Source: Amphiscolops sp. MND2022 (Eukaryota). Taken from it: a stretch of 64,000 nucleotides of DNA. The stretch is taken from assembly GCA_964187785.1 (NCBI GenBank), contig OZ076409.1, forward strand, positions 59,956,001-60,020,000. Reading direction: 5' to 3'. Below are positions 1 to 64,000 of this stretch, piece after piece. A program made the translations under genes and the position numbers. Numbering within the stretch: the stretch's first letter is position 1; the number at the start of each line of letters is the position of its first letter. Below the pieces are notes generated by a model. That model worked only from the letters and a program-made list of their open reading frames with translations, had not been told where the DNA came from and did no database searches.

Positions 1-786
1 GAGACGAAATGGATCCAGGTCCTCACAAATGTAAACTAATGCAAATTTTCCAAAAAGCATAAAGGTTGTAATCGAGCTATTTGAGCAATGATTCAAATTT
101 AATGTAAGTGTTCATTTAGTTTTAAAAATTTCGAAAAAACTTTTCTTAGGGTTACAATGAAGTCTCAATGATTTTTTCCCGAAATTTTACAACAAGCCGG
201 GAACGGGATACGTCGGCTCAACAATAGCAAAAGGACCCTTTGACTACATTTAAAAATATCAAAAAAAAGTCGCAGATTGCCAAAAATCAAAAGGGGTACC
301 CTTTAGTCTCGTCCGGCATTGCAAGTTACGCTAGAAAGGAACACCTAATGTGATTTAGTTCCCTGTGCCAAATGGTTAGGTTTGGCTCTTTAAAAATTTG
401 CAGATTTTTGTAAGACTATTTTGATTTTGGTCAATTCTTAAATTAAAAAATGCACCTAGTATAGCGAAGCGCCGCCACTTGGTACGAAAATGCCGAAGAG
501 TGCACAACAAATACCCAAAAGCGTGACTTTAGTCTCAGAAAACCAGCTCTGTAGTCTTAACATCGAATATCTCAAATAATCGTAGCAATCCTCAAATAAA
601 AATTACAGTTCCGTAAAAATTCTCAGTGAATCGAAAAAAGCGAAGCCTCGCATCAGTCCCACAGTGTTGACTTTTAAGAGGTCGCCTTCAAGACTCTAAA
701 AGCAGTTTTCCTGAACCGAAAAAATGTTATTTAAGTCGCACTGTGACAAGAAATCCTACGCTGGAATGCTATGCTCGCAAAATGCT

Positions 787-1325
787 CCATGTTGAGCTTT
801 CTTTCGGAATCTGTACAGATATAAGAGCCTTTTTTCCTTGAGGATCTGTAAAGATTGTGCCACTGCCTCGGTAGGACAGGTGCAGATCTGCAAGGATCTT
901 TACAGATGTTCAAAGATATTCTGTAGAGATTTTTCAAGAAAATGTTTTGCGGATATTCTATGGACAATTTATTTGCATTTTTGACGCCTTCAACCAATTT
1001 AAGTATTTTAGAGCTGACAAAAGCTCAGTCAGTTGAACCTCTCCATCACTCAAAATTCTCCAGTACGAAAAGTTGTCCCCATCATGGCAATTTTAGTGTG
1101 TGTTTAGTTTTAGACAAATCCTGGAATATCTGTCAGGATTTGTACAGATCTGTACAGATTCGCACAGAATTGTTTTTGAAACTTCAATTAATAAGCATGT
1201 CTATTTTGCACTTTTTAATTACCTTTTTCAATTTCAAAACTGTATTTACGACTAGTTACTTTTCGACAAACATCTGTGGGGATCTGTACAAATCTGTACA
1301 GATTCGCAGGGAAAGCTCAACATGG
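787..1325. mobile_element. MITE-like element with terminal inverted repeats and internal (A/T)CTGTACAGAT motifs
   Basis: CCATGTTGAGCTTTC at 787 mirrors GAAAGCTCAACATGG ending 1325; an inverted homologous copy lies at ~25725-26482. Confidence 0.65.
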
Positions 1326-1460
1326 GCTGTGGTTCTGAAAACAAGATGGCGCCTTCGGTTGAAAAAGTCAGTAACAAAGCAACAAAGCACGCACTGTGTC
1401 AAAACTTCAAAATTGGAGAATTTTGTCTTTTTTGAAAGCATGAAAATCTTTTTGTTTATT

Positions 1461-1540
1461 GCAGGACTCGAACCCAGGTACACGCAGAGGAATACGTTCA
1501 CCTTCTACGAAAAATCGAGTTACCTCCAGCGCCAAGCGGC
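1461..1540 (-). repeat. Possible tRNA-derived SINE head (Pol III A/B boxes)
   Basis: Minus strand TGGCGCTGGAGG (A-box-like) followed ~45 nt later by GGTTCGAGTCC (B-box); no convincing cloverleaf. Confidence 0.3.
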
Positions 1541-1940
1541 AGCATATGAAAAAATGGAAATGAACTTATATAAATTATGGCAAAAACTGAAAAGGATAGA
1601 GAGAAAGCAAATTCCGCTGCTTGAACTTAGGTTTCGCGTTTCTTAAGAAAACGAAAAACAATTATTAAATCGTCGATTACGTTTTCGAACGTACTATGTG
1701 CTTTAAAGTTTCTAAGACGTACTTTCCAATTTTCGGTAATTTTATCAATTAATTTGATAAATACTTTCAGATATTTTTGAATTTCATTTATATTGACTTT
1801 GATGTTTCCTATACTTTGTAACAGATTTTGTAACTAATAGAGCAGCCATTGTAATTGAATACAATGACTGCTTTGTGATAAAAATATATCCCGAGAATCT
1901 TTGCCGAAAGCAAACAATTTCATTGATCATCCTTGTTTAC

Positions 1941-2138
1941 CTGTGCCGATGATTCGCATTTCACAGAAGCCCAAATGCACGGTTGGGTTTATCAACTGAA
2001 TTTCGTTGCCGAATAGGGGCCCATTTTGGCATTGAATGGTCACCCACTGGGCGGCGTCTGAGGAAGGAGGGGTGCCACACACTTTGCACTCTCCCCCTTT
2101 AACGCACACGCTGGCCTGGATAGTCGCCAACTTGTCGG
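1941..2138 (-). CDS. Exon 5 of secreted tandem F-type-lectin-like (FTP/discoidin-fold) protein; second half of domain 2
   Basis: ttttcag|CC GAC AAG...ATC GGC ACA G|gtaaac; ADKLATIQASVCVKGGECKVCG...HLGFCEMRIIGT, paralogous to exon 3 (same 198 nt). May instead read on to the stop at 1927. Confidence 0.8.
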
Positions 2139-2328
2139 CTGAAAACATGCAAAATGTTGAAAGAAACATGTAAAAACATACAAACAACATTCTAAAAGCG
2201 TGACATTGACAAAAGTGAAACGAAAAAGGGCAATTTTCTTATACAGAATGTAAAAAAGGAGCTTGCTCAAACAAACTGAACATATCGTTCGAATTGCGCT
2301 CTCCACACAGGTTTAGAACCTAACAATC

Positions 2329-3057
2329 TGTAACGATAAGCGCTGGCGCTTGAACCGCAACGTAGAGTGGAGGAACTAGAACAGCGAATATAATCTGGGA
2401 CCTAGATCTCCGCGGCCCTAGCTCATTTTCCCTCCGAAGGAGCCAGTCCCAAGGTGGGGGAACCGTCTTGTAGGACGCTCTCTGGCCTGGTCCTAGTCTG
2501 TAACTGCTAAAAGTAACAGGCATCTTGCAAGACTCAAGACCACTGCTCAACTAGCCTTTAAAAATTGGGCTGAAAATCGATGAAGGTTGAACCGTAATAT
2601 TGGAGAATCTGATAAAATCGCCAAATTGAATAAACAGATGTTAAACAACAGCTCTCGAGCATATTAATCTACCACATCGAAAAATACAACAAGAAATCAA
2701 GAGTTCAGAGTCATTTGATGAGAATTGACCTCAGGTTCCCAGCGCTAGCGCTAGTTGCCACACAGGATACCGCAGGGATACTCAGGCGAACATCTGGAAC
2801 ACTGGTTTCCTTTACTGTAGTAATGGATATCTCCTAGAGATTGACACAATACCGTGTTCTGTATGCGTTGGGGACGTCTTCGTAGTCGTCTCCGGTGCTT
2901 GTTCGTCGCGAGCGGCGATTTCTGCTTTTTGGGGTGCTTTTTCTGGCAGGTACTTCGTCTTGAGCATGTTTGAGTACCACGTCAAATTGGAACGAATTTT
3001 TGACAAAATTTTCTAAACATGTCGGTTGATGTTGCTGTACCAGAGCTTGCCGTTACA
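2329..3057 (-). repeat. 3' LTR (729 bp) of giant Gypsy element
   Basis: TGTAACG...CGTTACA; differs from 20450-21179 by 3 substitutions and one T indel (by eye). Confidence 0.97.
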
Positions 3058-3066
3058 TCACTCCCC
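3058..3066 (-). promoter_or_regulatory. Polypurine tract (GGGGAGTGA) abutting the 3' LTR
   Basis: Purine-rich run immediately 5' of TGTAAC on the minus strand. Confidence 0.75.
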
Positions 3067-3861
3067 AGGCTCCTGGCTTGTCGTCCCTGGCAAGCGGCGT
3101 CTGGATCGTCTGGGAACTGCATCACAGTGACTGCTGGGAACCATCATCCACACATCGGGGAACAAGGACGAGTCCTTGTTTTTCGGCAACAATTTTGGTC
3201 GACTTTGCAGTTTTTTTACGAGAGAAAAAAAAAGAACTTACTGCCTAGCTATTCGTACAAAACATGAACGAGGTTTTAGCACCAGCTCGAGAGCTACAGT
3301 TTTCAGCCGGTTAAAATTCGTTTGGGCAGTCAACTTGTGTAAAAACCTTTTTGCGACCAAAGTCAGCTAAAATTTCTTTTCCTTACCATTTGAGACTACA
3401 AATCTTCAGTTCATTTCAGGCGATTAAAAACTTTTTTAGAGCTTGGGGGCTCTTACGGTGAACAACCAGATTGATGAAGAACACTAGACTAGAAAGAAAC
3501 GCAATCAAGAGGGATAAGACTTCTTTTGATTGTGACAACTCAAAAACACCGCGAACGGTGCGCAACAAAAATGATAGTTTTTTTGAACAATAGTTTTCTT
3601 TTCTTTCTGCTTGGTCACTCAAGCCACTGGGGCAGGCGTACTCTATTGGCCGTACACCCAGTGCAACACTAATGGTACACTAATTATATAACCATAACTA
3701 AGAACAAAAATTGCACTTTGTACTGTAGCACCGTTCTGGATGAGAAGTTTTGAGGCACTGTTTGTTGGCAGTTTATGAGGGTATAGGGAGCGCGAACGCT
3801 CCCATTAGCGGCTGGGTTTATTGAGCTGAACTGCGTCGGGTCCGCTCTTTAGTGGCATCAT

Positions 3862-6800
3862 CTAGGTTCCGTTCTGGGTTATCAGTCGACACTGACGCTC
3901 GACGTCGGGGAGAAACTTCTGTGGTAACTGTTTCAGAGTCCGACGGACTTTCGGGAGCGACAACTCGGCAATAGGCTGCACTAGTGCTGCATTGGGAGTC
4001 AATTCGGCAGTGTGCTCTCCGGACTGCTGCTGCGAGGACTGAGGGCTCGTTCGCGACGAAGACGGGCCAACTGGGTCTGGCTCCAAGTTATGGGTTGGAA
4101 GGTTAATGGTGATCGGTTGAGAGATGGGCCGATCCAAAGACATCGCCATCGTTGGTGCGAGCATGGTAGGCGCGAACGCCTGTTGTCTCGCTATCTCTGC
4201 TATACCTTCTACCGCTAGTGCTACACGGCGTGAGATCCATCCAGATTGGCTCCAGAGCTCGCAAGCTCTCTTCCATTTAGGGAAGCTTGCAATCTCCAAC
4301 TCCAGACAGTACTCTTCCCATCTCGCTCGTTCTGTTGAGCCCAACACGGAATTTATCTCATCATGCTGGACGATGGACATATCTCCAGACATGGTCATCT
4401 TTCCCGTAGGCTTCCATGCCGACTTCCTGGGGAATGGGATAACGCGGGATTGGAGATTCCTCTGCCTGATCTGAGCAGCGCCTTCAATCCATCATGGGAT
4501 CTGGGCTGACTCCAAGTGTTGGATTTGGCGGTTGAACACCTCTGGGGAGCGTCCAACGGGTTTTGCCCTGGGCCAACCTAACGCCTCCTTCCAATAGCGG
4601 TTTGGGAAGGCGATGCATTTGAAGCAGTACAAAGGGTCCACAGGTGGACCAGCACTAGTGCTGGCGCGAATCGCCTTCCTCATGAACTCTTGACTCCAGG
4701 GGAACCTAAAGGGGACCCCTTCCAAACTGAGAGGTGCGGAATACCAGTTCACAGGTCCATGCTCTCGGGGTAGAGGACATGCTTTCCTGGTGCGCGCGCG
4801 CAGCAAGCCCATCAAGTTCTCCTCCAACTCTCTTTCGGATTTTATGGTCGTGTACCCATGCGGCACCTCACCACTCAGCACTGCATGTATTATCTTGGAT
4901 ACGTCAGTGAGGGCCGGCCCCGCAGGTAGGTACTAAAGGAGACCATGTGCACTTGGACGGCTGTTGCCAATGGTTTAGTTGGGTATCGGCACACGCCCAC
5001 TGCGCCAAAGATAGGGGCCAAGACAGGAGCCATTGCTGCCACAAAATCTTCTACTTCAGCCAGGGTGAGATCTGCAATCTGCTGCGGCATGGGGAATCCT
5101 GCCGTTTCCCGTGAGATCTGCTGGTCGGAGTTATGTAGTGGTTGGGATTGGTCTACGCCCACGAATAGGCCGGAGGCGAACACCAGGGTGGAGTATAGCC
5201 AGTGCTGGATTGACGCACGCCAGTTGGGCGGAATAGTCTTGCTGGTCTTTGGAAGTCATCAAGTGTCCCCAACGGGTCAGACTGCGTAGTTGTCCTTGTG
5301 CCAGGACCAAGTAGCTGTAGAACACGGTGAGGTCGCAGGCAATTACCATGTCGGCTAACAAGGCCAGTGGTCCGGCTACAAACTTGGTTGGGCCCATCGC
5401 TAGCGCGAGCGCTAGTATTTCTCCGACGGTTGCCTCTCCAATTGTTTCTAACAGCTTGTCCGTTTGCGTAGAGGTCAGCGAGAACTCAGAAGTTAGTACC
5501 TCTAGGTTCCATCCTAGAACAAGACTGGTACAGAAGGCTTCCAATGGACAATTGAGCTCTCGAGCTACTTCTGCCAGAGTTCTGGTGGCAAACCTAGTCT
5601 GGTACCAATAAGCATAAGTTGTGGCTGCGGCGTCGACTTCTGCTTTCAGGTTTGTTGCTTCCATTGCTACGATACACCGCAGCCCTACAGGCAGCTTCAC
5701 GGGCTCGATTCCCGAGGCGAAGTGGATCTGAGGAATTGTTCTCTCGACGGTGCGCGCTGCAGGCCATGCACCAATTTGTTTTGTCAGGTCGGCTAATTCT
5801 GCGCGCACTGGGATTTCTTTATCTCTCTCGTTCGGTTACATTAGATTCTCGGGCAATGCGGTTGCCGTCAAGGTCAAAGGCCAGTCTGCCCATCCGCATT
5901 CCATAATCATAGAGGATAGCATCGTCAATGGTTAGCTGGGCGTTTCCCGAGCGTTCTATAGCCACAAGCGCTCTAGATACGGCGGCAAAGAAGGCTGGAT
6001 ACGATAAGGTATCTGGGCGCAGGTCCTCTCGGTCCACGCGCAAGTTCGGTGCACAGATGGCGAATTCGACTCTGCGCGCCTTGCACACCTCCAGCAGAAT
6101 GTAGACGAACTGCTGCAGACTTCGTGGCCAATACATGAATCCTGGTGGGGATACAAAGAGCGCGAGCGCTCCCAGACGACCCCGAAGGATCCCTGCGGCA
6201 CGTTCCATTGCACCGACCACCTCATTTACCAGGGCGGCAATGTCTCCAAGTCGTCGGACATTGGACATTATGGCGTCCAGGTCATGCAGCAATCCTTCAC
6301 AAGCCATGTGATCCAGAAGATTGGCAAAGATCACTCGCTGTGGGGGTGGTTCCTTTTGTGATCCTCTTAAGTTTGGATCGTATATGGCTCCAACCATCTC
6401 AGCGACCTCAGCGAAGCGAGACAGGGGCATAGTTAGCACCAGCACGTCAGGCATTAAATTGTCAATAGGGAGGTCACTTCGGCAAGTAGAATCAACTGCC
6501 ATGCAGTAGCGCGCACGCTGCAGAGCTGCTTTCAATAGGGGTTTCAAAGATCTCAGGTTGCGAGCGTAACGGGCGTTCGCCTCCCATGTCTCACCTTCTC
6601 GCAACACATACCGTGCGGGGAATTGCTCAGTGATATTGTGTTGCCGGGGCGCCATGTAATCGTTGGTTGTCATAGGCAGCTGCTCTCGAGCACGCTGTTC
6701 CCAAGCCTGCTCCGACATGTCTGCGTCACGGGGGGCGGAGCGAACGCGTGACTTACGCCGGTATCGTGGTCCGGTTGATCTCCTTTTGCTCCGTTTCAGT

Positions 6801-8070
6801 TGGAGGGGTCCTTTTCTTGATAGCGCATTGACTGGGGTAGAGATGCTCAGCCGCCATCCAAAAGCGTTTGCTATCATTGGTGACTACTGAGCCGGATACG
6901 TCGTCAGATGGAGGGAGAAAGGCTGGAGGATGGGCTTCCTCCACCGTCTCAGGTATCTCCAGGGACATATCTATTGGATTGGTACCCGAGGGCACAGAGC
7001 TCACTTCCGAGCCTGCATCCGGATCTCCATACTGTTCGATCGCGTCTGCTAAAGACATTTGAGGTGCGCTTCGGCCTAGATGACCTACCCGGTACGGGGG
7101 CCTAGGGATGACCACACTCTTCAGCTGGGGCCGAGGTACATCAGCGCGCTTGCCGGGAGGGGGACGACTAGTTGGGCTCTCGGTTACCGAGCCAGCTGGG
7201 GTAACTGAGAAGTTTCTTCAGTTAGCCGCTTTCTCCCCGCTTCTTCTCGTGTGCCAGAGGCAGCGCTTGCGCTGTTACTCGGTCCAGCGACAATTTCCAT
7301 ATCCATAGATGCCGTTTCGACTAGGGGAGCAGGAGGGTCACAGCCCGCGGGCTGAGCAGCAGCTTGCAGATACGTGGCTAATCCAGGGATTCTCTGCTCC
7401 ACGGCACGGACGAAATCGGTGGAGTTGGGATAGTTCGCCACTGCTTGCAAGGCCACAAGTACTGTTCGCTGGTACTCCTTCCCGTCAGCTCTGGGTTGGG
7501 TATGGGTGGTAACCGGGACCCCGAGGGCTCCCGATCAGAGACTGGTGCATTAGTAGTGGTTTGCAGTACCATGTGTGGCGCTCGATATGAGGTTCCAAAG
7601 GCAGGCGAACCGGAATAAGTTGGTACTGGATTTGGCGCTGGTGGGGGCAGTGCGACCATCTGAGGAGGAGGCATTGTTGCTACGCTGGCAGGCACCATAC
7701 ACAGTGAGGCTTCTTGCTCGAACCTCGTGCCCTGGCTGGGCCCGAGCATTGTGGTAGAACGTTCATCCAGGAACTGGTGCGTCAGATCGTGGCCATCCCA
7801 CGCATTGTTTTGGCAGGTTAGGGTGCGACGGTAACCGGCTACTTCCGTCACCAGAGACACGGATACGCCAGGCAGCGTCTGCATTGTGTCTAGTTGGGTG
7901 AGTAGGGCGGCCACGCCCGCTACCGCTAACGGTGAGAGGCCGTTCCTCAATCGCTCTTCTACGTATTGGACTTGATTAGTCCTCTGCGCTCGCGCAGGCA
8001 ATTCCTGAGTCCTATTGGCGTGAGGTCCCGTCGTGGAAATAGGTACCGTGTTGTTGGGGTAATAAGCCAT
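3862..8070 (-). pseudogene. Accessory ORF2 of giant element (~1,400 codons, disrupted): Pro/Ser/Thr-rich N-terminus, SGNH/GDSL-like domain, unknown helical C-terminal region
   Basis: Consecutive same-strand ORF pieces 7378-8070, 7184-7456, 6753-7115, 5819-6877, 5131-5808, 4890-5183, 4492-4881, 3862-4398 tile the region and join by frameshifts or an in-frame stop (4492). Confidence 0.8.
5954..6514 (-). CDS. Degenerate SGNH/GDSL hydrolase-like domain within ORF2
   Basis: Block order YCMAVDS (GDS-like), VLTMPLS (PG-like), VIFANLLDH (GxND-like), ALFVSPPG, EDLRP..SYPAFFAAV (DxxHP-like, His->Arg). Confidence 0.55.
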
Positions 8071-8082
8071 TATATCATAGGT

Positions 8083-8103
8083 CTAAAAAGGATTACCGTT
8101 AGG
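8083..8103 (-). promoter_or_regulatory. Putative branch point and splice acceptor upstream of ORF2
   Basis: Minus strand CCTAAC-ggtaatc-CTTTTTAG| 12 nt before the ORF2 ATG at 8070. Confidence 0.5.
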
Positions 8104-8361
8104 CTTACCAAGTGCATTGTGGGGAGAGCTTAAGGCTCATCACTCAGCAGCAATAGTACAAAGATGGTTCCATAGGGGAACCGCAACAAGTTTAAATTGT
8201 AGTTCAACTAACTAATTAGAACACAAAGATAGAAGTTATCTAACGCTACGTTACAATGTAATCATTTCATGGGATGGTTTAACACTTCCTCCCAGGTATA
8301 ACGATTATCGGGGTGGGTAAATTAAATAAAGGGGGGGGCAACAAAAAGAGTTTTGGGCGGG

Positions 8362-9720
8362 CTACTCCAGCCCAATGTTCAGGAAGGACACATACACGCG
8401 GTTATGCAGCACTACGTGAATGCCAGTGCCCTCCAGCAAATTCGTTAGGGTATGGTATAAGTTTACCAATAAGAGGGCGGGTCGCTCTGGATCCAGTATA
8501 GGTAGGTGGACCCTCGTGGATCCCTTCTCCATCAAACGCCGTATCAAGTGCGTCATACAACGTAGGTAGTCGTCTGCGAGCAGCGGCGCACGCTGGTTTG
8601 CTCTGATTATTAGCAAGTGAATACTCTGACTGGGGTTTGGGTTGATATCGGGAGGAATGGTGAGAATCTCCCCCACCTTAGGACGTAAGGAGAATACGTT
8701 CTCCTTACCGCATTCTCGTAGCACGTACCGTAGGGCAGCTGAGTTGGTCTCTAGGTCAGCGGGACACGCTAACACCATATCACCTTTTACTTGAAGAAAA
8801 TCAGTCACATCATATGAGAGGTGCTCTGTTGGGGCTGGATGCAGGATTCCCGGGTAGACAATCTCTCTCCCCGGCCCATTGTTGGCAGGCAAGCATACGC
8901 GGGGCGTACGCCCCTGGATTGCAGCCAGGTCTTGCCATACCGAGCGTGGCATCGCTCGGTTATCACTGCCCGCCCTAACCCATGTGTCTAGGGTGCTCAA
9001 AACGGCTTTCGGAGGAAGCGGAATCTCGAAAGTATGAGTCCACTCGTCCAGCAATCTAATGCGAGGATAATTGGGGAAACAAGTGATGATCAGCTCCAAC
9101 CACCACGCGAATTTCACTTTGCCACGATACCAGTCTATGATGTGGAAGCAAAGTATCAAGTCCGCGGTAGTGAGGGTCCTCAGACCTTCCAAGCAGGACA
9201 GCAGGTGCAATGGTTCCACTATTGCCTCCACTCGTGGAGCAGTGACCAACAACCACCAGTGCGGCGCTGGGCTGTATACTCCGCCCGGATCCACGTGAAT
9301 TCCGTATTTGTCACAGAGAAGATCAGCGGTGATGCATCGGACCATTTGCACAGGCTCCCGCTCGAAGTTGAAGGGTCCAAAAGCAATATTGCTGGGTACT
9401 GGGGGCATCACCGTTGCGAGGGTGAACTCTAACCCTTTCCCGTCGCTAGTCCACTCCTTGAATCGAGGACATGGGGCCTTCGCTACTCCAGGTAGTGATA
9501 ACTTCTCCAGGGTAGTATCCACGGGATGGTCTCCGTGTCGTTCCAGGGAGGAATAAGTCTTTTCAGCTCTCACCGTAAGGCGATGTACTAGATTTTCTCC
9601 CCGCTCTGGAGGGACTCCCCGGGCTCCAGTGGGAACCCTCCGGTTCTCATTGACGGCTAGCAAGCAAACACAGTCTCGCAGCCCACAGGTCCCGCACTTA
9701 TAGCGTGGCTGCCGTCTGCT
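8362..9720 (-). CDS. C-terminal extension of Pol: Cys cluster plus two tandem degenerate TARG1/OARD1-like macrodomains
   Basis: Frame continues RYQL[R]SRRQPRYKCGTCGLRDCVC-LLAVNEN after restoring 1 nt at ~9722; repeats at ~9046-9393 and ~8401-8823 align by eye to the TARG1 pattern. Confidence 0.65.
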   Translation of the reverse strand, partial: SRRQPRYKCGTCGLRDCVCLLAVNENRRVPTGARGVPPERGENLVHRLTVRAEKTYSSLERHGDHPVDTTLEKLSLPGVAKAPCPRFKEWTSDGKGLEFTLATVMPPVPSNIAFGPFNFEREPVQMVRCITADLLCDKYGIHVDPGGVYSPAPHWWLLVTAPRVEAIVEPLHLLSCLEGLRTLTTADLILCFHIIDWYRGKVKFAWWLELIITCFPNYPRIRLLDEWTHTFEIPLPPKAVLSTLDTWVRAGSDNRAMPRSVWQDLAAIQGRTPRVCLPANNGPGREIVYPGILHPAPTEHLSYDVTDFLQVKGDMVLACPADLETNSAALRYVLRECGKENVFSLRPKVGEILTIPPDINPNPSQSIHLLIIRANQRAPLLADDYLRCMTHLIRRLMEKGSTRVHLPILDPERPALLLVNLYHTLTNLLEGTGIHVVLHNRVYVSFLNIGLE

Positions 9721-12700
9721 TCCAGTTGATATCGGGAGACCTCGGAAGCCTCGGTCGGTATTGCTGTTTCCGACGGCATTGTTGTTGTAGTTTCTTTCTT
9801 CCTCGTTCTTGCCTTCGCTCTGACCAGCCTTTTTCGCGTTTTGGGTGGTCTCCCCCTCCCTCTTTTGAAAGAAGGAGCGGTCCCCGCTCCGGGCAATGTT
9901 GTGGGAAGAGTAGGGACATTGGACTGAGCGTCGTCATCCTCAGTGGCGGATTTCAGAGGAAGGGAAGGAGCGGCCGGCCAAATGGGATAGTTATTGAGGA
10001 AACTCGTCAGTGATGGATTTGTCAGTAGTGGGGCCGATGTTCCCAGTAAGGAGGGCTGTTTTTCGGGAGAGGATATTCGTGGTGACGGAGAGCGCGCGCG
10101 CTCATGGTCGGAGAATAGTTGAGGCAGATGATGGGCAGGTGATATTGATTGGTCTGAAGGGAGTTGGGGTTCGGGCTCCCTGCGATCAGCATCAACGGGA
10201 TCAGGAGGTACCGGTAGCATGATTTCGGACAACTCGTCGTCAGTGCCCGAAGTTGAGTAGTCGAATTGCTGGTAGTGCATGCGGGAACCTCCAGCACGTA
10301 ACTTTGTGCGCAGACGGGTATCCATCCAATGTTGCTTGCGCGAAGGCAAGGATACGTCAGATGCTTCTGAAAGTAGTTGTTCAGTTTTATATGAAGGCTG
10401 GGACTTATCGTCGTCAACTGCTTCAACAGAACGTTCAGGGTCAGGGTCCATGAGTACCACTATTTCGCCGCTGTCTGCTTGCGCGGTGGCGAGCTCAAGC
10501 TGCCCACTATTATGAGGTTTCAGGCGCTTAAAATGAACCTTTTGGCCTGTGTCCAATACGTAGACACGTCCTTCTTGAAAGACTTGTACTATTTTGTGCG
10601 GGCCACGCCAGGCGCGCATCAGTTTGGGAGAGCCTTTTTGCGGCACATAGCGGCAAAAAACCCAGACAAGCTCTCCCGGCTGGTAAGCTCGTGCTCGGAT
10701 AGCACGATCATATTTCAGTTTTTGGCGCGATTGGGCTTGGTGCGTGTTGCGCCGGACCAAGTCGTGAATTTCTTGTTGGCGAGCCAACACATGATCCACG
10801 TATGCTTCATGCGTATCGAAGGACTTGGCTGCAAATTCAGGGTATAAAAAGGTGAGGGGAATTGCTTTCTCAACACCCCTTGTTAACATATAGGGCGAGA
10901 AGCCTGTAGTGGCGTGCCTGGTGGAATTATAGGCATCGATTACTTCATCTAAGCACTGGTCCCAGTCGCGCATGCGACGTGAGCAAAAGACTCGCAACAA
11001 GGTTAAGAGGGTGCGGTTTTGCCGTTCCACCAAGCCTTGAGTTCGTGGATGTCCGGCAGTCGAGGTCACCTTAGTGACGTGAGCTGCCTTTAGAAACTCA
11101 TTAGAGACTTCAGCAGTAAGGTTGGGGGCATTGTCTGATTGCATGCGAGTGGGGGTGCCGTGGCGGGCAAACCATTTCTGCAGCAGCAATCGTGAGGTGG
11201 TCACTGCGTCATAGTCATGATGACTACAAGGGACTGCCTCTGCAAATTTAGAGAAATGGTCGATGATGACCAAAATGCCAGTGTTGTTGTTATCAGAGGG
11301 GCAGATTTTTAAGTGGTCATATTGGACCAGCTCGTTGAAGTAGCCACTCTGAATGTTTTTCAATTGGAATCGTACGTCACCAGGCTTGTCACGTATTTGT
11401 TGGCAGGTGAGGCATTGGCCGACGTATCGACCGACACTGCGCCGTATGCCGGGCCAAGTGTGGCGCTCTTGAATTCGAGCTACCACTTTTGAGATACCTT
11501 GGTGTCCCATTGCGTCGTGCGCGCGGAACAGAATCTCGTGCTGGTACAGTTGAGGCATTATGATCATGCACGGACGTTCGTGCATTGGGCGTTGGGTGGG
11601 GGAGTATTGCACGCAAAGGACATCATTCTTGTTTATGAAGAAGAGATCCTTTTTCTGGCGGAAGTAATTACGTGCGAACTCACGCACGTTCTCGGGAAAC
11701 ACATCGTTATCTAGGGATTCACACTGCACGAGCTTTTTCAGCGCTAGCACATGGACATCGCGGTTTTGGGCTAAAACCGAGTCCTTGATCCCATGCAGTG
11801 TAAGTGTGTGTTCATGGAGCTCGGTGTCGATGTCCTTGAGGGCCATGATCGACTCGCGCACGCCACCAGGAGAGTTCTGTAGCATGGCGTTACTCGTTCC
11901 CGTCACAGAATAGATGGTGCGCGAGGGGACATTTACTGCATGTGTTGGCAGCAGGTAATCCTCGCTGGCCTCAGTGGTGACGTCTATCCAGTCTTCAGGA
12001 TAGTCTGGATAGAAGTCCTCGTGCTTCTGTAGCACGGGTGGAGGCTGAGGCGGTAAAAGCGCGGCTAGCGCCTTCGCCTGTCGTTTTCGCTTGTTCGCTC
12101 GTTGCACACGGCGAAGCACACGGAGTGCCTGGTCAGGAGCCTTAGGCTCCAAGTTCTGCAGATGCGGTGGTAGGTCAGGATGATTTGGAATGATTCGACC
12201 TTGCAGGTCGAACCATGGGGCTATGGGGAGGTTGTCGAATTCCTCGGCCGAGAGGAAGTTCCAACGCTCTCCAGTAGCTGCCAGCTGCGCAAGCTGCTGT
12301 TCTCGGCATTGATAATCGTTGGTTCGTTTGCTCAAGCCATCAGCATTGCGGTGTTGCGTTCGTGGTCTGTGTTCCACGCGAAAGTGATACCTGTCCAGTG
12401 TCATAATCCAACGTCCAATCAATGCTTGGTCCGTGGAGTAGGTTTTCAACCAAGATAGGGCTTGGTTGTCGACTCTCAGGGTGAACTTTCGGGGAAAAAG
12501 GTAGCTGTGGTACTTGAGGATGAAGTAGTAGGCAGCAAACATCTCCAGCTTGGGTGCCCCATATTTGGCTTGGGTGGTGGTCAGTTTTTTGCTGCCGTAT
12601 ATGATCGGTGGTAGGCGTCGCTCTCCTGGAGCTCCTTGCCACTGGTGTAGGATACCGGAAATGGCAACGGCGCTGGCATCGGTGTCCAGCACAAACTCTC

Positions 12701-15700
12701 CTTCGGAATCAGGCTGCGCGAGCGCAGTCGCCTCGATCAATGCTGTCTTGATTTCGTTGAAGGCTTTTTGTTGGTCAGGACCCCATGCAAATGTGGCATT
12801 CAGTCCCGTAACGGCGTGGAGGGGCGCCACCAGCTTGGCATGCCACGGGATGAATTCACGATAATAATTAGCGAATCCCAGGAAACTTTGCATTTCAGTT
12901 TTGTTGCGTGGGATGTCCCAATCGCGCAGTTTGGCAACAGCTTTCGGGTCCGGTTTGACACCTTCTGCTGAGACCACGCGTCCCAGATATTTGATTTCTG
13001 GTTTCATGAAGTCGAATTTGGCTACGCGCATCTTGAAGCCAGCTTCGCGGAGGCATTCAAAAACCTCGCGCAAACGCGCCATGTGATCTTCCACAGTCTC
13101 AGTTGCTACAACTATGTCGTCGATGTATGCCATGACCATACTGCCTTTGCGATTGACTATTTTTTGCAGCGCTCGCGCTATTGCTCGCTGGAAGGTGGCT
13201 GATGCATTGCACAAGCCAAATGGCATTCTTCGCCATTCACAGAGTCCCAACTCACAGGCAAAGGCTGTTTTGTGGCGGTCCGCCTTTCGCAAGGGAATTT
13301 GCCAGAAAGCCCAGGCAAGATCTATGCTGGTGTAGATCTTTGCATTGCCCAGTCGCGCCAGGCTTTCATCGATACGGGGCAGGGGGTAGGCATCCTTAAT
13401 GGTTACTTCATCCAGCGGTCGGAAGTCACAGCAAAAGCGTAACTCCCCGCTTTTCTTTTTTACCATTACGATACCACTTGCCCATGGGGACAGTGAAGGT
13501 TGTATCATCCCTAAGGCCAATAAGCTCCGAACCTCCTGGTTGGCTCGTTCAGCCTTTTCGGGGGACATTCTCCGAGCACCTTCACGGTGCGGTACAGCCT
13601 CAGGCTCTACCTCTATGGTGTGTTTAGCAATGGTACAGCGGCCAATATCCGCCTTGCGTTTCATGAATAGGTCATCAAACTCGTTAAGAATGTTGTCTAA
13701 GGACTCGCAGGCGCTAGCGCCCCAGAGTTTCTTGACTTCTTGCAATTGAGAATCGGGCCCAGGGATCGGGGCCAATAGGTCGGGATCGGTGCGCTTGCGA
13801 ATCTCGCGCTCCGAAAGCCCCGCTTCACTTGGATCCGTAGAAGACAAAAACTCAAATTCAGATGAAGAAGTTAACTCAGAAGCAGTGGATAGATTCATTT
13901 CACTGTATACTTTATAAACAAAATTTGCTCGACTGTTGTCGGCTTCAGTTTTGTGGTCAGCTTCCACAGTAGCATCCAGCTTTTGGGGCACAGCCTGGTA
14001 TACTAGAGACACAGGCACTACCGTGCCTAGGTGGGCACCACATCGTACACGCTGCTGGTTGCTGGTGAGGTTTACCAGGCTCACATACAGTGTTCCTGTC
14101 TCACTGACAGTGGCCACGCTGTCCTCTAAAAAGATGGTATTTTGCAATGAGGGATCAGACAACGAGGCGTTAAGCGCAACGGTCTGGAAGATTAATGGTT
14201 CAAGCGCGTTGGTGACAAGTTTGGCCTTTGCCACTGTACGCTCGAAAGGCTGTACGACTAGGTCACTGTCCAGGGTAATGGGGGTAGTTAACGAAGCGTC
14301 ACCTACCTGGGTGTGTGCATGATGCCAGACGGGCTTCACCGGTGCTCGCACCACTATCTTCATGGAGGTTAGATCTACCAAGACTTGGTAGGAACGGAGG
14401 AAGTTTCGACCCAACAGAAAGTCCTCCACGCCCATTGCGTCATCTACCACGACGAAATTGGTTTCGAGTTCATACCCTCCCAACTGGAAGCGTATCTGCT
14501 CAGCCAACCCGAAAGTCTTTATTGTCTTCCCATTGGCAGCGTACAAATCAATTTGATAGGGTTTCAGGACCGCTCCGGTCCGTGCAGCTACCCGGTTGAA
14601 GGCGGAGAAGGTTAGTATGGATACTCCGGAACCAGTGTCCACCAGGCCTCGCAGTGGGGTAGGTGCCGCATGAGGCACCACAAAGGAGACAACGAGCGAC
14701 GCACGCTCATCTATTCGCGCTTCCCCGGTGGGTTCTTGGTGGTTGAGATTATAGCATTTCAGCTCTTGAGGTCCCAAGCATAAGCCGGGTGGGAATACAT
14801 CTACCACCACACAGGCCTCGAACTTCACGTCCACGCCGTCCATCGTTGCACAGACTGGTACTGGCGAGTACGTAGTCAGGATCTCCGACTCTCCAGGGAC
14901 GTGCCACTGTTTTGGGCGGGGCAATTCCATCCGGTTATAGAGGACAGATAGCTCAACCCAGAGTTTCGCCAAGGTTAACGTTGGTCTACGCACCTGCTCG
15001 GCTGCCAGCATAAGATGAATCGAGATCAACGTTCTCCCTTGTGGATCGAACGTTGTAGGCTCCAAGCACGTCTGAATCTGCTTTGCCCCACATGTAACTA
15101 TCAGTGGGGCGTGAAACGCTGGGTGCTCCGCTGGGTGTAGCATTAATACGCGATCATCTTCCAGGGGTACCGTGTGGGCGGCCACACCAGCGGATTCCAC
15201 TTCAGCCCATCGATTGTAGGCCAATTCATCATTAGGCCTCGGAGCTTGAGAATGCTCACTACAGGGGACATCCACATGGTCATAGACTCCACAGTGCGCA
15301 CACTGATGAATGCCTGGATAGCTCTCCAACACGCCATCAGTTACGTCTTCAGCAGTGACTTTCACGCCTTCTGGTTCAGGAGCTGCCACTGGTTTGCGAG
15401 CTTGATCGCGGGTGGGACAGTCCCGGGCAAAATGCCCAGCTTGACCGCAATTATAGCACGCGCCAACGGGTAGGCGTGCCGCAGGCTGCACTGCTGCTTG
15501 ATTGGGGGGAGCATTACTCGCAGGTGGGGGAGGCATTACTCCTTGTGGTAACACCATTTTGTTGGGGGGTAGTGGCGCGAAGGGATGAGGTCGAGACCTC
15601 ATTGCTAGTCTGGGGTCATAGGGTTGAGGGAATTGGTTAGGTTTTGGACGGTTGCGCTGCAATTGGCGGGTGGTGAAGCGGAGGGATTCCACAGTAGGTG

Positions 15701-15923
15701 GCTCGGTCAGGAAGACTTCCGAGGCATACACTATGGCCAGCTCCCGCCTCAGCGCTGGGTCTCGTACACCTTCCATGAAGCGCTGGAGGATTTCATAGCG
15801 CTTAGTGGTGATTGCCTCTTGTGGGAATCCTTGACTCCGAAGACCCTCTAGAGCGTCTAAGTACTGCATCCAGTCTTCTTTCTCTTGTTGAATGCGGCTC
15901 TGGAAAGCTTGTCGCACTTGCAT
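9657..15923 (-). CDS. pol: Largest open segment of gag-pol (2,088 aa): capsid C-terminus, zinc knuckle, PR, RT, RNase H, integrase
   Basis: Canonical Ty3/Gypsy motifs in the order PR-RT-RH-INT. Confidence 0.95.
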   Translation of the reverse strand: MQVRQAFQSRIQQEKEDWMQYLDALEGLRSQGFPQEAITTKRYEILQRFMEGVRDPALRRELAIVYASEVFLTEPPTVESLRFTTRQLQRNRPKPNQFPQPYDPRLAMRSRPHPFAPLPPNKMVLPQGVMPPPPASNAPPNQAAVQPAARLPVGACYNCGQAGHFARDCPTRDQARKPVAAPEPEGVKVTAEDVTDGVLESYPGIHQCAHCGVYDHVDVPCSEHSQAPRPNDELAYNRWAEVESAGVAAHTVPLEDDRVLMLHPAEHPAFHAPLIVTCGAKQIQTCLEPTTFDPQGRTLISIHLMLAAEQVRRPTLTLAKLWVELSVLYNRMELPRPKQWHVPGESEILTTYSPVPVCATMDGVDVKFEACVVVDVFPPGLCLGPQELKCYNLNHQEPTGEARIDERASLVVSFVVPHAAPTPLRGLVDTGSGVSILTFSAFNRVAARTGAVLKPYQIDLYAANGKTIKTFGLAEQIRFQLGGYELETNFVVVDDAMGVEDFLLGRNFLRSYQVLVDLTSMKIVVRAPVKPVWHHAHTQVGDASLTTPITLDSDLVVQPFERTVAKAKLVTNALEPLIFQTVALNASLSDPSLQNTIFLEDSVATVSETGTLYVSLVNLTSNQQRVRCGAHLGTVVPVSLVYQAVPQKLDATVEADHKTEADNSRANFVYKVYSEMNLSTASELTSSSEFEFLSSTDPSEAGLSEREIRKRTDPDLLAPIPGPDSQLQEVKKLWGASACESLDNILNEFDDLFMKRKADIGRCTIAKHTIEVEPEAVPHREGARRMSPEKAERANQEVRSLLALGMIQPSLSPWASGIVMVKKKSGELRFCCDFRPLDEVTIKDAYPLPRIDESLARLGNAKIYTSIDLAWAFWQIPLRKADRHKTAFACELGLCEWRRMPFGLCNASATFQRAIARALQKIVNRKGSMVMAYIDDIVVATETVEDHMARLREVFECLREAGFKMRVAKFDFMKPEIKYLGRVVSAEGVKPDPKAVAKLRDWDIPRNKTEMQSFLGFANYYREFIPWHAKLVAPLHAVTGLNATFAWGPDQQKAFNEIKTALIEATALAQPDSEGEFVLDTDASAVAISGILHQWQGAPGERRLPPIIYGSKKLTTTQAKYGAPKLEMFAAYYFILKYHSYLFPRKFTLRVDNQALSWLKTYSTDQALIGRWIMTLDRYHFRVEHRPRTQHRNADGLSKRTNDYQCREQQLAQLAATGERWNFLSAEEFDNLPIAPWFDLQGRIIPNHPDLPPHLQNLEPKAPDQALRVLRRVQRANKRKRQAKALAALLPPQPPPVLQKHEDFYPDYPEDWIDVTTEASEDYLLPTHAVNVPSRTIYSVTGTSNAMLQNSPGGVRESIMALKDIDTELHEHTLTLHGIKDSVLAQNRDVHVLALKKLVQCESLDNDVFPENVREFARNYFRQKKDLFFINKNDVLCVQYSPTQRPMHERPCMIIMPQLYQHEILFRAHDAMGHQGISKVVARIQERHTWPGIRRSVGRYVGQCLTCQQIRDKPGDVRFQLKNIQSGYFNELVQYDHLKICPSDNNNTGILVIIDHFSKFAEAVPCSHHDYDAVTTSRLLLQKWFARHGTPTRMQSDNAPNLTAEVSNEFLKAAHVTKVTSTAGHPRTQGLVERQNRTLLTLLRVFCSRRMRDWDQCLDEVIDAYNSTRHATTGFSPYMLTRGVEKAIPLTFLYPEFAAKSFDTHEAYVDHVLARQQEIHDLVRRNTHQAQSRQKLKYDRAIRARAYQPGELVWVFCRYVPQKGSPKLMRAWRGPHKIVQVFQEGRVYVLDTGQKVHFKRLKPHNSGQLELATAQADSGEIVVLMDPDPERSVEAVDDDKSQPSYKTEQLLSEASDVSLPSRKQHWMDTRLRTKLRAGGSRMHYQQFDYSTSGTDDELSEIMLPVPPDPVDADRREPEPQLPSDQSISPAHHLPQLFSDHERARSPSPRISSPEKQPSLLGTSAPLLTNPSLTSFLNNYPIWPAAPSLPLKSATEDDDAQSNVPTLPTTLPGAGTAPSFKRGRGRPPKTRKRLVRAKARTRKKETTTTMPSETAIPTEASEVSRYQLEADGSHAISAGPVGCETVFAC

Positions 15924-18900
15924 ACGGTTTCATCCAGCGCCAAAGCGGCTGGATAACAATTCGAACACTTTCTCGGGGGTGTCACGTTCGGATTCCGCTT
16001 TGTTAATGATGTAGTTGCGGGCTTCACCTTCAAGGTGACCGATGATGCTCCAAGCCTGGTCCTCGGCTGAGACCTTGGTTTGTGTTCTCTTCAGGTATCT
16101 CTGCATAATAAGGATCCACCCATCAATGGATCCGTCTTTGGACCCGCGATATACATTGGGCCTCGCCTGAGCCAAGTCTCTGCCGGCGAGTAAGGGCGCT
16201 AACTCTTTTGACATCGCCTTTGATATGGCGGCCGTGAATCTCAGCTGCTCGGGGGATATGGCTTCTCTTTCATCGGCCTTGGCCTCCCCCTCGCGCGTCC
16301 TGTCATGACTACCAAGAGTGGCTTGTATCGACAGGTCGGCGATTTCGTCCTTTTTACGAGTGCTGCTAGCACAGGGAGTGCCCGAGGGCAGTCCATGATC
16401 GGCTGACAAGTCTGCGGTCAAGTATAGGGAATCTGGTCCTGACATCGAAATGGGGGCAGTTGCAAACGTTGCTCCCTCGGTTTGAGAGCCTAGGGTTGCT
16501 TTGGTGTTAGATAGGTCGACTTCAATCGAGGAATCAAGATAGGTGGTCGACATCGGGTCCACGCCTTGATCTCGAGTGGTACTCTGGATTGCAGAAGGCA
16601 TCGATGATTCTGCTGAGTCGTGATGTCCCCTCATCTGCACTCGCGCAGGCTTGCGCTCTGCTTCAGGCGTGGCTATCACCAAATTTCCGGCTACTCCTTC
16701 ATCTTTCCGGGGCGCAGGCACTGCCGGCCTGGAAGTGCTAGGCTTTAGCGCGCTCGGCAGTTCCGATTTCACTACCTGGCTCGGGCACGTCGGCTCCGAG
16801 ATACGGACTGGACCTCCATTCCGCACGCCTCCACTTGCACTGGGCTGCCGCGGGAGTGACTTCTCACGCCTCAAGACATCAATGGCATTGAGTACCGTGT
16901 GCATCTGATTGTTTAAGTCGTTGATCTGCGTTTCCACGCGCAGATCGCGAGCCATCAACCTGTCATTCATCTCTCCTATCCGGTGACCCAATGTGTCCAC
17001 TCGAGCTATTTGCACATTCTGCGCGGTGCGCAATTGATCACTGACCTGCAGGCCTTCACGCATCGTCGTCTGCATCACTTTAATGTTCTCTACGATGGCA
17101 AGGTGTTGCTCATTGCATTCAGCACGAGTGCTGGCCAGACCTGCTAGGGCCCGTTGGGTTTCGGCTTGGGCATCCAATAGTGCTGCCTTGTATACTGAAG
17201 ACCGTTGCGATGAGGCCAATGAGCCTGTCATACTCCTGACACGGGATACCTCTTGACGTGGCTCGCCTACCTGTAGTATAGGTGGTCGCACCTTCTTGTG
17301 CTTCCCGTAGGCACAGACCCGGGTAGGTCCTCGAGTGGTCCCGAGTCCCCGCTGTCGCGCGTAACTCATGCCTCCCACATAAGTGAGGTCCTGCTCCATG
17401 CCAGTTTGTGAGCCAAGTTGTCTTTTTCCAGCCGGGGGTGCGCGCGAGCACCCTTCCTCTGCCGCCAGTTCATCGGTCATATATTCGAATTAGGCCAGCC
17501 CTCTTCCACTTCATTAGCTCTATCGCGGCAGGTTTCGTCGACCCACTGCTCAGTTCGACGCGAATTTGCAGAAACACTGGAGTTCTCTGAGGGAGGAACC
17601 ATAGCGGCCAATTCCTCCTTTCGCTGTTGTTCGATAGTGACTTCGTCAGACATGTCGTCTGAAAAACGCGAACCCTCTATCGTGACCCATGATTGTGAAC
17701 CAGTATGGGACACCGCCATCGGTTCAGTGGCCAACGCGTTTATCAATAGCGATCAAGATACCGCTCACGATTACTCGGAAGACTCAAATTGGGTCGACGA
17801 ACGCACCAGGGTCTTCAATTCGAAGCTGATCCCTTGGTCGTCCCGGTGAGCACTTAAGAATTTTGATGGTATTCAACGTTCTAGATTTTTCGAAACACGT
17901 TCTAGAGCTCGTAGGCTGTTCAAATTTGCACAGCGTTTTTCCACAAGCACACTGGGCTAGAAAATCAACTTGGTTTGGGGCAAAAAGTCTCCAGTCACCC
18001 ACAGGAAGGATTTCAAGGAACTTTTGGATTTTTCAAAAATCGCACGACAACTCTCCAAAGGCTCGGGTGTGCACGGGAAGCGCCGTATCCAGCCCAAAAT
18101 TGACCAGCAGATCTTAGGTACACGTAGGTTTACGAAAATGAACACAGTTTTGAGCTGCGCCCCTTCTACACAGTTTCACCTAGGTACAGACGTGCGGTAC
18201 CACTATGTACCGAAATACAATGTTTTTCACGTCTTTTTCAAGATTGCGGTGCACGGGAAAGAGCTAGCAAGCTCAAATTCTCTGCAACGACGTAGGAACT
18301 AGCACAAGTTACGATGGTGGGTTGCAATGTAGCCCCAATATAGCCCCACCCGTCGGCTAAGGTGCCCGGGTTACTTGGAAAAATTAAGAAAAAAACTGCC
18401 TTTTTGGACACCTTTTTGGGCTCCACGTTTTTTCTATTTTCTCGACAAGTATCAGACAGATCGGCACCAAACTTGGTAGTCTATGCCAGCAGGCACTCAC
18501 AATGCCACTAAAATGGTCGAATTGAAGCGCGAGCGCTTATTTGAGTTTTCGACTCAATATGTACGTTGTACACGAAAAAACACTGTTTTTGACTACTTTT
18601 TTCACAATTTGACCAAGAGGATCACCTCAGGAAGTGATACGGCTGGCAAAATGGGACTAACGTGTTGCCCCACTATCCGGAGCACTGGGATAAACCCTCA
18701 ATTGGTCGTGCCCGTTAGGTATAAGGCACTGACAGTCCTGTAGTTTTGGAATTTTTCGGCTTTTATGTGCTTTTCTGAAGTCGAAACGTCAGAGAGCTTT
18801 TCTCGACTTTGGTGAGCGATACGCTCGCCAAATTTTCGGCACTAACGTTAACTTTTGTGGTGGTTACGAAAATGCAACCACTTTTTGGCTAGGGTTCAGG

Positions 18901-20416
18901 AATCGATGACCCGACCCTAGCTCGGAGACAGTCCGGTTTTGTGGAAAATTGACCAAATTCAGTGCGTTTTTCCACTTTTCTCAGCACTGAACAGGAATTT
19001 TTGCACGCGGTTTTCACCACAATGCGTTGTTTGTATTATAAAAACAGAAAATAGGAGCGCGCGGGCTCCCCGGTCTCGAAAACGCTGAGTGCCCCAGAGG
19101 TTTTAATGATGCACTCTGGCGCTCCTGAAACTGGCCAAAAATCAAGGTTTTTCAACTTTTCTCAACGTTGAAAAGGAATTTTTGCATGCGGTTTTCACCA
19201 CAATGCGTCGTTTTTGCTGCTACAATCGAAAATGAGAGCGCTCGAGCCCGCTCTTTTCGAATTAGCTTTGCTCTGGGTGTTTTTGGTTAATGCACTTTCT
19301 CTACTCGGAAATGCCAAAAATCACAAGTTTTTCGCACTGTATCAGCCCCAGGCTGCCTGAGTCCGCTACAAAAGTTGCAATTAGTATCCTGAGGGTCAAC
19401 TACACTTGGGATAGTGCCGTACACTGTCATTTTACACTTCCACACTCGTGTCAGTCACATTTTGGGTGCCTTTTTGGCCAAATTTCCACTTTTTTCACAT
19501 TTTTCGGCATCAAATTGGCACTTTTATCACAATCAAAGGCTTCAACTTCGCCTTTCGTGCCTCGTGCCGGCTTTCTCGAGCCTGGAAGCTGCTTTTCAAA
19601 ACTTTCCACCACACTTTCCTGGCTTCTGTGAGCACTAGTGCTCGAAACCAAGAAAAACACCAAAAAAAACACAAAAATGAGGTTTTTTTCCCAAGTGCTA
19701 TCTTTTTCGCAGAAAAGCACTTCGTTGGGTGTCGTTACATTTATAGTAGAACGTCACTGACCTACACCATCGATTCTCCATCGAAAGAGGTGTATTTTCA
19801 AAATTTTCGCCAACCATACTCCATCTGAGCGACTCATCTGGTCCTAGGGGGTGCATCTTCACCACGTTATTTCTCCACTTCTAGACCAGATAGAAACACG
19901 CGGATGGAACCATTAGCACCGTCTGTCGTTGTACTTGCTGTCCACCAAAAACCATGCCTCTAGGACGTCTCCACGAGAAATGGGAATAGGAAGTAGGCAA
20001 CACAATATTTGTCCCCTCCTTCGCCTCGCTGGAGCATGGTCAACCATCCATCCGTTACCCTCTTGCATGGCATAAAATGGCTGAAAATAGCTCAAAAAAC
20101 CTGTTAGACACCCGTAGCCACGTGCTACGGTCCTCTACACCTGCAAAAAGGTACCCGCTGATGGGTACACAACACATCACACATAAAGAGCGATTTCCTT
20201 CTAAAATGCCCAAAAATACCATTTTCGCACCTGAAAGCACGCTTTCTTCGGCATTTTCTCTGGTTCAACGCCTCTCCCAGTTCCAGTAAGACGTAATACG
20301 ACTAAAAAGAGGTAAAACTCTGCTCTTCTCTCCTGTCCAGAGTCGAAAACGGGCTTGGCGCTGAACACCAGGGGGCCAGATCTTTTAAAAACCGCTAGGG
20401 AAAGCTTCCCAAGACG

Positions 20417-20434
20417 ATCCCTCTGTGGTCGCCA
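20417..20434 (-). promoter_or_regulatory. Primer-binding site TGGCGACCACAGAGGGAT (tRNA-Arg-like), 15 nt downstream of 5' LTR
   Basis: Starts with TGG (complement of tRNA CCA) and resembles the 3' end of tRNA-Arg(TCG); conserved at 48818-48835. Confidence 0.75.
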
Positions 20435-20449
20435 AAAAATGAGTTTCTT

Positions 20450-21179
20450 TGTAACGATAAGCGCTGGCGCTTGAACCGCAACGTAGAGTGGAGGAACTAG
20501 AACAGCGAATATAATCTGGGACCTAGATCTCCGCGGCCCTAGCTCATTTTCCCTCCGAAGGAGCCAGTCCCAAGATGGGGGAACCGTCTTGTAGGACGCT
20601 CTCTGGCCTGGTCCTAGTCTGTAACTGCTAAAAGTAACAGGCATCTTGCAAGACTCAAGACCACTGCTCAACTAGCCTTTAAAAATTGGGCTGAAAATCG
20701 ATGAAGGTTGAACCGTAATATTGGAGAATCTGATAAAATCGCCAAATTGAATAAACAGATGTTAAACAACAGCTCTCGAGCATATTAATCTACCACATCG
20801 AAAAATACAACAAGAAATCAAGAGTTCAGAGTCATTTGATGAGAATTGACCTCAGGTTCCCAGCGCTAGCGCTAGTTGCCACACAGGATACCGCAGGGAT
20901 ACTCAGGCGAACATCTGGAACACTGGTTTCCTTTACTGTAGTAATGGATATCTCCTAGAGATTGACACAATACCGTGTTCTGTATGCGTTGGGGACGTCT
21001 TCGTAGTCGTCTCCGGTGCTTGTTCGTCGCGAGCGGCGATTTCTGCTTTTTTGGGGTGCTTTTTCTGGCAGGTACTTCGTCTTGAGCATGTTTGAGTGCC
21101 ACGTCAAATTTGAACGAATTTTTGACAAAATTTTCTAAACATGTCGGTTGATGTTGCTGTACCAGAGCTTGCCGTTACA
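20450..21179 (-). repeat. 5' LTR (730 bp) of giant Gypsy element
   Basis: Near-identical to 2329-3057; followed on the minus strand by spacer and PBS. Confidence 0.97.
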
Positions 21180-21410
21180 ATCAACTTTCAAGCTACAGCT
21201 GAGCTACTTTGTGTATTTCGGCACTGTGTGACATTTTTGGTCAACTGACAATTCCAGTCTTCGGAAAACGTTTTTTGTAGCTAAAGGGTGTCTGTTCAAT
21301 GTTTTTCCAGCATTTGGAGAAGTAGCAATCAAGTTTATTCAAAAGACAGCTTTTCGACTTTTCCAGTCTCAAGCGGTGTTCCCTTTTTGTTCTGGTTTTC
21401 TGCTTAGTTC

Positions 21411-21471
21411 TCCGCAGAGTCCCTGCGTATTGGTGACAGTCATTCCGCAGAGTCCCTGCGTATTGGTGACA
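21411..21471. repeat. Short direct repeat (28-bp TCCGCAGAGTCCCTGCGTATTGGTGACA x2, 33-bp period)
   Basis: Identical copies at 21411-21438 and 21444-21471. Confidence 0.9.
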
Positions 21472-22017
21472 AACAGTCATGATGTAGAAGATATTCAACC
21501 AAGTCGGATTTTAGTAGTAAGTACGTTTCAGATGTATGAGCTGCATTAGGACAACAGCAGTGCCAGAAAACTAGAGAGAGCAAGTTACCAAAAGACATCG
21601 AATGGTAACGTTGGCCAAAAATTGTCGATTTGATGACTGATGCTTCCTACGAACTCCAATCCATTTTTTCACAGCGACTTTTCTCTTAGGGAATTCGCAG
21701 CGTCCAGGTTCGAAATCGCGCACATCAATGCTATGAGACAGCAAATGGAAAAAGGGCAAGAACAAGGTTCGATTTCTAGAAAAGTTTCTCTAAAAAACAG
21801 ACTCTAAAATCGTCTCTGCCAGGTTTAAAATTTCAAAGCTGTCGATCTGAAATGTTAATTATTGTTAATTATTGGAAGTGTGAGGGCCCGTGGATGAGTC
21901 CGGCCGTAACCCTATTCAGCAAATAATACAAGTTTGCGTCAAAAAAGTTGAAGGCTCCACTGATAATCTGAATGCTAAAACTTTCACATTTCTAAATGTG
22001 AAAATGTTTATACGCAC

Positions 22018-22230
22018 CAAACTCGGCCCGATTGAGAAGCTCAATTCTTTCGATAGCTGCGTGATCGACGTTGATGTACGCATATCCCTCTTCTTCGGGC
22101 TGTGCCACATAGCAGTTCTGCGTAGCCAGATCGTCGTGTCCCTCGAATGCCTTGTCAATCGAAGACCCGTCATGAGCTTCAGGAGAAGCCGAGTATCCAT
22201 TCACTGTCAGAGGCCCCGGTTTGGTCAGTG
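22018..22230 (-). CDS. Exon 4 of F-type-lectin-like gene; first half of domain 2
   Basis: gatcag|CA CTG ACC...GAG TTT G|gtgcgt; GYSASPEAHDGSSIDKAFEG...C...IERIELLNRAEF; 213 nt, phase 1-1, paralogous to exon 2. Confidence 0.8.
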
Positions 22231-24019
22231 CTGATCAAGGGGAAAACTCATGTAGTATACAGCCCAGAATACAGTACATTAGATGAAAAATTATCATATT
22301 TGTCAGTGCGTAATGTCCAAACACAAAATTAAAAAGTCGTATGAAAGTTACGTCGAATGAAACTGGCCGTGTCAATTTGACGTTTCATTCATTTCGAGAT
22401 ATAGGAACTGAATGCAATTTAATTTTTCAAATCCTTTTTGAATTTTAATCTTATCCCTTGAGTTATTTCAATATATGATTTTAGCAAGATCTGCAATATT
22501 ATTTCTTACTTAGTTCAAGTAGGTTCTTTCGTCCGAATAATGAAGCATGCAAAATTTTCTGCAACACTAACTCTTAACCCTAAATGGACCATGGTACGAT
22601 TTCTTACCAGTTAAATTCTGCAAACTTCTAAACGCACCAGCTGATCGTATGGTGAAAAAATGTCTTGAATAAGATTTCCAGACAATTTTACATAGCATTG
22701 CACGCTTTTTCACGGAATATTGACATGAAGTCTCCGAAATCATGAATATGGGACGAAATTTTTTTTTGATGAGCGCAGATTTTCCGTTTTTCCAGTTTTT
22801 TCCGGCCCTTTTATCCGGCCCTTTTATCCCACTGGTATCAAGATTGGGTCAAAGTGACCCTAGCATGTGTTGAAACATGCTGAAATGCAATTGAGGCACG
22901 AGACGTGCAAAGTTTTGGCGCAAAGTCGGGAGCCAGTGCGGCGAAGCCACACTCCAGCGGAGGAGTTCGCGCAAAAAACTTTGCACACCCAGCAGTTCAA
23001 AGCTCAAATTGAATGCCCTGATTGTCTTCTTTCGAACGCAATATGAATTGTTTGTCTGACTTCAATCGTTTAACAAATTTTGCGTATTAAAGTTTAAACA
23101 CCAGATTTTTGGATGGATACGGAAATGTCCTGGTTCATTTAAGATTAGGATGAAAAATTGATCAAGGGATTTAGGTTCTCGACAATTTGGAACAAATTGG
23201 GAACAATCAAAAGCTAACCACCGGTCACCTCCAGTCACCTCTCATGTGAGTCACAACGGTTGCTATGCAAATACAGTAGTTATCATTTGTAATTAGATAT
23301 AGTTCTGCCGCATGTTCAACCGTTGACGACAGTTCGAAAAATGAAAAAAAGTGTTCTTAAAACGTTAATGACTCATCGTTTGTTCCGGACGCACTGGCTG
23401 GGTCTGGTACGAAGTGGTGGTTTGAATTGAAATTATAATGAACGTTGAATACTGAATGCATATTAACATGGTGTAAGATGGTCAAACTTTGACCACATTC
23501 CACTTATTGCCAGTAGTGGGTCGGTATACTTGAAATAAGTGGAAGTTATTCACTTTGACTGAATTACGGAAAAGTGAATTTTTGGACCAACTTCAACTTT
23601 GCACTAACTACGCGCCCGCCTTGAATAGTTCCCACTAAATCGTTGCCACAGCTACACTTACGAGACGTAGACCGCCTTGACTGACTCACAATAAATGACA
23701 ATTTTACAAATTAAACAGATTACGCTGCGTGACCGGAATCCATTTCACTGGGATGTGTATTTTAAAGGGTATTTCTGGGCTAATAGTTCGAAAACAATCT
23801 TGATTGACTCCCTTGTTAATAAAAATGTTTTCCTTCCAATGATCTTGCAAGAATCTTCAAAGGTCTTGCAAGATAATGCATTATCATTGGATTCCTCGGG
23901 AGATTGTTACCAGATACATGCATGTGTTGCATGCCTCGCAAGATTCTTGGAGGATTCTTCCAGGAATATATTGAAAGCAAGGAGCTCGCAATTTTCTCAA
24001 ATAGGTTTGTGCTGCTAAC

Positions 24020-24217
24020 GTGTTCCATCAATTTGAACTTCACAAAATCCCAAATGTGCGCTAGGGTTGATGAGTTGTACCATGTTGCCAACCAAGGGTC
24101 CATCTTGGCACTTGATTGTGACCCATTCACCTTCCTCTGAGGAATCAGGGGTACCACATACTTTGCAGTCGCCCCCCTTGACACAGACACTGGCCTGGAT
24201 TGTAGCCAGTTTGTCAG
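24020..24217 (-). CDS. Exon 3 of F-type-lectin-like gene; second half of domain 1
   Basis: ttttcag|CT GAC AAA...GGA ACA C|gttag; ...CKVCG...C...G..VQL...HLGFCEVQIDGT. Confidence 0.8.
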
Positions 24218-25152
24218 CTGAAAACATGCAAAAACATACATACAAAAAACTTGCAAAAAATGTACCAACAAATACTTTCCTTACAATGGGATGTATCAAA
24301 AGCAACGCTTTCTATCGTTTCAATCAGCAAACCAGTAAAAATAAAACTTTTTGATGGTTTTCAAAGAGCAATACATTGCACAACTAGCTTGTGACAATCT
24401 TTTAGATCTATCTACAGTGATTATCAAAAATGTGGAAAAAGTCTCCAAAAGATTCCTGTGACCACAGCCCTTTTTCATACAAAATAGATTAACATGCAGC
24501 AATAATTTTTAAGCTCAAGACCCTCATTTTAAATAATCCAACTCTCATTCTCTCTTCATTCTCATTTGATTAATCATCACCAGCTGCAGCAACACACTTG
24601 TTTTTCTGTCAATTTAAATTTTCAAGAATTTTTCTTGGCATTTTTGGCGAACAAAAAAATCGAAACGCAAAAGTTGCAGAGCTCAGCTCATAGTTTTAAG
24701 TATTGTCATAAAGATTTCAAAACTCGATGAGCTGTAGTAATTCCGAGTGTCAATCATGCATATTGGCAAGTTACGCAAATTCTCATTACGTAATCAAATC
24801 TTTATCTAATGTTCGTTCGTGGACGGTATAACATTTTGATTTGTGAATTTTTTTCAATTCAAGTGAAAATTGTCGATGGAGTACATTATTTATCTTTTGC
24901 AATAGTTCCGCGTCTTTCTATCTTTCAGTTGAGAAAACGCTTCAATGAAAAATCAGTTTCATCAGACTTTCATAAAAGCTGTCTTAGCGATTGAAACTAC
25001 CTACCAATTCGGGTTTTGATGTCTGAGTTGCTTAATAGCTAGGAAACTGAATTGCTGACCAATTCAAATTGATTTGCGTTTCGGAAGAAGTTGTTGACAG
25101 ATTTTGAAATTGAGAGCTCGAAAAATCTTACATTTTTTCTGGGTTTACTTAC

Positions 25153-25365
25153 CAAATTCATTACGATTGAGTAGTTCAATCCGATCAATAGCTGAGTGCT
25201 CGATGTCGATGTATGCAAATCCATTTTCTTCGGTTTTCGCAACGTAACAGTCTTCTCGTCCCAGTTTATCGTTTCCTTCGAAAGCCTTGTCAATTGATGA
25301 TTCTTCGTGTGCTTTCGGAGACGCTGAATATCCCACTATTTCGATGGCCGGTTTCTCCAATAGGG
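25153..25365 (-). CDS. Exon 2 of F-type-lectin-like gene; first half of domain 1
   Basis: ttttag|CC CTA TTG...GAA TTT G|gtaagt; SSIDKAFEG...DCYVA...IDRIELLNRNEF. Confidence 0.8.
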
Positions 25366-25724
25366 CTAAAAGCATCGTGTTTCATTCTTTGTAGCCAAAT
25401 TGCATCTCTAATCTCCGAAATTATAAAAAAAAGTTGATATATTTTTATTCGCATTCAGATAACAAGTAAATGCGTTGTCCTTAAAGATATTACCGGAATT
25501 GGTTTCCAGTAATTTGCTATTAGCAAGTTTTTTTCTATCTTTGTTTTGTGCGAATAGAAAAACTTTGATTTTTTTTGTCTTACTGAAAACCTAGAAATGA
25601 GAAAAATATCGTTCTCCCTTGTATGAAACTCCAAGGTATATTGTGGGCATTTCTATGAGTGCAACGTTGCGTTAATTATCTTTCTAACGACCTGTTCAAT
25701 CGGTTCTAGTGCTGCAATTAGTTC

Positions 25725-26482
25725 CCATGTTCAGCACTCCCTGCGAATTTGTTCAGATCTGTTCAGATCCTGACAGATATTGCAGGATTTGTCAAAAATT
25801 AACTAGTCATAAAAAAAGTTTTGCCATTGATATTACTGTAGTTTATTAAGATGTGCTCTTCAAGACAAACACGCTTCTTAATTGAAGTTTTAAAAATTTT
25901 GTTCGAACCTGAACAGATCTGTACAGATCATGAAAGATATTCCACGGTTTGTCGAAAATTAACTACACGAAAATGACTAGTAAACTTCTATAATTACAAC
26001 AACTCCAGCAAATTATTTTCCCAAAATATGATAACAGCAGCACTTTATCAGCACATAACTAATTTCATCCGCCAAAACGAAGTAAATATGACGAACGAGC
26101 CTCTCAAAGTTCGACAACCATTTTGGAAAGTTCAAATGAAAAGATTGAATTACCGTCTATAAACAATTGCGAACATTCTTCAATCACCAAAATACCCGTG
26201 ATTGGGAAAGCTTTCCTGCTGGAGAATTATGAGTGATGGAGACTTTCAACTGACTGATCCTTGGTCAACTAAAATACTTTGAGTAGTTGAAGCCCAAAAA
26301 TGCAGTACATTGGTTCCCTGTAAGCTCTCGAAAAAATCATATAAATCTGTACTAAAAATCTTCGAACATCTGTAAAGATCCTTGCAGATCTGCACCTGTC
26401 CTATCGAGGCAGTGGCACGATCTTTACAGATCCTGAAGGGAATAAGGCTCACAGATCTGTACAGATTCTGAAAGAAAGCTCA
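25725..26482. mobile_element. Second (inverted) copy of the CTGTACAGAT MITE family, in lectin intron 1
   Basis: Ends are reverse-complement matches to the two ends of 787-1325. Confidence 0.6.
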
Positions 26483-26712
26483 GCTTCAATAGGTGAAAAA
26501 AATTTACGCGACCTGCGAAACGCATTCAGCACTAAAATGAAATCTTAAAACAAAAGTTTTTTATACTGGAAATTATTCGAAGTTTGTAATCGTTGCTTTA
26601 ATGTATGAGGCACATGCCACATGTATGGTAACTGTATTAGTATTTGGGTCGTTTCAATTTTTGGCTAATTGGTTATTTGTGAAAAATACTTCCAATCAAA
26701 ATGTTATCCAAC

Positions 26713-26767
26713 CTGGACCGGCAGTTGCAGATGCAATAAGACAAATTATCAACGCGGAGCGAAACAT
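26713..26767 (-). CDS. Exon 1 (signal peptide MFRSALIICLIASATAGP) of F-type-lectin-like gene
   Basis: ATG, basic residue, hydrophobic core, A-x-A cleavage site, phase-1 donor G|gttgga compatible with exon 2. Confidence 0.7.
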
Positions 26768-29126
26768 TTCCTCAATTGTTTTACTTGTATATTTTTGGTT
26801 CACACTGGAAAACGAAACAGTGGAAAATGAGAAGGAAAACTATAATGGTAGAAATGGAAATTTTGTCCACTTGAGTTTGAAGTGACAAGACTCCATCACT
26901 TATGTCAACCCCCCCCCACCGAAGGCGGTGCTAATGGGAAACTTGGTATCAAAAGATGAAATTATTCCAATGTTTGCAGGAAGATGTGCTTCATCTCTCG
27001 AGCTTCACGTACTAGCATGATTTAGCTTCCTTAGCTTCCAACCATTTTTGGAACTCAACAAATTTCCATCGACAGTCATTATATAACAGATTTGAATGCA
27101 ATAAAAATATTTCCCAGAGTTCGTTTTCGTCACAATTTCAAAATATACAAGAAATACCATGCTCGCACTGTATAAACATGAACCATTTAAAATAGATTTT
27201 CTATTTTCCGTTGTAGAAAAGTTTCTGACAGTTTCTGTTTTTTGAACGCCGAAACAGAAAGACTTGAGCACACGAACCTGGTTTGTGTTTCCTGGTTTAT
27301 ACTAAACATGTTCCGTATCTTGAAAAACCTTGGCACCTTAAGCAGTTGAAAAAGTTCTCAAAAAATGTAACCGCAAAAATCTAATCAACATCAAATCAGG
27401 AAGTTTTCAGGAAATTAATGGCATTTTTGAGGTTGTTAATAGAACTTCACTTCTCGAATTAAGTTACCCCAAACTTCCGTTTACCCTTTTCCAGGAACAG
27501 TTTACAATCAATCAAATTTCGGCGTATTACTGAATATAGAAGCGTGAAATGGCACAGTTTTTTTACAATTAGGTAATACTGCGTAAAATTGAATGAAAAA
27601 TATCAAAAACATCAATTTTCAGAGAACAATTTTGTTTTGCCATTTCGTAATTAGCAACAAAACAGCAAAGTTTTTACAGCCAGCTAAATTTCGGACCAAT
27701 TTAGATTTCGAAACTCAGAAGAAGACTTTGTTTTTGTATGTCAAAACAAAATGAAAAAGTTTTTTTTTTCTAATTTTGGACAAGCAGATGCTTGAACTGA
27801 GCGTGAATTTGGGCCGGAATTAGCGTGACACAGAATCGTGAAATTTGATGGTTCTTCAGTGTGAATTTCTGCGGAGCCTAGCATCAAAATACAATCAGTC
27901 ATGAATTGGACAGTTCAACTTTGAACGCAATATAATAGGTAGCAATATAATAGAAATGCATGGTGAATTTTCAAAACCCATGGTGGACGGCCGACTGCAC
28001 TTGTGCAACCTTGTTTCCTTGTTTCAGGAATAACGAAGAATTGGGTTCAAATCCCTCTCAGGTCCAAAAATTTTCATCTTTCTACATCGAACTGCACTAT
28101 CAGCATTACTGATGTCATTACTGATGAAGTGGGAAAAGGTCGGAAATAGTGTACAAAGTTTGGATACGGAGCGCATTTTCCAGTGTAAAACATCTCGAGG
28201 TTTTCAATCTATTCAACCCCAATATTTTTGGATCCTATGAACGACAGTTTTTTTGGCTTTATTGTTGTCTGGGATATTTTTTTGGCGGAAACCTACCTGA
28301 AACATTTTGACGTCTCCACTCGCGATGTTTTCAGTATGAGTTTTGAAACCTTCAAAAACAAATGTAGGTCATGCAGCGGTATTCCGATCCCGTACTCAGT
28401 TTAAACAGAAGTTAAGTTTTTTTTGGTTTTCATCTATTCACCATAAACAGGTAAAATGAGTAAAATCTCACCTTGCAAATGTTTTCCTAAGTTTACCAAT
28501 CTAATTTGATACTCAAAACCATGGAGGTTGTTCCACAGAGTTCAACTACGAAAACAGTCATTCGTAGCTTAGTTACCTGTGGATGTCTTTGAGTGGTTTC
28601 TTTGATTTCATCTTAATATCGTTCATTAATTCAGTGAAAGTTATTATATATTTTTTAATTTGAACTTGTACACTGCCTAATATAAAGAAAGAAATATTTT
28701 CTCTTATATAAATGAAATTCAGTGTTTTTTTAGTGGCTTAGTAGCTCTTCATGTTGGCTTGACATCAGCATTTCTGCACCTAACAGGTCTGATACAATTT
28801 TGAATTTTGTATTGATAATTGAAATTCAGCTAAACTGCCTCTGTTTCGCTCTTTATTCCCAGTGTAAAAACTCTTGGAACTCTTGTCAAGATCTTGCTTA
28901 TTCTTACATATTCCCGTTTACTCTTGAAACTCTTGATAAAATCTTGTTCATTCTTGCTTCACACAAACTTCTTGAATTTCTCGATAGTATTCTTGGTAAG
29001 AGTCTTATCAAGAGTGTCAAGAGAATGAATAAAATGTAAAACAAACACATCAATTTTGTTTACAAGTATTTTGCTGTTGTTCGCACTACCAGCTACACTA
29101 TCATTCTTTGAAGTATTGAATATAGG

Positions 29127-30749
29127 TGTCGCGGGCTGCCGCCTGCGATGGAAACTGGTATTCGATTGGATACAATTACGACACTCTCCCTGGTACACTC
29201 CCAATGGACTAAAGGAAAGATTGTTGGTCCAGAAGCCAAGAAAATAAACTACAAACTGCTATGTTATTGTGACTGATTTCTTGCAAATGTAATGTTTTGT
29301 TTATGGCCTTTACGACTTTAAGTCCAAAATGGTTTGTGTTAATTAATCAGGAATTGCCATGTAAAATAAACACTTAATTATTTCAAAGTTGAATCTCATG
29401 TAATAGAACATGTAAAGTTATACAGATATATACATTAGCCGAGAAATTGGACACCAAGGCGTACAGGTAGAGGAAACGAGTTCAAATGTTTCCTCTCCTG
29501 TTTCGCTAGACACGCTGTCCGTCTAATTACTCAGCCAATCACAGCGCGCTATTCATTCATTCATTCTTATGCAGTGCTCTAATTAAAGGACTCAAAGGAC
29601 ATATGCCGTCAAGTAGTTGTTGGTGCACTATTAAATAAAGGCGCGTGGACACTGAGACCAAAATTGAATGAAAGGTGCTCCCCGCAGTATCTTTTATTAG
29701 ATAAAAGTTGTACTCAATGTAGTATTGCCCCTTTTGATGAGAACCATTGAAATATTTGCGCTATTTATGACGGAAGCATATTGTCAACCATACGCATTAA
29801 GACATGCAAATAGTTGCCATTTAAATACAGGTACAGGAAGTGTTTCGTTGAAGCTACATGTATATTTGAAAGCTACATGAAACCTTGTGTTCATCTATAT
29901 AAAATTGTCGGCGGTGCTAGTAAGCGAACCAACCCTTTGATGTGGTCCCTTTGTCGTGCCGCCTTCATGGCTATAAATAGTAGTTGCTAATTTTAGATGT
30001 GATGCAGGTTATTTTTAGTAACATGACTGAAAATATTTTGAATGTCATGCAAGGTTAATTATAAATAACCGGGACTTGTGGTCCCGGGGATATAATTTTG
30101 CCTTGGACTATTCATAATCAGTTCGTTGTAAAACACTCGAATAAAATACTATTTGCAAGCCTGAAGATAATTACCTCTTACCTCTTGCAATTGTCTCTTA
30201 TGCCTTCCACAAGAAGACAGAAAGCTAAAGCTAGAAAGTCTAGGGAAATGGACATGATGTCCGACATAGATAATCTAGACGTAATGTTGGGAAGCGGGAA
30301 CGAAAACCCCATTGAGAGGGAATTAGCAGACGCAATCGAACAGTCCTCTGTCCAAGAGGACTACGGGGCAATTGAGTATCAAGAGAACAATTATAGAAAC
30401 TTTGTACGAGAAGATGAGCCTCTTAGACAAAATGAAGTTAGACAGTCTTTTGAGACTTTCACGAACGAATTTAACCTCAGATAGTCTCAAGAAATGGATT
30501 CCATGATGTCCATGGTCCATAATCAAATAAACAGAGCGATTAGCAACGCTATATCAGAAAAGGTGGTCCCAGAAATTCAAAACATCGTAAGTTCAATGTC
30601 ATCTTCAGGGAACAGGGACACTGGGGCCAGCATGTCCACTAGCAGCCAGGAAAATAGGGAAATTCCATCCGGGTTGAAATCAAAAATAACAAAAAAGGAC
30701 TCACGGTCCGTAGGTGATTTAAGAGACACCACGGGACGTGGCTCTTACA
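29127..30749 (+). mobile_element. Solo LTR (1,623 bp) with 5-bp TSD ATAGG
   Basis: ATAGG|TG...CA|ATAGG; the empty site GTATTGAAT-ATAGG-ACA is preserved in the duplicate copy at ~31992-32010. Confidence 0.9.
30200..30749 (+). pseudogene. ORF beginning inside the solo LTR (probable Gag N-terminus), one premature TAG at 30482
   Basis: MPSTRRQKAKARKSREMDMMSD...; ORFs 30098-30484 and 30494-30820 share one frame that runs out through the LTR end. Confidence 0.65.
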
Positions 30750-31357
30750 ATAGGACAACACAAAGTAGTGAATTCCAGAACGTGATAGCTTGGTTGGTAG
30801 CGCGAAAAGCTGCGGCATAATAGGTAACCTGATCAAGCTGCAGTTGGCGTCAGTTTTTGTTTGTTTTCATTCACTTTTGTCAGTTCATCTCTTGAATTTC
30901 TTGGCACGATCTTGCAAGATCTTGCAAATTCGTGGATTTCTTGATAAAAATCTTGGCAAGATTCTTACCAAGAAATTCAGGAATATCCAAGATTCTTATC
31001 AAGAGTTGCAAGAGTTTTTACACTGGGTTGTTTTTCGATAGTTTCTGTTGCTCGGTGACTTGGTCTCGAGACCACATTAGTTAGAAGCTTGCAAGGATGA
31101 AAAATGGAAGAAATCACCGCTTCAAATTGATTTCTGCTATAAATAAGATTTCCTGACCAACTTGGCCCAATTATTCGAGTCTGGGTCCATATCATTTTCA
31201 CCCAGTGTTTTTTATAACAAAAACTGGCGACTCTTACAGTAACAAAACATTTTACTAGGATTTAAAATTCCAATCTTAAAGGAAGACTAGAATTTATGTA
31301 GAAACTAACTTTTACGAATAAATAAAACATCGGAATTCCGATGTTTCACCTTTTCTA

Positions 31358-31453
31358 ACGCACTAACAGAATCTTGAATAGTACCTAGCATCTAGAGACA
31401 GGATTAATCCTGTCTCTAGATGGTAGGTACTATTCACAATTCTGTTAGTGCGT
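31358..31453. repeat. 96-bp loopless palindrome (copy A)
   Basis: Arms centred on GGATT|AATCC, a few mismatches. Confidence 0.9.
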
Positions 31454-32607
31454 CGGTTATGGGACGTTACAATGGCACAGTGTTTCAGAATCTTGAGTGT
31501 TTCCACCAGCGTTAAGATGAAGAATAACTTTTATTCCAGAGACTACCCTTGTTGAAACTGCTTGAACTTTTTGCATGAACCTAAATGTTGAAGCAGCCCC
31601 TTTTATCATGATTCTCTAAAACTCATACGGAAACTTTCACGCGAAAATAATTCCTTGTTGTGTTCGACTTTCATCAAGCTGTTTGAAAGGTTCATCAAAA
31701 CTTTGGCGGCAATATTAAGTGAGCCTAGGCTTTTTGCAGGTTTCATTAAGAAGCAGTTATAATTTTAAAAGCGAATAAATGGCTGACGGTTTTACTATAG
31801 TAAAAAATGGTATACCATTTTAATGCGAAATAACTTCATCCGCGTAATGAACGGCAATTTAGCGTCATGTTTAGACTGTGTTCAAGTTTGAACTTGCGAA
31901 AAATATTCCGTTCCGGTTTCCTAAATGACATCTCTGATCGTCCTAAGAGGAGGATAAAGTCTACCGACGCTAAAATTCACGAAAATTTACTGTATTGAAT
32001 ATAGGACACACAAAGTAGTGAATTTCAGGACGTGATAGCTTGGTTGGTAGCGCGAAAAGCTGCGGCATAATAGGTAACCTGATCAAGCTGCAGTTGGCGT
32101 CAGTTTTTGTTTGTTTTCATTCACTTTTGTCAGTTCATCTCTTGAATTTCTTGGCACGATCTTGCAAGATCTTGCAAATTCGTGGATTTCTTGGTAAGAA
32201 TCTTGGCAAGATTCTTACCAAGAAATTCAGGAATATCCAAGATTCATATCAAGAGTAGCAAGAGTTTTTACACTGGGTTGTTTTTCGATAGTTTCTGTTG
32301 CTTGGTGACTTGGTCTCGAGACCACATTAGTTAGAAGCTTCCAAGGATGAAAAATGGAAGAAATCACCGCTTCAAATTGATTTCTGCTATAAATAAGATT
32401 TCTTGACCAACTTGGCCCAATTATTCGAGTCTGAGTCCATATCATTTTCACCCAGTGCTTTTAATAACAAAAACTGACGACTCTTACAGTAACAAAACAT
32501 TTTACTAGGATTTAAATCTTCACTCTTAAAGGAAGACTAGAATTTATGTAGAAACTAACTTTTTCGAATAAGTAAAACATCGGAATTCCGATGTTTTACC
32601 TATTCTA

Positions 32608-32703
32608 ACGCACTAACAGAATCTTGAATAGTACCTAGCATCTAGAGACAGGATTAATCCTGTCTCTAGAAGCTAGGTACTATTCAAGATTCTGTTAGTG
32701 CGT
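32608..32703. repeat. 96-bp loopless palindrome (copy B)
   Basis: ACGCACTAACAGAATCTTGAATAGTACCTAGC...; arms differ at one position. Confidence 0.92.
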
Positions 32704-33389
32704 CGGTTATGGGACGTTACAATGGCACAATGTTTCAAAATCTTGAGTGTTTTCACCAGCGTTAAGATGAAGAATAACTTTTATTCCAGAGACTACCCTT
32801 GTTGAAACTGCTTGAACTTTTTGCATGAACCTAAATGTTGAAGCTGCCACTTTTATCATGATTCTCTAAAACTCATACGGAAACTTTCACGCGAAAATAA
32901 TTCCTTGCTGTATTCGACTTTTATCAAGTTGTTTGAAAGGTTCATCAAAACTTTGGCGGCAACATTGAGTGAGCCTAGGATTTTTGCAGGTTTCATTAAG
33001 AAGCAGTTATAATTTTAAAAGCAAATGAATTGCTGACGGTTTTACTAAAGTAAAAAATGGTATACCATTTTAATGCGAAATAACTTCATCCGCGTAATGA
33101 ACGGCAATTTAGCGTCATGTTTTGACTGTGTTCAAGTTTGAACTTGCGAAAAATATTCCGTTCCCGTTTCTTAAATTACATCTCTGAGCTTCCTAAGAGA
33201 AGGATAAAATCTAAAATTCACGACGCTAAAATTCACGAAAAATTACTCGTATGATTTGTTAAGTGAAAAAACGTGGTCCTTTCTTATTCTTGCTTGAAGC
33301 ATTTTCTTTTAGGAAATCTTGAGGTTTCATATCTGCCAATTTCTTGCAGCTTGCTTGAACCCACATAGGGAAATTTGAAGTGTACAAAC

Positions 33390-33809
33390 TAGAGGTGCAC
33401 CGGACAGAAAAATTTCCGTCCGGCCGGACAACCGGACAAGACTGATTGAAGCCGGATACCGGCCGGACCAGACATTATCCTCAATTGTAAGCGATGAAGG
33501 GCTGTTTTCAGAATTGGGCAATTAGGATTACGAAGAATTGAAAAATTACGGAAAACAAAGCAGGCTTTTACCACAGAGCGGTGAAAAACTATTTTCCCTC
33601 CGCCATAATTTAATGTTTTGAATTTTTCACAAATTCAATTTTTCGATACACATTCACTCTTTCTAAGTTAGATATTCCGAATATTTAAGATTATTATTTC
33701 AAGATAATATCCGGCCGGACATTGTAAAAAGTCCGGTCGGATACCGGGCAGGACATTTTCCTGAAATTCGGCCGGATACCGGACCGGACGTGTTGTCGGT
33801 ACACCTCTA
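33390..33809. mobile_element. hAT-superfamily MITE (420 bp)
   Basis: TIR TAGAGGTG..CCG / CGG..CACCTCTA, 8-bp TSD GTACAAAC, clustered subterminal CCGG repeats. Confidence 0.88.
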
Positions 33810-35824
33810 GTACAAACTAGATTTACTGCTAGAGTGAATCCATCCAGTTGTTGTGGGTAAACTTCCTTCTCCATTCCGTGTCGTGTTAGTTGAAAAAATC
33901 ACATCTGCAAAATTCTTGCAAAACGCTTGCAAGAAAATGCATTATTTGACACTAACTCTTACAAGATTCTTGCAAAATTTGCGGTTTTCAGCTGAAAATG
34001 GTACAGAAGATGCATAAATCATACAAAACTCTTACAAAATTTGCATCGTTCCACTAGAGGAATTTGTCGTTGCTAACCTATTAATCAGAAAAAATTATGC
34101 GAGCGATGGATGGTACTGATTTCGATTGTCATCAGAGGGATCCTCAATCCATTTCTGAAATAACTTGATTTGTCACGTTTTTTAATTTAAACAATACATG
34201 ACCGAAAACGTTTTTCTTCGTCTGTGTGAATAGGCCGTTAGAAGACACGGACGGCTCCGATGTTTAATGGGCTAACAAATAAGCCACTCGTATGAGGTAC
34301 ATGTTGAATTTTTGCAATTGAGCCCTGCGAATCTCAATTGGTTGCACAAGGGTTGCAGCTTTTGACTACGTTATCGCATCTTCTATGTAGAGATTGCACA
34401 AGATTTATATGATTCCACACGGAACATATAGTTTCATACATTTGGATGTATAGAACTATGTAATTATATGCAGAGAATTTCATGGAAATCTTGAATGTCA
34501 TGGTTCCATGCTTGTAATCGCATAGAATTTCCTTGGTGGTAGGTTCCACTTATGGAATAGCATGGAAACCTTATGAATATCGATCTGGGTAGGTCCGTTC
34601 GAAAAGTGGATGACCCTGGTAACATAGCCATTGTAGGTTGACAATTCCAGACGTTTTTTTTCTCACAGCCGTTGATTTCGAAGTTTCGTAAAACTGATAG
34701 TGTACATACAATGTATGAAGCTTTGTTAGGTCAGTGGCAGCCCTAGTTTCAACTGCAGGAACTTTTTACATGCTGAGGCCTACCTGCAGGGTAATTTTTC
34801 ATAAAACCTAGAAAATTCAGCGAACTTCTGGTGGTTACTTGTACTTCACAAAAAACTAGAAGATGCTAAATAGGTTTTAACACCCTTAGATTGTTCATAC
34901 TTTGCATTTCTTATCCTCTTTTAAAAGTAACTGTTCGGAGGAAAATAGCTTTCAACATCACAAAATTGGTCTGCGAGTTGTCTAACGAGATATATTTGTT
35001 TCCATATGAAGTATAAAAAATTGAATAGGCTTTATTTATTCCGTCAATCAAAAACTATTGATTATTGAGCTAAATAATTTGCGATCACATGAATTTTAAA
35101 TAGAACTTGAAATGCAAACAAACATTCATCTACTTACTTTACAGACAGTCCATCGAAATTATTCTTGGCTCCAACTAAGACAGCCTTGAAACCGAGACGA
35201 GGCAAGGTTTGTCATTGCAAGAAAAAGCACTTTCCCGCATCAAAAGGTTATATGTGGTCTAAACTGGTAAAATAAAAAGTCGCAACAACGGGGCATGTTT
35301 TACATCAATAGGGCCTCAATAGGGAGGGGGTAAAGAAATTAAGAAACCATTTAACAAACTCAGGAGTCCTGGGAGGTTGCAACCTGTTAGGGGATTATCG
35401 TATTACAAATCATCGGTTCATAGACTCTGATTATGGCGCAACAAACATTGTACTTCTACTACACAAGAGGTATCCCAAGATAGGTGCCTACTATTTTAGA
35501 AAAACAGTTCCATTGGATGCATTCTTCACAGTAGTCACACTTTTATCCTTGTAAACGTATCAGTCCCAAGCTGCCAGAATTTAGGACCTCCCATTACAGA
35601 TTTCAGATGTTTTTCGTCGGCACAAGTTAGTAGAAAATGAGCCCGAATCTTACAATGGCTAGTTTTTTAAGGTCCACTTTTTTGTTCATTTATTCAACAA
35701 CAACAACTTGAACGACAGACGTTCAAAATATACTCAAAACGCCAGAAACTCATCCAAACCAAAAAAACGACGTCCAAAACTTCGAAAACACACCAAGGAT
35801 CCCCCTTTGGCGTGTGTTTTTCGT

Positions 35825-36580
35825 TTAGAATAGAATAGAATAGTTTATTTATTCTAAAAGTCACGCTATAAACTAAACATTGAAGTGTTTTTTTTAAAAA
35901 AAGGACAAAAGAAGAGCTTTTCAGTTCGTCGAGTTTTTGCCCATGAGAACCAATTTGCTGTGAACAACAGCCGTCGTTTCTTATTTCTCAATAAGCTTTC
36001 AAGTTTTGTGGGAATAGAAAAAGAGTTCGATTAGTTCCTTGTCATCGATTACGTAGACTTCGTTTATGTTTCTTACAATTTTATCTGAGTACATTTGATA
36101 AACTTCGCTGTTTTAGGACCAGTCTGTTATATGTAGAAGGTAGAAGACCTTTTTGTTTTCTTCTAGTGTTGTAGTCATGACCGGCTAAATGTATCAAGGT
36201 ATACCCTGGGTGACTCGAGTCGTAATTGTTTGGAAACCTCTTCCACTACTTCGACGATGAACATTTCGTAAAAATTGAAAAATTTATGTTTCGTGTAAAC
36301 GTCTTGTAGAATGTCCCATTATCGTCGGTTGAAATTACCACTGAAAATTCTTCGCTGAACTTTATCGATAGGCTCAAGATTCGTTTTAAAAGAAGATTCA
36401 TAGTTGATGAGACCATACGTAATTACTGAGTGAGCACAAGCATAATAAAAAGGCATAGGGTCTTTTTGCGGCAAACGGTAACGGATCCTATACACTATTC
36501 CACAAAATTTATTCAGTTTTTTGAAAGATTTAAGATTGCACCAAAGGGTCACCTTAATTTTGCAACAGAATGGTTGGTAA
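35825..36580 (-). mobile_element. 5'-truncated LINE (CR1/L2-group-like) 3' fragment
   Basis: KKLNKFCGIVYRIR...ITYGLINY...KVQRRIF (RT C-terminal region), followed by AATAAA and a (TATTC)n tail. Confidence 0.75.
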
Positions 36581-36589
36581 AAAATTCGA

Positions 36590-38347
36590 AGGGTCACTTC
36601 GGACAAAAAACTTTCAATGTCTTCAAAAGGCCCCCTTCAATTTTTGTGGTTATTTTGCAACGAACCCAGAGGGTCCCTTTTACAATTTTCAGTACTTGCG
36701 CTTTTCGAGCCTTAGACATAGCGCCGACTTTAGGCGTTCCCGTCTTGTTTCTAGTCGGTGCCTTTTCCCTTAAGGAAAAAAGCCCGACTATTACAGTGGA
36801 TAGTTTTTTCTTTTTCATCTGACAATCTCACTCTGAATGGTCAACTTTTTACAATTTTCATGATTCATGAATTTTAGCAAGCAAATTTATAAATAATTGC
36901 ACAAAAGTTTACAACGTTTTTTTACATCATCTAAGAAACTTAACGGGACCAAAGGGTACTCCCTTATAGTATTTTCGGCTCTGTGAGACTTTTTTCAAAA
37001 ATTTTCAAATGTTACCAAAGGGGCCCCTTTTTGATGTTTTTTGTAACAATGTGCACATTTTGTGTCCAAAGGGTCCCCTTTCGGGTTTTTCGGCACTGTG
37101 CGATATTTCACAATGTTCTTGAAAAACACTCTGGAGCGTATTTAGTGTATTAAGTATAAATATTCACTGTTACTGATTGTTTACTGATTGCTGACGACTG
37201 TTATTGACTGTTCTTAACTGTTGTAGTTCGTTCAGGGGGCAATTGTCCCAAGCACGCCAGAACGAATGAATCCGGGTGTGGCAGACCCAACTGACCACTT
37301 GGTGATTGCTCTATTATTCTTTGGGGGTGTAGCAGTCGTCACCCTAGGAAGCAACGTCCTTCCTAGACCAAGCGCGGCTGGTCCCTTTGAGGATTTCTAG
37401 AGCTCGGGTGGCACCGTTTTGGGTCCCAACTATGCGAAGGGGGTCGGCATACTGTTTGGACGCAAAATGTTGTCACCTCATATGCCCGGCTTTTGTTCTT
37501 AAGCTTAGCGACCATCCGTGACAACTGATCTCCTCGAAAGAGAAGACGTTGTCGGGAGCTCGGGTGACCCCTCGTCAAAGTATTCTGCTTGGACGTTAGG
37601 ATCTCAAAAAATTGTTTGAAGTGTAATTGAGATCAAAGATTTTCGGCATTTTTTGAAACTATATAGAAACCCTGTAGCACTGGGGATTGATTCTAGCAGC
37701 GAATATTATTGTCCATTAGCAGATAACTTCGAAGGCCTAACTCAGTATGCTGTCGTCTGGGCCCTTTTACCAGAACGGCATCGCTGCTGAAGGGCTCCAA
37801 GGATGGTCTCTCTTCGCACCGATTTGGTGCGGAGTAGGCGTTTTCGTGTTTCAAAAATGTAAAAAAGACCACCTCTCCTTGAAATTTTTCTCCAGGATCC
37901 AAAAATCTGAGCTTAGGGGTCAGGGTTTGAGTACTATAAGACTTTTGGATTTCTGATCCTTGGATATGGCGCCGACTTGGGCCGATCCCGGCTTGATTTT
38001 TCGTCAGACCACATAGCTCACCCTGTATGTAGCACTTTTAGTACAGAGGTTTGCTGGCTTAGCGAGAACCCAGCGGCCGCTCAAAAAGAGTCCCTGCTTC
38101 TGAAAGAAACTTTTCGTGAATTTGCTAAACCGGACAAGGCTAAACGGTCCCCCCTTCCAACTTTTTTGGCACTCTAAGTCTTTTCTTTCAACATTTTAAA
38201 TGTCTTCAGAGGAACATTCATTTTTTGAATTTTTTGCCAGAAACTGGAGTTTCAAAAAGCCCAACGGGTCCCCCTTTTACATTTTTAAAAACCTAACAAT
38301 TTTTGAACCTTATATATAGCGCCGTCTTTGGCTCTTCTCGGCTTGTT
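36590..38347 (+). repeat. Cluster of copies of an interspersed non-autonomous repeat family (GGGTCCCC(T) motifs, end motif AGCGCCGACTT..G.CGTTCCCGGCTTGTT)
   Basis: End motif at ~36720-36750, 37968-37998, 38318-38347, and inverted at ~191-217; class uncertain. Confidence 0.55.
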
Positions 38348-40557
38348 GATTCAAAACGTAGTCTTTAATGACTGAAATCGGCTACATACTATAATGTGAC
38401 TCTTGAATAAAAAGTATACTACAATTAATATTCTCTATCAAACAGCAATGTGTTTGATGAATGAATTTTTGATGTTTCTAAAGATCTATCAGCATTAGAC
38501 AATTGCTGTAACAAGATATATCTAGATTTTCATTTTCTCAATCCAATTTATCTTTATCTAATAATAAAATAGTTTTTTGTTTAAAAAATCCGTTTTCAGT
38601 TTACTTCAATAAAACTTTTGATAATTGAAGGAAACGCCGAAAGTTCAAAAACATTGATGGGGTTTCAAATTGTTGTTTTGATAGAAAAACGAAGCCTCAT
38701 CACGTGAAGTAGAGTAAGGACCAGAAGCCTTTTTTTCTTCATTCAGAAATTTTCTGACGGGAAGCTTTTTACCATAGGCTTTTGTGGAACTTCATGAAGA
38801 TCTGATTTCCTGTTTCACAAATACTGCAAGACCTGTTTTGTAGAGGAAGTGAACGGCACATTTAAAGTTAATAAATAAAACTATCTGTCTTATGTTAATA
38901 TTGGATCCCTTAATTTTCGGGACTTCTTAAAACAGAAATTCCAAAATCAAACGAGTCAAACGACTGAACGCGTTTTTGCCATTTTCATCAGGTTCTAAAA
39001 AACTATCTTTCAAAAAATAACACTACAGCTTACAAGATTGTTGAATTGTACTTATCAAAACAAGATTGTTGAATCGTACTTATCAAAACATAGTCTTCAG
39101 TTAAATTTATACGCCTACGTCTGGAAATGTGAAAAATCGAACGTCTTTGAAAACGGCTTTTCTATGTTTTCTTTCAAAAGAGGAAATCTTATACCCTTTG
39201 AAAAGAATTGCTGCCGCGTTTACAATGCCAATTGTGAAAAGAACAAAAAAGCTTTAGTCCATTCGGCACTGTGAAAATTCAATGAAAACTAACAAAAATC
39301 GGTTGACGTATGTCTTTTGGAAAGAAAAAAGTACAATACACAATTTGGCGAAGTCTGTCGTTACTTTATTGACTTTTTTGTTAAACGGAAATGAATAATT
39401 AATGCTTTTGTATTGCAAAAATAAACGGCTGTTCGCCAAAACCTTTTATAAGACATTTTTGATGACAATGAATCCTTCAAGCCCAACAATGTTCTTTCGG
39501 CACTCTTTTCGGATGCTGTGTCCAACCCAGAAAACAAAGCCTGACCGATTTGAAACATTTTGCAGTGAAAGCATTTTCTACTTCTATTGTTTTCATTCAA
39601 CCATTATTCTTCACTTCAAAAAATTCTGTGTGTTAATACAAAAGTCGAAAAACTCGTATTTTGTGGGTGAGGCATAATTTTTGAGCGCACGTGAGTTGGT
39701 GATAGGCACATTTAGGTTTGAGGGGTTGCTTAGCATTAGATCTGATTAAATTTAAACATAAAAACTCTATCTGGTTTACTCTTCAACCTTGCTGAAAGAC
39801 AGCATTTCACATAAAATACTCAATTTATTTCAGTTAATTTTGTGAACAGATCAAAAGCAAATATTTTATGTGATATACTGTCACTAACCCAGGCAGAAAT
39901 TTTTGAGAGCGAACACCGGAGGTCGAAAAAGTTTCAGTCCATGGAACAAAACTTGAAAACGCGTTTGGATTGGAACAATTTGGGGCGCTTGTCTCTACCA
40001 AATTATCGGATTCAAAGTAGCTCATAAATATCCATTTAGGGGCAAACATTTTATGAAAAAAAACTTATTAGGTCTCGGTAAAGCAATAATGTTACATGGG
40101 AGAAACACACTGCTTCACAAGCCAGGTTGGCATATCACAGCACTATCGCGCCTATCGTAAAAAATCGTAGCAAAATCGTTTCAATACTGGACCTCAAACG
40201 AAGTTTCCTACCGCCAATTGTAAACCGAGTGGCAATTATGTTGCATGACTTTTCAAATGCCCTCTATTCTCTATTTCACAATAGCGTTTCTGATAACTTC
40301 GGGCACAAAATATTTTTTTCTCAATTGATAATAATAACAATTAATTGATAACTTTTGTAGTTACGAGAGTACAGCAATTCCACTTGCAAGGATTTAACAG
40401 AGTGGAAAACCTGTTAATGTCGTAAAAATTTTGATCTGTGGGTTCCAACTAACGGGTTCTAACTATCAACTAAATCAAATTTTCTTTTCGATTAGCTATT
40501 AATTTTTTTTGCTACTTGCAAGACAGTGGTGGTCCGTGGAGTGAGTTAAGCATACGG

Positions 40558-42924
40558 TGTACGAACAACAATCATACGCCAAAACACAATCATCACGCCA
40601 TTGGTAGTAGAAATCATGACATGATGACTAATGAAATTCTGCCTCGATCGGGTCGCTAATGTACACCTGAGTATTAGGAACGTCAAAATAGGTGATTTGT
40701 TGAGCATGTCTAGTGCGTGTGCTAATTGAATCACGGACATTATGCAAGCATCAATTAATGTCCAGCCAATAACAATTGAGTAAGGTAGAAGTAATTTAGG
40801 AACGTTTGATCTTGGAATACATTCGACAGCTCGTTTGCTCTTATGTAAGCGCTTATATAACCGCCATAAAGAAGGCATACTTTTGTGATGTTCTGTCATT
40901 CAAAAGTTTCTAAATTCAACGTATTTGATTCCTTTGTACTTTTCTGCGTACCACGTTCATATTTAATTGAAACTGTTGAGTTTGTCCCTTTATCAAGCTA
41001 CTTTTCATTTATTGTTTGTTTGATTTGTGTGTAAATAAGACTTCTCAGTACCGCCCGAAGCGAAAAGCGTCATAGATCGAAAAAGACGATAATTGTAAAG
41101 TCACAACGATTCCCGTTCAAGGAAATAACACAACTTTTATTCTCATTTTCTTGAATAATATTCGAGACGAAGACAAAATGCTAAACTAGAAAAAGTTACC
41201 AGTTGAAGCTCGTCATTTTTTAAAAGAACCTACAAAAAAAGAGAAACACTCCCAGAGTCGTTGCAAATCGTCAAGAAAGATAGAAGTCATTGTACCCATT
41301 TCAGCCGGAAAAAATTTGGGTTACGTTTAAGTGATAGAAATTTTTGCGATTCGAGATCGAGCAGTCGCCGATGTTCCTTCCTAATTTCTACTCATTGAGG
41401 ATGTATTGAGCGGAGCTCGACGGCAGTTAAACACGAAGGAGTTGTGGAGTTGTGGATGAGTGTACTGAAGTCTTCCAAAATGCAGTTGATCTCCATCAAA
41501 ACCTAGCACAACTGGCTTCAGAGAGAAAATTTCCTCTCAATTGGTGCCTCCATTGGAGTTGTGTTTGCAGGACATTGTCCAAAACTATGAGGATAGGATG
41601 CAAAATCAAAAATGATGATGCCACGAGGTCTCCAGCACCCACCTGATTTACGAGTGCGTCCAAAAAATCAGAAAGAGGTGAATTCCTGCGCGAGCTGCCA
41701 CATACAAGGGACGATTCACTGTCAGGAAAAAGGTCTGCAAAAAAAGGTCCTGTTTCAGTGTCAAGAAGTCTTCGCGCTGCTAGCAAGCTAAGCTGTCATT
41801 CGAATGCCGAGGCTTCCAGTCCGGTCGGTTGCATCATTGACTCCAAGCCAGCGTTAATTGGAACAACGCCTGGCTAATCTTAGGCCAGAGGAAGTTGAGC
41901 GTGAAGCAGATGCTGATTTTTTCTGGATCGGCAAAAAGCAGTTTTAGCTCGTCAATAGACTGGTTGCAAGCAAAGTTGGACATTCGGATCGCCGACTAAA
42001 ATCAACGGAAAATAGTCGCACAGGCTAGGATCGAGGAGACAGTTTTCGATAGCGGAGATGAAACTGACTTGGGAGGCAATCAACCTCGGCCCCTCTTTGC
42101 AAGTCTGTTTGCTTCTAACGAAGCGCGGACGAACGAATGGGTAAGGACCGTCGGCAAAGAACCTCGAAGAACCTCGGGGACATCTTCCAGTTTCCTTTTG
42201 AAGATCAAAGAGAGCGAGAAACATTCAACTACAGAAAAATGTTCCAGCAAGCACAAGCGTACGCAAATGTGATCACGACTCGTTAGTTTCAAGAGTATGC
42301 GCCAAGGCTGAATGTACGTCGGAAATGGATCGTCCCTAATGCAAGCCTGAAAAAAGTGGTATGGTCCGGTTGGTCAACCAAACCAACCCCCGAGGCAAAA
42401 ACCAGCTCGGACGCATTGAAAGACTTACATACAGAGCGGACGGCATTTGCCAGGTCGAGAACAGTGAGGACTAATGCAGGCCAACTAGTCCGAAACGTAA
42501 ATTGGTACCGATATTCAACGCATCTCCTTCGGAGCTGGAGGATGTTGCGTGTGTGCGCGAATTGAATCACTGACATCAGGTAAGCAGCATTTAATGTTAC
42601 GTCAATTAAAATTGAGTGACGTAGAAGTACTTGAGTGACGTTTGATCTTCAAACAATTCGACCACTCGTTTGCACTTATGTAATTGCTGACGTAACGGCC
42701 AATAAAAAACATGTCAGAAGTGTCTGACTTAAACGTATTTGAGTCGCTTGTACTTTTCTCCGTACAAAGTTAATATTTAATTGAAACATCTGAGTTTGCC
42801 TATTTATAAAGTTACTTTTCATTTATCGTTTGTTTGATTTTTGGGTGTAAACAGGACTTCTCAGTCTTGCCCAAAGAAAAAACGACCATACGCCTAAAAA
42901 GACAATACTTATAAAATTGTCACA
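40558..42924 (+). mobile_element. Relic LTR-type element: two diverged direct repeats (~40700-41105 and ~42545-42924) around decayed coding-like DNA
   Basis: Alignable blocks (AATTGAATCAC.GACAT, GTAGAAGTA, CGTTTGATCTT, CTCGTTTGC.CTTATGTAA, ending GTCACA); no TSD found and 5' limits uncertain. Confidence 0.45.
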
Positions 42925-44789
42925 CTGGTACCTTTTCAATGTACCAAATGTCAAGTACATTTTGTGTATCCGCTGGCTGAAACACCTCATTAAAGTAGCT
43001 GGAATCAGTACCAAATGATTGAGTGAGTTGAAAGTCTTTGATTTTTTCTACCCAACTGAATTGAGCTGATTTCTGGTGTCAAAAGCCAGTAGTGTCAAAA
43101 GTCTAGTGACAAAAATAATTTTCGAGGAAGTGTGATTTTTATAGATTGATCCAAATTCCTTGTATTCGTTGTCACAGAACATCTCATCACATATTATCTT
43201 GCACACAGCTTCAGTGTTCATTGAAAAAAAGTAAAATTCAAACATATTGTTCACATCAGGAAGACTGTAAAAGTGCACTGTGCCAACCCAAAGTGATTGT
43301 ACCGAATCTTTATGTGTAAAAAGCAGGAGTAAAACAGGAAGAAGTATTTTCGACATCGGATGAGCTTTTGACTTCATCATCAAAACAGCTATCGATGGAA
43401 TTATTACATGCGGTTCATTTCTTTCCATACGAAACATGACATGGTTCATCACTTTGTGTTCATCACATGGTTCCGTTCCGTGTACAGAAATGAATAGAAG
43501 CCCCATTATTGTGGGTTCGGATAACCATATGAACTAATCGGTTGCCTTTTTCGTTCAACATTGACATTATTCTAGCTAGACAATCTGGCGGACAATGTGT
43601 CTTATCCTCTCAAGCGGCCGTGGGGGGAATAAAAAGAAAGGTTTAAATGCCAATATGTCGACATTGTTTGCAAAGTTTTGGTCCAATAATATAATTGATG
43701 TCGACATAATCCTTGCTTACATTGACTGCCAGTTAAAATTGCTCATTAGGCGAACAAAATTTTTGCTAATCTGGACAATAATATTGAAAAATAGGGGTCT
43801 TTCTTTGCTGGAAGTGTCAAAACAGCTGTAAAGAGAATCCTCTAAGTATCTACATTCATATAATATTCTCTCATTAGTGAAATAATTTTTTTTCAAAAAT
43901 AAAATGGCCCTTCGTATTCGGGAAATTCGAAACAAGGTGTACCTGGGGGAAATAAAAAACATCGTCCAATTTGGCTTCAGAGTTTTTTTGCAGCCGGGAT
44001 TTTAGCGCTATGGCTATTATTGAACATTGCATTTTCAACGGCAAGAGTGAAGAATAGCGATTGAATTTTTTTGCTTTTTCAACTAACAATATTTTCGAGG
44101 GAACAAGTAGAGCTTTAAATGTAACGCAAAGAAATATAACACAATATGTTTTTACAACTCAGAAAGCTTCATCTGAAATTTTTGTTACGAAGGTTCTAAA
44201 GATGTTCAGGTTTTTTAAATCCAGGTCATAACGTATTTCTCCGAGCTTGCAACAAGTCCTTTGGCAATGACGGTAGGACAAATTGGAATTCAAAATATTC
44301 AGCCTTTTCTAATGAGGACCCCAAACTACCTCAAGGAAGTATTTTTTGCAGCCATCATTTTTCTACGGATTTGAAAAAAAAACTGTCAAAAAAGGAACAG
44401 TTTAAGGTAAAATTGTCTTTTTTGCTTGTCTTCAGGCGTATCCTTGAACACAGATGTTTCTTGCTTTTTTGATTGACAACAAATTTTTCTTAGTTTATTG
44501 CCCGTCGTTATTTTGTAGACATTTTACATTTTAATGATGTGCAGAAGACACAGCAGTTTGCAACCTGGTAACTTTATTGAGTTGAGAAAAATGAAAAAAA
44601 ATGAAAAAACATACTTTTCAATACTTCAACTCTAGTGTTCCCAGTAATCGATTTTCACTCATGACTAATGGCTTTGCCATGAGAATCATATCATGTTCTT
44701 GATGTATGAAAGGAAATATAATCTCAACAATACAAAGACGGGAAGCAAAATTCGCATATTCAAAACATTTTGCTCTTTGTAAACCTTGA

Positions 44790-45296
44790 GCACGGGCACT
44801 TGGGGGCCAGGCAAAAGCGCCCCAGACAAAAGTGCCGCGGTCAGAAGCGCTCAAAATTGGCAGTCAAAAGAGCCCTAATAATGGGCTACATGGGATTTTC
44901 TGACTCTTTTCCGCCACCAATTGTAAGTTCCGCACTCCAATTAAATAATTATGAGTTTCTCATTTTAAAAGACTGTATTGACTAATTATCCTTCAAGCAA
45001 TTATTATTTAGTTGGCAGAAATGCCAAAAAAAGGAAATTATGTTGTTTTCAATTGAAATTTGTTACGTGTGAAAATGTCAAACATTGCATTATGAGTGAA
45101 TTATAATTTTTTTTGAGCACCGTCAATTAGATTTGATTAGAGGCAATGAAATCAGCTCTAAAATTAGCGGATGCTTTGTATTGGGGCGCTTTTGACTGGG
45201 GAGCCTATGACTGTGGCGCTTTTGACTGGGGCGCTTTTGACTGGGGTGCTTATGACCGTGTAAAATGGGCGCTTATGACTGGGGAGCTTTTGTCTG
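44790..45296. repeat. MITE-like repeat with inverted arrays of a 15-bp unit (GGGGCGCTTTTGACT)
   Basis: Units at 45182-45296 and reverse-complement units at ~44805-44870; interrupted by the Gypsy insertion at GTCTG. Confidence 0.6.
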
Positions 45297-45689
45297 TGTA
45301 GAATATCAGAAAATGTATAAATAGACTGTTGATAAACAACATCATATCTCTGTTGCTATGTTTAGTTTGTTTACTAACAACTACTGAGTTTATACTCTAA
45401 AAGCTTACATCAGTATACTACATTTGCGATTAGAGTAAACGTTGATTCTCAACTCTTTTACGAAGCTTATCCTAGAGATACTTCATGGCGCTGTCAGCAA
45501 TTGAAATTTTGCAGAAGAAAAGAAACGATACAAAACAATGGAGAACGAAGACGGCAATACAACTGGACAGACCAGTAGCCAATCAATCCACAACAACACA
45601 ACAACTAGATCGGTAGAACGGACAACTACACAGAAGTTATCCATTCCGAAGCCGACCAAAACAGATTCATCTACAACCGGCAGTCGGTA

Positions 45690-48051
45690 AAGCAATAGAA
45701 AAATTAATGAGAATTGGCCATATCGAAAAAGCAAAAGACATCGCCGAAAACTGTTTCGTCAGTCCAGCCGTTATCACAGTTGAAAAATAAAAAACGGTAA
45801 AAATAGCTCTAGATTCACGGAAGCTCAAAGAAATTACCGTGAAAAGAAAAGCCCAAATGTCAAACATGGAGGAGCTGATATCCAGAATATCAAGAAAAAT
45901 TCCAGATGGAGAAGCAGACGAGATATGGATATCCAAATTTGACCTGGATTACGCGTACGGTCAACTACCGTTATCAAAGATTGCGATAAAACCTTTGCAT
46001 AGTTGCGGTAACCGGAAGAAACTTTACCGGCTACTATAGATTTCCAAAGGGTTTCTACGGTCTAGCAGATATACCGACCATATTTCGAAAAAAATCGACA
46101 AAACACTGGAAAACAACCATCCGGCGTGGTTAGACGACATACTAGCGGTCACGAAAGGACCAACAGAACAACACAAACGTGAGTTAATAGATGTTCTAAC
46201 CAAACTAGAAAACGCAGGATATAGACTGAGCGAAAAGAAAACCGAATTTTTCGAATCCAAAAGAGAATGGGTAGGGCAAGTAAAAAAGGATCGAAACAGT
46301 ATCAGACCGTTTCATGATAAACTCAAAGCCATACGAGAGCTGAAAGAACCACAAAACGAAAAAGAACTAAATTCATTTTTAGGAGATATTCAGTACTTGT
46401 CAAACTAAATTGAAAATTTGTCAGCCCAAACAGATTTTTCAAGGCAATTATTGAAGAAGAAGAACAATTGGAACTGGACATCAGAACACTCCTAAGCCTT
46501 TACGCAATTAAAAATCAAAATCACGGAGATACCGTGCTTGGCACACTACAGCTCCGATTTACCGAATACAACAAATACAGACGCCAGTACAAAAGGCCTG
46601 GGCGCAACACTATGGCAAGAACAACATAACGGGCAATTGAAACCGATAGCATTTGCAAGCCGATTTCTATCGGACACCGAGAAAAAATACGCTATTGACG
46701 AACTAGAATTACTGGCAGTAGTATGGGGTTTAGAACATTTGCGTCTCTATATTTACAGTAAACCTATAAAACTACTACCCGACCACCAAGCTTTGGAACC
46801 GTTAATAAAACGCAACCTGTCGAATAAAACATACAGCGCCTGCTCAACTCGCTGGTTAGACCGTTTAGCGCATTTCACAATCAATTTTACCCATATCGCG
46901 GGAAAACACTTAGCGTTGAAGGATTAGTTGAATAGAAATCCAAACGCGCTGGCACCAGAAGATGAAGCATACAAAGAAGAATACGTAATCAATAGCATAG
47001 CACCGCACTACGATTTTGTTTTAAAAGTTGGTTGCCTTAGCAACCACTATAACAAATCACAAACAAGCAGCGGACCGTCAAAAGCAACAAAGGCAAACAA
47101 ACAACGGTCAACGGAACACACGAGTGAACAAAACATCATTAACAGCCTCAATCGCAACACAGTAAGGAGCACCGAGTCTCAAAATTCAATTAGAATAATG
47201 GACGCCAAAAGAATTGACAATTTGGAGAGAATTGATCGCTCCCTGGAAACAATTAACTTGATATAGCGGTGGCGAAACATTTTTAAGCCAGGAATTTACC
47301 GACTCTCAAACGGCAAGTGGAAACAAAAAACCACGAACCGAAACTTCTTCGTGGAGAAAGAAGAGAAATTGAGAAAAGACTCTCCGGAAAAATCCGGAGA
47401 ATAGAAAGCCCGGCCAGGGAAAATCGAAATCGCCCATAGAATCAACAACAATCGGACGAATACACCGCAGATAGGCAATTTACGGCACCATCAACACAGA
47501 ATTTCTAAGGAGGATTCATGCAATAAGCACAGGAGGATCAACCGGGCACATCACGATCGAAACCTGTAATACAACACCATCAAGCAGAAAATACCCCAAT
47601 GGAGGAAGGAGAAATTTCTAGCGACTCCAAACTGGCACCGTCGGTACTGCAGGTACCCACCATAAACTGGGCAAATTACTTCGGAATAAAGAGCGTAGAG
47701 TACATAAAGATGGGACACGCTCCAAAAGTACATGCCCTCGAACAAAACAGCTGGGACTTGGAAAAAACCGACTGAGAGACTGAAAAAGACACACAGACTT
47801 ACAACTGCTTATGACGGAAACAACAAAGTATCCAAAACTACTGAAAACATAAGTCTGCTTGGAACGCCAACAACACCACAACAACAATCCTGATGAGTAC
47901 AGTATATAAAAATAGAAACTATCAACACGCTACGGATTGGTATTCTTTGAAGAAAAAATGTTTGTACCAACCAACCTACGAACATCTGTCATCAGCCTGC
48001 TCCACAAAGGCCACCCAGCCATCAACAAGACGACTTTATCCGCAAAACATT
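45690..48051 (+). pseudogene. pol: Decayed pol (RT, RNase H, start of integrase zinc finger)
   Basis: SKFDLDYAYGQLPL, WLDDIL, TDASTKGLGA, ELELLAVVWGLEH, DHQAL, LHKGHP; many stops and frameshifts. Confidence 0.9.
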
Positions 48052-48817
48052 TGTAATGCGACCCTCTGGTACAGCAAAATCAACCGATTTTAGAATTGTG
48101 GCATGTTCAGAAGTTTTGTCAAAAATTCTACTTGGATCTGTGACGTGGCACTGAGCATGTGATTGCTCTATTCGCTGTTTTTACGAAATTGGCTGGTACT
48201 TCGACAACAAAGAGCAAGAACAAGCAAAAACAGCGGTACGGCGCCATGGCAGAAGCGTGAGAGCTAAAAAACTCTAAAATACACTCTTTTTGAGGTGCTA
48301 ACCCCGGATTTCAACGATTTCAGCATTAAGATACCCTATGTAGCGGGAACCGGTAAAATGAGTCTTTTTGCTTTATTGTTCTTGTTTGGTGCTTGGCGCC
48401 CCTGCGCCCCAGCTTGTAGCTGTGTGGTGTGCTAGTCCGATGTGTGCTTTGATGTATTTTTGCTGGATTCAGCTGTTTGAACTAGCTCGAGCGCTAGTTC
48501 AGATATTATTTCGATATCAGATAAAAGATGGAAATTTACAGTGTTTTTCCTTGGCATTGTTTTTAAAGGCTGTCTAAACGGTGGTCCGAGGCGAAGGTCC
48601 GAGGCGGATGCCCGTTATTCTCAGCAGTTACAGACTGGGACCAGGCTCGAGAGCATCCTATAAGACGGTTCCCCCACCCTGGGACTGGCTCCCTTGGAGG
48701 CAAAATGAGCTAGGGCCGTGGAGATCTAAGTCCCGGATCATATTCACAATTCTAGTTCCTCCACTTCTTGTTTCGTTTAAACGCCTAGCGCTTATCGTTA
48801 CATGAGAACTCATTTTT

Positions 48818-48835
48818 TGGCGACCATAGAGGGAT
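48818..48835 (+). promoter_or_regulatory. Primer-binding site TGGCGACCATAGAGGGAT, 15 nt after LTR
   Basis: 17/18 identical to the PBS at 20417-20434. Confidence 0.75.
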
Positions 48836-51800
48836 CGTCTTGGGAAGCTATTCCGCGCGGTTTTTAAAAGATCTGGCCCCCAGGTGTTTGACGCCAAGAA
48901 CGAATGGACTCTGGCAGGAGACGATTAACCAGAGTTTTTCCAATATTTGTAGATGGTATGATGTTGTATTTTGGTTTTTTTCCATTCGTTCAGGGGATTT
49001 TTCCCAGTACCCGTGGTATGTTTTGATAGAAGGTACTTGTTGACAGTTATCGTCTAAAATTGCAAAGTTCCATTCAGCGGGTCCTTTTTTAGAAGCGTAG
49101 TGGACAGTAGCACGTCGCTACTGGTGTTTAACAGGTTTTTCTAGCTGTTTTTAGTGACTTGCGCTTATGTTCGAGAGGTGAAATTGATGGTTGAACCACA
49201 TTCCATCCGACTGATAGATGAGTCGAAACGAGTGTTCCCGACTCTCCTCTCTCATTTCTCCTACAGAGCTTGTAGCAGGATGTGATTCGGTGGAAAAGTA
49301 GAGCAAGTGCTGACGTTGCCGACAATCCAAACCGTTTCTCTCTAGCTGGTCTGGGTGTTGAGAAAAAAGACGGTGAAGTTACCACCCCTCATTCCAGAAG
49401 TATCAGTTTTTCGGAGTATGGTATGAAAGAAAATTTTCGATTGTGTATTTTTGAAGGGGAATCGTTTGTTCATGCTAACTTTTCCTTGTTGCAACTTAGT
49501 GTGCGCTTTTGCAACCGTTTTCAGTGAGAAAAGTCCGATTTTGGTTGCCAAAGTAGCAAAAACGTCATTTTGGCATTTTTGAGTGTTTTTCTTGGTACGA
49601 GCTCGAGCGCTCTAGATTTTAGCCAAGAAAAATGCAAAAATATACGGAAAGCAATTTGAAACCTCTAGGAATCTGTTACAAAATGTAACGATCACCAAAA
49701 AGGCTGTTGGAGTCTTTTTAGGATGCATTTTGTATGAAAAAACCCGATTTTTCGTGAAATTGGCAAAAAACAACCACGAAATGCTACTGGGAGAGTGCCA
49801 GATAGTGATGTAATTGCCTCTTCCATGCTGCTGTTTAGTTTGGAGCACACTTCATAGTACCAAAAATAGGATTTAGAAGAGTTTGTAACGTTTTCTAGTG
49901 AGAACAGGTCGGAAAACCTTGATTTTTGGCCAGTTTCAGAAGTGCCAGAGTGCATAATTAAAACCGCTAAGGCACTCATAGTTTTCGTGACATGGGAGCC
50001 TGCGCGCTCTCAGTTTCTGTTTTTATAATAAAAATACCGCATAGTGGTGAAAACCGCATGTAAAATTCCTATTCAGTGCTGAGAAAAGTAGAAAAACGCA
50101 TTGAATTTGACCAAATTTCCACAAAACCGGACTTTCCAATAGTTAGGGTCGGGTCAAAGATTCCCGAATCCTAGCCACAAAATGGTTGCATTTTCGCAAC
50201 CACCATAAAAATAAACGCTATTGCCGAAAATTTGGTGAGCCTAGTGGTAACCAAAGTTGAGAAAAGCTATCTGACATTTTGACCTCAGAAAGTGCCAAAG
50301 TAGTCGAAAAAGGCCAAAACTGTAGGACCGACAGTGCCTTATACCTAACGGGCACGGCTAATTGAGGGCTTGTGGCAGTGCTGTGACCAGTGGGGCAACA
50401 CGTTGACCCTATTTTGCCTGCCGTAACAGTCGTAGTGTCGACCCTCTTTGCCAATTTGTGAAAAAAGTGTCAAAAAACGACTGTTTTGCTGAGATAGTGT
50501 CGTTACCCAGTCGGAATACCAGGAAAACTCGTTGCTTGAACCAGCATTTTAGGTGCCCATTGGCAGCGCCTATCAAGTTTTGTGCCGATCGGTGCAGTAT
50601 TTGTTGAGAAATTGACGAAAACGTACTGCTCAAAAAGAGGTGCAAAAAGGCAAAATTTTTCGAATTTTTTTGGAAGTGCCTGAACACCTCAGCCGAAAAC
50701 TGGGGACAAATTGCAGCCCAGCATCGCAATTTGTGCTAGTTGGTGCATTGTTAGCAAGAATACCTAACCGCTAACTCATACCCGTGATTGTTAATCGTGC
50801 AAGAAGCGTGTTATTTGACTCCTTCTGAGACATAGGTGTATCGCACGTCTGTACAGAAGCGAAACAGCGTCGCCAAGCCTCGGGGCCCGAATCGATGATC
50901 AGTTCCGTGTACCTACGTGTGTGCAGGGTCCCCTGGTCAACCTTGAGCCAGATCCGATTCTTGAGTGACGAATTCGAGCGACTTGTGTTTTTTTCGTACT
51001 CTCCGAGAAAGTTCAAAATTTGTTGTAAACGACGCGTGCTTGTCTCAGCGGAGGTTTAGCTGCAAACCAAACTCATTTTCTGAGCTTGTGGCTTGTTTTC
51101 AACAGCTTGAATGAATTTGAACTCGCTCCGACCCATAGAAGTGATTTCCACCAACTTGAGACGTGCATAACGTGATTCTGGCTTAAGTCTTCACCGAGAC
51201 GAAACTTGGAAAGTGGGGCAAAACCCAGTTTTACGTGTTGGAAACTTGTGAAAACACCCTTGTCTGGACTCCTATTCGTGAATTCATTGCTGTACGTGCG
51301 AATTGTGGTCCATATCGAGTGTGCTGCTTTGCTGGAACATAGCATTTTGTTACTTACAGTTGTGATATCCTGTGTATTGTAACGAGTTGGACCATTTTTG
51401 GGAGTTGTCGCCGCACCTCATCGGAACGTTGAGACTACATTGCTCTGGACCATTGTTGTCAGTGTTGTTTGGTGCACTGTTGCTGAAAAAGTGAGCTTGC
51501 GGGCTCATCACTGTGGATGAGAGTCTTTGGTTGCACGTGAAAAATCGAGTCAATTGAGATACGGTCATACGGAAAGCGTGTTCAGCATCTGCAACTCATT
51601 CAATAGTCTAAACCCCAATTGGTGCTTATTGTAGTGCACCAAGCTAAAAGTGGGGCCGCGTGGCTAATTTTGAGTCCGATCTTATGTTTCCAGTCTTGGT
51701 ACGAGCCCCTTGAGTAATTTTCAAAAAATTTTGAAATTTTCAAAAATCGTTATAAAACACTCTAGCATGTGACAGGAGGTAGTTATTGGCTTCGAGAGGT

Positions 51801-52660
51801 CATTTTTCCAGCTTGTGTGTTTGAACAAACGGGCTGAGTGAATTTGACTGTGCCCAGACACGTATTTTGGCCAAAATCCCGAAAAACCGTCAGGCAAACG
51901 AAAACATAAAACCTTAGTACTCCCACTATACGGAAGGCAGAGACCAAAAGCCTTCATTTTCCAACCGAAGGGACCTAGTAGGCCTTCCTGGGTGCAAACG
52001 AGACAAATCTCACGGTTCAAAAAAATTGCCGGCTGGGGTCATAAACTTTGACTCCACTGGAACTTTAAAATTTGTTCCTGAAAAAGCCCCATTCGGAGGT
52101 TTTAAGTGTCTGCGACGCACTTCCGACCAATTTGTCTCAACGAGAACGTCTCTAGGCAATACGATGTGCGCCCGAGTAGGGTTTCGAAAATACAGAAACC
52201 ACCCTGAGGGATCCGACTTAATCAAAATCACGAGTTTTTGAGGGGAGTCACCTCCTAGCGACGAAAATTTGACCAAATTGCCCGAGTGTGAAATAGTTTT
52301 GACCCCTCTGGTGCCCTTATTTGGTGTTATTGTGCAGTGTCAAGTAGAACAAACACATCACTGTAGAAATTAACACGTCACTTCTGCAGAGAACACTTTT
52401 GGGCAATTGCAACACACCCAAAATCCTTGAGGTTGAGAGGTTAGTAGACAACTCGACTGTTTGTTTCGTGTACACTATCCCACACTACCGCTGCATTGTG
52501 CTCGAGCGCACAATTTTCTTGTCCGACGCATATCGTGAAATCAGTGGGGCAATTTTCAGCACGCTCTGACCACCGGAACTCATCTTGACTGTGCCCCTGA
52601 GACTAATTTTTGGTACAAAAAGAGTTCTAGTCAAGCAGTTTGAGCTTATCTGAAGCAGGA

Positions 52661-54034
52661 ATGAATTTGTGGAAGGTCCTAGACCGCTTCCGTTCCTTTT
52701 TCAAGGGGGAAGAGGGTGTCAGTGCAGCACCACCAATCGCTGCACCCGTCTTGAAAACAGAATGTGAATCCCAAATGTTAGATGAACATGACCGATCGAA
52801 GATAGAGGATCTGAACTTGGAAGACTGGCCTTTGGAGGATAGTTTCAAACTTGTCTCCGATTTTCTAGACTCAATGCCATCTAACGCTCAGGACACCGAG
52901 CCGGTGATGAGTATAAAGACTTCCAGTCCTAGTTCAGTATCGTCGTCGAAAGGAGCCTCTCTCCATAAAACCAGTATTCAGATGTATCAGAAACAGGACT
53001 AACAATTAGAGGCCCCGGAGCAGCAGATGGATGAAATATCAGTCTTGTTGGCACAAAGCGGACTTCGCAGGGAGATGCTTCTAGCTCGAGCGATAGCACA
53101 AATGCAGTCGATAAATGCAGTTGTGCAGGTATACCTCAGAAGTGCGACTATCAATATTCCAAACGACGCCGAAGCAGAACCAATGACAACGCCAACAGGT
53201 GACATGGGGGTGGACACAATATCTTTGGACACTACAACCATGGGGATTGCTGACACTGTGCCTGAATATCACGCCAGTGACAATGGGTTGCTCGAGCGCA
53301 ACCTCTGCTCAAGTGAAACGAAACATGAATGAATATCAATCTCACCCTCCACTTCCTTATCGCAAGATTCTCTAAGCAACTCTCACCTCCCTGGAACAAA
53401 GTCCTTATCAACTTCGAAGTTGCTTCCGAATTTGTTGAAATACTCCATCGAGCCACCTTCTGCTAAACGTGGGCTACAGGATTTTATTCAGGTGGACCCG
53501 CCAATCTTTATCAAATGGTTGCCTGGGGGTTCAGCTAAAACTCGACCAACTGGTCATAGATGTGGTCGACCACCACGCACAGACTGTGAATACTCATGGC
53601 AAAAAGTTCTGTTGTCCCTGTATAATCGACGTCGCCGTGGCCGTCCACCACGCCCAGTTTGTCTATTACCATGGTCACATCGACCGAAAGTACATAGGCG
53701 TGGCCGTCCTCCGAACAACTATCCCAGCCTTGAGACAGACCCAGTCTCCACAGTTTTCTTTATCGGACTTCCGGATTATTCCTACTTGTTGCATGTCCTG
53801 CTGCTGTTGGATGATGATGTCTACCCACAGTCCAAACCACACTCCACTTTTCAAGGGGGGAAGTGTCGTCAACGCTTTATTTATCCTTCTACATTTTGTG
53901 TCGGGCATTCACTTTTGTCCATTCATCACTATCCTCATGTGAACGAAGGTGCCAAACGATTAAGGCCCGGAGAGTCTACTAAGGCCCGGGGAGCCCCAGT
54001 GGAGAATAATTATAACCCGTCAAGCTCAAATTAA
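52661..54034 (+). pseudogene. 457-codon ORF with three AT-hook-like motifs, two premature stops (53000, 53330)
   Basis: ORFs 52640-53002, 53027-53332 and 53420-54034 are all in one frame; RCGRPPR, RRRGRPPR, RRGRPPN at 53558-53713. Confidence 0.6.
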
Positions 54035-54410
54035 ATGGACAATGCCCTGAGGATTTCGCTACCTTTAGTAATGGACACTTGGCAGTATGACGCTCCTCTT
54101 CAAGCAGCTATTTCTCAATCTTGACCCCAACGCTTTAGTTTTAGTCATGTAAACATCGTCAAATTTTTGTTTCGTTGCTTCTTCGAGCATTTTGACACAA
54201 AATACTTCTATAAACGCATAAAAAACCCAAAAACTCTACATGTATCTTTCGCCCGAAAGGGGCTATTTTTGTTTCTGCGTATTTTTCTTAGGTTTCCAGT
54301 AGTTTCCTTCAGACGTCAACGTGATTTTCAGAGAAAAAAAAACGAGAACCTCGCGCGCTCCAGTTCCTTCACCTCTTGTTTCGGTCAAACGCTTAGCGCT
54401 TATCGTTACA

Positions 54411-55420
54411 ATTTCTGGTGGCCTAAACTGACGGAGGCGATACAAAGAAAATGCAACAATTGCATACCATGCAAACTTTCCGGTAAGAATATTAAACCTA
54501 ACATACCAAAGTCAAAACAAAATAGCTTACCCCCATTAAGCGCACCGAACGAAGAAATTCAATTGGACTTCATTGGACCAATCACGGAACAGAACCGTAG
54601 ATTTTACATTTTACTCTCCATTGACAGGTATAGCAAATGGCCAGGCGCCAGTCGGTGTAAAACTACAGACGGAGAAACGGCAATGAACTTTTTGAAACAA
54701 TATTGCGATATAAACGGCGTACCAAAATCATAAGAACATACAAAGCATCCGCTTTTACCGGACGCCAATCTAGAAACTTTTGCAAAAATAAATTTATCAA
54801 ACTAATATACGCAACACCGTATATTCACACTCCAACCGGCTAAGTCGAGCGAGGAGTACGAACACTAAAAGGAAACCTCCTAACCAATATAAAAGCAGGA
54901 GAACCATTCGGAAAAGCATTGGACCTAGCTTTAAATGTTATGCGGACAACACCACATACTAGATTCAGAAAATCCGCATTTGAACTGCACTTCGACAGTG
55001 AACCGAACACGGAATGGAGTAACATGCTGAAACTAGATAAAACCAAAACAATAACTAATGATTTCACTTCAGCGAGACCAGATACCATACAGGTATACAC
55101 ATTCATTGGACAAGGCGGTAGCTCCGACCATCTGTCAAAACGGTAAGAAAATATCCGTTTCAATTCTTCGAACGAAAATTAAACAAATGGGAAAATTTGA
55201 AAATCCATAATCGGAACACCTACAAACGGCAGTCACTGGAACTAAACAAACAGTGACAACCTCAGACAATGAAAAAATCACTGTAAACTTTTCAGTAAAC
55301 CCATTAATACCTTTGAACAGGAACCAACAAACAGAGGGACTGGCCCAAAAGGACCGGACGGGAGATTTGCCAGAAAGATAAACAAAGTTGCCGCTACTCC
55401 CGAAAAGTCCCAATCATAAG
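54411..55420 (+). pseudogene. Remainder of the older Gypsy integrase (FWWP..CxxC, DDE core)
   Basis: FWWPKLTEAIQRKCNNCIPC, IQLDFIGP, SIDRYSKWP, VERGVRTLK; rejoins LHKGHP...AKH at 48051. Confidence 0.88.
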
Positions 55421-57440
55421 AAGATCTGGATACCAGCCCAGAACTGCCCACCACCAAACAAGCGGGATCAATTGGCAGAGGAAGGCCACGTCTGATAAAA
55501 GACCGCACCGCCTCAACATCACCAGAAAAAACACCGGCGAACAAAACAGCGCCAAGGTGTGATCACTACCAATAAATACCGACCAAATGTCGGATTCCGA
55601 TATAGACCAAACAATTAGAGACTCCTTACAGTCAGGACAAGAAATCCAAATCAGAGACGGTTCCTGTCTCTTTCATAAGGTAACTTTTTATAACAATCAA
55701 GGGACAGAAAAAAATTAATCTTTTCAGAATTGGACCTCAATTAAAGCCAGCAATTTACGTTCTAGCACCGAAATTGAATAACACTTAGAACAATTAGAAA
55801 ACACTAACCTACGCCGGTCAAAACGGCTAACAAAAACAAACCCAATCGTTGGATTAAATATTCCAGTTAATCAAACTGAATACCGGAACAAGACAAAAAG
55901 GACGACCAATAAACCGCCCAAGACACTCAATCCACCTTCAACTGGAAACGCAAAAGGCCTCTCACGGAACATCGGAGAAAACAATACCAGACCATGGACG
56001 GATTACCGAATATAAAATCAACAAGGACAGCAACGGAAATTCATTGGATGCTTCTCCTCCAATCACAGAAGGGGGAATGTAGAAAATCAGGAACTGTATC
56101 AATAGACTGGTGATAGACAATATCATATCTCTGTTGCTATTTTTAATTTGTTTGTTAACAACTACTGAGTTTATACTCTAAAAGCTTACATCAGGATACT
56201 ACATTTGCGATTAGAGTAAACGTTGATTCTCAACTCTTTTACCGAGCTTATCGTAGAGATACTTCAGTCTGTACACGGGGCACTTCCCCGGATTGTTTAC
56301 GAATTTTGCCATTTCGCAGTTACATATCCAAATCATAGGTCCGCAAAACTCAGCGACCATGAAAAAATGCTGTCACCAAATGAGTTTGTCGTGATATTTA
56401 AATTTTTCTGGAGAAGTGCCAACAGAAGTGCCGAGAAAAGTCAAAAGTTGTACTGATTTTCATTGTTCTTATGAAATTTGGGTACCGTTTTTGAATGTTT
56501 CCAAGGTTGGTTTAAGAATCCACCAATTTCAAGGATGGTATTCACAGTAGTGAATACTGATAGGTAATCAGTGTTTTTCAAAGTCGCAAAAAATAGTCGA
56601 GTGTCTCTGTTTAGCAAGAAGAAATATCAAACGGTTCTAAAGAATAAATGAACGAATTTTTTGTCTTCAAGGATCGATTAGTTTTGGTAAAAAGCGGAAC
56701 ATAAATCTTAGGACAAGGTTACACGTTGATGACATATCTTGGTGACGTCATCGTAACATTTTTCGCAAAGCAATTAAAAGTTCGATTTTAAAATCTTTTC
56801 ACTCCAAAATTTGTTCAACTCCCAAAGGACCTCTCTATTTCACGTTACTGGTTTTGTGCCAAAAATGATTTCATGGTGCTGTGAGTTTTTCCGAACATTT
56901 TTCAGCTTCACTACCTTCCTCCTTAGTGAAAAAAGACAAAATTACAACAAAATTTTAGCTAGATGTCATTTTAAATTCAACAGGGAAACCCTTATCAAAA
57001 ATAGCAGAAAAAGTATTTTCCTATCAAACAAAACTAATGGCGGTGGAAGTTGGAAATTTATCCAGCTGTTCGAAAGTCTATTGACTTTTTCAACAAAGAA
57101 TTTCAATGGAATTATGGACGCTTGAAAACAGTATTCACTATTTCCCATTATTTTGCAGAATCATGAATTTCTCACAAATATCTTGTTTATTTGAACATTC
57201 TTTGAACTTATCAAGAATATATTTACCGAGAAGAACCTGTAATGTTTTTTTTATTCTTCATCATTGCAAGCCTTTTAGGTAGCTATTTAACCGTTTCAAC
57301 CCAAGCTATAGCAGCCCTAAGCGATGTATATCGTGGAAGATTTTCAAGATTTAGTCATGCATTCTCTTCAAAGATCTTGAACGATATCTTTCAAGAATCT
57401 TCCAAGATTGCCGGTTTTCAACAACTAGGGTAAACTCTGT

Positions 57441-57588
57441 TGAGTTCTAAATTTTATCATGCCAAGAAAGTTTTTTTCAGCGGTATAATAACAAATTAGG
57501 TATATCACTTATAATTATAAGTAATATACCTAATTTATTATTAAACCGCTGAAAAAAACTTTCTTGGCATGATACAATTTAGAACTCA
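57441..57588. repeat. 148-bp near-perfect loopless palindrome
   Basis: TGAGTTCTAAATT...AATTTAGAACTCA centred on TTATAA|TTATAA. Confidence 0.92.
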
Positions 57589-58125
57589 TACTTATACTTA
57601 TAAGTTTAAGCTTATAAGTATTACAGAAGAGGATAAACATTCTTGAAGAATTCAAGCACCCTCCATTGGTGACCTACAACAACGCCAAATTTTTAGCCAA
57701 TCAAAACGCTGCAGAACGGACCTTAAAACAATCATTATCGTGGCAAAGCGGCAAAAGGAAAAAGAAGTGTGCAAATTATGGACAATTTGAAATGTTATTT
57801 TTGAGGAAAAATTCCAACGAGAAACGTTCGCTTTTCAACCAATCAGGAAACTCTGAGCAAATTGAAGAAAAAGTTGGAAATTCTTAATGCCAATTGGGAA
57901 ATTTGATTTCAAGTTATTTGATACAGCTCACCTCAAAAGAAGATATCATTGAACTAGTGTCTCACTTTTTACTCAATTTACAAGCTTTTTATTACTTAAA
58001 TTTCAGTTTGCCTGTTTGGTGGTGCATTATCTTTCTAAGTTACACTCTCGTTAACCTTAAAAACAAATCCCACTTTCCTGAAATAATACCTACCTTTCAT
58101 TCATAATTACCAGGTACATTTGAAG

Positions 58126-58686
58126 ATGGCAACAAACTTCACTTCGAAACTGCAGCTGGAAAACAAAATGCCTGACTATGAACTGGACTCGAATTTTTCA
58201 ACTTCCGACGGGGGCCATTTCAAGTCTATTTTCTGGTTTTCAGACCTTGAATGCACAGTAGTCGGAAGTTTATTCATTCTTGGATCTGCTTCTGGATCTC
58301 TTGCAAATTTGAGCGTGCTCACAGTTCTCGTTCACGTGATATATCGCGAAACAGTAAAATCTGGATCGGATTTTCTAATCGCAGTCCTGACTTTTCTGGA
58401 CCTGCTGGCTACAACAGTGGTTTTCATCTGGGAAGCCTCGCATTTTTTATCCCCCAATTGCAACGAGGCTCCTTCAGATTCCTTGTTTGTTATTACCTTT
58501 TTCCTCGAAACTTCTTCGGCGTTTTCACTGCTGAACATCGCAATATTTCGCTATACCAAGATTTGTCTTGTCAATGTTTTTGATATCAGTTATAATAGGA
58601 GTGTTATTATGACTGCTCTCAATATAATCATATCTGGCATCTGCACAGTTTTGGTCGTTCTTTGCAACAATCCGGATCTCAATCAG
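58126..58686 (+). CDS. Rhodopsin-like (class A) GPCR, coding exon 1 (N-terminus, TM1-TM4)
   Basis: N-glycosylation sequons (NFT, NFS), GSLANLSVL, LTFLDLL, NIAIFRY (DRY-like), four hydrophobic helices; 3' boundary inferred. Confidence 0.8.
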
Positions 58687-59264
58687 GAATGACCAACTGA
58701 CAACGACGTTTACAAATTGATCATGAAAACATGTTCAATCTTTGACAATTCGAAAAAAATTGAAATGTTTAGATGAAAGTTTTTTTGAAACAAGAGATGA
58801 AATCATATATGTTTTTTGTCAAAAGCTTTGTAAGACTTTTTCACAGTTTGACAAGAAAGTTAGTAAAGAGTGTGCATGACGGTATCAATAATCATTTTGA
58901 AAATAGATTTTCATTAAATTTCTTGAAATACCTTCAAAAAGATTTCCTTCAAGTGATCGGATTACGTGAAAAATGATTGAAAAGTTTGATGTAACAGTTC
59001 CATAAAAATCCTGAAAACAGACAGTCCTGAAAAATCTTGAAGAACCACAATTTTTTTTCGATCAGAATTAATTTTTTAAAGATAACTTCTCCAAAGCAGT
59101 CGACTCTTTCAAAACACCTATTATTTTTTTAAATTTCTGCAATACAAAATAACAGTATAAAATGATAGAAAAAATCAATTTTTTGAAAATTCGAAAAGTG
59201 CTAAACTGTTAAAATTGTGTATATATTTGGAAACAGTGGACTGGTCATTGGTGATATTAAACAG

Positions 59265-59435
59265 CTGGCCATGATGATTTATTTCTGCACCATTTTCGTC
59301 ATTTTCGTCGTCATGGGTGTTCTCTACATGAAGGCTTATTGCGCACTACGTCAGAGGTCTCACCAGGCACGTGACCGGAATGCCAGCAGACTGGCCTACG
59401 CCCAGAGGATGGAGAACCCCGCCCATCACAACCAG
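59265..59435 (+). CDS. GPCR exon 2 (TM5 and start of ICL3)
   Basis: LAMMIYFCTIFVIFVVMGVLYMKAYCALRQR; both boundaries inferred. Confidence 0.65.
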
Positions 59436-60053
59436 GGATGTGAAAATTCTAAATAAATCACAACTTTTATATATGCTAACATAACTATAACACACTTTTA
59501 TGCCCCCCCCACCTGCAGTTTTTTTAGAAATTATTATTTTTCATTTTTAACCGAGTTTCATACTCGAACTTTTAAAATTCTCTACTAGTTCACTGTGAAT
59601 CAAATGGTTAATTATGGAAAAGTCAACGAATGTATCTCATGAGTGATATAAAGCAGTTAATTCAAGACCCAATACAATGTGAATTTTAATTTGTTCAACG
59701 TGAATCTTATTCCAATTAAAATAAACTTGCGGTACCAGAAAAACAGATTAAATGAAATATTCACAGCAGAAAAGTTCACAATTTCCGAAGGTGGGGTGTT
59801 GACAGAAGAGTGACTTGTAATTACTAAGAAGTGTGCCGAACTTTTTGAGATCAAAAAGTGTACTTTGTTGAATTGTGATAACCGTTGTAATAGTTTTTTA
59901 TCAAATCAAATTTACGTTGTCTTTTTAAAAAAATAGCTGCAGGAAGGCAAATGTTCACAGTTGTTTCATCTTTTCCGAGTGTTCGAATACTACGTTGTCT
60001 TGATATAACTATAGTTATTATTATAATTATAACATCCCTTTTCCTGGATTTAG

Positions 60054-60182
60054 ACCATGGAAGTTCCGGAGGAGCATCATCTCGATTCGAACCCGAATGA
60101 GAACCAGAAGAAAGGTCATAACTGGCTCCGTAAAAAACTGCACAACACTCACAACTGCTCCGAAACAACATCACATAATCAG
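60054..60182 (+). CDS. GPCR exon 3 (ICL3)
   Basis: tttag|ACC ATG GAA...AAT CAG|gtatgc; open only in phase 0-0, 43 codons. Confidence 0.55.
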
Positions 60183-60484
60183 GTATGCTCAAATAAATGA
60201 TCAACTTCCTTAGAATTTCTGGCTAGTTTTTGAAAAATCAGCCGCAGCAGAAACGTTGTATATAATGGGTATTCTTCAAATGAAAAACAAAAACTATCAT
60301 TTGAAGGGATCAAACCCTACCCAATTGGAGTACAATATTAGAGTTTACCGTTAAAATTATTTCTTCCCAAATCGTCACAACTCAGGACTGACTTTGAGTT
60401 GGTCGTTTTTTACTGAAAAAAATTATACACAAACTGTTTTTGTTTACAATCGGACTTTGAGCATATTTTTTGTTGCACGATCAG

Positions 60485-60670
60485 AACTCAAACCAGGAAC
60501 AGCATCCGGTCAAATCCACGATGGAGTTGATGACCGAGAGGTCGGGCAAGGTGTTCATTGTGATCACAATCGTGTACATCATCTGCTTCATTCCCAACGC
60601 ATTCCTCACCCTGCTCAACTTCATAATGGGCAAACGACTCTACCAGCTATCCCTGCCTTTTTTCATGAAG
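60485..60670 (+). CDS. GPCR exon 4 (TM6, ECL3); TM7 exon not found in window
   Basis: gatcag|AAC TCA...KVFIVITIVYIICFIPNAFL (CWxP-like)...ATG AAG|gtcagt. Confidence 0.75.
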
Positions 60671-62289
60671 GTCAGTTGCTTTTCGTTTTTTCTATCTCTC
60701 TAGTTGAGAAGAAATACTTTTCTAGCAAAAACCTTGTGGAAATTATCCATGATCACGTACGGTGTTCCATTTTCCTTGGAGATCTTGCAAGATCACCGTC
60801 GTATTTCGGATAAACCATTGTACCCCCATCTAATTACCATTGGATTGGCCTCCCGGAATGACATTCCAAAGGTAGATCAGAGACTTCTCGGTCTGTCAGA
60901 GCTGGAGCCAAGAGGTAACAGACATTTCGTGTTCTGCCCAGAGGGCCCAGGCGCTTCTTAGTCTGGGTACATAAATAGCTCCGGGCAGCAAAATCTATAA
61001 ATTCGCTGGCATTTGGAACTATTAAGTGAACAAATGTCACACCGAATTTCTCTAGCATTTGTTTGTATTTTGCAATCAAATGGAATTTTTCGTTCAAATC
61101 ACGGCCCACCAATCAAATGCAGAACGCAAAAAAGAGAGAAAAAAGTGAATTTTCTAGCAAAACCATTTTGAATGCAGAATGGCCAAAAAATAACTATAAC
61201 GTATTGTGTTATATAACAGCAATTATCAAAACTACTACAGCAAACCATGTTCCCGAAATAATACACCAACATCACTTTATCAAATCCTCGACCAACCAAA
61301 AAGGTCACCACATACTTAATTTTAACCGCTAAAACGAAGTCAATATTGCAAACGAGCTTCTCTGCGTTCCACAAACACGCCTGGAAACATCGAGAGAAAT
61401 TGAAAAAGCACCGTGGATTACCAATACTGATCCTTCTCCAGTCATCAAATCTACCGTGATGGGGACAAACGTTTCTGCTCGAGCTGCGGAAAATTTGAGT
61501 TGTTGAATCTTGCTCCGGTTTTAGATAGTTTATTGCTGTCAGATTGCTGAGCGAAATTAAGGTTGTAGTGATCCCTCACAAACCTAGTTATCAGACATTT
61601 CCTAGTCTTGCATCAGCTCTTGGACTGAGGTTTCTTAGTATGGGCCAGAGATTTCTTCAAGGGATTTTCCGCTGTCAAAATAGCACTAGCTGGGATGGCA
61701 AACAAGCCATCACCGTTTCTACAAGATGCTGACCTGTAATCGATTGACCGTCGCATTTCGGTCAAGGTTACAAAATTGTCATTTTAAGAAATCGTTTCAA
61801 AGGAGTTTTCCGACAAAATCTGTTTTTGAGACAGTGAAACGCTCAGAATGATTGAAATATCAAATATATACCACCTGTCTAACAGTTTCAGGACACTCTG
61901 TGCCAAAAAGTGTCATCAATGCTACCAAGGCCAGTGAGGTTACCCACAAAAACCTAAACATTAGGAAAACTATGAAACAGACACGGCATAAAAATACTAA
62001 CCGAGTTTCACATTTTCTTGAGTTTTCCATTCATGTCTTATTTCAAAATCTCATCAATACATCGTCAGTGAAATGTTGTTTCAGAGTCTCATAATTTCTA
62101 ATGGGCGAACCTTAGAATTCTTTAGTAATTCTTTAGAATTCTTCACATTGGTGGTAATTCAGCCCAATTTTTACTAAAAAGGCGAATTCGCAAAATCAAA
62201 GAAAGGATTCAATGCTGACTTTTAAACAGTTTGCTGTATTTGAAGAAGCGCGGACTACCAAAGTGACTAGTTCTCACTTTTCGTCTCTA

Positions 62290-63325
62290 ATTGCTGATGA
62301 CACAACGGTTTTTTAATATGGGTCGGAACTCAGAAAAAGAAATCACTGAAGATCTTCGAAAAATGCGAAATTGGTTTGACGTGAACAAATTAACACTCAA
62401 TGTCGAAAAATGCGAATCCATTAGTTTCGGTAGAGCGCAACCGGTAAATGAAGAAGCATTTGGTGAAAAATCCCATGCGAAAGTTCGTGCAAGTATGTAG
62501 CTGTATTAATTGACAATAAACTGAACTTCAACGATCATGTTTATCATGTATCAAAAAAACTGACCAAATTCTGCGGGCTGGTATATAGAAGAAGACACCT
62601 TTATCCCTTGCATTGTTTACTTCTATTTTATCAATCATATGCAAATCCCCTTATTACATATGGTCTTTTGAATTATGGCAGTACAGCCAAAACGAATCTT
62701 CATCCTATCGAAAATGCACAAAGGTGAATTATTCGAGCCATGTGTTTCAAAAAAATCCGAATCTCTCCAAAATATTATTGCGAATAGAAAATTGCTAGCA
62801 GTATACGAAATGTAAATATCGGAATTAGTTGTTGAACTTTTCAGACAATTGAGAGGAAATTCGCCATTTGACCATATGAAGGATCGTTTTGTTCCTTATG
62901 AAATAAATAAACGTAGAAAGTCAAAAAGTTTACTACCAGTAACAATCGATAGAACACAAATGAAAAGGCGTTCTCTCAGATATGCTGTCATCAAAACATG
63001 TAACTGGTTGAAGTCACGTGATCTGATGCCTCAGAAGGTTGAATCATTAACAAACGCACAAGTGAAGTCGAATTATGGAGGTATTTATACCAAACAATAA
63101 AGCACTCTTCGAAATATTTACAACAAAACTAGTACTGAACGTATCATTTATCAATTGACTACAAGCAATAAAAAGAAGTGAAATACGGGGTAGCTTCAAG
63201 ATGTCATTGTTGATTTTCTGGTGCGAAGACACTAGAAGAGCTGATCAGCTCATTCTTCGTCCCTTTTGTTTCTTTTGGTTGTATAGTTTTTTACTTATGT
63301 AATGCCATACAAACGAATAAATAAA
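62290..63325 (+). mobile_element. 5'-truncated LINE (CR1/L2-group-like) fragment, related to 35825-36580
   Basis: ADDTT...WFDVNKLTLNVEKC...KKLTKFCGLVY...ITYGLLNYG; ends at AATAAATAAA. Confidence 0.8.
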
Positions 63326-64000
63326 TTGTTTCTTTCTTTCTTCAAAATCACATCGAAATGTCAACGTTTGTGTTCAGTTTGTTCATCTTCTTTAGTAGTT
63401 CCAAACCGCCATGAAGCACATGTTGATCGTATCGGGATCCTATCGTTAAGGTTTTTAACACTGTGCGGCGTTTCTGAAATTGTTTTCATTTCACCGAAAG
63501 GTTTCGCATTGTTTCTTTTAGTTGTTTTCAGATTTTGAAACGTTTAGTAACACGAAAGTCTTTTTGAAAGAAATTCTTTGCGCTTTTTGAGCCTTGGGTG
63601 GGGCACCGACTGGTCTCGTAAATTTTTTCTCAACTCAAGGATTGTCAACTTCTCTCAGACGGCCGAACAAAAACTATAAAACTATTATGAATTGCGTTGT
63701 CAAGGTGCGCAAAGGTTCTCGATTGATTGCTACAAATGTGTTCCATTTTGTGTACCATAATGTACTCTTTGTCGAAACAACAATGTACAACGCTATAAAC
63801 TGCGATACCAAAAAATCTACATCACTTGTTTTTGCCAACGAAAGATTTCGAAGCGTACTGAATCTACCGATATGCGGTTAACAAAAAAGTCGCAGATGTA
63901 AACCTAGTTGAATTTTAGATAGTGGTTGGAACTCACAATAGTATTTTTAGTTGGCAAATCGAATACAAATTTCGAAAATTGTATTGTTTTGGAACAACTT

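Follow-up and report, generated by a model that had tools for sequence, protein, structure and literature searches.

The window, i.e. the whole 64,000-nt stretch of contig OZ076409.1 from Amphiscolops sp. MND2022 that was analysed, harbours an LTR retrotransposon of 18,851 bp on the minus strand (element 1, positions 2329-21179), with LTRs showing 99.5 % identity. The 5' LTR (730 bp, 20450..21179, minus strand) and the 3' LTR (729 bp, 2329..3057, minus strand) both have TG...CA ends, differ by three substitutions and one 1-bp indel, the latter in a T run, and enclose an internal part of 17,392 bp. Between the terminal CA of the 5' LTR and a putative primer-binding-site-like sequence that starts with TGG (20417..20434, minus strand) and presumably resembles tRNA-Arg lies a 15-nt spacer (20435..20449, minus strand). 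This spacer also measures 15 nt in element 2 (see below); its region folded no better than shuffled sequences (z 0.18 and 0.63), and an Rfam search of it gave no match. At the other end, a polypurine-tract-like stretch (3058..3072, minus strand), so named from its position, directly precedes the 3' LTR, which starts with TG right after it.

Element 1 is bounded by the junctions ACAATC/TGTAAC at 2328/2329 and GTTACA/ATCAAC at 21179/21180. The host triplet ATC (GAT in the sense of the element) is thus present on the plus strand both beyond the 3' LTR (2326..2328) and beyond the 5' LTR (21180..21182), i.e. three duplicated host bases on each side, exactly as a preliminary description of 2326..21182 had it. 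Both LTR ends open with TGTAACG, each on its own strand, and the T is part of the terminal inverted repeat. Since the internal LTR edges (polypurine tract-TGTAAC and TTACA-spacer-primer site) show where the LTRs end, the TG...CA ends are fixed independently of the flanks.

The gag-pol region (8365..17680, minus strand) encodes, according to Pfam and motifs, a CCHC domain, protease, reverse transcriptase (RT), RNase H and an integrase of the H2C2-core-GPY/F type. It is broken by one stop codon (15930-15932) and by frameshifts near 17480 and 9700; in uninterrupted relatives the polyprotein comprises about 3,100 aa (42 of the 120 listed relatives are uninterrupted ORFs of 2,996-3,114 aa). Its C-terminus probably forms a TARG1/DarG-like macrodomain (8398..8835, minus strand), the structure model matching TARG1 in Foldseek with an E value of 4e-9 (VIA Z 16.6, rmsd 2.4, 138 aligned). 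Further towards the 3' LTR, an accessory region (3862..8082, minus strand) carries sense-strand ORFs of 146-354 aa, in which a Pfam search gave no match and an envelope gene was not recognised; the 354-aa ORF had no match in an Atlas search either, and its model was of low confidence (pLDDT 40).

Judged by its YIDD RT motif, CX2CX4HX4C zinc finger and GPY/F-type integrase, element 1 is a Ty3/Gypsy element. The Metaviridae order, a CCHC Gag followed by protease-RT-RNase H-integrase (Pfam), is present, as are the TG...CA LTRs, the primer site and the polypurine tract, so that domain order, motifs and ends all resemble those of Ty3/Gypsy. The integrase (H2C2-DDE-GPY/F) is closest to that of Ty3, with which it aligns through the GPY/F region (E 2e-28), and the nearest solved structure is the Ty3 integrase 7q5b. 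Among named proteins, the closest, at 37-40 % identity, come from fish, frogs and a pseudoscorpion and are unclassified Gypsy polyproteins. Named Ty3/Gypsy clades comprise Osvaldo, Gmr1, 412/mdg1, Mag and others; in a quick tree built without named-clade references, the family formed its own clade of 23 rows (SH-aLRT 99). Element 1 differs from other Ty3/Gypsy elements in the polyprotein of about 3,100 aa with its predicted terminal macrodomain, in the 15-nt spacer before the primer site and in the net 3-bp duplication, where 4-6 bp is the usual trait, though not the taxonomic definition, of the group. In its giant size, the great length of its polyprotein and the presence of accessory domains it is reminiscent of Burro, a Gypsy-like element of planarians that is described as exceeding 30 kb, with a 4,873-aa ORF and accessory domains other than those found here (PMC6431247).

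Coding fragments of the family number from hundreds to thousands per cluster. Related pol genes are present at the 80 metagenome loci and one genome locus that were collected, and the nine longer ones that were compared with themselves, including the 21-kb locus L018, had no LTR pair at the element ends. A search of metagenome contigs with the LTR-end pattern gave no match, and a protein search of viral contigs gave no relative; six matches to the pattern in viral contigs were taken as chance hits, LTR similarity being absent beyond the pattern itself.

Element 2 (48052..54410, plus strand) is a diverged and internally rearranged relative of element 1 without pol. It consists of a 5' LTR (48052-48802), the spacer and primer site (48803-48835), a leader homologous to element 1 (up to about 51200), a remnant of the polyprotein N-terminus (52685-53464) and an LTR end of 52 bp (54359-54410) that matches its 5' LTR at 88 %, all on the plus strand. 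Its junctions read ATT/TGTAAT...GTTACA/ATT, with the host triplet ATT at 48049..48051 and again at 54411..54413 (plus strand). The anomaly that had been ascribed to this relative is thus present, while a clean LTR pair is not, only the last 52 bp being alike. The 3' end of element 2 is rearranged, which counts against the explanation favoured below.

Element 2 lies in the integrase zinc finger of an unrelated Gypsy element (45297..56266, plus strand), which has 189-bp LTRs of 92 % identity and a 5-bp duplication, GTCTG, and which served as a 5-bp control. A second unrelated element with a 5-bp duplication, also claimed previously, was not found by repeat and LTR-pair scans. In the host integrase, the distance from the second His to the Pro is 16 residues in 73 of the 74 relatives that carry both motifs (119 relatives were examined, and the 45 lacking a motif were left out). 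When duplication lengths of 0-7 were considered, only a length of 3 restored the 16 codons. The duplication at insertion 2 therefore comprises three host bases, no more and no fewer, and no host base is missing.

Two unlinked positions of the window share a 3-mer by chance with a probability of 0.018, and two of two would do so with a probability of 3.3e-4. The whole 3-bp reading rests on these two insertions, for which both junctions are known. Either of them also reads as a 4-bp duplication ending in T (GATT and ATTT) once the first T of the LTR is assigned to the flank, as had been pointed out before. Both sites are fitted equally well by a symmetric 3-bp model and by a 4-bp one whose left end is short by one base, and an empty allele could not tell a 3-bp duplication from a 4-bp one that has lost a T, the predicted empty site being identical.

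The 4-bp reading could have a biological cause, i.e. a 4-bp stagger in which the U3 end was joined one base short, so that the element starts with GTAA..., and T occupied the fourth position at both sites by chance; such a short end may be, for example, an unprocessed one left by plus-strand priming. While its likelihood for GATT and ATTT equals that of the 3-bp model, the Drosophila errantiviruses are described as having non-TG/CA ends (PMC5408687) and the 15-nt U5 spacer shows end formation to be unusual in this lineage, this explanation requires C-3' joining on one side and CA-3' joining on the other, and it takes from the terminal inverted repeat a T that belongs to it. A target-symmetry test, furthermore, weakly favoured a length of 3 over 4 (ln ratio 1.0-2.6) and 5 (2.0-3.7), with lengths 2 and 6 scoring about equal to 3. 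We regard the asymmetric 4-bp stagger as unlikely.

The flank base at +4 is T at both insertions, for which the probability is 0.08 and which speaks against the 3-bp reading. In 9 of 12 element-1-type proteins, i.e. gene calls that in other copies extend across the U5 end, this base cannot be T, a count that omits P0368, which lacks the LTR end, and is mildly biased against T, stop codons, all T-first, being unsampled; P0367 and P0370 have one flank in common and disagree at +4. An obligatory T or microhomology at +4 was therefore ruled out. Moreover, since the 5-bp control likewise extends by one T and T makes up 29 % of the bases, such an extra match is cheap. The suspicion of a missing T, raised in the preliminary description, is weakened by these counts but not closed. 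The sole U3 junction read from another copy encodes Val and is uninformative, and a preference for A/T that the triplet seemed to show at its centre (12/13) was dropped, codons 4-6 giving the same count.

Alternatively, an ordinary 4-bp duplication next to an intact TG might have lost one T to assembly errors in the T runs of both left junctions. These runs are short, and homopolymer indels do occur, because the LTRs of element 1 differ by 1 bp in a T run; element 1 also has two frameshifts. Two independent errors at like places, together with a T at +4 twice, would however be required, and the 42 uninterrupted relatives among the 120 listed point to accurate assemblies, provided that these are of the same kind as that of the window. 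Such a double error appears the least probable of the explanations considered.

It is also conceivable, though improbable, that duplications in the family are variable or mostly 4-5 bp long, the two sites being short outliers or trimmed at or after insertion. Insertion 1, the flank of which runs on as TGT like the LTR start, can be read as 5 or 6 bp if two or three LTR bases are given up, e.g. as 5 bp with the TG lost, and variable lengths are on record, with duplications of either 5 or 6 bp described for Rous sarcoma virus (RSV; PMC9410886) and one of 4 bp for a single Troyka insertion (PMC12440569). In contrast, insertion 2 allows neither 5 nor 6 bp, and two outliers of equal net length in two insertions would be unlikely.

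A 3-bp duplication as such is not without precedent. The Troyka elements, or Kuafuorterviruses, are LTR retrotransposons with 3-bp target-site duplications (Kojima 2025, PMC12440569; Gong and Han 2024, PMC11673190), and by their example a 3-bp stagger is feasible for an LTR integrase (PMC12440569). The earlier statement that LTR elements normally duplicate 4-6 bp is hence incomplete, while 3 bp does remain unusual for Gypsy; according to Kojima (2025), non-Troyka LTR elements give 4-6 bp, and a 3-bp duplication together with CG ends serves as a classification mark (PMC12440569). Troyka and the elements described here have in common the 3-bp duplication, seen here in 2/2 insertions, and the RP-RT-RH-IN order of an animal LTR retrotransposon. 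They differ in their ends, which are 5'-CG...CG-3' in Troyka (CGCCA/TGGCG) as opposed to TGTAA...TTACA in all LTR ends seen here, and in size, i.e. LTRs of 100-400 bp and an internal part of 1.6-7.7 kb as opposed to 729-751 bp and 17,392 bp. The zinc finger is CX2CX8-10HX4C in Troyka and CX2CX4HX4C in the window as well as in all 55 relatives with a matched finger, out of 78. The integrase of Troyka lacks GPY/F, whereas that in the window has GPH, aligning to the Ty3 motif (GPH in 64 of the 78 relatives, GPF in 3, 11 unmatched), and the IADD, VADD or LADD of the Troyka RT contrasts with YIDD in the window and in 67/78 relatives (11 unmatched). Membership in Troyka was ruled out on these five features, and the anomaly stands because element 1 is not a Troyka element. 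In the titles and abstract openings of the papers searched, no 3-bp duplication was found for a TG...CA Gypsy element, and the trait was described there for the distinct Troyka group only.

Our preferred reading, to which we assign a probability of roughly two in three, is that the elements represent a Gypsy lineage whose integration stagger is truly 3 bp, a trait that probably arose independently of Troyka. Slightly less firmly, we consider it probable that the giant TG...CA Gypsy elements of this lineage form a clade that has a high copy number, occurs in more than one assembly and evolved the stagger separately from Troyka. On the preferred reading, both insertions belong to a single lineage of giant Ty3/Gypsy elements, the ends of which are symmetric (TG...CA) and the flanking duplication of which measures 3 bases, and the trait would be common to the whole clade and of an origin distinct from that in Troyka. 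The integrase would likely join both CA-3' ends to host strands just 3 bp apart. By the retroviral integrase chemistry as outlined in PMC9410886, both ends would be processed to CA-OH, strand transfer would take place in concert on a bent target, and the duplication would arise when the 3-nt gaps are repaired. The 15-nt U5 extension would have to be trimmed, and the target bend would be sharper than in the retroviral cases of 4-6 bp, as the shorter stagger would require.

LTR finders commonly demand at least 4 duplicated bases by default, and those that do would miss or mis-bound this element family. The length of the duplication directly reflects the geometry of the intasome. If the 3-bp stagger is true, a Gypsy element with canonical ends would show that stagger length is separable from end sequence, and a stagger of this length, the shortest reported among LTR integrases, would have originated a second time in this family. 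It would then also offer a natural comparison with Ty3, its integrase being near enough to those of Ty3 and foamy virus to find the determinants of stagger length.

Element 1, a giant Gypsy LTR retrotransposon on the minus strand (2329–21179), has TG...CA ends and LTRs of 729 and 730 bp that differ by three substitutions and one 1 bp indel, and this near identity indicates a young insertion. The TG of its 3′ LTR directly follows a purine-rich tract, and its 5′ LTR ends in TTACA, followed by a 15 nt spacer and a TGG-initiated primer site. Therefore, the inner LTR edges fix the TG...CA boundaries independently of the flanks. Outside these boundaries ATC is the only repeated sequence, as the preliminary description had proposed, and the same anomaly that it had claimed for element 2, a diverged and rearranged relative at 48052–54410 (+), was likewise borne out, the junctions reading ATT-TG...CA-ATT. 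A chance 3-mer match between two unlinked flanks has a probability of 1.8 % in the window, and of 3.3e-4 for both insertions. Of two elements named as controls with 5 bp duplications, one was recovered with a clean duplication, i.e. the unrelated Gypsy element at 45297–56266 (+), and the second was not found in the window.

The net footprint can be read at element 2, which is inserted in the integrase zinc finger of the control element. Both motifs flanking the site are held by 74 of the 119 examined relatives of this integrase, and in 73 of these 74 the second His and the Pro are 16 residues apart. Among duplication lengths of 0–7, only 3 yields 16 codons across the insertion. Therefore, given TG...CA ends, the insertion duplicated exactly three host bases without losing any; the fit also shows that element 2 has both its ends at one and the same site, despite a 3′ LTR reduced to 52 bp and the missing pol. 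Within element 2, two polypurine-tract-like stretches (52696–52720 and 53845–53870, +) are each followed by TG, and 53865–54358 may belong to a different LTR that took the place of most of the 3′ LTR.

The earlier caveat, that a 4 bp duplication with a missing T would fit as well, stands in so far as both models predict an identical empty site; its T, however, is not obligatory. Flanks of other copies were sampled through gene calls reading across LTR ends, a 65-codon frame exiting the U5 end. The sample comprised thirteen U5-crossing proteins plus two cluster members; the 14 that reach the LTR end all leave it exactly at the codon ending in the terminal CA, with 13 different flanks following. 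Among the 12 proteins of the element 1 type, 9 have a second flank codon that excludes T as its first base, and an obligatory T, or T microhomology, at the fourth flank base was therefore rejected. The T found there in both window insertions is best read as chance (probability of two such Ts, 0.08); the same additional T turns up at the control element with its 5 bp duplication. The U3 side, which is what separates the models, was read from one other copy, where it gave an uninformative Val. A comparison of target symmetry leans to 3 over 4 and 5, with no lean over 2 or 6. What looked like an A/T preference at the triplet centre failed its control.

A 4 bp stagger with asymmetric ends and a T lost at the left, while sharing the empty site, departs from CA-3′ at both ends, the rule for such integrases in the excerpted texts of PMC9410886 and PMC5408687, and the terminal inverted repeat of the LTRs includes this first T; we regard it as unlikely. 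On these two grounds the symmetric 3 bp model was chosen as the more parsimonious. Less probable still is a homopolymer error dropping one T at both left junctions: the element 1 copy itself carries indels, but among the 120 listed relatives, 42 have uninterrupted ORFs of 2,996–3,114 aa.

Element 1 has its Pfam domains in Gypsy order, i.e. CCHC, protease, RT, RNase H, H2C2 and integrase core, and among solved structures its integrase is nearest to Ty3, the alignment extending through the GPY/F region. Uninterrupted relatives encode a single polyprotein of about 3,000–3,200 aa, a frame broken by one stop and two frameshifts in this copy. The polyprotein is predicted to end in a TARG1/DarG-like macrodomain (8398–8835, −), kept in relatives to about 20 % identity; a fish endogenous retrovirus review was the one paper listed by a literature search on it. 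No envelope gene was recognised. Accessory ORFs follow pol over about 4.2 kb (3862–8082, −) with no Pfam matches; one of 354 aa (5819–6883) looks SGNH-esterase-like by eye, with a low-confidence structure model, and a relative (P0088) carries PF13472. The non-coding leader (17700–20430, −) is very long (about 2.7 kb), around 73 % conserved in element 2, and holds an internal repeat spaced 181 bp (18966–19261).

The nearest relatives are unnamed proteins from long ENA contigs that fall into clusters of 448–2,541 members, and more distant ones (RT identity about 50–60 %) are present in other metagenome assemblies. In a quick tree, element 1 and its relatives form one clade (23 rows, SH-aLRT 99), outside which named fish, frog and arachnid Gypsy proteins (37–40 % identity) fall. 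Another metagenome assembly contains a decayed, comparably giant relative (L018, 5175–18800), which also has accessory ORFs after pol; no LTR pair was found within the 21 kb examined. A pol fragment of the clade (L087, 1–1947) lies on a 1.9 kb contig of a Bacteroidota MAG, which is likely mis-binned animal DNA.

Elsewhere in the window, segment pairs 1952–2154/24031–24233 and 22016–22198/25151–25333 (74 % identical) lie either side of element 1, possibly as exons of a host gene on the minus strand that was duplicated in tandem, the element lying between or within the copies. The region 30750–33252, rejected as an LTR pair, is a 1,250 bp tandem duplication (95 % identical) containing two palindromes of 75 and 96 bp that are nearly perfect. 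At 40702–41105 and 42538–42924, direct repeats about 400 bp long (74 % identical) flank a 1.4 kb decayed stretch, and TG...CA ends with a duplication were not found there. A perfectly centred, MITE-like 148 bp palindrome (95 %) occupies 57441–57588, followed by an intron-split fragment of a rhodopsin-type GPCR-like host gene (58087–60670, +), whose Pfam 7tm_1 match (E 9e-4) falls short of the curated cut-off. From this fragment, the host appears to be an animal.

The LTR group described as making 3 bp duplications is Troyka (PMC12440569; also PMC11673190, in excerpt), other LTR elements giving 4–6 bp according to Kojima (PMC12440569). Element 1 resembles Troyka in its stagger, but differs in five features (ends, size, zinc finger, GPY/F and RT motif) and has those of Ty3/Gypsy; it is therefore classed as Gypsy despite the Troyka-like stagger. 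Giant Gypsy elements are already known (Burro; PMC6431247, in excerpt), and the excerpted PMC12471100 has ordinary 4 bp cases only. In the literature searched by title and abstract start, Repbase aside, a 3 bp TG...CA Gypsy element is undescribed.

The spacing from the terminal CA to the primer site is usually 2 nt or so, and the much longer 15 nt spacer, present in both elements (20435–20449, − and 48803–48817, +), implies unusual trimming of the U5 end. Both cDNA ends would be trimmed to CA-OH, with up to 15 nt removed at U5, the integrase would join them to a strongly bent target at a spacing of 3 bp, and the triplet would be copied during host repair. Within the target-contacting loop, 63 of 78 relatives carry D-N-A-[TP]-N, against D-Q-G-A-A in foamy virus, a sequence difference that may serve as a lead on the stagger. 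The anomaly itself is real, as two insertions testify, and on the same two insertions we put the probability that this Gypsy lineage has a true 3 bp stagger at about 0.68.

Follow-up and report, generated by a model that had tools for sequence, protein, structure and literature searches.

Structure of the element

The window, the whole 64,000-nucleotide stretch of the Amphiscolops sp. MND2022 genome analysed here, contains a full-length but defective copy of a giant Gypsy-type long terminal repeat (LTR) retrotransposon of a family that we denote A. The copy and its principal features are as follows.

2329..21179, minus strand: family A copy, full-length but defective, 18,851 bp
2326..2328, plus strand: 3-bp target-site duplication (TSD), left copy (ATC)
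21180..21182, plus strand: 3-bp TSD, right copy (ATC)
20450..21179, minus strand: 5' LTR, 730 bp, TG..CA
2329..3057, minus strand: 3' LTR, 729 bp
20417..20434, minus strand: primer-binding site (PBS), 18-nt match to the 3' end of host tRNA-Arg(TCG), including CCA
17720..20449, minus strand: leader of ~2.7 kb containing 23 upstream ATGs and a single duplication of 181-bp period
8362..17764, minus strand: gag-pol, a single frame, 3,128-3,132 codons long where uninterrupted, broken here
3818..8070, minus strand: ORF2, 1,439 codons long where uninterrupted, broken here; absent in families D and E
3061..3066, minus strand: polypurine tract GGGGAG, separated from the 3' LTR by 3 nt

The two LTRs are 99.45% identical, with 4 differences, and the first gag ATG lies ~2.73 kb from the 5' LTR. 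A first-pass annotation, made from the sequence of the window, had described near-identical LTRs, a ~2.7-kb leader, a ~3,100-codon Gag-Pol and a ~1,400-codon ORF2. All four descriptions hold, the last two in copies elsewhere in the genome; in the window, gag-pol is interrupted by a stop at 15930-15932 and by frameshifts near 17,480 and 9,610-9,720, and ORF2 by several breaks.

Six further copies of 18.8-18.9 kb match the window copy at ~97-98.6%, and the genome includes at least 117 copies of ≥95% identity: family A is a giant, recently amplified Gypsy-type LTR retrotransposon. The gag-pol frame is uninterrupted in 4 of the 117 copies scored, and ORF2 (1,439-1,440 codons) in 25 of 134. The genome harbors five families of this lineage, all with pol modules; the TG..CA ends of family A recur in B, D, E and F, as does the GGGGAG core of the polypurine tract in the latter four. 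Size by itself is unexceptional, given a second, unrelated Gypsy family of 16 kb in the same genome and the planarian Burro/GYPSM1, described as exceeding 30 kb with an internal part of >20 kb, against 17.4 kb here (PMC6431247).

Core domains of gag-pol

Within the single gag-pol frame, the following domains precede the C-terminal macrodomain region.

15630..16170, minus strand: Gag capsid-like region, approximate bounds
15414..15461, minus strand: zinc knuckle CX2CX4HX4C (Pfam PF00098, E 8.6e-8)
14727..15128, minus strand: pseudo-protease, retropepsin-like, lacking the DTG aspartate, immediately preceding the intact protease
14340..14717, minus strand: aspartic protease, DTG intact
13980..14342, minus strand: dUTPase-like domain without dUTPase motifs
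12387..13463, minus strand: reverse transcriptase (RT; YIDD) and RNase H (RH)
10512..11555, minus strand: integrase (IN; H2C2, DDE core, GPH variant of the GPY/F motif)

The Gag capsid-like region, which is 53-71% identical among diverged families, gave in another copy a weak match to PNMA (E 0.009, below the cut-off). The motifs of protease (PR), RT, RNase H and integrase are all intact within one frame. Among 25 PDB sequences, the nearest solved structure to RT-RH is the Ty3 RT (E 3.8e-70; next 1.5e-46). The GPY/F-type motif of the integrase reads GPH, within WRGPH, and the integrase core is SDNAPN, where distant relatives mostly have D[QR]G..F.

Target-site duplications and relationship to known elements

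A 3-bp TSD flanks 24 of the 24 testable insertions of the lineage, compared with 5 bp in five of six copies of the unrelated 16-kb Gypsy family, used as a control (the remaining copy was unreadable). The TSD of the window copy does not appear in the first-pass annotation. TSDs of distant relatives were unreadable: of 80 metagenome loci, one (L153) is clearly in the clade, and it lacks an LTR pair. The PBS is separated from the LTR by 15 nt and is flush with it in the control family; RNA structure near the PBS is unremarkable (z 0.45).

The element shares with Ty3/Gypsy (Metaviridae) the PR-RT-RH-IN order, TG..CA LTRs, the CX2CX4HX4C knuckle, a GPY/F-like motif, a tRNA primer site and an RT-RH that is closest to Ty3 among solved structures. 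It differs in the TSD (4-6 bp in Ty3/Gypsy, a typical trait and not a phylogenetic definition), the LTR-PBS spacer, the tandem pseudo-protease, the C-terminal TARG1-like domain described below, and the combination of a 3,100-aa gag-pol with a 1,440-aa ORF2. In view of the uniform 3-bp TSD, we term the element Gypsy-type and place it in no named clade; in our tree of the lineage, the outgroup consists solely of ordinary matches.

In the available text of Kojima 2025 (PMC12440569), Troyka alone is named for a 3-bp TSD. Troyka also resembles the present lineage in its single gag-pol and domain order, but it has CG..CG ends rather than TG..CA, a CX2CX8-10HX4C knuckle rather than CX2CX4HX4C, no GPF/Y motif where WRGPH is found here, and LTRs of 100-400 bp with an internal part of at most 7.7 kb, against 730 bp and 17.4 kb (PMC12440569). 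As far as that description goes, these four features (ends, knuckle, GPF/Y motif and sizes) rule out membership in Troyka.

Burro is likewise a giant with a multi-domain polyprotein and a dUTPase-like domain between PR and RT (PMC6431247). It carries BIR, ankyrin, MATH, BCL2-like and env-like parts, a comparison made by description; Pfam matches to BIR, ankyrin, MATH and env-like domains are absent from our element, and the portion of the Burro description at hand names no macrodomain or pseudo-protease (PMC6431247). The bdelloid rotifer elements Juno and Vesta also have a dUTPase between PR and RT, and a GDSL/SGNH ORF downstream of pol that was gained or lost between families; the rotifer GDSL ORF3s are reported to retain catalytic residues, whereas the downstream ORF here encodes 1,440 aa with an SGNH-like part lacking the His (PMC5408684). 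The dUTPase-like and GDSL cargo, then, already have precedents. A literature search yielded no description of the complete architecture and no TG..CA element with a 3-bp TSD, and an IMG/VR scan found no relatives. The first-pass suggestion of an undescribed lineage stands in that the giant Gypsy-type lineage is real and without a description in the literature searched.

Enzyme-like domains under purifying selection

The pseudo-protease is alignable in all 25 polyproteins examined, and the catalytic D[TS]G is absent from this first retropepsin copy. In hhalign comparisons with the protease profile, it scored 95.6% with all relatives included and 23% with the six closest rows, controls giving 1-8%; a PDB search with the five-family profile returned no match. 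The dUTPase-like domain scored 86.8% against a mixed profile (host dUTPase plus the dUTPase-like domain of another Gypsy element) and 4.6% against two true dUTPases alone. It had no match in a PDB sequence search, and the host dUTPase catalytic motifs are absent from it in the alignment. These profile comparisons support the reading of the two regions as a probable pseudo-protease and a candidate dUTPase-like domain, respectively. A Pfam search of the family A accessory parts gave no match.

The pol modules are under purifying selection. In one unsaturated comparison of single copies (family D versus family F), dN/dS is 0.05 for the pseudo-protease, 0.12 for the dUTPase-like domain, and 0.08 and 0.09 for the two macrodomain units; the post-integrase linker is equally constrained in the same pair (0.09). 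The accessory parts are also kept across families with saturated synonymous sites. They might be taken for neutral relics, or for insertions nested in the element, given that both frames are broken in the window copy and ORF2 is dispensable (see below). Yet they lie in frame and are present in at least 117 (gag-pol) and at least 134 (ORF2) copies, so they are integral to the element and not nested insertions; together with the dN/dS values, these counts largely rule out a reading that we rate as extremely improbable.

The macrodomain region

The C-terminal portion of gag-pol contains two units.

8974..9393, minus strand: first macrodomain-like unit, reduced, probable
8398..8835, minus strand: TARG1/OARD1-like pseudo-macrodomain at the gag-pol C-terminus, with K84->R, G123->E and D125->P

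The last macrodomain matches a TARG1-like profile with E 9e-34, and its structural model (mean pLDDT 70, built from 11 sequences) superimposes on 4j5r with Z 15.4 and rmsd 2.5 Å over 136 aligned positions. The catalytic residues of TARG1 are K84 and D125 (PMC6397177); in an alignment of 13% identity, on which the residue assignments rest, both appear to be replaced, a Glu occupies the G123 position in five of five families, and S35, G41 and G43 are likewise replaced in the window copy. Profile and model together firmly support a predicted TARG1-like fold without catalytic residues. The domain is similar in fold to TARG1/OARD1 (C6orf130) and DarG macrodomains, and is distinguished from them by its fusion to the integrase and by the replacement of K84, D125, S35 and G123. 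Its invariant motifs are DPER (five of five families, 27 of 30 family A copies) and CPA[DN]L. A PDB search with the macrodomain region as a single sequence returned nothing meaningful, and the sole macrodomain lead in the atlas was sub-threshold (0.87).

The first unit resembles the second in its order of strands and helices. Its profile scores are below significance, and a PARP14 tandem macrodomain alignment spanning it covered 249 aligned positions with rmsd 17.3; a macrodomain identity is suggested.

The first-pass annotation had considered a decoy role for such modules. In one form of this idea, binding of ADP-ribose or PAR by the macrodomains would protect the element against PARP-based host defence, in the manner of viral macrodomains. 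The TARG1-like fold is indeed common to viral macrodomains, and the catalytic pattern TKx(30,35)Px[IL]GxGxD (K84, G123, D125), found in none of the five own-genome families, is kept in 3 of 14 distant relatives, so that removal of ADP-ribose is a plausible ancestral role. For the last macrodomain itself, the Glu at the G123 position argues against such a role, as do the other replacements: the G123E variant of TARG1 is reported to be inactive and unable to bind ADP-ribose, while retaining RNA binding (PMC5928194). We therefore regard a decoy as unlikely, and nucleic-acid or protein binding as a likelier, putative function.

ORF2

Families D and E are young sister families without ORF2, which is missing from both D copies and all three E copies, with LTRs 99.6-100% identical. 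ORF2 is dispensable. Two features were delineated at this ORF.

8083..8102, minus strand: putative splice-acceptor-like motif (CTAAC branch-point-like sequence, pyrimidine tract, AG), lying 12 nt ahead of the ATG of ORF2
5950..6530, minus strand: SGNH-like region of ORF2, candidate fold

The splice-acceptor-like pattern was found in families A and F, and was recognized by eye in B and C. In the SGNH-like region, DST is invariant in 8 full-length rows and N..DH is conserved, with an Arg at the presumed position of the block-V catalytic His, according to our own motif assignment. The region scored 0.6% in hhalign against an intact SGNH profile and 16.7% against the second repeat of the relative P0262. 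Pfam and PDB searches of ORF2 gave no meaningful match and the atlas none; a PDB search with the SGNH-like part of L153 was similarly uninformative. The motifs hint at a candidate SGNH fold in ORF2, with the catalytic His missing. The first-pass count of four to five dead modules is firmly upheld for the last macrodomain and has support from profiles for the pseudo-protease and the dUTPase-like domain; the first macrodomain and the SGNH region fall short of significance.

The invariance of the SGNH-like serine makes residual chemistry possible. More generally, the modules might be alive with re-tuned chemistry, for example as an ORF2 serine hydrolase or a macrodomain of altered substrate, which would fit the DST, N..DH and RP-like motifs of ORF2, the invariant motifs of the last macrodomain, and the existence of relatives with an intact SGNH domain (P0262; P0256 and P0262 themselves are absent from genome G000, where the best identity is 22-34%). 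We find this rather unlikely, with the block-V position of ORF2 lacking His, the pseudo-protease its aspartate and the dUTPase-like domain the dUTPase motifs.

Still less probable is an env-like ORF2 protein that would serve spread between cells, which would make the element an infectious agent resembling an endogenous retrovirus. The env position, the splice-acceptor-like motif, the loss from some families and one hydrophobic segment scoring 1.7-2.1 agree with this idea, against which stand the lack of a fusogen match in Pfam, PDB or the atlas, N-terminal hydrophobic segments that all score ≤1.33, and the SGNH-like appearance of the conserved core.

A model for the element

We favor, as a moderately probable reading, a giant Gypsy-type lineage with 3-bp TSDs in which enzyme-like domains devoid of catalytic residues, under purifying selection, serve as structural and as nucleic-acid- or protein-binding modules. 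Reverse transcription would proceed inside a Gag particle in the standard manner. The 15-nt LTR-PBS spacer would leave an unusually long cDNA overhang that the integrase must trim, and the 3-bp duplications imply that it would cut the target with a 3-bp stagger, to which the loop of the integrase core may be linked. The pseudo-protease may pair with the adjacent protease and damp or time polyprotein cleavage. The TARG1-like domain would neither bind nor remove ADP-ribose and, by analogy with RNA binding by human TARG1-G123E, might tether RNA, DNA or chromatin. ORF2 could be an optional factor translated from a spliced RNA and able to act in trans; Oskar, whose OSK domain has an SGNH fold that is catalytically dead yet binds RNA, offers an analogy only (PMC5785220).

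A broader version, to which we give somewhat less than even credence, holds that giant LTR elements with the tandem pseudo-protease form an undescribed clade present in multiple hosts, and that one branch acquired a 3-bp stagger independently of Troyka and converted a captured TARG1 enzyme, which counteracts ADP-ribosylation, to a pocket-blocked, integrase-fused tether, with the large optional second protein shared in trans.

Implications

LTR-finding programs that by default require a TSD of 4-6 bp would pass over full-length members of families that this genome contains in abundance. The 3-bp TSD, treated as a hallmark of Troyka in the available account (PMC12440569), is here paired with TG..CA ends, which breaks a rule by which LTR elements are classified and detected, and the element offers a natural case of how an integrase sets its stagger. 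The role of accessory enzyme folds in retrotransposons is a long-standing question, and a clade with both intact and pocket-blocked TARG1-like domains makes catalysis versus binding testable on single domains. If the multi-host reading is true, this would be an element class overlooked by finders that require 4-6 bp, and it would provide a natural enzyme-to-pseudoenzyme series within one transposon clade.

Family A and the copy in the window

The Gypsy-type LTR retrotransposon of family A in the window has TG..CA termini, is encoded on the minus strand, and carries the knuckle, protease, reverse transcriptase (RT), RNase H and integrase domains in Gypsy order, as identified with Pfam, in which its accessory parts have no matches. 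The sequences discussed here are:

2329..21179 (-), the window copy, with LTRs at 2329-3057 and 20450-21179
about 9650-9900 (-), the sequence KRGRGRP, which resembles an AT-hook, together with a CxxC-x4-CxC motif, past the integrase and before the macro units
30750-33252, tandem pair of 1.25-kb copies (95% identity) with inverted arms inside
45629-46894 (+), distant RT-RNase H remnant (24% identity)
48064-53028 (+), decayed piece, 72-77% like the family E LTR and leader; an older sister element
54359-54733 (+), LTR-end look-alike with an integrase-like fragment of a different Gypsy element immediately after it (by eye)
58087-58692 (+), 201-codon frame resembling the initial helices of a rhodopsin-type GPCR (by eye)

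The window copy is defective: gag contains one stop, frameshifts lie near 17,480 and 9,610-9,720, and ORF2 is interrupted at several places. The first-pass annotation had nonetheless read it correctly in outline, given that self-comparison of the window puts LTR identity at 99.45%, and that the proposed Gag-Pol of ~3,100 codons and ORF2 of ~1,400 codons correspond to open frames of 3,128-3,132 and 1,439-1,440 codons, respectively, in other genomic copies.

Family A is young and abundant. In an LTR search, 40 of 2,314 candidates were scored, every one at 98% or higher. The C-terminal region is present in at least 117 copies at ≥95% (four in full-length open gag-pol frames) and the ORF2 core in at least 134 (25 in open frames), both counts being lower bounds. 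Six fetched copies align to the window copy over the full length at ~97-98.6%, each broken at different positions; the accessory parts thus did not arise as nested insertions missing from other copies, a reading that the same annotation had raised against itself and that we reject.

A distinct lineage with 3-bp target-site duplications

The genome contains five families of this lineage and one older copy, C.

Families, element lengths and insertions with 3-bp duplications
A: 18.9 kb; 16/16, including three solo LTRs
B: 19.2 kb; 2/2
D: 15.1 kb; 2/2
E: 15.8 kb; 3/3
F: 19.5 kb; 1/1

The RT-RNase H search over long proteins yielded 451 matches, of which 120 were listed; with 83 of 121 segments removed as redundant, 26 of the 38 rows of the midpoint-rooted tree form one clade (support 100/100), separate from 12 ordinary Gypsy rows. 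The clade includes proteins of 43-57% identity, two of them not in this genome, so that the lineage is present in other hosts. Among 20 relatives scanned with Pfam, five contain Macro, one a GDSL domain and two an Upf1-like helicase; in the latter (P0296 and P0298; 3,697 and 3,930 aa), an Upf1-like SF1 helicase stands at the C-terminus and no macrodomain is detected. A giant metagenome relative (L153:3813-21067, on a 21.6-kb contig in which no LTR pair was found) encodes a 1,667-aa gag, a 2,197-aa pol with the pseudo-protease and a 1,808-aa third ORF with GDS and GGHND motifs, which matches SGNH weakly (18%).

ATC borders the window copy on either side, and exactly 3 bp are duplicated in all 24 insertions with both ends readable; among the scored A copies, one has an altered last LTR base and another was read by eye, and seven more loci were left out because an end was absent or damaged or was no solo LTR. 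An unrelated control Gypsy family of the same genome (L241-L252; 16 kb, 1.5-kb LTRs, 1,731-aa pol, much internal sequence without explanation), with RT 28% identical and no pseudo-protease or macro match, has 5-bp duplications in five of six copies, the sixth being unreadable. Three ordinary metagenome elements show 4, 5 and 5 bp (by eye). These duplications suggest a 3-bp integration stagger. The integrase core reads DNA[PT]N in A, B, D and E and mostly D[QR]G..F in distant relatives; this loop presumably contacts target DNA, and the difference may offer a lead, and only a lead, to the basis of the stagger. Most LTR elements duplicate 4-6 bp, and Troyka 3 bp (Kojima 2025, PMC12440569). Troyka elements end in CG..CG, carry a longer knuckle, lack the GPF/Y motif and are much smaller; the window element is therefore not Troyka.

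The primer site is an 18-nt match, CCA included, to the 3' end of host tRNA-Arg(TCG). It lies 15 nt from the LTR in family A, with a spacer of similar kind in B, D, E and F, and is flush with the LTR in the control family. The same tRNA-Arg forms a tandem array (period ~174 bp) on genome contig G000:C9 from 57.537 Mb (L070-L072); its pattern has 256 matches genome-wide, and 99 of the 100 listed fall within the array.

Degenerate enzyme domains

The pseudo-protease, directly before the intact protease, is alignable in 25/25 rows and lacks the catalytic aspartate, with xTG remnants in several relatives. Its match to the protease profile is 95.6% with all relatives and 23% with close ones (controls, 1-8%), in agreement with the sequence-only proposal. 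The dUTPase-like domain, also found in the control family, scores 86.8% against a mixed profile and 4.6% against true dUTPases.

Of the two degenerate macrodomains proposed initially, the last stands; the first, though alike in the order of its strands and helices, has profile scores below significance and is not confirmed. The last macrodomain profile (10 rows, half distant relatives) matches TARG1 with E 9e-34, and a model of it, based on the close families alone (pLDDT 70), superposes on TARG1 over 136 aligned positions with Z 15.4 and an rmsd of 2.5 A. By alignment mapping, K84 of TARG1 is replaced by Arg, G123 by Glu and D125 by Pro or Ser; DPER is present in 5/5 families and 27/30 A copies. 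The published catalytic TARG1 pattern (PMC6397177) occurs in 0/5 families and 3/14 distant relatives (5/14 when relaxed). The C-terminal macro unit scores in 17/24 polyproteins.

In ORF2, DST is invariant and N..DH conserved, with Arg at the place expected for His; against intact SGNH domains it scores 0.6%, leaving the suggested SGNH fold unconfirmed. Elsewhere in ORF2, at about residues 720-1300, conservation between families is 24-42%. The relative P0262 (residues 1315-1855) has an intact SGNH domain and then a second degenerate SGNH-like repeat weakly resembling ORF2. ORF2, preceded by a splice-acceptor-like motif, is missing from D (2/2) and E (3/3) copies with LTRs 99.6-100% identical; it is thus optional in cis, and its action would be in trans.

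Most family pairs are saturated at synonymous sites, with the modules still 24-66% identical. In the sole unsaturated pair, D versus F (single copies), the across-family comparison suggested by the first-pass annotation gives dN/dS values ranging from 0.01 in RT, through 0.05 in the pseudo-protease and 0.08 and 0.09 in the two macro units, to 0.12 in the dUTPase-like domain. Because the post-integrase linker also yields 0.09, these values indicate translation under constraint rather than specific function. Past the integrase, the CxxC-x4-CxC motif is kept in A, B, D, E and F.

Precedents and proposed function

Burro and Ogre are precedents for large size, and precedents exist for dUTPase-like and GDSL cargo. 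Domains of the dUTPase-like kind are known in Burro (PMC6431247) and rotifer (PMC5408684) elements, helicase cargo is likewise known (PMC6338049), and 'macro domain' is listed in one fish-retrovirus review (PMC4977317). Our literature search, made mostly in open-access papers, found no description of a tandem pseudo-protease or a pocket-blocked TARG1 domain, nor of 3-bp duplications at an element with TG..CA ends.

Transposition of Ty3/Gypsy elements by tRNA-primed reverse transcription and integration is established, and the intact core would, by analogy, support the same route here. A role of the last macrodomain as an ADP-ribose decoy is argued against by its blocked pocket. For the dead domains, a binding or structural role is the most likely one. 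Human TARG1-G123E neither binds ADP-ribose nor is active and retains RNA binding (PMC5928194); by analogy with this variant and with the Oskar OSK domain (PMC5785220), the degenerate modules may tether the element to nucleic acids or chromatin.

Follow-up and report, generated by a model that had tools for sequence, protein, structure and literature searches.

SGNH domains have been captured repeatedly by retroelements, i.e., in LINE ORF1 as well as in Ngaro, Penelope-like and rotifer LTR elements. To our knowledge, the published retroelement cases stress intact catalysis. In bdelloid rotifer LTR elements, the GDSL/SGNH gene ORF3 of Vesta1 is described in the env position (PMC5408684), as is ORF2, the gene studied here. 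Like ORF2, it is reported to have neither a coiled coil nor a transmembrane anchor (PMC5408684). The comparison of both genes is based on this published description. According to it, Vesta1 ORF3 has intact catalytic residues and its cloned amplicons measure 1.3 kb (PMC5408684), while ORF2 shows a His-to-Arg exchange across all families and covers 4.3 kb with extra domains. The ORF1p esterase of CR1/L2/RTEX elements, e.g., zebrafish ZfL2-1, shares with ORF2 an SGNH domain that follows a non-catalytic N-terminal part, and membrane targeting has been proposed for it (PMC3905857). In contrast to ORF2, it is described as active, with a strongly conserved active site, a gag-like position and a coiled-coil dimer (PMC3905857).

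ORF2 belongs to an 18.9 kb Ty3/gypsy element on the minus strand of the window, i.e., the whole analysed stretch of 64,000 nucleotides (Table 1). The class assignment follows from direct LTRs with TG...CA ends and the pol order protease-RT-RNase H-integrase. Both LTRs are near-identical (99.5%; three substitutions and one one-base indel). The gag start is probably located upstream near 17654, beyond a frameshift, and the gag N-terminal piece matches no Pfam family at the curated cut-off. The C-terminal extension of pol is frameshifted off in this copy and joined to the integrase in sister proteins. The splice acceptor candidate is tied for ranks 5 to 7 among the element's 1,143 AG sites, using an ad hoc score. 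Neither a tRNA or Rfam match nor a second ORF2 copy was found within the 64-kb window.

Table 1. Features of the ORF2-carrying element, with positions given for the window.
Feature	Position	Strand	Basis or remark
5' LTR	20450..21179	-	730 bp, TG...CA ends
gag, N-terminal piece	15930..17489	-	closes with stop 15930-15932
Remaining gag (CCHC knuckle) and pol	9657..15929	-	Pfam: protease, RT, RNase H, integrase
pol C-terminal extension	8362..9735	-	comparison with sister proteins
Splice-acceptor-like sequence (weak candidate)	8083..8105	-	13 nt upstream of ORF2 ATG
ORF2 (env position, last gene)	3818..8070	-	comparison with unbroken sister proteins
Conserved N-terminal module, aa 26-120, no family assigned	7711..7995	-	identity across families
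SGNH-fold pseudo-esterase domain (predicted)	5954..6514	-	sister-protein model and sequence blocks
All-helical domain, ~180 aa	5175..5706	-	sister model, pLDDT 82-98 by blocks of ten
19-residue uncharged proline-containing apolar segment	4989..5045	-	between acidic EVED and basic RYPTKP
Conserved basic C-terminal region, aa ~1116-1300	4230..4890	-	low-confidence model and conservation
Purine-rich tract	3058-3073	-	just before 3' LTR on minus strand
3' LTR	2329..3057	-	729 bp

As originally predicted, ORF2 is a sense ORF located after pol and before the 3' LTR; it starts with the ATG at 8070, which is also the start of the sister proteins. The claimed open frame of ~1,400 codons is not intact in this copy but split into nine pieces by seven frameshifts (near 7460, 7210, 6730, 5826, 5220, 4891 and 3953) and one in-frame stop codon (4494-4492), and a short in-frame deletion is found near 7622. 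The 3' boundary had been placed at 3862, where a frameshifted tail stops, while the true gene end is 3818. Introns were considered as the source of the frame changes and rejected, since the window is shorter than the unbroken sisters at 7 of the 8 offset changes. Disabling lesions amount to 8 per 4.25 kb in ORF2 compared to about 3 per 9.3 kb in gag-pol (binomial P about 0.006; a post hoc value from one copy, in which single-base indels are possibly assembly errors).

Unbroken sister ORFs exist. Those from the same family as the window copy encode 1,435 aa, and natural unbroken sister proteins of 1,426-1,521 aa are found in four families with identities down to 37%; 17 proteins from these families have at least 1,400 aa, and relatives beyond them show identities down to 26%. 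For the two distant families, six of the folded or conserved regions are 37-50% identical vs. 17-28% in the linkers, i.e., the folded cores are kept across families while the linkers diverge. As judged from the proteins, ORF2 is thus under selective conservation. The original prediction would have been refuted by a lacking SGNH fold or by a lack of intact or selected copies; an SGNH fold is predicted (see below) and unbroken, selected sister ORFs exist. The tree is a quick version with long branches meeting and served for family groupings only. JGI metagenomes yielded no DNA of relatives; 18 and 12 pattern matches were obtained, none of which was confirmed. Overall, ORF2 is a conserved accessory gene in a lineage of large Ty3/gypsy retrotransposons.

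For structural comparison, we used a model of the sister protein P0018, which is 79% identical to the window's family. Its residues 104-292 are predicted to adopt an SGNH fold over exactly the span for which that domain had been proposed. The best structural match is 1bwp (Z 10.1, rmsd 3.9, 180 aligned), and the top matches are PAF-acetylhydrolase and GDSL esterases, with 14 of 48,161 chains at Z of at least 8. A second structural alignment agrees and lays 104..292 on 1ivn 1..179; therein Ser10 of 1ivn falls on the nucleophile Ser of ORF2 and, assuming ungapped ends, His157 on the block V Arg. The ZfL2-1 structure 4c1b is not among the structural matches listed for the domain, and Foldseek returned no match at E <=0.001.

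With regard to the active site, the Asp-Ser pair of block I is largely present (Asp 34/35, Ser 31/35 rows; Ser codon 6490-6488). The catalytic His column of block V, on the other hand, holds Arg in 40 and His in only one of 47 rows (Arg codon 6019-6017 in the window). That is, the Asp-x-x-His of active SGNH hydrolases is lacking, and the acid position is variable. The change of DxxH into DLRP had been read from the sequence before; the loss of His stands, but the register, which assumes ungapped ends, is x-D-L-R-P vs. D-x-x-H-P such that the D misses the position of the catalytic acid by one residue. In block II, Gly is found in 2/42 and Leu in 32/42 rows (register by sequence motif only). The block III Asn is kept (39/40) but three residues before the Asp, and the position adjoining the Asp is hydrophobic (sequence register relative to the numbering of thioesterase I). 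Further arginines are conserved at positions 106 (33/34), 251 (39/45) and 263 (41/46) in P0018 numbering. With 28 K+R vs. 30 D+E, the domain carries no net positive charge. Given Arg at the catalytic His and the rarity of the block II Gly, the degeneracy noted in the original prediction is a family-wide trait rather than decay, and the domain is, by its sequence, a conserved pseudo-esterase.

Regarding the other regions, the N-terminus was described as disordered, which applies to its low-complexity, poorly conserved linkers and not to aa 26-120 and 205-245, which are conserved modules. The former shows identities of 79/39/37% across families vs. 44/17/17% in the next linker, is recognisable by eye in the distant P0275, and has no PDB sequence match. 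For the helical domain, the best solved structure reaches Z 3.0 (28 of 48,161 chains at Z of at least 2) and Foldseek an E of 0.31 or worse; the lack of a match is no proof that the fold is new. Modelled at high confidence yet without a solved match, this domain lends itself to structure determination. Internal repeats in the helical region (a T-x-x-E motif occurring three times) are unsupported, with a best probability of 10%. Two hydrophobic helices had been pointed out. GEILALALAMG is a core helix of the globular helical domain and reaches a 19-residue Kyte-Doolittle mean of at least 1.6 in 0/48 gapless rows, while VAAMAPVLAPIFGAVG is consistently apolar (32/36). The segment at 4989..5045 is the only candidate for a membrane-dipping stretch (model pLDDT 51-69). 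Searches with ORF2 gave no Pfam family (scattered matches at E 0.01-1 in one or two members), nothing useful in NCBIfam and PHROGs, and a best E of 1.3 for its profile against the PDB; the ESM Atlas was blank, from which neither absence nor novelty follows.

The reading we prefer, though tentatively, is that ORF2 may act in the cytosol as an accessory protein, docking particles or RNA of the element on membranes. Its role is probably membrane or RNA binding inside the cell and not infection of other cells. ORF2 would have a message of its own, probably a spliced one, and the protein would remain on the cytosolic side. There, the dead active site (Ser plus conserved arginines) would grip an anionic ligand, e.g., a phospholipid head group, without cutting it, and the apolar segment would insert into one leaflet. 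By docking on an internal membrane, particles or RNA would be assembled or, alternatively, routed to the germ-line compartment, where insertions are inherited. ORF2 could act in trans and, therefore, copies with a dead ORF2, like that of the window, would still be carried along; the lesion excess in ORF2 relative to gag-pol despite the high LTR identity is in line with this. The docking reading is also backed by the SGNH fold, the family-wide loss of the catalytic His, selection on the protein, the missing signal and anchor, and the apolar segment conserved in 32/36 rows. We infer lipid binding from the LINE esterase, whose liposome binding is reported to survive active-site mutation (PMC3905857). 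The same source ascribes this binding to surface charge, which speaks against docking by an SGNH domain that is not net basic. Furthermore, the apolar segment is of low model confidence and possibly just buried, the splice acceptor candidate stands on an ad hoc score, and the about 500 C-terminal residues may hold the main activity.

The main rival is an Oskar-like scaffold, which we consider possible but rather unlikely. Here, the pseudo-SGNH domain would bind RNA and the disordered linkers would drive condensation such that element RNA is gathered in granules, with no membrane role; such granules would target the germ plasm or protect from silencing by small RNAs. The OSK domain of Oskar is described as a non-enzymatic, RNA-binding SGNH fold (PMC10792757), and the order of small N-terminal module, disordered linker and SGNH fold in ORF2 mirrors that of Oskar (PMC7250577). 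OSK (5a4a) is among the structural matches (Z 7.5, rmsd 5.5, 164 aligned) but ranks 29th of the best 50, under active esterases. The conserved arginines and the basic flanks (pI 9.7 and 9.4) also fit RNA binding, while the ZfL2-1 esterase is reported to lack oligo-(A) RNA binding (PMC3905857). The nucleophile position is Asp in OSK (PMC10792757) and Ser in ORF2, and the conserved apolar segment is left unexplained. As far as described, Oskar is an insect host gene with a LOTUS domain and lacks the long C-terminal helical region of ORF2 (PMC10792757, PMC7250577).

It is unlikely that ORF2 is a new kind of trafficking protein, combining a pseudo-esterase that grips lipid or RNA with a helical domain whose fold is undescribed and with a membrane hairpin. 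Such a protein would bring particles into the germ line or from cell to cell without an envelope glycoprotein and would have helped several families to multiply to hundreds of copies within a single genome. Quite improbable, too, is a non-canonical active enzyme (lipase, deacylase or acyltransferase) with Ser113 as nucleophile and His173, which follows the block III Asp, as relocated base. The block I pair, His173 (36/40) and Asn169 (39/40) are well conserved and SGNH enzymes without the acid exist, but those described retain the block V His (PMC9487903). The most distant members, P0275, P0279 and P0237, carry Asp or Tyr instead of His173, the block II Gly is nearly absent, the oxyanion Asn position is hydrophobic by sequence register, and Asp-Ser pairs are also known as a structural (Asx) motif. 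We likewise doubt a counter-defence role, in which the helical domain would bind and block a host silencing or immune protein with the SGNH fold as structural passenger: it would work in trans and suits a large conserved domain without known match, and pol of the same elements also has an extra C-terminal region, but it does not explain why the former active-site pocket is so strongly conserved.

The original prediction had envisaged ORF2 as an alternative to Env with cell-to-cell transfer, for which we find no support. Hydropathy, computed by our own script for six long members, agrees with its further claim that signal peptide and C-terminal anchor are missing (6/6); that is, the signal peptide, ectodomain and C-terminal transmembrane anchor of an Env are not seen in these members, nor is a way into the secretory pathway. 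No Env or fusogen is among the sequence or structural matches listed, and no fusion-protein fold is listed for the confidently modelled parts, which lie outside the first 420 aa and aa 1115-1300. Also the marks of sORF2/FAST-like proteins (short, a confident single transmembrane helix, often N-myristoylated) are lacking. An envelope substitute moving particles between cells via fusion, vesicles or protrusions is thus very unlikely: the env position, a possible spliced message, the one apolar segment with basic residues next to it and the Env-independent transfer reported for Drosophila MDG1-group elements (bioRxiv 10.1101/2025.03.14.642691) would fit, but no long member has a signal peptide or a Met-Gly start (0/6 each), about 1,025 residues precede the sole apolar segment, sORF2/FAST proteins are described with 100-200 aa and a confident transmembrane helix (same preprint), and Rodriguez et al. 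opposed an env-like role of rotifer GDSL ORF3s because the same anchors are missing. If ORF2 did move particles between cells, this would be a third route besides Env and sORF2; the present data show none of it.

Returning to the docking of particles or RNA, what matters is that a deep lineage, with members down to 26% identity, keeps the SGNH fold yet fixes Arg at the catalytic His. Binding would therefore be separated from hydrolysis, such that the binding hypothesis becomes testable on one soluble domain.

Among open-access papers, we found no description of ORF2. Amphibian Ngaro-like elements, which use a tyrosine recombinase, likewise have an extra last ORF with an SGNH domain and an unproven role, but these elements are of another retroelement order and their SGNH domain is reported to be recognised by standard domain search (PMC9210276), while ORF2 has no Pfam match. 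The sORF2/FAST-like fusogens of the MDG1 group share with ORF2 that they are accessory ORFs of an env-less gypsy element; as described, they are short, single-pass and often myristoylated (bioRxiv 10.1101/2025.03.14.642691), while ORF2 is about ten times longer and without such marks. An SGNH gene in the env position is already known from rotifer Vesta1, where catalysis is intact, and it is the loss of the catalytic His that differs here.

We read ORF2, the env-position gene of an 18.9-kb Ty3/gypsy element, as a real and conserved SGNH accessory protein that is very probably catalytically dead and carries a helical domain without a structural match. The LTRs of the element are nearly identical (3 substitutions and one single-base indel), i.e., it is a young insertion. 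In its pol, the protease, RT, RNase H and integrase domains (Pfam) follow one another as in Ty3/gypsy elements, and the coding part has 50–58% GC versus ~35–38% in the flanks.

Features of the element and its surroundings
Feature	Position	Strand	Remark
Repeats of CTGTACAGAT-like units	793–1313; 25734–26482		dispersed, inverted and direct; probably a non-autonomous DNA transposon family
Target-site duplication	2325–2328; 21180–21182		imperfect, AATC left and ATC right; either 4 bp with one A lost or 3 bp
3′ LTR	2329–3057	minus	
ORF2	3818–8070	minus	
pol C-terminal extension	8362–9735	minus	
Stretch between protease and RT	~13900–14400	minus	beta-rich, without Pfam match; by-eye likeness to the degenerate dUTPase-like domain reported there in Burro and rotifer elements
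5′ untranslated region	17655–20449	minus	~2.8 kb, very long; 73% conserved over ~1.1 kb with the related element (49899–50956)
115-nt repeat	18966–19080; 19147–19261		within the 5′ untranslated region
Primer-binding-site-like sequence	20417–20434	minus	starts TGGCGACC; ~15 nt off the 5′ LTR, not adjoining; we take it to resemble the complement of the tRNA-Arg 3′ end
5′ LTR	20450–21179	minus	
Tandem duplication	30758–32703		1.25-kb; 96-nt near-perfect palindrome per unit (31358–31453, 32608–32703)
LTR-like repeats	45297–45485; 56078–56266		of a decayed gypsy element in which the related element is nested
Related element	48599–54410	plus	apparently non-autonomous; LTR end and 5′ region 73–85% similar; ORF2 not found by profile search
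Further palindrome	57441–57588		
Host gene fragment	58087–58689	plus	weak rhodopsin-family 7TM match (E 0.0009, below curated cut-off); suggests an animal host

ORF2 had been proposed to be one long open reading frame spanning 3862–8070. Comparison of the three minus-strand frames with two natural sister proteins, i.e., unbroken homologues, shows nine pieces instead; the start (ATG at 8070) stands, while the end moves from 3862 to 3818. The frame changes near 7460, 7210, 6730, 5826, 5220, 4891 and 3953, a stop lies at 4494–4492, and a short in-frame deletion is found near 7622. Since the offsets to the two sisters measure between 1 and about 30 bases, with the window shorter at 7/8, introns are ruled out and the frame changes are lesions. 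We count 8 disabling lesions in 4.25 kb of ORF2 versus about 3 (one inferred) in 9.3 kb of gag-pol, an excess with P 0.002–0.013 for 2–4 gag-pol lesions in a post hoc test on a single copy. For this one copy, the excess points to a parent element whose ORF2 already carried damage, with ORF2 either supplied in trans or dispensable for copying within the cell. A sequence resembling a branch point plus pyrimidine tract stops 13 nt 5′ of the ATG; the candidate splice acceptor is weak and ties 5th–7th of 1,143 AG sites by an ad hoc score.

Searching longer proteins with the 5822–6883 piece gave 43 matches, all from ENA. Among the 113 proteins listed in all, at least 17 are 1,400 aa or longer. These form four groups: 1,435 aa (3 proteins, 96–98% mutual identity; P0002, the reference of this family, matches the window's piece at 99% identity), 1,426 aa (7 proteins, 75% identity to P0002), 1,456–1,493 aa (5 proteins, 38%) and 1,473–1,521 aa (2 proteins, 37%). 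Their 90% clusters comprise 491, 581, 657 and 173 members, including many fragments, with 15 members per cluster among the proteins listed. Among 1.84 billion representatives, searching by profile yields 609 matches at E ≤0.001, and nine of the best 150 are below 40% identity to all four reference proteins. P0275, a 1,187-aa protein from the clusters of these nine, shows 26% identity over 702 columns, with much shorter contigs. One cluster member, on an 816-base contig, bears the label of a partial Bacteroidota MAG protein, which we infer to be host DNA in the bin. Three of 11 pol relatives are on contigs exactly as long as an ORF2 relative's (196176, 220414, 111964), and the sister proteins probably also lie within LTR elements.

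The two distant families are 37–50% identical to P0002 at residues 26–120, 205–245, 526–714, 804–983 and 984–1115 and 32% at 1116–1300, while linkers and tail reach only 17–28%. This contrast, together with a ~1,450-codon frame that stays open across such distance, argues from protein comparison that ORF2 is under purifying selection at the protein level. Unbroken sisters and protein-level conservation are both found, as the original reading requires.

The SGNH domain is not recognised by sequence libraries (Pfam, NCBIfam, PHROGs, PDB by profile). We applied AlphaFold2 with an 89-row alignment to P0018, a natural sister (886 aa, 79% identity to P0002); pLDDT averages 65.9 overall and is 60–95 within the domain, taken in blocks of ten. 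Model residues 104–292 alternate strands and helices. A comparison with 48,161 solved chains is headed by CgnD (Z 10.1, rmsd 3.6, 195 aligned), PAF-acetylhydrolase (Z 10.1, rmsd 3.9, 180 aligned) and GDSL lipases. These Z values slightly exceed the 7–8 reached by unmatched models, yet the rows agree on one region and one superfamily. Z 8 is reached by 14 chains, and 11 of the best 50 titles name GDSL or SGNH. The rest of these 50, which we take to share the same fold, comprise esterases, acetyltransferases and the OSK domain of Oskar. A second structural comparison agrees, and Foldseek is weak (best E 0.05). An SGNH fold is thus predicted over 6514–5954, where it had been proposed.

If the ends are ungapped, aligning the model with thioesterase I of E. 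coli (model 104–292 on chain 1–179) places Ser10 on Ser113 and His157 on Arg270 (thioesterase numbering from PMC10792757). Residue counts refer to rows of the 89-row alignment with a residue in the column; these rows are related, decayed copies included, and the counts are not independent events. In block I, Asp112 (34/35) and Ser113 (31/35) are kept, while block II has Gly in 2/42. Position 270 is Arg in 40/47 and His in 1/47, with Arg in all 14 long representatives shown, across every branch of a quick tree; position 267, that of the acid, varies. Asn169 and Asp172 are each kept in 39/40, and the residue before Asp, usually the oxyanion Asn, is hydrophobic. His173 is conserved (36/40, not in the three most distant members) and could be a relocated base. 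The SGNH variants considered here from PMC9487903 have lost the acid and retained His. The domain is very likely a pseudo-esterase, and its description as degenerate holds for all branches.

For the C-terminal part, we folded the natural sister P0105 (374 aa, 69 rows). Its residues 21–200 are modelled as a compact all-helical domain (pLDDT 82–98 by blocks of ten), in agreement with the larger P0018 model; beyond, the model is poorer (37–69). Solved structures give no match to this domain (Z up to 3.0, with 28 chains at Z ≥2; Foldseek E no better than 0.31), and a best Z so unusually low for a helical model hints at an undescribed fold. Two hydrophobic helices had been proposed here. GEILALALAMG is a core helix of the globular domain (19-residue hydropathy ≥1.6 in 0/48 rows), whereas the VAAMAPVLAPIFGAVG segment is indeed apolar, reaching 1.6 in 32/36 rows (median 1.95) with 19 uncharged residues, two or three of them prolines, between EVED and RYPTKP. 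Since ~1,025 residues precede it and ORF2 has no signal peptide, a one-leaflet hairpin or buried helix seems likelier than a true anchor. Residues 1115–1300 and the first 420 are without confident model.

Beyond integrase, pol extends by ~460 aa that are 40–51% conserved in sister families, with an AT-hook-like motif shortly before them. They hold a CxxC-x4-CxC cluster and two units of weak mutual similarity (repeat probability 10%, E 0.003), whose pattern, to our eyes, recalls macrodomains. No match was found in Pfam, NCBIfam, PHROGs, PDB or phage, and further searches yielded only macro-domain ORFs of fish ERVs.

Our tentative preference is a cytosolic adaptor that docks particles or RNA on a membrane. 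Its dead active site would bind anionic lipid, its apolar segment would dip into the membrane, and docking would serve assembly or germ-line routing. The ZfL2-1 esterase offers a precedent in that it still binds liposomes after mutation of its active site (PMC3905857); the ORF2 domain is not net basic, which counts against the likeness. More doubtful is an Oskar-like RNA scaffold, the OSK domain being one among many structural matches. A non-canonical enzyme, perhaps using His173, is unlikely given Arg270, and a role as counter-defence factor would be quite improbable. The envelope substitute originally envisaged is the least probable, as nothing supports an envelope-like role. The initial observation is thus confirmed in part, and its interpretation partly supported.

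The open-access literature, with Repbase and most subscription papers outside, yielded no description of a ~1,450-aa pseudo-SGNH ORF in gypsy elements. Planarian Burro elements show that giant gypsy elements gather additional domains, in their case with Env among these (PMC6431247). Ngaro-like elements have an SGNH ORF whose function is unproven (PMC9210276), and Athena-L Penelope-like elements contain GDSL derivatives that are catalytically dead (PMC5408684). The latter source describes rotifer Vesta1 elements with a GDSL/SGNH ORF3 of intact catalytic residues at the env position, for which its authors doubt an env-like role. ORF2 shares both position and SGNH domain with Vesta1 ORF3, but catalysis is intact in the latter and most probably dead in ORF2.
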